Source: an uncultured virus (IMG/VR IMGVR_UViG_3300048033_000643) (taxonomy: Duplodnaviria > Heunggongvirae > Uroviricota > Caudoviricetes > Crassvirales). Taken from it: DNA of 20,000 nucleotides. The stretch is taken from the IMG/VR virus record IMGVR_UViG_3300048033_000643. One strand, given 5' to 3'. This document shows positions 1-20,000 of this stretch, one piece after another (position 1 is the stretch's first letter; every line of letters starts with the position of its first letter). The position numbers and the translations under genes were made by a program. Under the pieces are notes generated by a model that worked only from the letters and a program-made list of their open reading frames with translations, searched no databases and was not told the DNA's origin.

Positions 1-2
1 CG

Positions 3-500
3 TGCGGGTTTGCGATCGGCTCAAGGGCGGGCGCTAAAAAAATGACTCTTGGCGTATGTCATCCCCGAAGTCATTCAGAAGATTCAGTTAATGAAATTTT
101 CATGTCGCCACAAATTGACGATTCTATTCAAACGCTCGGCACATTAGCGCATGAATTAATACACGCAATTGACGACTGCAAGAGCGGACACGGGAAAGCT
201 TTCCGAGACATGGCGCACGCTATAGGGTTAACGGGCAAAATGACCTCAACAACTGAAACGCCTGAGTTGGTAGAGATATTAAAAACCATTGTTGCTGATC
301 TTGGCGAATATCCACACGCTAAACTAAACCTAAACAAGCGCCCAAAACAGGGAACGCGTAACATTAAAATGGAATGCACCGACGACCACGGGAACGGGTG
401 CGGGTTTAGTTTCAGAACGTCGCAAAAAAATGTAGACATGATTCAAGTTGTAACCTGCCCCGCCTGTTGTAGCGAAACGAGTTACTTAAGCATAGCTTAA
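3..500 (+). CDS. SprT-like zinc metalloprotease with C-terminal Zn ribbon (5'-partial)
   Basis: HELIH (HExxH) motif followed by GHGKAF, as in SprT-like families. C-terminal Cys pairs (C-x7-C, CPAC). The frame is open upstream of ATG 42 to the window edge (CGFAIGSRAGAKK), so the true start is probably outside the window. Confidence 0.75.
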   Translation, partial: CGFAIGSRAGAKKMTLGVCHPRSHSEDSVNEIFMSPQIDDSIQTLGTLAHELIHAIDDCKSGHGKAFRDMAHAIGLTGKMTSTTETPELVEILKTIVADLGEYPHAKLNLNKRPKQGTRNIKMECTDDHGNGCGFSFRTSQKNVDMIQVVTCPACCSETSYLSIA

Positions 501-502
501 GA

Positions 503-514
503 GCGTTTAAACGC
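503..514. repeat. Palindrome GCGTTTAAACGC, first member of a dispersed GTTTAAAC array
   Basis: Core GTTTAAAC read at 505, 968, 1413, 1871, 2529, 3406, 4501, 5771, 6146, 9437, 11275 and 17064. Confidence 0.9.
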
Positions 515-516
515 CC

Positions 517-562
517 CCGACACCCCGCCTAGATAATAGCGCGGGGATTTGGTGGTAGTAAC
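517..562 (+). promoter_or_regulatory. Hairpin + GGATTTGGTGGTAG leader element, copy 1
   Basis: Stem CCCCGC (523-528)/GCGGGG (541-546) with inner CTA/TAG, followed by ATTTGGTGGTAGTAAC about 20 nt before ATG 580. The same architecture occurs at 5798-5842. Confidence 0.6.
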
Positions 563-579
563 TTTAATTAAATAAAATT

Positions 580-1224
580 ATGATTAGATTTAGTAAAGCG
601 GGAAAAATGCCGTGCCGATCTTGGAGTCTTCAAGCGTTGGACACTTGCCCCGCGTCCCGTGATAAAAGCGGGGAACTTGTTCCCGCTTGTAAGGGTTGTT
701 ATGCCGTCGGCGGTAACTATAGATTTAAAAACGTTAAGAGCGTACGCGAAGAAAACCGCAAAGACTGGAAGCGGGACGACTGGGCGCAAGACATGATTGA
801 GGAAATGAATTTAAACGATCGTTTTTTTCGGTGGTTTGATTCGGGGGACATTTATAGCATTCGATTAGCTGAAAAAATACTAGAAATTTGCACGGCTACG
901 CCGTGGGTTTTTCATTGGATCCCAACAAGAATGTACAAACTTTCAAAGTTTCGCCCCATCTTAGAGCGTTTAAACGCATTGCCTAACGTTGTTGTGCGCT
1001 ATAGTTCCGACGGCGTAAACGGGGAAACCATAGACGGCGCGGAATATCAAAGCACAATAATAAGCGACAAAACAAAATTAAATCCGAGTTTCAAAATCTG
1101 CAAGGCATACGAGAACGGCGGGAAATGTTTAAAATGTCGCGCGTGTTGGAGTAAAGAAAATAAAATAATTGCGTACATGGGACACGGCGCAAGCATGAGA
1201 AAAGAACAATTAAAAATAAATTAA
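580..1224 (+). CDS. Gp88-like (GP88 family) Cys-rich phage protein, possibly Fe-S/radical-SAM-related
   Basis: SKAGKMPCRSWSL..CP, CKGCYA, FRWFDSGD, HWIPTR and C-terminal CxxCxxCW motifs resemble the phage gene product 88 family. Confidence 0.7.
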   Translation: MIRFSKAGKMPCRSWSLQALDTCPASRDKSGELVPACKGCYAVGGNYRFKNVKSVREENRKDWKRDDWAQDMIEEMNLNDRFFRWFDSGDIYSIRLAEKILEICTATPWVFHWIPTRMYKLSKFRPILERLNALPNVVVRYSSDGVNGETIDGAEYQSTIISDKTKLNPSFKICKAYENGGKCLKCRACWSKENKIIAYMGHGASMRKEQLKIN

Positions 1225-1241
1225 ATTAAAATTAAAATACT

Positions 1242-1364
1242 ATGAAAAAATTAAATTTTTATGTGTACGTTTTTAAAAGCGGAAATATTGCCCCGTTTGA
1301 AATATCAGGGGAAAAAATCATTGGTATATGGAAAGTATACAAAACTTTTAAAACAAAACTATGA
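1242..1364 (+). CDS. Small hypothetical protein, 40 aa (MKKLNFYVYVFKSGNIAPFEISGEKIIGIWKVYKTFKTKL), absent from the ORF track
   Basis: A-rich leader. Fills the gap, and its TGA overlaps ATG 1361 (ATGA coupling). Confidence 0.65.
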   Translation: MKKLNFYVYVFKSGNIAPFEISGEKIIGIWKVYKTFKTKL

Positions 1365-1588
1365 GCAACAAAGCGCAATTTTTCCACAACGTAAAGAAAG
1401 CAAAGAGACAACGTTTAAACGCTATCTATACTAAAAGCGAATTATTAAAATTCTTCAATGATAAATTTATTGAAGTTTACCCGCATTACAATTACACGAC
1501 AAAAGAAACGACATTTGAAGTGCGAAGTATTAAGAATGTAATTTGGGAAAACCACGAGACACCGCAAGAAATAATAAATGAATATTAA
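1361..1588 (+). CDS. Hypothetical protein
   Basis: ORF track, coupled start, co-oriented cluster. Confidence 0.7.
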   Translation: MSNKAQFFHNVKKAKRQRLNAIYTKSELLKFFNDKFIEVYPHYNYTTKETTFEVRSIKNVIWENHETPQEIINEY

Positions 1589-1605
1589 TTAAAATAAATA
1601 AAATT

Positions 1606-1917
1606 ATGAGTAGTAAACACATTGAATTATCAAAATTAAATCACATTAAAATAGAGTCTGCAATAGTAAGGGACAGAGTCGGCGAAATCTTAGAGACTTT
1701 TTTTCTTCATAAAGACATAGGGACAGACATTCAAGAAATTACATCTTTATTAATTAACCATAATGTAATGGAAGAAACACAGGTTGAAAGATTAGAAACA
1801 TTTTTAGAAAGAATCGGTAAAAGTTTATGGAAGTCAGCAAACGAGTACGACAAAGCAAAAATTGAAGAGCGTTTAAACGTACCGAAGAAAAAAAATAACA
1901 GAGGTAAAAGAAAATAA
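1606..1917 (+). CDS. Hypothetical protein with basic C-terminal tail
   Basis: ORF track, A-rich leader. Confidence 0.75.
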   Translation: MSSKHIELSKLNHIKIESAIVRDRVGEILETFFLHKDIGTDIQEITSLLINHNVMEETQVERLETFLERIGKSLWKSANEYDKAKIEERLNVPKKKNNRGKRK

Positions 1918-1927
1918 ATAAAAATAA

Positions 1928-1960
1928 TTAGGAATTAATAATAAATTTGTTATATATTCG
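1928..1960 (+). promoter_or_regulatory. Putative Bacteroidota-type promoter (-33 TTAGG, -7 TATATTCG)
   Basis: TATATTCG (1953-1960) differs from the TAnnTTTG consensus at one position. A 20-nt AT-rich spacer separates it from TTAGG (1928-1932). Intergenic. Confidence 0.5.
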
Positions 1961-2129
1961 TAAAGTAATTAACAACAAAAGATTAATAATCTTAAAGGAC
2001 AACGAGTAAAGGTCAGAGTTTCCGAGTTTAAAAATTACGATTGATCTATCAAATAAATAGTAACAAGGTGTAAAATGGTGGCACCTACTCTAAGATAAAT
2101 TAAAACACCTGTAATTTTAAATAAATAGA

Positions 2130-2483
2130 ATGAAACTTTTAACTAATGGAATTTTAAAAATTGACGGAAGTTTAGACATAGAAATGTTAACGACTCCCGA
2201 AGAATGCGAAGAAATATTAAGTATTTTATCCATTCGTCAGCTAGTGGCAAAAATTGCCGACGGGGATATTGAATCTTCAGAACTTGAGCAAGCAAGCGCA
2301 GTAATTAAATGCTCAAATATTGATTATATGTTTGGCTTGTTAAAATCAGGGCAAAAAAATAAAGAGTTAATTTCTTTAGAAGAAAAAATCTATCTAAAAC
2401 AAATTAGATTAGCTAAAGAAAAAAGGGAAAGAGTAGAACCTTTCAATAAATTAATCAAGTCTCTGAAAGATTGGGATAAATAA
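2130..2483 (+). CDS. Hypothetical protein
   Basis: ORF track, A-rich leader. Confidence 0.75.
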   Translation: MKLLTNGILKIDGSLDIEMLTTPEECEEILSILSIRQLVAKIADGDIESSELEQASAVIKCSNIDYMFGLLKSGQKNKELISLEEKIYLKQIRLAKEKRERVEPFNKLIKSLKDWDK

Positions 2484-2493
2484 AATAAATAAA

Positions 2494-2841
2494 ATGACTA
2501 AAATTAATTTAAATAATTATCCGAGAGTGTTTAAACGCCACACTAAATTTTGGGCTGATTTTCATGACTACATAGAAAATTGTATCAATGGCGAAAAGAA
2601 AATGAATTTAGCGAAGTACAATTTAATAGTTTCTAAAAGAGATGTTTCCCTTTGGACTAAGTTAAATGTAAAACCTCATAGAGGTTGGAAAGTATCGCAA
2701 GTAAAAGAATACTTTGGAATCAAAGGAAGTAAAAAAACTTTGCTAGACAATTTCACAAAAGTGTTTGAGGAGTATATGTTATTAGAGAAAGAATTGACAA
2801 AGAAAGCGATGTTAGGAAACGTTCACATGGACGCATGGTAA
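2494..2841 (+). CDS. Hypothetical phage protein
   Basis: ORF track. Ends 8 nt before the tRNA. Confidence 0.75.
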   Translation: MTKINLNNYPRVFKRHTKFWADFHDYIENCINGEKKMNLAKYNLIVSKRDVSLWTKLNVKPHRGWKVSQVKEYFGIKGSKKTLLDNFTKVFEEYMLLEKELTKKAMLGNVHMDAW

Positions 2842-2849
2842 AAAATAAT

Positions 2850-2922
2850 TGCGGGTTAGAGCAGTGGTCAGCTCGTGAGTCTCATAAACTCAAGGTCATA
2901 GGTTCGAATCCTTTACCCGCAA
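2850..2922 (+). tRNA. tRNA-Met(CAT) with initiator-like body and atypical anticodon stem; CCA not encoded
   Basis: Acceptor TGCGGGT/ACCCGCA, D-stem GAGC/GCTC, anticodon arm TGAGT-CTCATAA-ACTCA, variable region AGGTC, T-arm ATAGG-TTCGAAT-CCTTT, discriminator A. Confidence 0.92.
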
Positions 2923-2924
2923 CA

Positions 2925-3108
2925 AAATCAGTATCTGAGATTAAATCAGGAACTCAGACTAAGCTTATTCCTGAACCAATGCCGTTGCAACGGCTACTTA
3001 ACCGAACGAGACTTAAAGTCTTTCAGTACATTAAGGAACGGGATAAAAGTAAGGCTGATTTCAAAATGTAGAAATAGGCGAGTATTGAAACAAGGGTACT
3101 AATTTCTA
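2925..3108 (+). ncRNA. Candidate structured ncRNA with an H-type pseudoknot, downstream of the tRNA
   Basis: Closing stem 2925-2932/3054-3061. Pseudoknot 2934-2939/2953-2958 plus 2946-2952/2968-2974. Hairpins at 2981-2994, 3008-3022 and 3069-3108. Confidence 0.55.
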
Positions 3109-3109
3109 A

Positions 3110-3148
3110 CGAGGGGTGGCAATACTCCAAACCCCTCGGCATTTTTTT
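3110..3148 (+). terminator. Rho-independent terminator
   Basis: Stem CGAGGGGT (3110-3117)/ACCCCTCG (3131-3138) followed by T7 (3142-3148). Confidence 0.7.
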
Positions 3149-3167
3149 AAAAAGTAAATTATTAATT

Positions 3168-3428
3168 ATGGCAAATATAAATTTCAGTAACGAGACAACA
3201 AAGCAATTGTTGGATTGTAAAAACGCACAGGTCGAGGCGTTACAAAAAGATCGACAAAAGAATATTGATTTTCTAAAACGACTAATAGAATACGTTGAAA
3301 ATCCAAAACATTCTGAAAACGAGTGGTCAGAGGATTTTCTAAGTGACGGCGAAATGTTGGATATAGTTGTTGATCAGTTAAAAAAATTCACAGCGATAAG
3401 ACATCGTTTAAACAACCCCAAATCATGA
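3168..3428 (+). CDS. Hypothetical protein
   Basis: ORF track. Stop overlaps the next ATG at 3425. Confidence 0.75.
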   Translation: MANINFSNETTKQLLDCKNAQVEALQKDRQKNIDFLKRLIEYVENPKHSENEWSEDFLSDGEMLDIVVDQLKKFTAIRHRLNNPKS

Positions 3429-3556
3429 GTAAAGAGTATATAATTAGTAAACTCAGGGATTTAAGAGACGAAACACCTTGTATAGAGGATTCACAAACTG
3501 CCTGTGGGTGCGAAAAGTTTGATGAAATAATAGATTTAATACAAAAAAATTTATGA
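3425..3556 (+). CDS. Small hypothetical protein, 43 aa (MSKEYIISKLRDLRDETPCIEDSQTACGCEKFDEIIDLIQKNL), absent from the ORF track
   Basis: ATGA overlaps at both ends (3425-3428 and 3553-3556). Confidence 0.7.
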   Translation: MSKEYIISKLRDLRDETPCIEDSQTACGCEKFDEIIDLIQKNL

Positions 3557-3750
3557 GTAAAGAAAAATTTCATTGGGAAGAAGACACTTGGGGTGTAGTT
3601 GTTACAGAAGCGGGCGACACATTAGAGATAAACTTGCACACTTGCGATGTTTCAGGAAGACAATACATAACTTTTTATCCTGAACTTACGACAGATGTTC
3701 ATGCTTCAAATAAAGTATTGGCACATTATGAAGTATTTAAAAAAGATTAA
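3553..3750 (+). CDS. Hypothetical protein
   Basis: ORF track, coupled start. Confidence 0.72.
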   Translation: MSKEKFHWEEDTWGVVVTEAGDTLEINLHTCDVSGRQYITFYPELTTDVHASNKVLAHYEVFKKD

Positions 3751-3751
3751 T

Positions 3752-4090
3752 ATGAATACTTGGATAGATAAAAATAGATTAATAGCAGAATTTATGGGAG
3801 TAGACCAAGTTGATATTGATACTTGGTGTGATGAATATACCGAATTAAAATACCAAACTTCTTGGGATTGGTTGATGCCCGTAATAGAGAAAATAGAAAC
3901 TCTTGGTTACACCTTTGAGAAAAACTATCAGCCAATAGACAAAGATTGGCAGTCATTAATAGTAAAAGGCAATGATATTCTTTATCAAGAATTTGATAAC
4001 GAAAGCATAAAAGCATCTTACTATGTGGTGTGTGAATTAATTGCCCAATTATGGGAAAAGAAAATAAGATTTAAAAAAAGTAAATTATGA
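3752..4090 (+). CDS. Hypothetical phage protein, possibly phage ABA-sandwich-like; start revised from 3695 to 3752
   Basis: NRLIAEFMG...Y..SWDWLMPVIEKIE pattern that I recall from Bacteroidota phage early genes. ATG 3752 lies 1 nt after the upstream stop. Confidence 0.7.
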   Translation: MNTWIDKNRLIAEFMGVDQVDIDTWCDEYTELKYQTSWDWLMPVIEKIETLGYTFEKNYQPIDKDWQSLIVKGNDILYQEFDNESIKASYYVVCELIAQLWEKKIRFKKSKL

Positions 4091-4371
4091 AATTAAAAGT
4101 AACGAGTTACAGAGAATTTGATACTCGACGAGGAGTAGGGTATGAATGTAAAACCAACGTAAAAGGTCTTTCCATTTGGAATGATGGCGATGGTGGATGC
4201 ACTTATTTTAGTGGGAATGAACACACTACAAGTGGAAAGATAATTTGGGAATATTCCGAAAAATATAATGAGAATCAAATAGAAGTTTTGATTGATGAAT
4301 TTCTGGGAATAACACCATATCAAAGATTAGAGGAAGAAAAAAAGTTTAAAGCTAAATTCAATTTATCATGA
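4087..4371 (+). CDS. Hypothetical phage protein (WNDGDGGCT motif)
   Basis: ORF track, ATGA coupling at both ends. Confidence 0.75.
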   Translation: MKLKVTSYREFDTRRGVGYECKTNVKGLSIWNDGDGGCTYFSGNEHTTSGKIIWEYSEKYNENQIEVLIDEFLGITPYQRLEEEKKFKAKFNLS

Positions 4372-4610
4372 ACGTAAAAGGAACTTATTGTATAACAGAA
4401 AGTATGGAACAATATAATCTCGAAATAGATTATCAGTATTACCATAAAAAACCTACACATTACGATCCACTTGAAGATCAGTTAGATATAAAAGAAGTGC
4501 GTTTAAACGGGATGGACATAACTAAATTCTATTGGGATTATCTCGATGAGGATATGTTTATTGATGTTTATGAGTACGCAGTAGAAAATAAATATGAAAA
4601 TCATGAGTAA
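4368..4610 (+). CDS. Hypothetical acidic/aromatic protein
   Basis: ORF track, coupled start. Confidence 0.75.
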   Translation: MNVKGTYCITESMEQYNLEIDYQYYHKKPTHYDPLEDQLDIKEVRLNGMDITKFYWDYLDEDMFIDVYEYAVENKYENHE

Positions 4611-4935
4611 AGAAATTAAAACCACTTACCAATATTCAGACTATAGGGGTAGTGAAATGATATGGTCAACAGAAGATATAGAGTCAATAGCTAAAAATTT
4701 AGATATTAATTATTTAGATTTTGATGACTATGATAAAATTCTGCACGATACATTTAAAAATTATGGTGCTGAGATCATGGACGAAGTCAGAGGGTTCTTT
4801 GAGGCTCAGGTTTATAATCATGCAAAAGCATTACAACACGAACACATTGACTTTGATGATTTCATGCCTATGAAAAAACACATGGAAAAATGTGAAGACA
4901 TTATAATTGAATCAATTAAAAAGAAAAAATCATGA
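4594..4935 (+). CDS. Hypothetical acidic protein (alternative start 4603)
   Basis: ORF track, overlaps both neighbours. Confidence 0.75.
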   Translation: MKIMSKEIKTTYQYSDYRGSEMIWSTEDIESIAKNLDINYLDFDDYDKILHDTFKNYGAEIMDEVRGFFEAQVYNHAKALQHEHIDFDDFMPMKKHMEKCEDIIIESIKKKKS

Positions 4936-5213
4936 GTATAAAATTAGATAGAATTGTAGCAATTGCTACCGATTTAAAAAACGATACTGAGTGGGTTAAC
5001 GATAGTCATTCTGAATATGAACACAAAGGTGTTGTTCATGGCTTAGATAGATTAATATCTCATCTAAAAGAAACTAAACCAACTGATGTAGAGAAGTTTT
5101 CTCAAACTCCTTTATATGAATGGTTTAATAATTTTGTTGATTATGTACAAGATAATCATAGAAACATTTATAACGAAGCGTGTGACTACGCTGATAAAAA
5201 AGAAGAGTTATGA
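4932..5213 (+). CDS. Hypothetical protein
   Basis: ORF track, ATGA coupling. Confidence 0.75.
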   Translation: MSIKLDRIVAIATDLKNDTEWVNDSHSEYEHKGVVHGLDRLISHLKETKPTDVEKFSQTPLYEWFNNFVDYVQDNHRNIYNEACDYADKKEEL

Positions 5214-5347
5214 GACATATTATAGCAATGTTAGATAATATCTATTTTGAAGTGAAAGAGTACGCACTAGAATCTGAGGATAAAGAAAAGGTTTTAGAAA
5301 AAATAAATGAAGTTCAAAATCAAGTAGAAAATTTATATGAAAAATAA
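5210..5347 (+). CDS. Small helical hypothetical protein, 45 aa (MRHIIAMLDNIYFEVKEYALESEDKEKVLEKINEVQNQVENLYEK), absent from the ORF track
   Basis: ATGA overlap with the upstream stop. Fills the gap. Confidence 0.68.
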   Translation: MRHIIAMLDNIYFEVKEYALESEDKEKVLEKINEVQNQVENLYEK

Positions 5348-5480
5348 AAAAAGACAATATCGCAGTAATCAAGGGCGAAGTCCAAAAAAAGAAAATGAAA
5401 TATTTCATCTTCTCAAATTAACTTTAATAGTATGCTCTTGTTTCGTTTTACTTTTAACTTTAGCTAAAATATTATTATGA
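5337..5480 (+). CDS. Small single-pass membrane protein, 47 aa (MKNKKRQYRSNQGRSPKKENEIFHLLKLTLIVCSCFVLLLTLAKILL), absent from the ORF track
   Basis: Basic N-terminus and a hydrophobic C-terminal stretch of about 22 aa. TGA overlaps ATG 5477. Confidence 0.7.
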   Translation: MKNKKRQYRSNQGRSPKKENEIFHLLKLTLIVCSCFVLLLTLAKILL

Positions 5481-5704
5481 ATTACAGAAAAGACAATATA
5501 GAATTAATAGGAAAAGTTTTAGAATTAGAAGGGCAAATTAAAGAATTAAAAAAAGTTCTGGTAATATCCGCTAATGAAAGAGATTTTTATAAGAAAAAGT
5601 TTTCTCAATGCAATGAGTGGGGCGGATCAGAGGAGTATGTTTCTAAAGAAGTTCCCTTAAATAAATTACTTTTAGTATTAGGAAATGATAAAAAAATAAA
5701 TTAA
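5477..5704 (+). CDS. Hypothetical coiled-coil protein
   Basis: ORF track, heptad-like N-terminal half. Confidence 0.7.
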   Translation: MNYRKDNIELIGKVLELEGQIKELKKVLVISANERDFYKKKFSQCNEWGGSEEYVSKEVPLNKLLLVLGNDKKIN

Positions 5705-5763
5705 ATTTACCTTGCTATGTATATTATTGATCCTGAATTAGAAGAACTATATCAAACACAATT

Positions 5764-5794
5764 TTTGTTTGTTTAAACGCTTTGTTTGTTTAAA
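5764..5794. repeat. 14-nt direct repeat TTTGTTTGTTTAAA x2
   Basis: Copies at 5764-5777 and 5781-5794. The first copy extends into GTTTAAAC (5771-5778). Confidence 0.85.
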
Positions 5795-5797
5795 TTG

Positions 5798-5842
5798 CGC
5801 CAACCTCTTAGTCAAAAGCTAAGAGGATTTGGTGGTAGAAAC
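5798..5842 (+). promoter_or_regulatory. Hairpin + GGATTTGGTGGTAG leader element, copy 2
   Basis: Stem CCTCTTAG (5804-5811)/CTAAGAGG (5819-5826), followed by ATTTGGTGGTAGAAAC about 18 nt before ATG 5857. Confidence 0.6.
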
Positions 5843-5856
5843 CATAATTTAATAAA

Positions 5857-6174
5857 ATGAAAAAAGATATTTTTGACTACTACGCAAATTCTGTAGCAAA
5901 ACAATTTAACATAACCTTAGAGCAGTTATTTACTCAAACAAAGGTAAGTCATATAGTAGACGCTCGACAAATTCTTTACTATCTATGTATTGAAAGACCT
6001 ATTAAAAAAAGTTACATCAAAACTTTTTTACAAGAACAAGGATATCAAGTCTCTCATTCAACTATGGAACACGGATATAAAAAAGCAGTTCAGCTTATTG
6101 AAAGCGATCCTGATTTTCAGAAAATGATTTTAGATATTAAACAACGTTTAAACGTAACGTTAAATGATAATTGA
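5857..6174 (+). CDS. Stand-alone DnaA C-terminal (domain IV) helix-turn-helix-like DNA-binding protein
   Basis: VAKQFNITLEQL...IVDARQILYYL...HSTMEHGYKK parallels the DnaA domain IV pattern (VA..Y.I....L...R....RQIAMYL...DHTTV.HA..K). Confidence 0.75.
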   Translation: MKKDIFDYYANSVAKQFNITLEQLFTQTKVSHIVDARQILYYLCIERPIKKSYIKTFLQEQGYQVSHSTMEHGYKKAVQLIESDPDFQKMILDIKQRLNVTLNDN

Positions 6175-6589
6175 AGAATTGTATTACATATTTGAGGAAG
6201 CTTTAAATGATAGAAAAGCTATAGAAACTCAGACTAAAAAAGTTCATTCCGTAATAGCTAATGGAGTTAAAATTCAAAAGTTTTCTGATCGAATAGAAAT
6301 ACTTAACATGGGGAAAGGTGGCGACTATTTCCAAGAATGCACACTTGAGGAGTATGATTTTTTCTATGATGAGGGATGGGAAGTTGGATGTTATAAGGTT
6401 AAGATTAACAACTGCATACATAAACTTAAGATAATAGAAGAAAATATTAAAACTGAAGTAAATACAAGAAAGAACGATAAGCATATTCAAAATTTAAAAA
6501 ATAGAAGAGAAAAAATTCTTCAGAAATATACTATAAATAAAAATAAATTAAATCAAATCAAATCAAATCAAAATGGAAAATTACTTTAA
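6164..6589 (+). CDS. Hypothetical protein with coiled-coil C-terminus
   Basis: ORF track, overlaps both neighbours. Confidence 0.75.
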   Translation: MIIEELYYIFEEALNDRKAIETQTKKVHSVIANGVKIQKFSDRIEILNMGKGGDYFQECTLEEYDFFYDEGWEVGCYKVKINNCIHKLKIIEENIKTEVNTRKNDKHIQNLKNRREKILQKYTINKNKLNQIKSNQNGKLL

Positions 6590-7163
6590 AAAGTTGTCAG
6601 CCATCAACGTAAAAGGAATGGCAGAAAAAAAAGGAAATTTTAATTACCTATCATGGGCAAACGCTTGGTCACTTATTAAAGAGGCTTATCCTGATGCTCA
6701 AAGAAAAGTTTATGAATCAGCACAAACAGAGCTACCTTATTTTACAGACGGCAAAACTGCTTCAGTAAAAGTTGGAATAATGGTTAATGGTATAGAACAC
6801 ATTGATTATTTACCTGTAATGGATTACAGAAACAATTCAATTCCTATAGCTAAAATTACATCTATGGATGTTAACACTGCAATACAAAGGTCTACTGCAA
6901 AAGCTATTGCTATGCACGGATTAGGTATAGCTATATTTAAAGGCGAGGATTTGGTAAATATTGCAAGTCCGAAAGCTAACGTACCTAAGGAGCCTAAGAA
7001 GGAGATTACTTACACTCTAAAGGTAGGGGGCGATAATTGGGAAAAAGTTCTTAATTACATATCTAAAAAGCGAGGAGATGGATTAGAGAAAATAATCCAA
7101 ACTTTATCTACCAAGTACAAGATTACTGCTGAGGTAAAAAAAGAAATAGCTAAAAACGTATAA
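6573..7163 (+). CDS. DUF1071 / Sak3-like single-strand annealing recombinase
   Basis: YLSWANAW, VKVGI, LPVMDYRN and NTAIQR..AKAIAMHGLG motifs. Adjacent to an exonuclease and an SSB. Confidence 0.8.
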   Translation: MENYFKKLSAINVKGMAEKKGNFNYLSWANAWSLIKEAYPDAQRKVYESAQTELPYFTDGKTASVKVGIMVNGIEHIDYLPVMDYRNNSIPIAKITSMDVNTAIQRSTAKAIAMHGLGIAIFKGEDLVNIASPKANVPKEPKKEITYTLKVGGDNWEKVLNYISKKRGDGLEKIIQTLSTKYKITAEVKKEIAKNV

Positions 7164-7164
7164 C

Positions 7165-7902
7165 ATGACAGAATCTGTAAAAGAAATTGTCGGCAATTTA
7201 GCTGATGACACAAAATATTATGGCGAGTATGGTCAACAATTTTTATCTAACTCAGACATACTTAACTTACTTAAGTTTCCAGAAAAATTTAAGGTGCCAC
7301 AAGCTAAAACAAAAGCTATGGTGGAAGGAAATTATTTTCATACTGCGATATTGGAGCCTGAAAAACTCATAGATTTTAAAGTGATAGATGTGGCTTCAAG
7401 ATCAACAAAAGCTTACAAAGAAACTTGTGGGGAGAATGAAATATTATTGCTTCAAAAAGAAAAACTTCATCTTGATAGTTTAATTGACAAGATGCAATCG
7501 AATCTTGAGATGTTCGATGAAATTTATAAAGAAGGCAACAAGTTTGAAGTTCCACAAATTTCTGAGATAATGGGCAATACTTGGAAAGGTAAAGCTGATA
7601 TTGTTACAGATGAATTTGTAATTGACATTAAAACAACAAACGACATTTCAAAATTTTATTGGAGTTGCATGAATTATAATTACGATTCACAAGCTTATCT
7701 TTATCAAAGATTTTTTAACAAACCATTAAGGTTTTATGTAATAGATAAACAATCATTTCAGTTAGGAATTTACGACTGCTCTGCAAACTTTATAGAGGGT
7801 GGTAAAAACAAAGTAGAAAAAGCAACTGAGGTGTATAATAAATTTTTTAGCAATGAAAAAACTCATAACATACATAACTACATCCATAAAGAAATTCTTT
7901 AA
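7165..7902 (+). CDS. PD-(D/E)XK exonuclease (DUF3799 / RecE exonuclease VIII-like)
   Basis: LSNSDI, G..FHTAILEP, KGKAD, IDIKTT and Y..QAYLY motifs. Confidence 0.82.
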   Translation: MTESVKEIVGNLADDTKYYGEYGQQFLSNSDILNLLKFPEKFKVPQAKTKAMVEGNYFHTAILEPEKLIDFKVIDVASRSTKAYKETCGENEILLLQKEKLHLDSLIDKMQSNLEMFDEIYKEGNKFEVPQISEIMGNTWKGKADIVTDEFVIDIKTTNDISKFYWSCMNYNYDSQAYLYQRFFNKPLRFYVIDKQSFQLGIYDCSANFIEGGKNKVEKATEVYNKFFSNEKTHNIHNYIHKEIL

Positions 7903-8044
7903 GGTCTGTAGTCTTGAAAAAACAACAAGAAAAGGAGTAATGTGGGTGGATGTTCCAAACACCTGCACCTCAAGATTAGAGAAAGATTTTATTCTCTATG
8001 ACACAATAGATAGATTGGAGCAAAAAATTAAAATTATAAAATAA
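7853..8044 (+). CDS. Hypothetical protein
   Basis: ORF track. TAATG coupling with the SSB gene. Confidence 0.6.
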   Translation: MKKLITYITTSIKKFFKVCSLEKTTRKGVMWVDVPNTCTSRLEKDFILYDTIDRLEQKIKIIK

Positions 8045-8292
8045 TGGCAGAAAACTATGTACATCCTAATGGTAGTGGTTCTTTATTTAAGAATAGCTAC
8101 AAGGAAAAAGAAAATCAGCCTGATTACAAAGGGACAATTACGTTACCAGATGGATCAGAAAAAGAATTGGCTGGCTGGAAAGGAACAACTCAATCAGGAG
8201 ATGTTAAACTTTCAATTAAAATTAGTGACAAGTATGTGAAACCTCAATCAAATGACGAAAATCAAAGCAAATCATCTGAGGATTTATTTTAA
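8044..8292 (+). CDS. Single-stranded DNA-binding protein (DUF736-like OB fold)
   Basis: GSLFKN..K....PDYKG...LAGW motif and an acidic C-terminal tail ending EDLF. Confidence 0.75.
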   Translation: MAENYVHPNGSGSLFKNSYKEKENQPDYKGTITLPDGSEKELAGWKGTTQSGDVKLSIKISDKYVKPQSNDENQSKSSEDLF

Positions 8293-8300
8293 GTAACTAA

Positions 8301-8384
8301 GCATCAAATCAGGAGAAGCCACACTCAAGGAGGAGGCGAGATTTACTGACGAGTAATTAAGGTTCGATTCCTTTTTTGATGCCA
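8301..8384 (+). ncRNA. tRNA-like element or degenerate tRNA (acceptor stem, T-arm and variable-arm hairpin; no D-stem)
   Basis: GCATCAAA (8301-8308)/TTTGATGC (8375-8382), AAGG-TTCGATT-CCTT (8359-8373), TTACT-GACG-AGTAA. Confidence 0.55.
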
Positions 8385-8402
8385 ATTTAATCAAACAAAC
8401 AA

Positions 8403-10814
8403 ATGCAAATAACAATATTCAAGGACATAAAGGTTACCTCTCAGCCTTTTTATAGAGATGTCCATGTTATTCTAAAAAGAATACAAGAGGGAGCATCTAA
8501 AGACTTAGTAAAAAAAATAAGAGCAGAAAAAAACAAGGAGGCAAGGAATTTGTTAAAACAAAAGCTCCCCGCTGTTTGTTTCAGTGGAAAGTTTACTAAA
8601 AGAAATGATAAATCTTTACAAGAACATAGTGGGTTGCTGTGTTTAGATTTTGATGGTTATTCTACAACTAAAGAGATGTTGTCAGATAAAGAAAAACTTA
8701 CTAAAAACAAACATATTTATAGTGTATTTGTTTCTCCAAGTGGAAAGGGATTAAAAGCGTTAGTAAGAATACCTGCTGATCCAGAGAATCATGTCAATTA
8801 TTTTGTAAGCATTCAAAACAATTTAAACTCTACTTATTTTGACAAAACCTGTAAGAATATTTCAAGGGTTTGTTATGAATCATACGATCCGTTAATCTAT
8901 ATTAACGAACAATCAAGTACATGGGACAAAATTGAAGAGGAGCAGTACACAGAGGTTACTAAAAACATAGATATACCTACAATCCCAATTACAGATGAAA
9001 ATAAAATTGTAGATATTTTAAAAAAATGGTGGGAAAAAAAATATCCTATGGTTGAAGGTCAACGAAATCATAATGTGTTTGTATTAGCTTCAGCATTTAA
9101 TAGATTCGGTGTTTCTAAAACCTTAGCCGAGTATGTCATGAATACTTTTTCATCTCAAAATTTCAAACAAGGAGAAATAAAAAGAACTATCAATTCAGCT
9201 TATCAAAATGTACAAGACTTTGGCACCCAATACTATGAAGATGAAGACAAGGTTAATTTAATTAAAGCTAAGTTAAAAAGAGGAGTGCCAAAAAAAGAGA
9301 TCCGATCTCAATTAGAGGAAGAAAGTATTGAGGTCGGCACAATAGATAATATAATCCATAGGCTTGAGGATGAACAATCAAGTCAAAAATTTTGGTCTAT
9401 ATCAGAAAAAGGTGTTGTAAAAATTATACACATATCGTTTAAACACTTCCTAGAAGAGCATGGATTTTATAAATTTAATCCAGAAGGAAGTAAGAACTAT
9501 GTGTTTGTTAGAGTAACAAATAACTTAATTGATCACACAAGTGAAAAAGAAATTAAAGATTTTATATTAAACCATTTAATAGAGCTTGATGAAATTCAAG
9601 CTTATAATCACTTTGCTGAATGTACAAGGTATTTCAGGGAAGAGTTTTTGACTTTGCTTTCATCTATTGATGTGTATTTTATTGAAGACACAAAAGGTAG
9701 TGCTTATCTATATTACAATAACTCAGCAGTAAAAATAACATATAATGATATAACCTCTATTGATTATTTAGATTTAGGAGGTTACGTTTGGAAGGATCAT
9801 GTAATTGATAGACCATACATTAAATGCGAATCAACAGACTGCGATTATAAGTCGTTTATAGAGAATATTTGTAATGGCGAAAAAACTAGAATAAACTCAA
9901 TGAAATCTACGATAGGTTATTTATTACATGCGTGGAAAAATTTATCCTATTGTCCCGCAACCATATTAAATGATGAGGTTATTTCTGATAATCCTGAAGG
10001 TGGTACAGGTAAAGGTTTGTTCATGAATGCTTTAGGACACATGAAAAAATTAGTAGTGATTGATGGTAAGTCTTTTAATTTTGAAAAAAGTTTTGCTTAT
10101 CAACTTGTAAGTGCTGACACACAAATACTTTGTTTTGATGATGTAAGTAAGCATTTCAATTTTGAAAGATTATTTTCTGTAGTTACAGAAGGGTTAACCT
10201 TAGAAAAGAAAAATAAAGATGCAATTAAAATACCATTTAAAAAATCTCCAAAAGTATGTATCACTACAAACTATGCTATAAAAGGGAAAGGCAGTTCGTT
10301 TGAAAGAAGAAAATGGGAGCTAGAATTAGCACAACATTATAATAGAGACAACACTCCGATAAGAGAGTTTGGAAGATTAATGTTTGGGGAATGGGATGAA
10401 GATGAGTGGTGTGCTTTTGATAATTACATGATAGAATGTTTGCAAATGTATTTACAACATGGTCTTATTAAAAGTGAGTTTGTAAATCTTAAAATTAGAA
10501 GATTGTCAGCTGAGACATGCCATGAGTTTATAGAGTGGTGTGGGTTGTTAAAAGGAATGAATGAACATGAGTCGTTGCAACTTAATAAAAGATCGAATAA
10601 ACAAGATTTGTACATTGATTTTATTGAAGACAATCCAGACTTTGCTCCAAAAGCAAAGTTAACTATATCAAGAACTAAATTTTATAAATGGCTAATAGCT
10701 TATAATCAATTTAAATATGACTGTGATCCTGAAGAAGGTCGAGACAACACTTCGAGGTGGATTAGATTTAGAAATAAGCATGAACTAGAAGAAAACTTAG
10801 AAATAGAATTTTAA
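8403..10814 (+). CDS. Primase-helicase: BT4734/VirE N-terminal primase domain, PriCT-like domain and P-loop helicase
   Basis: K.KLPAVCFSGKF, GLLCLDFD, FVSPSGKGLK, DKTCKNISRVCYESYDP, EGQRN, Walker A GGTGKG, Walker B ILCFDD, ITTNY. Confidence 0.88.
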   Translation: MQITIFKDIKVTSQPFYRDVHVILKRIQEGASKDLVKKIRAEKNKEARNLLKQKLPAVCFSGKFTKRNDKSLQEHSGLLCLDFDGYSTTKEMLSDKEKLTKNKHIYSVFVSPSGKGLKALVRIPADPENHVNYFVSIQNNLNSTYFDKTCKNISRVCYESYDPLIYINEQSSTWDKIEEEQYTEVTKNIDIPTIPITDENKIVDILKKWWEKKYPMVEGQRNHNVFVLASAFNRFGVSKTLAEYVMNTFSSQNFKQGEIKRTINSAYQNVQDFGTQYYEDEDKVNLIKAKLKRGVPKKEIRSQLEEESIEVGTIDNIIHRLEDEQSSQKFWSISEKGVVKIIHISFKHFLEEHGFYKFNPEGSKNYVFVRVTNNLIDHTSEKEIKDFILNHLIELDEIQAYNHFAECTRYFREEFLTLLSSIDVYFIEDTKGSAYLYYNNSAVKITYNDITSIDYLDLGGYVWKDHVIDRPYIKCESTDCDYKSFIENICNGEKTRINSMKSTIGYLLHAWKNLSYCPATILNDEVISDNPEGGTGKGLFMNALGHMKKLVVIDGKSFNFEKSFAYQLVSADTQILCFDDVSKHFNFERLFSVVTEGLTLEKKNKDAIKIPFKKSPKVCITTNYAIKGKGSSFERRKWELELAQHYNRDNTPIREFGRLMFGEWDEDEWCAFDNYMIECLQMYLQHGLIKSEFVNLKIRRLSAETCHEFIEWCGLLKGMNEHESLQLNKRSNKQDLYIDFIEDNPDFAPKAKLTISRTKFYKWLIAYNQFKYDCDPEEGRDNTSRWIRFRNKHELEENLEIEF

Positions 10815-10816
10815 TT

Positions 10817-12052
10817 ATGGAATTAAGAGATTATCAAAAAGAGATTGTTAGATTAGGTGTAAATGTTTTAAAAGAACACAAATTTGTTTATCTTGCCATG
10901 GAAGTTAGGACTGGCAAGACACTTACGAGTTTGAGTATTTGTAAGACTCTTGCTGTTTCTAACGTTTTATTCATTACAAAAAAGAAAGCTATATCCAGTA
11001 TTCAAGATGATTACGACTTACTCAATCCTGATTTTTCTATTACTATTATTAATTACGAGTCGCTTCATAAAATAGATTCATCTCTGTATGATGTTGTAAT
11101 ATGTGATGAAGCTCATGGTATGGGTGCTTATCCTAAGCCTAGTAAAAGAGCAAAAGATGTAAAATCTTTAATACAAGTAAACAAAAATCCTTCTGTAATA
11201 TTATTATCTGGAACACCTACACCAGAGTCTTATTCTCAAATGTATCATCAAGTTTATGCTTTACCAGGCAACCCGTTTAAACAGTATAAAAGTTTCTATA
11301 AATTTTCACATCAGTACGTTAATATTACACAGAAAAAAATAGGGCCAACAAGTATTAACGATTATAGTGATGGTAAAGAGTCAATTCTTTATGAAATGAA
11401 ACCATACATGATTTCTTTTACACAGCAAGAAGCCGGTTTTAAAACACAAATTACTGAAGAGATATTAACTGTAGCAATGCATGAGTCAACTCATAACATG
11501 GTTAAAAAACTTAAAAAAGAAAGAGTTCTACAAGGTCAAGTAGAAGTTGTGTTGGCTGACACAGCTGTAAAACTTATGTCTAAAATTCATCAGCTGTATT
11601 CAGGAACTGTTAAGTTTGAAAGCGGAAATTCAGGTGTAACAGATTGGGCAAAAGCTAAATTTATACATGGTTATTTCCAAAACAAAAAGATAGCTATATT
11701 CTATAAGTTTAAAAAAGAATTAGAGGCTATTACTGACATATTTGGCGAGTCTGTAACTACAGATTTAAAAGAATTTAAAGAAACTAACAAGTGTATTGCT
11801 TTACAAATTGTTTCAGGAAGAGAAGGTATTAGTTTAAAAGAAGCTGAAGCTCTTGTGTATTATAACATTGATTTTAGTGCCACAAGTTACTGGCAGTCAA
11901 GAGACAGGATGACTACTAAAGACAGGCAGTATAATAAAATTTACTGGGTGTTTGCTGAAAATGGTATAGAGCATCAGATTTATAAAACTGTTATAGGTAA
12001 AAAGGATTACACTTTAAATCATTTTAAAAGAGATTTACTTACACTTAGATAA
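10817..12052 (+). CDS. SNF2-like / SF2 DEAH helicase
   Basis: LRDYQ, MEVRTGKT, INYESL, DEAH, LSGTP, SGREGISL and QSRDR motifs. Confidence 0.88.
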   Translation: MELRDYQKEIVRLGVNVLKEHKFVYLAMEVRTGKTLTSLSICKTLAVSNVLFITKKKAISSIQDDYDLLNPDFSITIINYESLHKIDSSLYDVVICDEAHGMGAYPKPSKRAKDVKSLIQVNKNPSVILLSGTPTPESYSQMYHQVYALPGNPFKQYKSFYKFSHQYVNITQKKIGPTSINDYSDGKESILYEMKPYMISFTQQEAGFKTQITEEILTVAMHESTHNMVKKLKKERVLQGQVEVVLADTAVKLMSKIHQLYSGTVKFESGNSGVTDWAKAKFIHGYFQNKKIAIFYKFKKELEAITDIFGESVTTDLKEFKETNKCIALQIVSGREGISLKEAEALVYYNIDFSATSYWQSRDRMTTKDRQYNKIYWVFAENGIEHQIYKTVIGKKDYTLNHFKRDLLTLR

Positions 12053-12291
12053 TGACAGAACAACAAATACAAAGTAAAAGAATCAAAGAGCTAGAAGCTG
12101 AAGGCTACTACGTTTTAAAATTGATTAAAACAAACAAGAATGGTATTCCTGATCTTGTGGCATTTCCAAAAAACTGTAATGTTTTGTTTTCTGAAATAAA
12201 AAAACCAACAGGTAAAGTATCCAAGCTTCAAGAATATAGATTAAAAGAGTTAGAAAGTTATGGGTTTAAAACAGAAATATATAAAGGATGA
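12052..12291 (+). CDS. VRR-NUC domain nuclease (Holliday junction resolvase-like)
   Basis: E..IQ, GIPDL, FSEIK.P.GK.S.LQ motifs, directly downstream of the SNF2-like helicase. Confidence 0.85.
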   Translation: MTEQQIQSKRIKELEAEGYYVLKLIKTNKNGIPDLVAFPKNCNVLFSEIKKPTGKVSKLQEYRLKELESYGFKTEIYKG

Positions 12292-12536
12292 ATAAATTAG
12301 AAGAAGAAATAGAATATTATAATTCATACAAAAAAAACCTTATACAGTTTATAATACACTCTTGCTCGTATGCAAAACAAACTAAAACAGTTAAAAGGAT
12401 AAGATTAACTGCTAATGAAATTTTGGGTTTACAAAAAGAGATTTGTAGGGTAGAATTGTTTATTTATGATCTAAAATTAATTAAAAATCCAGATGATTCT
12501 ATATTAAATTATCTAAATAATAAACATTTAAATTAA
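12288..12536 (+). CDS. Hypothetical protein
   Basis: ORF track, ATGA coupling. Confidence 0.65.
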   Translation: MNKLEEEIEYYNSYKKNLIQFIIHSCSYAKQTKTVKRIRLTANEILGLQKEICRVELFIYDLKLIKNPDDSILNYLNNKHLN

Positions 12537-12561
12537 TTTCACTATATTTAAAATTAAAACA

Positions 12562-12684
12562 ATGGCACAAAACGTAATTGAAAACGAAATTTTTGAACAT
12601 TTTAGAGTTGAAGAAAAAAAAATTACTGATGCAACTATTTTATTAAAAGAAAAAGGTTATATTATAATAAAAAAGAAGGCATAG
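12562..12684 (+). CDS. Small hypothetical protein, 40 aa (MAQNVIENEIFEHFRVEEKKITDATILLKEKGYIIIKKKA), absent from the ORF track
   Basis: A-rich leader. Fills the gap and ends 3 nt before ATG 12688. Confidence 0.65.
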   Translation: MAQNVIENEIFEHFRVEEKKITDATILLKEKGYIIIKKKA

Positions 12685-12687
12685 TAA

Positions 12688-12882
12688 ATGGCTCATAAAA
12701 TTTCAGTTGATGATGTGAATGCAATCAAGCACATTAATTATGTGACTAATAACTCTCACGACCTTGTAACTGAACTCTACGAAGATCTTATGGAGCGAGA
12801 TCATAATGAAGCAAAACTCAAAGCTCAGAACATTTGTCAGATCATGACAGAATTAATTAACTCTTTATCGGATGAAGTCTAG
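12688..12882 (+). CDS. Hypothetical helical protein
   Basis: ORF track. Confidence 0.7.
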   Translation: MAHKISVDDVNAIKHINYVTNNSHDLVTELYEDLMERDHNEAKLKAQNICQIMTELINSLSDEV

Positions 12883-13972
12883 AAAGGCTGAAGGCCCGAG
12901 ACTTAGGTTGTCTATTGAGGAGGTAGATATGATTCGTGAGCTTCGTGCTCAAAATTTAGAAAACGTTAATGACAACTCTGCTTTAACTGATCATTTGAAT
13001 GAAAGAGGTATTGATAAAAATGATGTTATCAGTGTAAAGCATTGGCAAAGTGCAAGTGGTGAGTATAGGTTTTCAATAGTAACTAAAGAAAATTTAGCAT
13101 TAAAAGAAAATCTAATATTTGAAAAAGTAAATAAGTTTGTTGAAGAACATTCTCCAGACTACAAACCTATAAAAAGAAAAAAGCAAACGGATCCGCACCT
13201 GCTTGTTATTAATCCTGCTGATATTCATATTGGAAAGTATGCTAAAGCTCTTGAGACTGGAGAAGAATACAATTCTCAGATAGCAGTTGAAAGGGTTATG
13301 GATGGTATACATGGTCTTATTGACAAGGCTCAAGGTTTTCAAATAGAAAAAGTTTTGTTTTGTATAGGTAATGATGTGTTGCACATTGACAATGTTTACA
13401 GTACAACAACAAAAGGAACACCACAGGACACGGATGGTAAGTGGTGGGAACACTACGAGCTTGCTTTAGCTTTATATGTAGAGTGTATAGAAACATTAAG
13501 AAAGATTGCTCCAGTAGATGTAGTTCACAGTATGAGTAATCACGATTATCAATCAGGCTTTCATTTAGCTCACACCTTACAAGCCTGGTTCCGGAAAGCA
13601 AAAGATATAACTTTTGATGTCACAGTAGCACACAGAAAGTATTATAAGTATGGAACATCTTTAATAGGTCTTGAGCATGGTGATGGAGCTAAAATGGATA
13701 ACCTTCCTCTTCTTATGGCACAGGAAAAACCCCAGATGTGGGCTAATACAAAAACTAGATATTGGTACTTACACCATATACACCATAAAGTCAAGCATAA
13801 GTGGAGAGACGCTAAGGACTTCGTAGGAGTCACTGTAGAGTACATGAGGTCTCCTTCGGCAGCAGACAGCTGGCACGCCCGAAAAGGCTTTACAGGCGCT
13901 CCTAAAGCCTGTGAGGGGTTTGTACACCATAAAGAGCTTGGGCAAGTGGCTAGATTAACTCACTTCTTCTGA
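12872..13972 (+). CDS. Calcineurin-like metallophosphoesterase with N-terminal extension
   Basis: Metal-binding motifs DIHIGK, GNDVLHID, SNHD, EHGD and HHIHH. Confidence 0.85.
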   Translation: MKSRKAEGPRLRLSIEEVDMIRELRAQNLENVNDNSALTDHLNERGIDKNDVISVKHWQSASGEYRFSIVTKENLALKENLIFEKVNKFVEEHSPDYKPIKRKKQTDPHLLVINPADIHIGKYAKALETGEEYNSQIAVERVMDGIHGLIDKAQGFQIEKVLFCIGNDVLHIDNVYSTTTKGTPQDTDGKWWEHYELALALYVECIETLRKIAPVDVVHSMSNHDYQSGFHLAHTLQAWFRKAKDITFDVTVAHRKYYKYGTSLIGLEHGDGAKMDNLPLLMAQEKPQMWANTKTRYWYLHHIHHKVKHKWRDAKDFVGVTVEYMRSPSAADSWHARKGFTGAPKACEGFVHHKELGQVARLTHFF

Positions 13973-14051
13973 GGTAGGAATTACATTATTGCAATGTTTG
14001 CAATGAAAATAAAATCCATTCTGGTTTGAACCATGTAAGTTCATAATCTTG

Positions 14052-14303
14052 TTACACCTCTTGCAATTCATTCATTAAATTTTTAGAATTTAAAAGAGTA
14101 GCACATTTTTCATATTCTTCTAAGTCTTCAAAGTATTCTATAAGCTGATCAAACACCTCTTCATAATCATCTATTACATCTTTAGTAGGATCAAATATTA
14201 AGGTTACTTTCATATCTCTGTTTAACAATTGCTCGTAGCCAACTTGATTAGTTATTACATAATAACTTTGTAACATGTAAATGTGTTCATCAAAATGTTT
14301 CAT
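14052..14303 (-). CDS. Hypothetical protein with a UVR (UvrB/UvrC)-like helical motif
   Basis: LIEYFEDLEEYEKCATL pattern. Starts 3 nt after the giant gene's stop. Confidence 0.65.
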   Translation of the reverse strand: MKHFDEHIYMLQSYYVITNQVGYEQLLNRDMKVTLIFDPTKDVIDDYEEVFDQLIEYFEDLEEYEKCATLLNSKNLMNELQEV

Positions 14304-14306
14304 TAA

Positions 14307-17300
14307 TTAAAAAGGAGATTTAGGCATGCCACTGCTTCTCCTATTACTAAATGGAGATTTAGGGCCAGAGGGTTTATTACTTTTTTTAGTTTTATTTTTC
14401 TTTTTCTTTTTAGGAATGTAAGTGTTTTCTTTTGCTTTTCTTGTTTTTTTATAAGCTCTAAAATTATAATCCATTATTGCCCCTGCCTCAAGCGGCAAAA
14501 ATCCTAATAAATATAATGTGTACATAGGAGCTTGAGCTAAAAGATCATTTTTATATTTTGGATCCATTTCTACTTCTCTACCATATCTATCTTTATATTT
14601 ACCTGTTGTCGCTAAAGAAACCATATCCACAATTTGCAAGGCTTTTTCCCCACCAATTCCTAACACACCTAACCTATCTAATAACCCTTCAGGCTGATTT
14701 ACAAAAAATTGAAAAGGATCATCGCTATCAAATGTTGCTATTAAAGCGTTAGTAGCTTGTAAAACCTCAGGATTCACTAAAGGAATTGGGCTAACTATAT
14801 CTGCAAAAGCTTGCCCTTTTCTACCTTTTTTTCTATTTTCAAATTGCTTTAACAAAGTTTCTTCATCTTCATCTGTTCCTCTTAGCGCCCTGGCCGCTCC
14901 AGCTAAAGATTGTGTTATAAATAATCCAACCGCATTAAATGTTGCAGTTTCTGCAACTAATCCTCCAAGAGATTTTCCAGCTTTTAGTTTATCTTGTACT
15001 GTATTTGATTTAGAAAACACTGCACCTAAATCATTATACATCCTTGTTTTTTGATTTAATAAAAAGTTTGCAAAAGGAAAAGCTACTTTTCGTAAAACCT
15101 GAAGAACTGGATCTTTACTTGCAAACAACTCCCCTTGTAAATCTACATCCGATGTATTTTGTTGTCTTGCAACCTGTTGAGTGGCATAATTTAACGCCTT
15201 ATCATTACTCTTGTGCGTACTCCAATCTATATTATTAGAATCAATATTTTGTTTTTTTAAACTTTCTAAATAATAAGCCATAAAAGAAGCTCTTGCCGCA
15301 AATCTGTCAGGATTTACAAGAAAACCTTGCAACCAACCTTTTTGAGCTTTATTAATTACATCCCCAAATTTTCCTGCTTTACCTGTAGAATCTGTTTCTA
15401 ATCTAGAATCTGTTCCTTCGAGGTTAGTCACTGCCTGCACTCCTCTATTAGCGATCTCAACCCCTGAATTATCTAGCCATTTTATTGCATCTGTGTTTGT
15501 ACCTATTAAATTAATTCCTTTAAAAACAGCACTAGGATTATTAATTGTATTTATAAAAGTATTAATTAAAGGAACCATTTGTTTTACATATTGAGTTGGG
15601 CCACCAAGAACTCTTGATACACCTAAGCCTGCAAAACGATTTAAATTTCTTAACCATTTTTCTTGTCCTTTTTGTAAACCTCGTTTTTTTTCTACATATC
15701 CTTTAAATCTTTCTTTTATTAACTTCCTGTCTTCTGTGTTAGGTATAATTTTTTCAAATGAAGGTGAAGACATAAACCCTTTTAATTGTTGAATTCCTGG
15801 AGCAGTATTAACATCGGTTAGAGCAGCTCTTAAATTATTAACATTATTACTATCAAAACCTAAATTTACATATCTATTTGTATTTCCATCCTTATCCATA
15901 GGCAAAACAAAAGAAGGTTTTTTAACTTTTAAAACTCCAGTCTCTTTATCATATACCGTCTCATTAGTGTCAGGCTGAAAAATAGGTTTGTCTAAACTTG
16001 GTTCTGATTCTACACCGTCTAATTTAGAAAAAGAATCAGGTGTATAATTTAAATCTTTACCTAAGGTTCTATTATATATATTTAAAGATACATCTTCTAA
16101 TTCAGGACGAGCTTTTGACCATTCATTAGTCATCCAGTCTACTGCACTTTTATTTATTGGATCAGTTTTTTTATCTACTTCATTTATACTGTTAGAGTTT
16201 TTTAACAATTTATCAAAAACTTTTTGATAATTTTCTGCTTTTTCGGTTTGACCATTATCTTTTAACTCTTTAATACTTAATTTTACAAGGCCCTTTCTTC
16301 TGTTAAATTCTTGGTCTTGTTCCGCTTCAGTTCCGTCAACTGTTCTTCTCATAAAAGCAAACACTCCTCTTTCAAGATCATTCTCTACATCATTAAATCT
16401 TTTTCCATTAGGCATTGTTTTAGTGTTACCTAATTTTACATTACTTCGTAGTCCGCCTGGATTTATAAATTTATCATAATACGCTTCAGTTATGTTTTGA
16501 GCAAGTTTATCAGCTTTAGCAACTCCGTTCCTTATAGTTGTAAAACCACTTATTTTTTCAAACAACAAAGCTTTGCTTTGAGATTTAAACATTTGTTCTA
16601 TGCTTTGAGGTATAGATGCTATGAATTTATTCCAAGCGTTACCTAACATTTTACCTCCAAATAAGAACTTTAAAGGTTTTGCATTTAATTTATTTTCATT
16701 ATCTACAGCATTTTGCCTTCCTTTAGCAAAATTAACGATAGCTTTTAAACCCCCTACACTTTGATTTGTAGCAAAGTTATTCATAGCAAGTAAAGCTTTA
16801 GCTCCATCTTCAGACGGTAAATTACTTATGTCAGTTTTTAAAAATTCAGATACAATTTTCTTGTCTTTTTGAGATATTTTAATTTCTTTACCAGTGAACG
16901 GATCTTTTCCTGTTTTAATAATTTGATCAACTACAGCTGAATATTTACCAAAAGCATTTTTTAAACCTTTAGCTATTACGCTTTTTTTTGTTTGTCTTAG
17001 TTTTGTTTTTTCTTCTGCGCTAAGATTATTAGTTTCAAAATTATAAAGAATTCTTTGCAGTTCGTTTAAACTAAAATCTTTAGGATCCAAGCCGGTTAAA
17101 TCTGCAAAAGCTTTTTGTTCCGCTTTAGTTTTAATTTTATCTTGCAACACTTGTTCTGCTTTAGTATATTTATCTATACTTTCTATATTAAGTGCTTCAG
17201 AAATTTTTACATCTCCTTTTTTTGAAGTTTTAATTGGAGTTAATCCTTGCACTACAGAATTAGCGTTAGCTACAAAAGATTCTAAATCATTAATGTTTTC

Positions 17301-20000
17301 GGGTTTTAATTTTATAAATTCTTTTGCAGAATTTACAACTTCAGCCGGCGCATTAGAATTTTTAATAAGTCTTTTAATTCTTTTAACAACCGATTTTGCT
17401 TTTTTAATTTGTTGTGAATTCTTTTTTACATCTTCTACTTCCGTCTTTTGGTTTTGCGTTTGACTTTCTGTTTCTTTTTGGCTCTGGTTGGTAACGGCCC
17501 CGGTGGTGTCTCCTTTGACCACCTTTTGGCCATCTCCGGTTTGTTTTTGTACATCCACGCCCTCTGTGCTTGACTCTTGAATGGCATCTTGTTTGTCTTT
17601 AATTAGTTCTTCTTGTTTCTTTAAAATATTAGCTTCAGATTCTAAAATAGCAGGGAGTTTAGATTTTAACCTCACTTCATTCTCAGCTTGTAAAGCTTTG
17701 ACAGCTTCTTCTTTAGTAACCTCAACAGTTCGTTGACCGTCTTTTTCTCCATCTATAATAGACTGAGCTTCTGCAACATCTCTTTCTTGTAATTTTTTTA
17801 TTTGCGCATCTACATCTTCAATTCTTTTGTCTATTTCTTCTTTCAAAGGCCCCTCAAGACCTTCTTTTTGGTCAATTAATCTTTGTCTTTGCTCCAGTAA
17901 ATCAGCTGCCTCCTCAACATTTTGAGACATCTTTATTGTTCCTTTTGTTTTTAATTCAGCAGCTTGCATATTATAAATTTCACTATATGCGTTTGCTGCC
18001 TCTTCTTTACTTAAAGAACCTTCATCAATTAATACATCTAAAGTTTTTTTAAGGTCTTTAACATCAGTAGCTAAAGTTCTGACTAAATCTTTTCTTTTGT
18101 TTCCAGTCAGTAATTTTCTACCTCCTAATGTAGAGGTAGCGCCAATAGTCATTACGCCTGTCTCTATTACACCAGCTGCTGTTATTTTTTGATCTAAAAC
18201 TTCGTTACCTATTTTTTGATTTACTAAATAGTTTATACCTTTTTCAGAAAAATATACAGGCAATTCTTCCACAAAAAGTTCTTTCATGTTTTCTTTTCCA
18301 AGAGCTAAACCTTTATCTACTAACTGTTTTTTTGTAAATTTTTTACCTTCTTTAATAGCTAGATTCTTAACCTGGTCTTTAATAGCTTGAAATCCTACAA
18401 GTAATCCTTCATTGCTACCAGCTAGTCCTGAAAAAATACCATCCAATGTTGATATGGCTTGACCTGCATTTACTGCAATATCCATAGCTTCTTTTTCGCT
18501 CATACCTGTAGCCATTAATTGACTTCTAATATCATCTACATTTTTTACTACACCACTTGTAAAAGAAGTAAGCCCCATTGATACTTTACCTGCTGTGTTT
18601 GGTTTTAAAACTTTATTCAAACCTGTAGCATTTTTAACTTTACCAGCAGTTCTAATAAGAGCAACTAAGTTTACAATAGTATTTACGCCTCCAGTAGCAA
18701 CCGATCCTCCTGTCCAATTTATTACTGTATTAGGAACGTCTTTTGACCTTTTAATAATTGAATTAATTTTCTCTTCAGACAATATACCCTCCATTCTAAT
18801 GTTAGAATTAGAATCATACACTGTACCATTGCCATCAACAATAAACTCCTCACCTTCAAAAGTTACAGGCTTGCCTTCTAAAAAAGCAGGTCTTTTTAAT
18901 TCACCCAATTCTAAATCAACCCTATCGCCGCTATCCGTAATCATCTCACTTACCCCCGCTAAAAAACCTTTTTTGTCGTATCCAAAAGTTGCTAAACGTT
19001 GGTCAATCATACCGGGAATTCCGCCAACAAAATCTGTTGCAAAAGAAGTTAATGCTGTACCTCCAGTTTTTAACAATTCAATACCGCCTGCTGACAACTC
19101 TGCTCCTCCTCCTTTTTTAAAATTATTGTAAAGCTCTCTTCGTCTTTCCAATTCATCATCAAAAGCCTGATCTTTATATGTAGGAAACGAATCTATGGCT
19201 GACTCTAACGAAGAGTAAGTATTCATAAACTCTTTTTTCAATGAAGAAGCTTCTTTCTTTAGTGCTTTTATTTCTTCAGGATTTGTCGATAAACTTTGTG
19301 CAGCTTCATTTGCCGCAATCTTATTAGTTATTGTATTTAACTTAGAGGCATTATATGATTGTAATTTTTCATATTGTCTTTTCTCTAACTGATATTGATT
19401 TCCTTCATCGGTTGGTAAAAGTTTTTTAAAAAATTTATAAACCGAACCTTCTTGCCTGGTATTTTTTTTCTCCCATTTCAAATAATCTTCCTGATCTACA
19501 TTGTTCTCCATCAATATTTCTTGATTTATTGTGTCAGGATTATTATAATCTTCTTCAGTTAATATTACCTCTTCTTTTTTTACTACTTTAGGGTTAGCTT
19601 TTTCGTATAATTTAATAGCTTTTAGAATATTTTCTGGAATTTCAGATTCTTTTTTTAAAGAAAACTCACCTGTTTCTGGATCTTTGATTTGATAAGATTC
19701 TCCAGCCAAAACCTTCATGGTATCTATGTTTTCCATTTGCGGTTTATTAGAATCGAAAAATCCTACAGAATTTAAAATATCTATATTACTTTGATTTTCT
19801 AATAAAGTTTGTTGATTTTCAGGAAGAGTTTCGTCAAAATCTATATCTATTTCTTCTTCAATTACTTCTGAACCAACCGAAGATCCAGGAGGCTGAACCA
19901 CTTCTGTACCTGATACCAATTCCTCTTCTTGAACAATAGGTTCGGAAGAGTCTTTTTTTTTTACAGAATCATTAAACCCATACTGTACTTTAAACTCCTC
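14307..20000 (-). CDS. Very large (>1897 aa, 5'-partial) probable virion structural or DNA-ejection protein
   Basis: The frame stays open past TTG 19919 to the window edge (EEFKVQYGFNDSVKKKDSSEP...). Helical and coiled-coil composition, Gly/Ala-rich hydrophobic segments and a basic C-terminal tail. Late-strand orientation. No catalytic motif recognised. Confidence 0.7.
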   Translation of the reverse strand, partial: EEFKVQYGFNDSVKKKDSSEPIVQEEELVSGTEVVQPPGSSVGSEVIEEEIDIDFDETLPENQQTLLENQSNIDILNSVGFFDSNKPQMENIDTMKVLAGESYQIKDPETGEFSLKKESEIPENILKAIKLYEKANPKVVKKEEVILTEEDYNNPDTINQEILMENNVDQEDYLKWEKKNTRQEGSVYKFFKKLLPTDEGNQYQLEKRQYEKLQSYNASKLNTITNKIAANEAAQSLSTNPEEIKALKKEASSLKKEFMNTYSSLESAIDSFPTYKDQAFDDELERRRELYNNFKKGGGAELSAGGIELLKTGGTALTSFATDFVGGIPGMIDQRLATFGYDKKGFLAGVSEMITDSGDRVDLELGELKRPAFLEGKPVTFEGEEFIVDGNGTVYDSNSNIRMEGILSEEKINSIIKRSKDVPNTVINWTGGSVATGGVNTIVNLVALIRTAGKVKNATGLNKVLKPNTAGKVSMGLTSFTSGVVKNVDDIRSQLMATGMSEKEAMDIAVNAGQAISTLDGIFSGLAGSNEGLLVGFQAIKDQVKNLAIKEGKKFTKKQLVDKGLALGKENMKELFVEELPVYFSEKGINYLVNQKIGNEVLDQKITAAGVIETGVMTIGATSTLGGRKLLTGNKRKDLVRTLATDVKDLKKTLDVLIDEGSLSKEEAANAYSEIYNMQAAELKTKGTIKMSQNVEEAADLLEQRQRLIDQKEGLEGPLKEEIDKRIEDVDAQIKKLQERDVAEAQSIIDGEKDGQRTVEVTKEEAVKALQAENEVRLKSKLPAILESEANILKKQEELIKDKQDAIQESSTEGVDVQKQTGDGQKVVKGDTTGAVTNQSQKETESQTQNQKTEVEDVKKNSQQIKKAKSVVKRIKRLIKNSNAPAEVVNSAKEFIKLKPENINDLESFVANANSVVQGLTPIKTSKKGDVKISEALNIESIDKYTKAEQVLQDKIKTKAEQKAFADLTGLDPKDFSLNELQRILYNFETNNLSAEEKTKLRQTKKSVIAKGLKNAFGKYSAVVDQIIKTGKDPFTGKEIKISQKDKKIVSEFLKTDISNLPSEDGAKALLAMNNFATNQSVGGLKAIVNFAKGRQNAVDNENKLNAKPLKFLFGGKMLGNAWNKFIASIPQSIEQMFKSQSKALLFEKISGFTTIRNGVAKADKLAQNITEAYYDKFINPGGLRSNVKLGNTKTMPNGKRFNDVENDLERGVFAFMRRTVDGTEAEQDQEFNRRKGLVKLSIKELKDNGQTEKAENYQKVFDKLLKNSNSINEVDKKTDPINKSAVDWMTNEWSKARPELEDVSLNIYNRTLGKDLNYTPDSFSKLDGVESEPSLDKPIFQPDTNETVYDKETGVLKVKKPSFVLPMDKDGNTNRYVNLGFDSNNVNNLRAALTDVNTAPGIQQLKGFMSSPSFEKIIPNTEDRKLIKERFKGYVEKKRGLQKGQEKWLRNLNRFAGLGVSRVLGGPTQYVKQMVPLINTFINTINNPSAVFKGINLIGTNTDAIKWLDNSGVEIANRGVQAVTNLEGTDSRLETDSTGKAGKFGDVINKAQKGWLQGFLVNPDRFAARASFMAYYLESLKKQNIDSNNIDWSTHKSNDKALNYATQQVARQQNTSDVDLQGELFASKDPVLQVLRKVAFPFANFLLNQKTRMYNDLGAVFSKSNTVQDKLKAGKSLGGLVAETATFNAVGLFITQSLAGAARALRGTDEDEETLLKQFENRKKGRKGQAFADIVSPIPLVNPEVLQATNALIATFDSDDPFQFFVNQPEGLLDRLGVLGIGGEKALQIVDMVSLATTGKYKDRYGREVEMDPKYKNDLLAQAPMYTLYLLGFLPLEAGAIMDYNFRAYKKTRKAKENTYIPKKKKKNKTKKSNKPSGPKSPFSNRRSSGMPKSPF
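17435..17587 (-). CDS. Nested overlapping small basic protein, 50 aa (MPFKSQAQRAWMYKNKPEMAKRWSKETPPGPLPTRAKKKQKVKRKTKRRK), in the +1 frame of the giant gene
   Basis: ATG at 17587-17585 and TAG at 17437-17435, with an A-rich leader. Local GC is elevated. The sequence resembles a small MPFKS.AQR.WM...P..AKRW..ETP..LP phage protein pattern that I recall as stand-alone ORFs. Confidence 0.65.
   Translation of the reverse strand: MPFKSQAQRAWMYKNKPEMAKRWSKETPPGPLPTRAKKKQKVKRKTKRRK

Follow-up and report, generated by a model that had tools for sequence, protein, structure and literature searches.

Plasmid RK2 carries KorB operators (OB) and phage P1 carries C1 operators, in both cases as a dozen or more dispersed copies, some of which lie within genes or at a distance from promoters, and their binders are ParB-type or repressor proteins. 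Stoperators are asymmetric, oriented with transcription and bound by an immunity repressor. Among proteins that act on DNA, the SprT/Spartan/Wss1 metalloproteases combine an HExxH zincin core with a zinc-binding module that contacts DNA, and DNA binding switches on their proteolysis; the anti-restriction protein ArdC also has a SprT-like protease domain. We know of no SprT/Spartan/Wss1 enzyme that reads a specific sequence. Cluster O mycobacteriophages carry 17-bp dyad-symmetric repeats, TGTTCGGNNNCCGAACA (34 copies in Corndog), that are denser toward one genome end, many of them intergenic and about one-third within genes; in the sections that describe these repeats, the authors could assign neither a function nor a binder (PMC4351075). 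In archaeal viruses, shared regulatory motifs precede early anti-defence genes (PMC11065993).

Here, we describe a palindromic site, GTTTAAAC, that recurs in a 20,000-nucleotide stretch of DNA from an uncultured virus of the Crassvirales (the window) and in relatives that include C10, a contig of genome G001 that is 92% identical to the window. Like the Cluster O repeats, it is an inverted repeat of invariant sequence that is present many times in a genome and is denser at one end, but its sequence, host phylum and phage type are different (PMC4351075). In addition, the Cluster O descriptions report no linked gene, whereas the motif described here tracks a SprT-like gene across unrelated phages (PMC4351075). 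As with the Cluster A stoperators (L5 gp71 type), a short site is present in many copies in transcribed DNA beyond promoters (PMC4351075); unlike stoperators, it has a palindromic core and no linked immunity repressor. The archaeal virus motifs are similar in that early viral genes share a cis motif by which they can be recognized, but those motifs are promoter-bound and read by a transcription regulator (PMC11065993). As in RK2 and P1, one palindromic or conserved site is spread over a mobile genome, but no ParB-type or repressor domain was found in C10. The logic we propose for the SprT-like protein, DNA-activated proteolysis, would be that of SprT, Spartan and Wss1; unlike those enzymes, the family described here shows a weak match to PF10263, with an N-terminal dimer region and a C-terminal zinc ribbon of its own. 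A literature search found no published description of this gene-site pairing.

A palindromic site is enriched and clustered at one end of the window

The sites and the elements near them are as follows.

3..500, + strand: SprT-like zinc-metalloprotease gene with C-terminal zinc ribbon, 5' end cut by the window edge; candidate trans-acting partner
504..513: site 1, CGTTTAAACG, AGAG upstream; intergenic, 4 nt past the SprT-like stop codon; kept in C10 and L027 despite diverged flanks
514..579, + strand: adjacent element, a variable G+C-rich hairpin followed by ATTTGGTGGTAGTAAC and then an A/T-rich leader that runs to the ATG at 580
967..976: site 2, CGTTTAAACG, AGAG upstream; within the GP88-family gene (580-1224), frame R-L-N; kept in C10 and L027
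1412..1421: site 3, CGTTTAAACG; within ORF 1361-1588, which is mosaic in C10 downstream of the site
1870..1879: site 4, CGTTTAAACG, AGAG upstream; close to the 3' end of ORF 1606-1917, with a TAAATTTG box 71 nt downstream at 1942
2026..2033: degenerate site GTTTAAAA; the orthologous L027 position (6290) is GTTTAAAC
2528..2537: site 5, TGTTTAAACG, GAGAG upstream; within ORF 2494-2841, frame V-F-K; kept in L027, gene missing from C10
3405..3414: site 6, CGTTTAAACA; followed 19 nt later by the ATG at 3425; kept in C10
4500..4509: site 7, CGTTTAAACG; within ORF 4368-4610; kept in C10, L027 and L029 with variable flanks
5770..5779: site 8, TGTTTAAACG; intergenic, 86 nt upstream of a DnaA-domain-IV-like gene; kept in C10, lost in L027, L028 and L029
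5780..5856, + strand: second hairpin and ATTTGGTGGTAGAAAC unit, after site 8 and before the ATG at 5857
6145..6154: site 9, CGTTTAAACG; followed 18 nt later by the ATG at 6164; kept in C10, lost by deletion in L027, GTTTAAAG in L028/L029
9437..9444: outlying GTTTAAAC in the primase gene, C..A flanks; kept in C10, L027, L028 and L029; array membership uncertain
11275..11282: outlying GTTTAAAC in an SNF2-type helicase gene; kept in C10 and L027, not in L028/L029; array membership uncertain
17064..17071: outlying GTTTAAAC within a giant minus-strand gene; C10 has ATTTAAAC at this place; probably background

Our recount confirmed all 12 GTTTAAAC positions given in an earlier note on this DNA (505, 968, 1413, 1871, 2529, 3406, 4501, 5771, 6146, 9437, 11275 and 17064), where about 1-2 are expected. 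Dinucleotide shuffles of the window contained a mean of 1.00 copies and a maximum of 5, and none of 200 reached 12; Markov models of order 0-5 predicted 0.78-1.91. Only the order 6 model, which already contains the motif's own 7-mers, gave a higher expectation (5.23). GTTTAAAC is the top 8-mer of the window by enrichment, and the excess thus persists after the Markov correction that the earlier note had named as a check. The longer form CGTTTAAACG is present in the six copies claimed (504, 967, 1412, 1870, 4500 and 6145) against 0.01-0.10 expected, all of them within 504-6154. The described flanks were likewise found: the 5' base is C in 10 and T in 2 of the 12 sites, the 3' base is a purine in 11, and AGAG(C/T) lies upstream at 505, 968, 1871 and 2529. 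Six of the seven coding sites in the early region read R-L-N and one reads V-F-K; the third frame is impossible within a gene because GTTTAAAC would give TAA there. We refer to this region as early because its gene order and gene content suggest such a timing. The phage that carries the array is a marine phage in which the repeated palindrome runs along the first genes.

The sites are conserved in relatives

The clustering recurs in C10, where 11 of 19 GTTTAAAC copies and 8 of 8 CGTTTAAACG copies fall within the first 6.7 kb of this 65.4-kb contig. All eight aligned sites are intact in C10, against a background of 56% for 10-mers, and six of eight are intact in L027, against 28.5%. Within the sites, 18 of 18 (C10) and 15 of 18 (L027) third codon positions are kept, while third-position divergence outside the sites is 14% and 30%, respectively. 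These alignments demonstrate that purifying selection acts on the sites. Both checks on relatives that had been named earlier, conservation at synonymous positions in two relatives and clustering in related phages, therefore came out in favor of the proposals that the constraint acts on DNA and that the array is polar.

The same comparisons bear on which protein reads the sites. The earlier note named as a candidate the DnaA-domain-IV-like protein (5857-6174), which has a helix-turn-helix (PF08299, 32.9 bits versus a cut-off of 31.5) and is flanked by sites 8 and 9. However, its gene is widespread in relatives with no array (C21, C9 and L028/L029) and accompanies a different palindrome in MW202828.1. 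The L027 copy is only 56-58% identical, yet the same array is kept; the L028/L029 copy is 69% identical, yet the flanking sites are lost, and sites 8 and 9 are precisely those lost in relatives. Moreover, the predicted recognition stretch V-S/T/Q-H-S-T/S is unchanged in copies with and without an array, and DnaA boxes are not enriched in number (8 versus 5.87 expected). We therefore regard this protein as a very improbable binder; the SprT-like gene at 3-500, which had gone unnamed, is the better candidate.

A role in restriction-modification or defence, in which a methylase modifies the site, or the site serves as a decoy or as a self-marker that a nuclease reads, would suit the restriction-type form of GTTTAAAC, a classical 8-bp palindrome of that kind, and its very high densities would suit a genome-wide mark. 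Nevertheless, scans of C10 turned up no methylase or restriction domain, cleavable sites should be selected against rather than for, and in G001, the nearest bacterial genome compared, GTTTAAAC is neither depleted nor enriched (148 versus 133 for the control). Eight of the 11 CGTTTAAACG copies in G001 are within the phage contig C10, and by the G001 counts GTTTAAAC is not a host motif. The methyltransferase and decoy roles suggested earlier thus lose their footing, also on the named check of host genomes, and we consider this family of explanations highly doubtful.

The motif accompanies a SprT-like gene across unrelated phages

We used an alignment of the SprT-like protein (A4) to retrieve 80 viral contigs (31-72% identity, 648 kb in total) and counted GTTTAAAC with its reversed sequence as the control word. 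These loci contain 408 copies of the motif and 14 of the reversed word, with at least 3 copies in 52 of the 80 contigs, at least 5 in 36 and at least 10 in 12. In 45 of the 80, no palindromic 8-mer is more enriched than GTTTAAAC, and the enrichment of GTTTAAAC spans G+C contents of 0.32 to 0.65. Control sets retrieved the same way behaved differently: 80 Sak loci (895 kb) had 38 copies versus 11 reversed and 63 GP88 loci (533 kb) had 15 versus 8, each with a single locus of at least 3 copies, which in both sets belongs to the window's own lineage. Three cultured phages that carry the gene or a homologue have the motif and no reversed word: Pseudanabaena phage Pan1 (16:0, with a site that precedes the gene by 73 nt), Dinoroseobacter phage R26L (20:0) and E. 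coli phage ECO1230-10 (5:0, one site 19 nt upstream). Whole-record ratios of motif to reversed word are 30:1 in G002, 39:0 in G003, 41:1 in G004, 24:0 in G005 and 49:2 in G006, and PF10263 is present in G002, G005, G006, the window, C10 and the L027 contig.

The sites begin about 1 kb upstream of the SprT-like gene and continue downstream. For loci with at least 4 sites, the numbers of sites in successive 1-kb bins between -5 and +5 kb of the gene start are 3, 6, 6, 6, 41, 70, 77, 54, 40, 28 and 17, as raw numbers from loci that hold different amounts of DNA on either side of the gene. Across these sequences, the gene and the motif are statistically associated and the array is polar.

The SprT-like gene is missing where there is no array: it is absent from five cultured relatives of G006 (by large terminase), whose motif counts are 3, 1, 0, 2 and 0, from MW202828.1, G007, G008 and G010 and, by tblastn, from C21 and C9. 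It was also not found in G003 and G004, which have the densest arrays and are fragments (23% and 55% complete). Fewer than 3 sites are present in 28 of the 80 SprT-like loci, and Bordetella phage FP1 and Arthrobacter phage KeAlii have a homologue and 0 sites; therefore, either the link is not universal or specificity varies within the family. Of the nine loci with high G+C content (at least 0.67), seven have no GTTTAAAC. The association does not separate the SprT-like protein from a co-travelling gene as the binder; the former is the candidate that we prefer over a tightly linked factor.

The predicted dimer symmetry of the SprT-like protein fits that of the site

The product of 3-500 matches PF10263 at 28.0 bits versus a cut-off of 25.6. 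Matches in the family are weak (28-33 bits), with those of G005 and G006 under the cut-off, and the protein had no match to any solved structure or NCBIfam model. The HELIH motif and Cys pairs are visible in alignment A4. Homodimer prediction scored 0.52, versus 0.00 for the best of 3 controls, with contact agreement between runs of at least 83% and partner pLDDT of at least 79. Of 30 proteins with solved structures as pairs of a single chain, 20 attained the 0.52 mark, compared with 1 of 23 single-chain structures, counts that hold only roughly here because we used our own alignment. A homodimer with two-fold symmetry is thus predicted, and such symmetry agrees with that of a palindromic site. 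At its fullest, the site extends to an 18-bp palindrome, AGRGCGTTTAAACGCYCT, found in 12 of the loci examined.

Possible functions of the sites

Based on these observations, the explanation that we prefer, at about even chances, is that the SprT-like zinc-metalloprotein encoded by the phage itself docks at the GTTTAAAC sites on early phage DNA. Of the roles offered earlier, protein-loading sites on early DNA is the reading favored by the evidence. What binding would achieve, whether the cleavage of host proteins on the DNA or the regulation of genes, is a further step that we infer.

If the sites instead served transcription control, they would be operators or promoter-associated boxes through which a dimeric regulator, either the SprT-like protein as a mere DNA binder or a different phage protein, for example a conserved 160-aa helical regulator encoded beside chaperonin genes, switches the early operon on or off, much like the dispersed operators of other phages and plasmids. 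The array begins in a divergent control region, with the promoter-proximal site 50 nt (C10) and 51 nt (L027) upstream of a TATATTTG box, which we take, from its consensus, to resemble the Bacteroidota -7 element. In line with this idea, intergenic DNA and the ends of upstream genes have more than their share of sites: 7-10 per genome are intergenic, though non-coding DNA is only 2-10%, and 33 of 154 coding sites are within 60 nt of a gene end versus about 10% expected. Site clusters prefer 40-59 nt spacing (16 versus 6.45 expected, reached in 2 of 2000 simulations), and MW202828.1, L171 and L176 have different palindromes at the same place. A lean of the sites toward gene starts suits a role in expression no less than it suits a patrolling protease. 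However, promoter control would need far fewer sites than the 5-6 present within one 0.8-kb gene or the 39 present within 9.3 kb, the sites also extend through structural genes in Pan1, R26L and G006, and the 160-aa regulator is also found in relatives without arrays. A host factor is unlikely, since the same 8-mer occurs in phages of cyanobacteria, roseobacters and E. coli and in a Bacteroidota-type phage. Overall, we judge transcription control to be unlikely, though a serious contender.

Orientation of the flanks raises the possibility that the element acts in RNA: AGRGCGUUUAAAC in early transcripts would be cut or bound by a factor for RNA processing or translational control, which might be the zincin-like protein. 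In 10 oriented loci, 28 of 31 matches to the extended motif point the same way as the SprT-like gene; separate counts are 3 of 3 in the window, 3 of 3 in C10 and 7 of 8 in G002. In addition, 14 of 48 intergenic sites are at most 25 nt upstream of a start codon. Yet the core is strictly palindromic and the fullest sites are 18-bp palindromes, neither of which an RNA signal needs, and only weak RNA hairpins (0 to -4.1 kcal/mol) are predicted for the nine sites of the window. Purine-rich coding strands that tolerate only the AGRG half might explain why the flanks favor one strand. An RNA element therefore appears improbable.

Palindromic sites of chromosome-organising proteins are mostly genic and clustered by region, a distribution that would also fit sites that organise or maintain the phage genome, whether centromere-like or clamp-loading (in the manner of parS/ParB or KorB/OB) or in replication or packaging. 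Pan1 and R26L have sites every 1-11 kb, mostly 3-6 kb, genome-wide, and C10, C21 and C9 are separate 62-65 kb contigs of one bacterial assembly, as episomes would be. On the other hand, no ParA, ParB, integrase or similar domain was detected in the scanned C10 ORFs, and array-bearing phages differ in their primases. We consider such a maintenance role quite improbable.

The docking-site explanation would make the SprT-like gene and the sites a portable two-part module. The gene would head a rightward, presumed early operon, with one site upstream of it and more downstream for several kilobases, both genic and intergenic. In the mechanism we prefer, modelled on DNA-dependent SprT/Spartan/Wss1 proteases, the protease would be held at the sites on the early DNA of its own phage and switched on there, and might then cut host proteins bound to this DNA, such as nucleoid silencers, defence nucleases and roadblocks; this proteolysis is purely inferred, by analogy. 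Autoregulation via the promoter-proximal site would be a likely side effect. The recurrence of one motif beside one protease-like gene in many unrelated phages points to an undescribed pair of protein and docking site on phage DNA. The hairpin units, which adjoin sites 1 and 8 and could at most possibly belong to the array, number two per genome in the window and likewise in C10 and L027.

The palindrome array is polar and under selection

The array of GTTTAAAC palindromes in the window is real, selected and polar. All 12 site positions in the earlier note, together with its statements on their flanks, were correct, and the enrichment it had roughly estimated persists after Markov correction, with 12 copies of this 8-mer core against 0.78 to 1.91 expected under models of order 0 to 5. 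Shuffled versions of the window contain a mean of 1.00 copy, and none of 200 shuffles reaches 12. The 10-mer form, CGTTTAAACG, occurs six times where at most 0.10 copies are expected, and every copy lies within 504-6154, the stretch holding sites 1 to 9. The first site starts four nucleotides after the end of a SprT-like gene, and the intervals between successive sites widen downstream (463, 445, 458, 658, 877, 1095, 1270, and 375). The window is phage DNA and is laid out as follows.

3 to about 13,970, plus strand: genes for the SprT-like protein, a GP88-family protein, about 15 small ORFs of unknown function, tRNA-Met, a DnaA-domain-IV-like protein, a Sak annealing protein, an exonuclease, a primase-helicase with a BT4734-like domain, an SNF2-type helicase, a VRR-NUC nuclease, and an Mre11-like exonuclease
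3-500, plus strand: SprT-like gene
504-6154: sites 1 to 9, the first starting at 504
514-579 and 5780-5856: composite units, each directly after a GTTTAAAC site
14307-20000, minus strand: giant virion-type protein of 2138 aa with a weak ART-PolyVal match (15081-21497 in contig C10)

The same polar pattern is present in C10, a separate 65,353-bp phage contig with a 19-bp terminal overlap in G001, the nearest of the bacterial genomes compared: 11 of its 19 8-mers and all eight of its 10-mers fall in the first 6.7 kb. C10 is 92% identical to the window, and all eight aligned sites are intact over 10 nt, against a background of 56% for 10-mers in the region. In L027, a 62-kb viral contig that is 83% identical in aligned DNA, six of eight sites are intact (background 28.5%). 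In a check that the earlier note had suggested, conservation extends to synonymous positions: within sites, all 18 third codon positions are kept in C10 and 15 of 18 in L027, compared with 14% and 30% divergence elsewhere. Sites 8 and 9, on either side of the DnaA-like gene, are the two that L027 has lost, as have the viral loci L028 and L029. Lineage-specific genes carry sites of their own (C10 3704; L027 6290 and 9653), and thus sites are gained as well as kept.

The window array has an invariant inverted repeat in many copies, in both intergenic and coding DNA, skewed to one region of the genome, all features of the Cluster O type. Its closest published parallel is the 17-bp dyad repeat of Cluster O mycobacteriophages, present in more than 30 copies and partly within genes, to which its authors assigned neither a binder nor a function (PMC4351075).

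The composite unit occurs twice per genome and consists, in order, of a variable G+C-rich hairpin, (A/T)TTTGGTGGTAG(T/A)AAC, an A/T-rich leader, and ATG. From the window to C10 the hairpin changes in sequence but keeps its pairing.

The same motif recurs in unrelated phages

Scanning a viral collection with one extended site, GAGCGTTTAAACGC, yielded 119 loci, none of them longer than 6 kb. Only the site used to find them was present in 82 of these, while 12 contained at least five copies of GTTTAAAC, with up to 27 in 5 kb. We compared motif counts in whole records with those of a reversed control, in which GTTTAAAC is written backwards, and obtained motif:control ratios of 30:1 (G002), 39:0 (G003), 41:1 (G004), and 24:0 (G005); the ratio was 49:2 in G006, whose genome is complete at 63.5 kb and bears a 123-bp direct terminal repeat. 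These array-bearing phages vary in G+C content (0.33-0.50), primase type, and structural genes. Among cultured phages, the large terminase places G006 nearest to HTVC023P-type pelagiphages and cyanophages, which have 0-3 sites each. The flanks of the sites are again Y...R, and those in G002 show the same AGRGC extension as in the window.

Each of these genomes has 7-10 intergenic sites although noncoding DNA makes up only 2-10%. Of 154 coding sites, 33 fall within the final 60 nt of a gene, a share expected to be about 10%. Neighboring sites favor a spacing of 40-59 nt, seen 16 times against 6.45 expected and equaled in 2 of 2000 simulations. At G003 6090-6272, G004 2790-2944, and L234 2948-3108, four GTTTAAAC copies spaced 42-79 nt (mostly 44-57) form an intergenic cluster directly after a terminator-like hairpin. 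The heptamer U_UUA_AAC is slippery, and we considered whether the sites might serve in -1 frameshifting; this reading was rejected because the 6:1 frame bias of the window is gone in G006, where the two possible reading frames of coding sites are equally represented (21:21), and because many sites are intergenic.

One gene family is associated with the motif

A single protein family, the SprT-like proteins, links the window and C10 to the array phages by BLAST, with genes at the following positions.

Window, 42-500
C10, 616-1215 (full-length form)
G002, 24235-25128
G005, 9677-10270

Profile searching adds SprT-like genes in G006 and in the L027 contig. Scores against PF10263 (gathering cut-off, 25.6 bits) were 28.0 for the window protein and 33.3 for both its C10 orthologue and G002, and fell below the cut-off for G005 (23.4 bits) and G006 (20.7 bits). 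In A4, our alignment of SprT-like proteins, the HExxH zincin motif (H90, E91, and H94, as HELIH) is invariant, as are H103 and three cysteines of a C-terminal ribbon. No SprT-like gene was found in the array-less genomes, namely, five cultured relatives of G006, MW202828.1 (a phage with a different palindrome), and the contigs of L171, L176, and L029, or by tblastn in C21 and C9, two array-less and more distant phage relatives that are also contigs of G001.

We also approached the association from the gene, using 80 viral contigs found with A4 out of at least 219 SprT-like relatives. GTTTAAAC was abundant in this set and scarce in sets of loci containing Sak or GP88 genes.

Occurrence of GTTTAAAC in three sets of viral loci
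Set; loci; DNA; GTTTAAAC; reversed control; loci with at least 3 GTTTAAAC
SprT-like; 80; 648 kb; 408; 14; 52
Sak; 80; 895 kb; 38; 11; 1
GP88; 63; 533 kb; 15; 8; 1

At least five copies were present in 36 of the 80 SprT-like loci and at least 10 in 12. Among loci with at least four sites, counts per kb from -5 to +5 kb of the gene start were 3, 6, 6, 6, 41, 70, 77, 54, 40, 28, and 17, as raw numbers not normalized for the DNA on each side; the window, with its first site close behind the gene and its widening intervals, agrees with this profile. Cultured, tractable carriers of the family comprise Escherichia coli phage ECO1230-10, Dinoroseobacter phages R26L and R5C, and Pseudanabaena phage Pan1. 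Motif:control counts are 16:0 in Pan1, 20:0 in R26L, and 5:0 in ECO1230-10, and a site lies 73, 286, and 19 nt, respectively, upstream of the gene. Bordetella phage FP1 and Arthrobacter phage KeAlii have the SprT-like gene and zero sites, Microbacterium phages are likewise among the SprT-like relatives lacking GTTTAAAC, and fewer than three sites were found in 28 of the 80 SprT-like loci and in most high-G+C loci; thus, either specificity varies within the family or the link is imperfect. Overall, the association of one gene family with the motif across unrelated phages is strong and repeated.

Close phage kinship as such was rejected as the basis of the array, which among 48 Sak-containing viral loci of at least 8 kb occurs only in L027 and is lacking in C21 and C9. 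GP88 was rejected as a partner, the array being confined to the window's own lineage among the 63 GP88 loci. Full-text literature searches, and the main text of the Pan1 and R5C genome papers, returned no description of the motif in phages or of a link to SprT-like genes.

Symmetry of the sites and possible roles of the protein

The sites have a palindromic core of 8-10 bp, and 12 loci of the motif scan contain the full 18-bp palindrome AGRGCGTTTAAACGCYCT. Stoperators, unlike these sites, are asymmetric. The SprT-like protein is predicted to have a two-fold symmetric pairing interface (e.g., residue 39 with 39 and 40 with 40). Homodimer prediction gave 0.52, compared with 0.00 for the best of three controls; the runs agreed in at least 83% of contacts, with a partner pLDDT of at least 79. 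Of proteins solved as one-chain pairs, 20 of 30 attained this mark, as did 1 of 23 solved as single chains; these counts are only approximate here, our own alignment having been used. The model supports homodimer pairing without proving it, and we infer that the sites are bound by the SprT-like protein in dimeric form. In 28 of 31 matches from 10 oriented loci, the half-flank AGRG points the same way as the gene, which may indicate a directional function or may mean only that a purine-rich coding strand tolerates one half of a symmetric site.

SprT, Spartan, and Wss1 are DNA-dependent proteases. By analogy, we speculate that binding could tether and activate the SprT-like protease on early phage DNA, where it would remove host proteins. 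In this tentative and on balance doubtful account, the phage metalloprotease would read an 8-18 bp palindrome repeated in its own early DNA, such that the genome would recruit and activate the protease where host silencers, restriction, or other defense proteins would attack. Such a module would be able to move between phages of cyanobacteria, Proteobacteria, and Bacteroidota, with a site number, from 5 to about 40 per genome, tuned by selection. A competing explanation, which we keep alive, is that the sites act in gene expression as operators or promoter-associated boxes; the lean of the sites towards gene starts speaks in its favor.

Comparative statistics now tie a dispersed palindromic phage motif to one specific protein family. 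Because that family has cultured carriers, a long-standing loose end, repeats that lack a binder and a function, becomes directly testable. A DNA-tethered protease, if real, would represent a new counter-defense logic and would be the first protein of the SprT/Spartan class with sequence specificity. If the protein is instead a regulator, the motif would mark a widespread early-gene regulon and could be used to find early and anti-defense genes in uncultured phages. Under either reading, it offers a simple signature of where the early operon starts, and which way it runs, when metagenomic phage contigs are annotated.

Other candidate binders and roles

The earlier note had proposed the DnaA-domain-IV-like protein as a candidate binder. 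We abandoned this proposal, as the protein does not track the array, the sites do not resemble the DnaA box (consensus, TTATCCACA), and no co-variation was found. Its suggestion of a methylase target, taken as that of a type II restriction-modification system, likewise failed: no methylase was found in C10, and G001, which is the nearest genome compared and not a proven host, has 148 copies of GTTTAAAC against 133 of the reversed control, i.e., no avoidance. The same counts show no excess, and a host Chi-like element, an uptake sequence, and a host regulator site were rejected. G001 has 11 copies of CGTTTAAACG, eight of them in C10; two of the three chromosomal copies read ...EERLNG-stop at the ends of similar reading frames.

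Recombination linkers were rejected, with 2 of 24 mosaic junctions (window versus C10 or L027) within 50 nt of sites (permutation p = 0.80). Hairpin promoters of the N4 type were rejected on the weakness of the predicted RNA hairpins (0 to -4.1 kcal/mol). A promoter for a crAss- or N4-type virion RNA polymerase was rejected because no polymerase was detected, there being no RNA polymerase domain or DxDxD-type motif in 77 C10 ORFs. The phi14:2 preprint reports early transcripts without a common upstream motif. Sigma-70-type promoters (28 matches, compared with 29.0 in shuffles) and parS/ParB or OB/KorB systems (no ParB or ParA domain in 27 window and 56 further C10 ORFs by Pfam and PHROGs) were also set aside. 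All relatives, array-bearing or not, have a 160-aa regulator. Structure models were too poor for use for this regulator (pLDDT 52.8) and for window ORF 1606-1917 (54.6), for which a protein atlas gave no usable match.

Different palindromes and cis elements in related phages

Three other phages have different palindromes at the same place, where a divergent control region leads into the rightward operon. MW202828.1 (43745-55173, equal to L023 13745-25173), which has no SprT-like gene, contains 14 perfect copies of the 16-bp palindrome GTGTCGTTAACGACAC, 13 of them in the early-type region. Most sit immediately behind a stop codon, with the following ATG 20-43 nt away (usually 20-27); the predicted RNA hairpin is -8.2 kcal/mol. 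L171 has six copies of TTCGTCTAGACGAA (3006-6152), including two in the divergent control region at a distance of 23 bp, and L176 has four copies of CGTAACTCAGTTACG (4722-6360). The L171 and L176 arrays lie upstream of GP88-family genes. An outer CGT...ACG is common to the four palindromes of the window, MW202828.1, L171, and L176. BLAST and two rounds of profile searching found no gene, small binder included, common to all four palindrome types. Weak palindromes of other loci, CTTTAAAG, GCAATTGC, ACATATGT, and others, lack conserved flanks and were set aside.

In more distant relatives (L066 791-4668 and L069 3625-7582), each early gene is headed by a variable hairpin with a conserved leader of some 30 nt behind it, GTTAGTTAC... 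or TCAGTTAC...AAAnnATACTACAATG, units that we take to resemble the promoter/stem-loop cassettes of T4-type phages. The GP88-bearing phages L160 (1429-1720), L150 (4897-5090), and L173 (3017-3070) carry tandem arrays of TTGGCACG-N4-TTGCATGG, which resembles the sigma-54 -24/-12 consensus; in L160, two DnaA-box-like words, TGTGGATAA, stand beside this array.

Genome layout and relatives

The layout of C10 suggests that the rightward region is early: a divergent control region at the contig junction separates a rightward operon (410-14,746) from a leftward block.

C10 14,826-65,212, leftward: chaperonins, lysis, tail, terminase, portal, capsid, and two giant virion proteins

The gene adjoining the 2138-aa giant has a crAss muzzle-protein domain, and giant proteins elsewhere measure 3162 aa (G006) and 3859 aa (MW202828.1). 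An Rfam search of the window matched only the tRNA. The window stretch was found in marine metagenome runs from about ten studies, and reads of four runs reveal 593 variable places.

The G001 assembly contains three related 62-65 kb phage genomes as separate contigs (C10, C21, and C9) as well as a 32-kb contig with related genes (C24). No integrase, partition gene, or classical repressor was found in C10. This arrangement may reflect carriage as episomes or a carrier state. About seven TGTCAT/ATGACA repeats, several as inverted pairs, lie in C10 at 64650-64960 (L017 4650-4960), with the chaperonin gene on one side and the control region on the other. C21 62042-62230 (L013 12042-12230) has about eight tandem copies of the 19-bp unit AAAAGTGATGTGTCACTAG, which is an imperfect inverted repeat in its own right; this array, with 9-bp repeats nearby, adjoins early genes at the contig end and may be an iteron or operator region. 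The top k-mers of C9 are due to about 20 tandem 75-nt coding repeats (...NQPIxSWDTSSVTxM...) in a large gene (13768-16600; L020).

Window ORF 1361-1588 and C10 2190-2405 share only their first 25 or so residues, including the site (read R-L-N), and the remainder is unrelated, indicating a gene mosaic. In contigs of two metagenome runs (X4 and X12), position 3756 is joined to 4090; these are thus natural variants that, like C10, lack the ORF at window 3757-4089. The small early ORFs at window 3425, 3553, and 4604 start alike, with ATGAGTAAAGA(A/G), read as M-S-K-E.

What the first reader, a model, noticed from the sequence alone, without database searches (positions are those of the whole stretch)
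2925..3148. Pseudoknotted structured RNA between tRNA-Met and a terminator
Seen: starting 3 nt after the tRNA, AAATCAGT (2925-2932) pairs with GCTGATTT (3054-3061). Inside lies a perfect H-type pseudoknot: TCTGAG 2934-2939/CTCAGA 2953-2958 and TCAGGAA 2946-2952/TTCCTGA 2968-2974, with loops of 6, 0 and 9 nt. Also inside are a hairpin GCCGT-TGCA-ACGGC (2981-2994) and a branch TACTT/AAGTA, CCG/CGG, GAGACT/AGTCTT (2995-3051). A further stem TAGAAAT/ATTTCTA (3069-3108) and a terminator follow. About 245 nt of non-coding DNA is unusual in this tightly packed genome. Established: phage tRNA loci can host structured ncRNAs (GOLLD, ROOL, manA, theta ribozymes), and tRNA 3' processing could release such an RNA. 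I cannot assign it to a known family. Inference: an undescribed phage ncRNA or ribozyme.
Basis: partly seen in the sequence, partly recalled or inferred. Interest (0 to 1): 0.7.

Follow-up and report, generated by a model that had tools for sequence, protein, structure and literature searches.

The report
Conserved pseudoknot RNA cassette beside phage tRNA
A 134-138-base stretch just after a phage tRNA gene is almost letter-for-letter identical in a dozen related marine phage sequences and probably makes a small folded RNA of unknown job, one that some relatives do without.

Summary
The finding is two separable modules. The first is a 134-138-nt element (2924/2928-3061) holding the closing stem, the H-type pseudoknot, a hairpin and a 3' branch. 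The second is a stem-plus-terminator module (3064-3148), which also occurs without the element. No Rfam family matches.

The pseudoknot pattern alone is at chance frequency in this AT-rich window. The evidence lies elsewhere:
- 12 copies were found (window, one Flavobacteriaceae MAG contig, 10 marine metagenome contigs).
- Only 3 of 134 columns vary, against 13.5% in the adjacent tRNA-Met and 22-30% in flanking genes.
- Two of the three variable sites are the two sides of one pseudoknot stem-2 pair (A-U to U-A), with no intermediates.
- Contigs from four RNA libraries of four studies cover it.

The element is an accessory cassette in a modular slot. It follows tRNA-Met directly in 8 of 12 copies, a tmRNA-like tRNA-like domain lacking the mRNA-like part ("mini-tmRNA") in 3, and a palindrome in 1. 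Two complete relatives lack it.

Best reading: a new, lineage-restricted structured phage small RNA, probably released by tRNA 3' processing. Its function is unknown and ribozyme activity is untested.

The parts
2850..2923 (+). tRNA-Met (anticodon CAT), no encoded CCA. It is the upstream neighbour of the element and the probable 5' processing handle.
   Evidence: ARAGORN; Rfam RF00005 at 66.5 bits. A tRNA-Met lies upstream of all 12 element copies, and L017 has one without the element. 10 of 74 columns vary.
2924..3061 (+). The element. The invariant core runs 2928-3061 (TCAGT...GATTT). The outer AAA(A) of the closing stem is context-dependent.
   Evidence: 12 copies aligned (A1). 3 of 134 columns vary, giving 2 distinct sequences. 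No Rfam match at E<=10. MFE z -2.45.
2925..2932 (+). 5' strand of closing stem P0, pairing with 3054-3061.
   Evidence: 96% of cells are paired across copies. There is one mismatch in L028/L031, and the stem is truncated to 5 bp in L037.
2934..2958 (+). Pseudoknot stem S1: 2934-2939 pairs with 2953-2958.
   Evidence: All 6 pairs are invariant, so the stem is neither supported nor refuted by variation. It is present in the nested MFE of both haplotypes.
2946..2974 (+). Pseudoknot stem S2: 2946-2952 pairs with 2968-2974.
   Evidence: Pair 2948-2972 is A-U in 6 copies and U-A in 6 copies, with no intermediates. The same two haplotypes appear in RNA-library contigs. The nested alternative UCCUG/CGGGA is broken in haplotype B.
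2981..2994 (+). Hairpin GCCGU-UGCA-ACGGC, a perfect 14-nt palindrome.
   Evidence: Invariant.
2995..3051 (+). 3' branch domain: 2995-2999/3047-3051, 3002-3004/3039-3041 and 3008-3013/3017-3022.
   Evidence: Invariant. Only the 3008-3022 hairpin is stable in all MFE folds; the other pairings differ between the folds of the two haplotypes.
3054..3061 (+). 3' strand of closing stem P0.
2979..3071 (+). Nested small ORF (30 aa, MPLQRLLNRTRLKVFQYIKERDKSKADFKM). Considered and not favoured.
   Evidence: Read. The C-end and stop lie outside the invariant core and change with context (...ADFIFFKK in G001, L032 and L035). No Pfam match. No synonymous variation.
3064..3148 (+). Separate stem-plus-terminator module. 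The stem is 3069-3075/3102-3108, the terminator stem 3110-3116/3132-3138, and the U-run 3142-3148. Terminator-loop CAATACTC 3120-3127 is complementary to GAGTATTG 3080-3087.
   Evidence: It follows tRNA-Met directly, without the element, in L017. It is absent after the element in G001, L032 and L035. 6 of 80 columns vary. z -2.5. The A3121G variant keeps the loop pairing as U.G.

Best explanation
The element (2924/2928-3061) is an accessory, selectively maintained, structured non-coding RNA. It belongs to a narrow lineage of ~60-65-kb marine Flavobacteriaceae phages.

It sits on the + strand inside the early-gene operon, in a slot that collects stable-RNA genes: tRNA-Met, a tmRNA-like tRNA-like domain, and this element. 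I infer that it is co-transcribed with the upstream tRNA or tRNA-like domain. I also infer that the host's tRNA 3'-end processing cuts it free: RNase Z-type cleavage after the discriminator would leave a 5' end 1 nt before the closing stem. Its 3' end would be set by the downstream terminator, or in the shorter context by the U-run that follows the closing stem.

The fold is a closing helix enclosing a 6+7-bp H-type pseudoknot, a palindromic hairpin and a branched 3' domain. I infer that the compact fold gives stability and that the RNA acts in trans on a host or phage factor, most plausibly one in translation or RNA surveillance, given its neighbours.

Shown: the element's existence, its boundaries, its extreme conservation, one compensatory pair in S2, its modular presence and absence, and its presence in RNA-library assemblies.
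Inferred: transcription as a discrete RNA, the processing route, and trans action.
For: 1. Homologues. A 98%-identical copy lies in G001 contig C10. G001 is a Flavobacteriaceae MAG by the record title of the matching contig L039. A metagenome scan returned 12 loci, of which 10 are real copies and 2 are chance.
2. Conservation. 3 of 134 columns vary across 12 copies. The comparators are 10/74 in tRNA-Met, 6/98 in the tRNA-like domain, 6/80 in the terminator module, 136/611 in upstream genes and 79/261 in the downstream gene. Flanks are 72-95% identical where the element is 97.8-100%.
3. Covariation. The two substituted columns are partners in S2 (A-U 6 copies, U-A 6 copies, 0 intermediates). 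By my arithmetic, the chance that two substitutions hit both sides of one of the 40 proposed pairs and keep pairing is about 0.0015. The nested alternative pairing is broken in haplotype B, whereas the pseudoknot model fits both.
4. Both haplotypes occur in both contexts and with different tRNA alleles. The element has therefore stayed unchanged while being recombined.
5. Position. It lies 1-4 nt after tRNA-Met in 8 of 12 copies and 7 nt after the tRNA-like domain in 3 of 12.
6. RNA libraries. 6 RNA runs from 6 studies hold 40-53% of the sampled words of 2840-3170. Contigs from the 4 runs laid (4 studies) cover the element: X15 2840-3170, X16 2885-3035, X17 2936-3095, X19 2861-3113.
7. GC is 0.39-0.44 in the slot and 0.23-0.35 in the flanks. 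All neighbouring genes and the terminator are on the + strand.
Against: - There is only one covariation event, because only 2 haplotypes exist. 36 of 40 proposed pairs never vary. A single template-switch mutation in an inverted repeat, or a symmetric DNA-binding site, could give the same double change.
- Near-total invariance could reflect recent spread by recombination rather than selection.
- The pseudoknot pattern alone is at chance frequency. The - strand folds about as well (z -2.11 against -2.45).
- The nested MFE (-32.0 / -28.5 kcal/mol) is not clearly worse than the pseudoknotted alternative.
- RNA-library contigs cannot show strand, ends or true transcription (tool caveat). 3 of 4 runs have a contig that bridges the tRNA/element junction, and 2 contigs bridge the terminator. 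No discrete RNA is shown.
- The element is dispensable. Complete relatives G402 and G403 lack it.
- No distant homologue was found, so R-scape-type statistics are impossible.
Confidence: 0.5

Rival explanations
1. It is a self-cleaving ribozyme of a new class. It would cut at or near its own 5' end and so trim the 3' trailer of the upstream tRNA or tRNA-like domain, doing the job proposed for theta ribozymes with a different fold.
For: - It lies 1-7 nt downstream of a tRNA or tRNA-like 3' end in 11 of 12 copies.
- It has a pseudoknot core and near-total sequence invariance.
- Theta ribozymes sit next to tRNAs in phages that appear to infect Bacteroidota and Bacillota (PMC10879173, passages read).
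Against: - My permissive descriptor found no HDV-like nested double pseudoknot starting at 2916-2960 (0 hits).
- No Rfam ribozyme family matches at E<=10.
- tRNA-Met in L017 and the tRNA-like domain in L014 exist without it.
- L037 has it with no tRNA-like neighbour.
- RNA-library contigs of 3 of 4 runs bridge the junction uncut. This is weak evidence, because they may derive from DNA or precursor.
- 134 nt is large for a small self-cleaver (from my own knowledge).
Confidence: 0.12
2. It is a neutral or selfish DNA cassette, or a DNA-level protein-binding site. On this reading it is invariant because it spread recently by recombination among co-infecting phages, not because an RNA is selected.
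For: - It is present or absent in an otherwise syntenic slot, and the junctions fall at short shared sequences such as AAAGTAAA.
- Every neighbouring module in the slot is also optional.
- It contains perfect DNA palindromes (GCCGTTGCAACGGC, AAGCTT) and a terminal inverted repeat.
- The symmetric double change in S2 would also fit a dimeric binding site or a template-switch mutation.
Against: - There is a single copy per genome: 1 match in G001 and 1 in the window.
- I saw no target-site duplication (my reading).
- Both haplotypes persist unchanged across backgrounds whose tRNA, terminator and genes have diverged by 7-30% of columns.
- Two interleaved inverted repeats are awkward for a DNA site.
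- It is covered by RNA-library contigs in 4 studies.
Confidence: 0.15
3. It acts in cis: as a processing or stability element, an insulator for the tRNA operon, or a riboswitch-like leader controlling read-through into downstream genes through the terminator.
For: - In the window the layout is a structured domain followed by a stem and terminator.
- Terminator-loop 3120-3127 is complementary to 3080-3087, which suggests alternative pairings.
- H-type pseudoknots are common ligand-binding aptamers (from my own knowledge).
Against: - The terminator module is absent after the element in 3 of 12 copies and present without the element in L017.
- The downstream gene differs between copies. L027, L029 and L033, like L017, carry a different gene from the window.
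- No riboswitch family matches.
Confidence: 0.1
4. It encodes a 30-32-aa basic peptide (ATG 2979), with the pseudoknot as a structured leader.
For: The ORF is intact in all 12 copies. The variable sites lie upstream of the ATG.
Against: - None of the 83 ORF columns that lie inside the invariant core (2979-3061) varies. Neighbouring genes vary at 22-30% of columns, so coding constraint alone cannot explain the conservation.
- The C-end and stop codon lie outside the conserved core and change with context.
- No Pfam match.
- The start codon sits one base before the stable 2981-2994 hairpin, whose first base is the G of the ATG.
Confidence: 0.06

Closest known systems
Theta (minimal HDV-like) ribozymes next to phage tRNAs (PMC10879173; passages read)
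   Same: It is a pseudoknotted RNA placed immediately 3' of a tRNA gene in a tailed phage. The probable host phylum here (Bacteroidota) is one of the two phyla that theta-ribozyme phages appear to infect.
   Different: The topology differs. Here the order is S1a-S2a-S1b-S2b inside a closing stem, with no P3/L3 between the strands. My descriptor found no HDV-like fold. The element is about twice as long, and cleavage is untested.
Stable RNAs C and D of the phage T4 tRNA gene cluster (recalled, no call; the paper opened did not mention them)
   Same: They are small stable RNAs of unknown function encoded inside a phage tRNA operon, so presumably made by the same transcription and processing.
   Different: There is no sequence relation (no INPHARED match beyond the tRNA). 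The host and phage lineage are different. Processing of the present element is inferred, not shown.
tmRNA mRNA-like domain (P2, PK1, resume codon, tag ORF, helix 5), including two-piece tmRNAs of marine phages (PMC9004378; passages read)
   Same: The element has a closing helix and an H-type pseudoknot. Six nt later comes an Ala codon starting a short frame (GCC GUU GCA ACG GCU ACU UAA) that lies partly in a hairpin. In 3 of 12 copies the element sits 7 nt after a tmRNA-like tRNA-like domain.
   Different: - No tmRNA model matches the element at E<=10.
- The would-be tag (AVATAT) does not resemble GEDNYALAA, the tag of the G001 bacterium's tmRNA.
- The element lies 3' of a complete tRNA-like domain, not nested in it, so it cannot remain joined to a chargeable 3' end.
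- 9 of 12 copies have no adjacent tRNA-like domain.
- There is no significant similarity to the G001 tmRNA.
GOLLD and ROOL, large RNAs often found near phage tRNAs
   Same: They are structured ncRNAs of unknown function near tRNA genes in phages.
   Different: Both are in Rfam and neither matches. They are several-fold larger.

Membership tests
Any Rfam 15 family (4227 models) | A covariance-model match at or near the gathering score. | tested here: not met
   Only tRNA matched: at gathering score on the whole window, at E<=10 on 2700-3300, and at E<=1 on the whole window.
H-type pseudoknot | Two interleaved helices with sterically possible loops, supported by covariation. | tested here: inconclusive
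   The geometry is present (6 bp + 7 bp, loops of 6/0/9). S2 has 1 pair changed on both sides, and S1 never varies. The pattern alone is at chance frequency.
HDV-like / theta ribozyme | A nested double pseudoknot (P1, P2, P3/L3, P1.1) with a catalytic C at the start of J4/2. | tested here: not met
   My own permissive descriptor gave 0 hits with P1 starting at 2916-2960, against 14 spurious starts on the whole + strand. The Rfam HDV families gave no match.
HDV-like / theta ribozyme | Located directly 3' of a tRNA. | tested here: met
   The element starts 1-4 nt after tRNA-Met in 8 of 12 copies.
HDV-like / theta ribozyme, or any self-cleaver | Site-specific self-cleavage. | not testable with these tools
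   This needs an in vitro transcription and cleavage assay.
tmRNA mRNA-like domain | Nested within a tRNA-like domain through helix P2, and recognised by tmRNA models. | tested here: not met
   No tmRNA-clan match to the element. ARAGORN finds no tmRNA in the window or in L003. The neighbouring tRNA-like domain in G001 is complete on its own, at 38.7 bits against a cut-off of 47.
tmRNA mRNA-like domain | A tag reading frame with a resume codon, ending in a hydrophobic degron such as ALAA. | tested here: not met
   The frame after the pseudoknot reads AVATAT-stop (read). The tag of the G001 bacterium's tmRNA is GEDNYALAA.
Riboswitch / cis-regulatory leader | A fixed association with one downstream gene family and an expression platform. 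| tested here: not met
   The downstream gene and the terminator module differ among copies.
MITE-like mobile element | Many copies per genome, terminal inverted repeats and target-site duplications. | tested here: not met
   One copy in G001 and one in the window. The inverted termini exist, but L037 lacks the outer part. I saw no duplication at the junctions I compared.
Small protein gene | An ORF with a conserved stop, a synonymous-biased variation pattern, and homologues. | tested here: not met
   The stop lies outside the core and varies with context. There is no variation at all in the part of the ORF inside the invariant core. No Pfam family matches.
tRNA-operon stable RNA (T4 RNA C/D type) | Encoded in the tRNA transcription unit, on the same strand. 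| tested here: met
   It is on the + strand between tRNA-Met and the terminator. All neighbouring ORFs are on the + strand.
tRNA-operon stable RNA (T4 RNA C/D type) | Released as a discrete stable RNA by tRNA-processing enzymes. | not testable with these tools
   Only assembled contigs of RNA libraries were available, and these cannot show ends or strand.

The most novel reading that the evidence does not exclude
The slot may be a phage kit for taking over ribosome rescue. Its first part would be a tmRNA reduced to its tRNA-like domain, with the G3:U70 alanine identity pair kept and the mRNA-like part gone. The present element would be a detached mRNA-like module: closing helix, PK1-like pseudoknot, an Ala-codon frame with a stop, and a hairpin. 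Together or separately, the two would redirect or block host trans-translation, for example by giving stalled ribosomes a non-degron tag or by titrating SmpB, S1 or RNase R. That would be a tmRNA split in a way not described before.
Probability: 0.04. Interest if true: 0.9.

Novelty: new member of a known kind. Interest (0 to 1): 0.5.

Why it matters
Phage tRNA regions repeatedly turn out to hold RNAs with unexpected jobs, such as theta ribozymes and anti-defence tRNAs. Here a 134-nt RNA candidate is more conserved than the tRNA beside it, yet it is optional, and it travels with a tRNA-Met and a tmRNA stripped to its tRNA-like domain.

If the element is a trans-acting RNA or a new self-cleaver, it would add a family to the small set of phage ncRNAs with a defined context. 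It would also give a handle on how marine Flavobacteriaceae phages manipulate translation. The host group is abundant in the ocean, and the sequence is found in marine DNA and RNA libraries from many studies.

The limits are a narrow lineage, a single covariation event and no functional clue.

Tried and rejected
- **Cultured phages.** INPHARED blastn of 2840-3170 hit 105 records. In the 60 rows listed, every match lies within query positions 1-89, which is the tRNA. Megablast of the whole window found no match.
- **Family genomes.** BLAST of the element against 401 genomes of G001's family gave 11 genomes at E<=0.01. Only G001 matched over the full length. The other 10 were 19-41-nt fragments, which I took as chance.
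- **IMG/VR pattern scans.** Two element patterns gave 0 loci.
- **Genome-contig scan.** It returned only L039, which matches the G001 contig.
- **Flanking proteins.** Searches in IMG/VR gave 3 + 2 loci. L015 and L016 are not the same slot.
- **Nearest cultured-type relative.** MW202828.1 (66% aa identity on the primase) has no such slot and no tRNA in the region examined.
- **Same tRNA-Met anticodon arm.** 21 IMG/VR loci share it and 0 have the element.
- **Covariance model R1.** Searched over 34 sources (109 kb), it found only the 7 known copies I had included. I gave it 7 of the 12 known copies.
- **tmRNA link.** Smith-Waterman of the element against the G001 tmRNA and the tRNA-like domain, both orientations, gave only an 11-nt antisense match (13 of 14) to the tag end and stop region. 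10 of 300 shuffles did as well, before correcting for 4 tests. The 14-mer with up to 1 mismatch hit 115 of 401 family genomes, about as often as the reversed control. I rejected this as chance.
- **RNA libraries.** No laid contig covers 2523-2809 or 3261-3600.
- **The window's own assembly.** It is not held.
- **Neighbouring small proteins.** Pfam and PHROGs gave nothing informative.
- **T4 RNA C/D.** A literature search found no usable text.

Full report
**Observation.** tRNA-Met(CAT) lies at 2850-2923. The element starts 1-2 nt after it. A strong intrinsic terminator follows, with stem 3110-3116/3132-3138 and a U-run at 3142-3148.

Taken alone, the statistics are weak. A perfect 6+7-bp H-type pattern occurs once on the + strand and twice on the - strand of the window. 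Sixty dinucleotide shuffles of the 20 kb gave a mean of 3.2 over both strands. Nested-fold z-scores are about -2.5 on the + strand and -2.0 to -2.1 on the - strand. A second ORF-free gap, 1918-2129, exists but is unstructured.

**No known family.** Rfam 15 finds only the tRNA, at gathering score, at E<=10 on 2700-3300 and at E<=1 on the whole window. A permissive descriptor of my own for the HDV-like/theta nested double pseudoknot found nothing starting at 2916-2960. The strand order here (S1a, S2a, S1b, S2b) leaves no room for P3/L3.

**What the phage is.**
- PHROGs identifies a Sak-like annealing protein, exonucleases, a primase/helicase and a helicase on the + strand.
- tblastn of the primase finds phages of Flavobacterium, Nonlabens, Polaribacter, Cellulophaga and Maribacter. 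The best hit is an uncultured 60.8-kb genome at 66%.
- The nearest held genome, G001, carries a related 65-kb contig. The matching record found in genome contigs is titled a Flavobacteriaceae MAG.
- Runs holding the sequence are marine, seawater or viral metagenomes.

**Homologues and anatomy of the slot.** I found 12 copies of the element: the window, G001, and 10 of the 12 loci from a metagenome pattern scan. The other two loci are chance matches in unrelated, coding-looking DNA.

The region between the early genes is a modular slot. Its modules, in order, are:
- tRNA-Met, present upstream of all 12 copies;
- an optional 54-aa ORF;
- an optional 94-aa ORF;
- the palindrome GCGTTTAAACGC;
- an optional ~100-nt RNA;
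- the element;
- an optional stem-plus-terminator module.

The ~100-nt RNA matches the Rfam tmRNA model end to end, with the ~270-nt mRNA-like part missing (38.7 and 36.1 bits, E about 1e-12, below the cut-off of 47).

The element follows tRNA-Met directly in 8 of 12 copies, the tmRNA-like domain by 7 nt in 3 of 12, and the palindrome in 1 of 12 (L037). In L037 the outer AAAA of the closing stem is lost.

L017 has tRNA-Met followed at once by the stem-plus-terminator module, with no element. L014 has only the tmRNA-like domain. Two relatives classed as complete, of 65,232 and 62,321 bp, have no element anywhere.

**Conservation.** From TCAGT (2928) to GATTT (3061), the 12 copies differ at only three linked sites, which gives two haplotypes with six copies each.

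| Segment | Variable columns | Share |
|---|---|---|
| Element core | 3 of 134 | 2.2% |
| tRNA-Met | 10 of 74 | 13.5% |
| tmRNA-like domain | 6 of 98 | 6.1% |
| Stem-plus-terminator module | 6 of 80 | 7.5% |
| Upstream genes | 136 of 611 | 22% |
| Downstream gene | 79 of 261 | 30% |

Flanks are 72-95% identical where the element is 97.8-100%. Both haplotypes occur after tRNA-Met and after the tmRNA-like domain, and with different tRNA alleles. The element has thus been recombined among backgrounds without accumulating change.

**Covariation.** Two of the three variable sites are A2948U and U2972A, the two sides of one S2 pair. The third is a 1-nt deletion in loop 3. No copy has only one of the two substitutions.

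RNA-library contigs add two more observations of each haplotype, again without intermediates. The nested alternative for that strand (UCCUG/CGGGA) is broken in haplotype B, whereas the pseudoknot model fits both.

By my arithmetic, two substitutions falling on both sides of one of the 40 proposed pairs and keeping complementarity has a chance of about 0.0015. It is still only one event. 36 of the 40 pairs never vary, so S1, the hairpin and the 3' branch remain untested. A template-switch mutation or a symmetric DNA site could mimic the result.

**Expression.** Six RNA runs from six studies hold 40-53% of the sampled words of 2840-3170. I laid four of them. All four have contigs over the element: 2840-3170, 2885-3035, 2936-3095 and 2861-3113.

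These are assemblies. They show presence in RNA libraries, not strand, ends or level. Three runs have a contig that bridges the tRNA/element junction, and two contigs bridge the terminator.

**Coding.** ORF 2835-3071 runs through the tRNA and is an artefact. The nested ORF 2979-3071 (30 aa) is intact everywhere. However, it has no variation inside the invariant core, its stop lies outside the core and changes with context, and it matches no Pfam family. Coding alone does not explain the conservation.

**Other rivals.**
- A cis-regulatory leader is unlikely, because the downstream gene and the terminator module vary among copies.
- A MITE is unlikely, because there is one copy per genome.
- A link to tmRNA was examined because of the neighbouring tmRNA-like domain. 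The element has a closing helix, a pseudoknot, then GCC GUU GCA ACG GCU ACU UAA. No tmRNA model matches it. The frame does not resemble the G001 tmRNA's tag, GEDNYALAA. Similarity and complementarity to that tmRNA are at chance level.

**Mechanism I commit to (confidence 0.5).** The element is a structured small RNA of the phage's stable-RNA slot. I infer that it is transcribed with the upstream tRNA or tRNA-like domain, freed by tRNA 3' processing, ended by the terminator or U-run, and acts in trans.

Closest analogues:
- theta ribozymes: same position, different fold (PMC10879173, passages read);
- the T4 tRNA-cluster RNAs C and D (recalled);
- the tmRNA mRNA-like domain: a resemblance only.

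For context, two-piece tmRNAs in marine phages are in print (PMC9004378, passages read). A tmRNA lacking the mRNA-like domain is known from jakobid mitochondria (PMC3590771; seen only in the search listing, which shows the title, the start of the abstract and one occurrence of the phrase).

My searches found no paper describing a phage tmRNA reduced to its tRNA-like domain. The library is limited to open-access papers and preprints.

**Verdict.** The element is real and is a new, lineage-restricted candidate ncRNA family with one supported pseudoknot helix. Its function is unknown and ribozyme activity is untested. Interest is moderate.

Noticed in passing
L003 1915-2013 (G001 contig C10), L014 951-1051; also L032 and L035. 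Not in the window.: Relatives carry a ~100-nt 'mini-tmRNA' in the same slot. It matches Rfam tmRNA end to end at 38.7 and 36.1 bits (cut-off 47) but lacks the ~270-nt mRNA-like domain. It keeps the G3:U70 pair and a T-arm, and its sequence differs from the G001 bacterium's own tmRNA. It has no match among cultured phages. A second phage contig, L062, carries an even smaller acceptor/T-arm version.
   Followed up: partly
window 503-514, 966-977, 1411-1422, 1869-1880, 2527-2538, 4499-4510: The 12-bp palindrome GCGTTTAAACGC, with up to 1 mismatch, occurs 6 times in the first 4.5 kb against 0.01 expected. In relatives it lies 2-4 nt before the mini-tmRNA, and in L037 right before the element. It may be a phage regulatory or promoter-associated site.
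   Followed up: partly
window 3064-3148: The terminator module is itself structured (z -2.5). The terminator loop CAATACTC (3120-3127) is complementary to GAGTATTG (3080-3087), and the natural A3121G variant keeps the pairing as U.G. This could be a loop-to-internal-loop pseudoknot or an alternative pairing.
   Followed up: partly
window 2494-2841 and neighbouring small ORFs: The whole early region is a mosaic of optional small genes. ORF 2494-2841 is itself missing in 6 of the related loci (L003, L027, L029, L032, L033, L035), where the homology jumps from 2488 to 2842. Two small ORFs of 54 and 94 aa, with no Pfam match, sit between tRNA-Met and the mini-tmRNA in relatives.
   Followed up: partly
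window 14307-19919 (- strand): A 1870-aa ORF on the opposite strand has no PHROG match at E<=0.001.
   Followed up: no
window 2850-2923 compared with L041-L061: The same tRNA-Met anticodon arm (a 23-nt exact match) occurs in 21 IMG/VR loci from varied phages. These include contigs of 230 kb and 572 kb, and the tRNA is usually followed directly by protein genes or other tRNAs.
   Followed up: partly

What the first reader, a model, noticed from the sequence alone, without database searches (positions are those of the whole stretch)
17435..17587. Hidden 50-aa gene nested out of frame inside the giant virion protein gene
Seen: in the +1 frame of the giant - strand ORF, under the linker DAIQESSTEGVDVQKQTGDGQKVVKGDTTGAVTNQSQKETESQTQNQKTE, there is a clean ATG-to-TAG ORF encoding MPFKSQAQRAWMYKNKPEMAKRWSKETPPGPLPTRAKKKQKVKRKTKRRK. 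Its leader (AACTAATTAAAGACAAACAAG-ATG) is A-rich with A at -3, like the other starts in this window. The stretch is visibly more GC-rich than the rest of the gene and uses GC-ending host codons (GGC, GTG, ACC, GGG, GCC), as expected under dual coding. The host frame here is a low-complexity, disorder-like linker, a permissive place for overprinting. Recollection, not a search result: MPFKS.AQR.WM....P..AKRW..ETP...LP resembles a widespread uncharacterised small phage protein usually found as a stand-alone gene. Inference: a highly basic peptide, perhaps a DNA-condensing, core or ejection accessory protein, co-expressed from inside its partner gene and invisible to standard gene callers.
Basis: partly seen in the sequence, partly recalled or inferred. 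Interest (0 to 1): 0.85.

Follow-up and report, generated by a model that had tools for sequence, protein, structure and literature searches.

The report
Conserved small gene nested inside giant phage gene
A 50-codon gene for a very basic little protein really is hidden, one base out of frame, inside a giant phage gene, and the same arrangement recurs unannotated in dozens of other marine phages.

Summary
Window 17435-17587 (-) is an ATG-to-TAG ORF of 50 aa in the +1 frame of a giant ORF, under a local GC spike (0.48 against about 0.30).

It is not a chance ORF. The peptide belongs to a large, unnamed small-protein family (MPFKSQAQRxWMYxNKPEMAKxWExETPxxLP plus a basic tail). The best single-sequence E-value is 6.6e-12. 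A profile finds 3,830 cluster representatives.

Of 81 family members examined in DNA:
- 43 lie nested, always at the same +1 offset. Hosts are giant genes (3.8-9.4 kb) or roughly 400-aa genes placed between portal and capsid genes.
- 38 stand alone.

Nested copies keep the ATG, the open frame and the conserved residues. Their changes are mostly synonymous in the peptide frame (264 against 93). They avoid T at third positions, which keeps the host frame open and explains the GC spike. They carry Shine-Dalgarno-like sites in GC-richer phages and A-rich leaders in AT-rich ones.

The same domain starts more than 90 longer proteins fused to MuF, ART-PolyVal, InPase, NUDIX or lysozyme domains.

Translation has not been shown directly, and the function is unknown. 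A virion- or DNA-associated role is inference only.

The parts
17435..17587 (-). Nested 50-codon gene (ATG 17587-17585, TAG 17437-17435). It encodes a member of the MPFKS small-protein family: a helical hairpin plus a polycationic tail.
   Evidence: ORF and translation. Homologues down to E 6.6e-12. Alignment with M1 P2 S5 Q8 P17 A20 invariant. AF2 model with pLDDT 83 and helices 6-15 and 17-26.
17588..17608 (-). A-rich, unstructured leader of the nested gene (AACTAATTAAAGACAAACAAG). It has A at -3 and no Shine-Dalgarno site.
   Evidence: Sequence. The 20 nt upstream are 60% A, which is the top 10% of positions in this host gene. The fold energy of -30..+10 is 0.0, the top 9% least structured. 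No Shine-Dalgarno-like pairing. No promoter-like site upstream on the - strand.
14307..20000 (-). Host gene: a giant ORF cut at its 5' end by the window. 1,897 aa are visible; the full protein is 1,945 aa by an identical database protein. It reads through the nested gene in frame 0.
   Evidence: P0283 is 1,945 aa and 100% identical, and 281 homologues share the C-terminal 600 aa. No Pfam or PHROG family matches.
17438..17587 (-). Host-frame acidic, low-complexity linker (residues 805-854 of the visible translation), encoded by the same bases as the peptide.
   Evidence: Across nested loci the host-frame stretch is 24% D+E and 10% K+R, while the peptide is 30% K+R.
17450..17599 (.). GC spike (0.48) that marks the dual-coded stretch.
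   Evidence: In AT-rich phages, nested copies exceed their flanks by +0.139 GC (n=30), against +0.025 for stand-alone copies (n=11). T at third positions is 4% against 22%, p = 2e-6.

Best explanation
Window 17435-17587 (-) is a functional protein-coding gene embedded in the +1 frame of a giant phage gene.

Proposed mechanism:
- The giant gene is translated straight through the stretch as an acidic, disordered linker.
- Ribosomes also start internally on the same mRNA at the nested ATG. The start uses an A-rich, unstructured, Shine-Dalgarno-free leader, the kind used by Bacteroidota hosts (recalled knowledge, not tested here).
- This internal start yields a 50-aa protein: an N-terminal two-helix hairpin (MPFKSQAQRAWMYKNKPEMAKRW) followed by a proline-rich stretch and a polycationic tail.

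The peptide frame is the older and more strongly constrained of the two. The host frame is constrained mainly to stay free of stop codons. That constraint removes T from the peptide's third codon positions and raises local GC.

The product's role is inferred, not shown. The same module forms the extreme N-terminus of many phage proteins fused to MuF, ART-PolyVal, InPase, NUDIX, lysozyme and SAM-lyase domains. It is also nested in virion-module genes. The most likely role is therefore a virion- or DNA-associated adaptor made late in infection, with the basic tail binding nucleic acid.
For: SHOWN

1. Family membership. 29 small homologues at E <= 0.01, best 6.6e-12. A profile search finds 3,830 cluster representatives at E <= 1e-3 and 659 at <= 1e-10. 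The invariant and near-invariant residues are all present in the window's copy.

2. Recurrent nesting. Of 81 members read in DNA, 38 lie wholly inside a same-strand ORF of at least 900 nt, and 20 of those hosts are at least 3 kb. In 5 more the host frame is open but the host is short or cut by a contig end. In 38 that frame is closed. In all 38 long-host cases the offset is +1.

3. The stand-alone copies evolve as a coding gene. Codon-position entropy is 0.72/0.53/1.37. Nested copies keep the same ranking: 0.70/0.47/0.94 in giants and 0.76/0.57/0.97 in the roughly 400-aa hosts.

4. Substitutions on a minimum spanning tree of 42 distinct nested sequences: 264 are synonymous in the peptide and non-synonymous in the host, and 93 are the reverse. 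The neutral opportunity is 0.148 to 0.222.

5. Stop avoidance. Phe3 is TTC in 43 of 43 nested copies, because TTT would create TAA in the host frame. Stand-alone copies mix TTT and TTC. T3 is 4% against 22%, and the GC excess is +0.139 against +0.025.

6. Start signals. 9 of 12 nested loci with host GC >= 0.42 have a Shine-Dalgarno-like site at percentile <= 0.09 of their own host gene. None of the 26 AT-rich loci do. In the AT-rich loci the 20 nt upstream are in the top 10% for A content in 19 of 26.

7. A close relative. A prophage copy in genome G001 is 89-94% identical overall. The peptide is identical. The only 2 differences in the 153 nt are synonymous in the peptide and change the host residues (E>K, S>G). 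Identity is 98.7% here against 93.7% in the next 1 kb.

8. Population data. 8 variant places listed inside the ORF in metagenome contigs: 6 are third positions, all synonymous by my reading of the codons, and 2 fall in the variable codon 10.

9. Fused forms. In 96 of 120 longer proteins listed, the module begins at Met1, upstream of MuF, ART-PolyVal, InPase, DUF5661, NUDIX, GH24 and tail lysozymes, SAM lyase, LigD_N and EncFtn-like domains.

10. A cultured phage. Flavobacterium phage vB_FspP_elemoF_6-3D has an unannotated 42-aa copy at +1 offset, at residue 1220 of its 3,694-aa 'structural protein'.

INFERRED: internal initiation, timing of expression, and any virion or DNA association.
Against: - There is no direct evidence of translation: no ribosome profiling and no peptide detection.
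- RNA-library contigs cover the stretch, but they cannot show transcription, strand or start sites.
- The loci are related to one another, so counts over loci are not independent events.
- The 80 viral loci are the best of at least 409, chosen by similarity to intact peptides, so broken copies may be under-sampled.
- The window's own leader is only moderately unusual (A content at percentile 0.10).
- Gene neighbourhoods of stand-alone copies are mixed. About 6 sit beside terminase, portal or head genes, and about 7 beside endonuclease VII, primase, ligase or ribonucleotide reductase genes. This weakens a purely structural role.
- The family has no characterised member: Pfam and NCBIfam give nothing, and PDB sequence and fold searches give nothing.
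Confidence: 0.85

Rival explanations
1. Captured fossil. A small stand-alone gene was swallowed when two neighbouring genes fused by read-through. Its frame is no longer translated and only looks intact because the capture was recent.
For: The peptide family is clearly older than the host linker. Host genes differ between loci. No expression data exist.
Against: - Nested copies are deeply diverged from one another (45-95% aa identity), yet all 43 keep the ATG, the open frame and the conserved residues.
- Their substitutions favour peptide-synonymous changes 264 to 93.
- Shine-Dalgarno-like or A-rich leaders are kept inside the host genes.
Confidence: 0.06
2. Frameshift fusion. Ribosomes start at the nested ATG, translate the MPFKS module, then slip -1 in the A-rich tail into the host frame. 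This would make an MPFKS-tagged C-terminal half of the giant, copying the in-frame fusions seen elsewhere.
For: The module is normally N-terminal to cargo domains (96 of 120 longer proteins). The tail is A-rich, and the host frame lies -1 relative to the peptide frame.
Against: The window has no X_XXY_YYZ slippery heptamer in the peptide frame. Such heptamers are no commoner in nested copies (7 of 41) than in stand-alone copies (10 of 32). The nested ORFs end in a conserved strongly basic tail followed by a stop, just like the stand-alone proteins.
Confidence: 0.05
3. The conservation is at the nucleotide level. Under this reading the stretch is a recombination joint or an RNA element, and the peptide is incidental.
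For: - In relatives, extra domains (ART-PolyVal and another) are inserted exactly at the 5' edge of the nested gene, flanked by a repeat of its first bases.
- Many unrelated contigs share only the first 50-60 nt (depth spike of about 1,057 against about 45-55, with unlike flanks).
Against: Stand-alone copies vary freely at synonymous sites while keeping the amino-acid sequence (third-position entropy 1.37). The module exists as an in-frame protein domain in hundreds of longer proteins. A recombination role could exist alongside coding but cannot replace it.
Confidence: 0.03
4. Chance ORF in an alternative frame of a long gene.
For: Alternative-frame ORFs of 40-50 aa do occur. One other lies on the same strand of this gene.
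Against: Homology at E 6.6e-12 in 5.8 billion sequences. A full-length match including the start.
Confidence: 0.01

Closest known systems
Rz1 embedded in Rz (phage lambda spanin genes; embedded, overlapped and separated architectures). Recalled knowledge, not a tool result.
   Same: A small gene lies wholly embedded in the +1 frame of a larger phage gene and is translated from its own start. Across phages the same small gene occurs either embedded or separate.
   Different: The product has no lipoprotein signal and no Cys. It is unrelated in sequence. The hosts are a giant virion or polyvalent-type gene and a gene in the scaffold position, not a lysis gene. The embedded gene is the older, more conserved partner.
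phrog_1375 (PHROGs v4, unknown function)
   Same: 18 of 30 family members match it, best E 5.1e-7. Both are small uncharacterised phage proteins.
   Different: The window's peptide itself reaches only E 0.054. The PHROG carries no function and no note of nesting.
Polyvalent proteins of phages (Iyer et al. 2017, PMC5512222; I read only the passages returned by a term search)
   Same: The host giant has a 96%-identical variant with an ART-PolyVal domain. The MPFKS module is fused N-terminally to MuF, ART-PolyVal and InPase, which are domains of that class.
   Different: The words 'overlapping' and 'frameshift' have 0 occurrences in that paper's main text. No out-of-frame nested gene is described there. 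The window's giant has no recognisable Pfam domain.
Classical overprinting in small viruses (phiX174 genes B, K and E; reviewed in PMC8227390, seen in a search listing only)
   Same: Two proteins are read from one stretch of DNA in different frames, with a compositional signature.
   Different: Here the nested frame is the ancient, widely distributed one and the host-frame stretch is the young, weakly constrained one. The same nested gene sits in several different host genes.
Pfam DUF3008 (PF11450)
   Same: It is the nearest Pfam-bearing cluster in the ESM Atlas feature search (score 0.82, a lead only). It is also a small viral protein.
   Different: No hmmscan match for the peptide or for any of the 30 family members at E <= 1.

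Membership tests
MPFKS small-protein family (unnamed; defined here by alignment A1) | N-terminal M-P-F-K-S, then Q8, R9, W11-M12, N15-K16-P17-E18-M19-A20, W23 and T27 | tested here: met
   All of these residues are present in the window's peptide. They are invariant or at least 90% conserved columns of the 30-sequence alignment.
MPFKS small-protein family (unnamed; defined here by alignment A1) | Significant sequence similarity to family members | tested here: met
   phmmer E 6.6e-12 to 5e-3 for 29 proteins. tblastn E 1e-14 to 2e-8 for 80 viral loci.
MPFKS small-protein family (unnamed; defined here by alignment A1) | The module starts at the protein's own Met1 and is followed by a K/R-rich tail | tested here: met
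   The window ORF starts at this Met, with a stop 5 codons upstream, and its tail is KKKQKVKRKTKRRK. Among longer relatives, 96 of 120 begin with the module.
phrog_1375 | Profile match at a significant E-value | tested here: inconclusive
   P0001 scores E 0.054. 18 of 30 relatives match at E <= 0.01.
Embedded o-spanin (Rz1-like) | Embedded in the +1 frame of a partner gene | tested here: met
Embedded o-spanin (Rz1-like) | Lipoprotein signal peptide with a lipobox Cys | tested here: not met
   The translated sequence has no Cys and no hydrophobic signal.
Polyvalent protein (for the host giant) | Several effector domains of the polyvalent set in one giant phage polypeptide | tested here: inconclusive
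   The window's giant has no Pfam or PHROG family. The 96%-identical P0284 carries PF18760 ART-PolyVal. Other giants with the nested gene hit the C-terminal parts of phrog_10089 (DarB-like) and phrog_11358.
Pfam DUF3008 | Match to PF11450 | tested here: not met
   No hit at E <= 1 for P0001 or for any of the 30 relatives.
Programmed -1 frameshift cassette | X_XXY_YYZ slippery heptamer in the upstream frame | tested here: not met
   None in the window's ORF, and no enrichment in nested copies.

The most novel reading that the evidence does not exclude
The MPFKS hairpin is an ancient, portable N-terminal tag of proteins that travel with phage DNA. In a large group of marine, mostly Flavobacteriia-type phages, a free copy of it is encoded inside the disordered linkers of the virion-module genes themselves: the giant polyvalent-type protein and the protein in the scaffold position. 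On this reading the linker arose by read-through across a pre-existing small gene ('reverse overprinting'). The gene's conserved 5' edge also serves as the joint where effector domains such as ART-PolyVal are swapped into the giant protein.
Probability: 0.25. Interest if true: 0.85.

Novelty: new variant of a known kind. Interest (0 to 1): 0.74.

Why it matters
- **Annotation gap.** Gene callers forbid fully nested same-strand genes. This gene is therefore missing from annotations, including a RefSeq record of a cultured Flavobacterium phage, even though the family has thousands of members.
- **An unusual model of dual coding.** This is a clean, statistically strong case in large dsDNA phages. 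The old, conserved frame is the small nested one, and the host frame is merely kept open. That is the reverse of textbook overprinting.
- **A practical signature.** Three features together could be used to find further hidden genes: a GC spike, loss of T at third positions, and a host-frame 'shadow' motif (DAIQESSTEGVDV...TGDG).
- **A lead on virion cargo.** The module sits at the N-terminus of MuF, ART, InPase, NUDIX and lysozyme fusions. This marks it as a candidate handle for how phages load or deliver cargo proteins, which is testable in a cultured phage-host pair.

Tried and rejected
- **Complex prediction.** Portal (804 aa, 14-row alignment) with nested peptide (41 aa, 14 rows) from the portal-adjacent loci gave score 0.00 and verdict 'no answer' (collected). 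This is not evidence either way.
- **Fold searches.** Foldseek against PDB found nothing at E <= 0.001. BFVD returned only uncharacterised members of the same family.
- **Sequence searches against known families.** A PDB sequence profile search gave only chance-level hits. Pfam and NCBIfam gave nothing meaningful.
- **Earlier findings of this scan.** Nothing was found by sequence.
- **Whole genome.** None is held for this window. I used the nearest genome, G001, instead.
- **Megablast of the giant gene against deposited phages.** No match.
- **Internal promoter.** No sigma-70-like site upstream on the - strand, and no TANNTTTG match near the nested start. The Bacteroidota motif was recalled from memory.
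- **-1 frameshift idea.** No slippery heptamer.
- **RNA runs.** X15 covers only 17647-17797. X16 has short contigs over the ORF. Contigs in an RNA library show neither transcription, strand nor start.
- **Literature.** 'MPFKS' anywhere in full text returned 7 papers, none relevant among the 6 listed. An overlapping-gene term search listed nothing on this family. The Baltic Flavobacterium phage paper PMC7077304 does not mention the elemo phages (term search only).
- **Two ambiguous loci.** L013 (peptide upstream of or inside a terminase ORF) and L048 may not be true nesting, so I did not lean on them.
Full report
**1. The observation**

On the - strand, the window reads ...AACTAATTAAAGACAAACAAG ATG CCA TTC AAG AGT....

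- ORF 17435..17587 (-) is listed. It translates to MPFKSQAQRAWMYKNKPEMAKRWSKETPPGPLPTRAKKKQKVKRKTKRRK*.
- It lies wholly inside ORF 14307..20000 (-), which runs off the window. The host frame here reads ...KDKQDAIQESSTEGVDVQKQTGDGQKVVKGDTTGAVTNQSQKETESQTQNQKTE....
- The nested ATG starts at the second base of a host codon, which is a +1 offset.
- GC reaches 0.48 in 17450-17599, while the rest of the gene lies between 0.25 and 0.41.

**2. It is a member of a real protein family**

- A single-sequence search of 5.8 billion proteins gave 29 small proteins (39-81 aa) at E <= 0.01, the best at 6.6e-12.
- Their alignment has the consensus MPFKSQAQRAWMYANKPEMAKxWExETPxxKLP followed by a K/R-rich tail. 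M1, P2, S5, Q8, P17 and A20 are invariant, and all of these are present in the window's copy.
- A profile search of 1.84 billion cluster representatives found 3,830 at E <= 1e-3 and 659 at <= 1e-10. In nearly all of the 150 listed, the match starts at residue 1.
- The family has no Pfam or NCBIfam model.
- It overlaps phrog_1375 (unknown function): 18 of 30 members match, though the window's copy reaches only E 0.054.
- No solved relative exists. BFVD returns only uncharacterised family members.
- An AlphaFold2 model (pLDDT 83) gives two helices, 6-15 and 17-26, and then an extended tail.

**3. The nesting is recurrent, and that is the main result**

Pattern scans of IMG/VR found at least 409 contigs encoding relatives, and the best 80 were fetched.

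Reading the DNA of 81 members (79 of those loci, one deposited phage and the window) gave the following:
- 38 peptides lie wholly inside a same-strand ORF of at least 900 nt.
- In 5 more the other frame is open but the host is short or cut by a contig end.
- In 38 that frame is closed.
- L008, missed by my pattern, is a further stand-alone copy.
- In all 38 long-host cases the offset is +1.

Hosts fall into two size classes.
- **Giants of 3.8-9.4 kb:** 20 loci including the window.
- **Genes of about 1.1-1.3 kb.** In 14 loci with complete flanks these directly follow a portal-like gene of about 800 aa. They precede a capsid-like 'virion structural protein' (terminase, portal, host, phrog_13704). 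This is the scaffold position, inferred from gene order only.

The giants are heterogeneous. Some match phrog_32588. Others match only the C-terminal parts of phrog_11358 and phrog_10089 (DarB-like). Some match nothing. BLASTP of the window's giant against the other hosts matches only around the overlap.

**4. Both frames are under selection, the peptide frame more strongly**

- Stand-alone copies show the classic coding pattern, with entropy by codon position of 0.72/0.53/1.37. Nested copies keep the same ranking: 0.70/0.47/0.94 and 0.76/0.57/0.97. The peptide's third position, which is the host's first, varies most. The host's third position varies least.
- On a minimum spanning tree of 42 distinct nested sequences, 264 changes are synonymous for the peptide and non-synonymous for the host. 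93 are the reverse. The mutational opportunity is 0.148 to 0.222.
- The host frame is kept open. Phe3 is TTC in all 43 nested copies, because TTT-AAR would make TAA. Stand-alone copies mix TTT and TTC.
- In phages with flanks below 40% GC, nested ORFs have 4% T at third positions against 22% in stand-alone copies. Their GC exceeds the flanks by +0.139 against +0.025 (30 against 11 loci, both p = 2e-6).
- The host-frame product of the overlap is acidic (24% D+E). The peptide is 30% K+R.

**5. Start signals inside the host genes**

- Of 12 nested loci whose host gene has GC >= 0.42, 9 have a Shine-Dalgarno-like site ahead of the nested ATG, at percentile <= 0.09 of their own gene. Examples are AAAGGAGGAC and TAAGGAGGGG.
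- None of the 26 AT-rich loci have such a site.
- In those 26, the 20 nt upstream are in the top 10% for A content in 19 cases. The start region is less folded than most of the gene, at a median percentile of 0.17.
- The window's values are 60% A (percentile 0.10) and a fold energy of 0.0 (percentile 0.09).
- This fits Shine-Dalgarno-independent initiation as known for Bacteroidota. That point is recalled knowledge and was not tested here.
- No promoter-like site precedes the nested gene, so internal initiation on the giant's mRNA is the simplest reading. This step is inferred.

**6. Close relatives and populations**

No assembly is held for the window. The nearest genome, G001, is a 4.5-Mb bacterium that carries a prophage copy of the giant at 89-94% identity.

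- The peptide is identical there.
- The only two differences in the 153 nt are third-position changes, silent in the peptide, that alter the host protein (E>K, S>G).
- Identity is 98.7% in the overlap against 93.7% in the next kilobase.
- G001 holds five nested copies in all. Three are in giant genes. Two are in roughly 400-aa hosts: one is confirmed in the terminase-portal-host-capsid order, and the other was not mapped. They include a two-cysteine variant, MPFKSKAQMKACY...W(D/N)CKKW.

Metagenome contigs laid on the window pile up over the first 50-60 nt of the nested gene, with depth about 1,057 against about 45-55 and unlike flanks on both sides. Of 8 variant places listed inside the ORF, 6 are third positions, all silent by my reading. 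The other 2 fall in the variable codon 10.

**7. A cultured example**

Flavobacterium phage vB_FspP_elemoF_6-3D (NC_055853.1) has MPFKSKAQMKACYSQDNPKWDCKKWSKETPSKKSLPNKVKKK* at 52379, at +1 offset. This is residue 1220 of its 3,694-aa 'structural protein' gp18. No CDS is annotated for it.

**8. What the product may do**

- A search for longer proteins gave 221 hits. In 96 of the 120 listed, the module is the exact N-terminus.
- It is followed by its basic linker and then by one of these domains: MuF, ART-PolyVal, InPase, DUF5661, NUDIX, GH24 or tail lysozyme, SAM lyase/DUF3293, LigD_N, DnaJ, cupin, AAA_18 or EncFtn-like.
- Several of these belong to the 'polyvalent protein' set that Iyer et al. 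propose is packaged and injected (PMC5512222, passages only).
- The window's giant belongs to a family of at least 281 proteins with a conserved C-terminal 600 aa. Its 96%-identical variant carries ART-PolyVal.
- Of 120 such giants, 32 show the full host-frame 'shadow' of the nested gene, and many more show variant shadows at the same place.
- Stand-alone copies sit beside terminase or portal genes in about 6 loci, and beside DNA-metabolism genes in about 7. A strictly structural role is therefore not established.

My best guess, with low confidence, is a small DNA- or virion-associated adaptor.

**9. Comparison and novelty**

The arrangement works like Rz1 inside Rz: an embedded +1 gene that is also found separate in other phages. 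It is not a spanin, because it has no lipobox and no Cys.

It differs from classical overprinting because the nested frame is the ancient one.

I found no description of this family or of the nesting in the full-text searches.

I rate it a new variant of a known kind. The computational evidence is strong, direct proof of translation is lacking, and the function is unknown.

Noticed in passing
L086 (G001:C10) oriented giant residues about 860-1045; window 17588-17600: In the G001 relative and in database giants P0284, P0330, P0364 and P0372, an extra domain is inserted exactly at the 5' edge of the nested gene. The domain is ART-PolyVal in P0284 (which G001's copy resembles) and a different domain in the other three. 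The insertion is flanked by a repeat of KDKQDAIQE, that is, of the first bases of the nested gene. This looks like a hot spot for swapping domain cassettes.
   Followed up: partly
L087 5408-5554, L088 5399-5268, L089 (G001:C9:41772-41966), L093 11380-11508: A two-cysteine subfamily of the peptide (MPFKSKAQMKACY...W(D/N)CKKW) is nested in the same way in giant genes and in a scaffold-position gene. The paired Cys residues suggest a disulfide or a metal site in the hairpin.
   Followed up: no
window 14307-14420 (-): The giant protein ends in a lysine-rich stretch and a repeated PKSPF motif (...KKKKKNKTKKSNKPSGPKSPFSNRRSSGMPKSPF*). This ending is conserved in the G001 copy. Its meaning is unknown.
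   Followed up: no
window 1-13972 (+): The + strand carries a replication and recombination module that converges on the giant gene: Sak-like annealing protein (6573-7163), exonuclease (7165-7902), an 803-aa protein with a primase/helicase-like N-terminal region (8403-10814), helicase (10817-12052), an endonuclease-like 79-aa protein, and a DNA repair exonuclease (12872-13972).
   Followed up: partly
L043 122-241 and L044 618-737: In two viral contigs the stand-alone peptide gene ends 1 nt into a roughly 635-aa gene (portal-like in L044; no family hit in L043). In L024 and L042 it lies between the terminase and portal genes. This hints at translational coupling with the portal gene.
   Followed up: partly
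L028 2940-9782: One giant host has weak hits to a zincin-like ATLF domain (E 4.5e-4, below the Pfam cut-off) and to the C-terminal part of a DarB-like PHROG. This is consistent with the polyvalent-protein class.
   Followed up: no
P0083, P0112, P0116: Three database proteins carry the MPFKS module, with its Met retained, at the C-terminus of a small HTH (LuxR/TetR-like) protein. They may be true fusions or read-through gene calls.
   Followed up: no
window 17448-17573 (+), 17293-17463 (+), 17581-17736 (+): Three short opposite-strand ORFs (41-56 aa) overlap the same stretch. I found nothing to suggest they are genes, but they were not searched.
   Followed up: no
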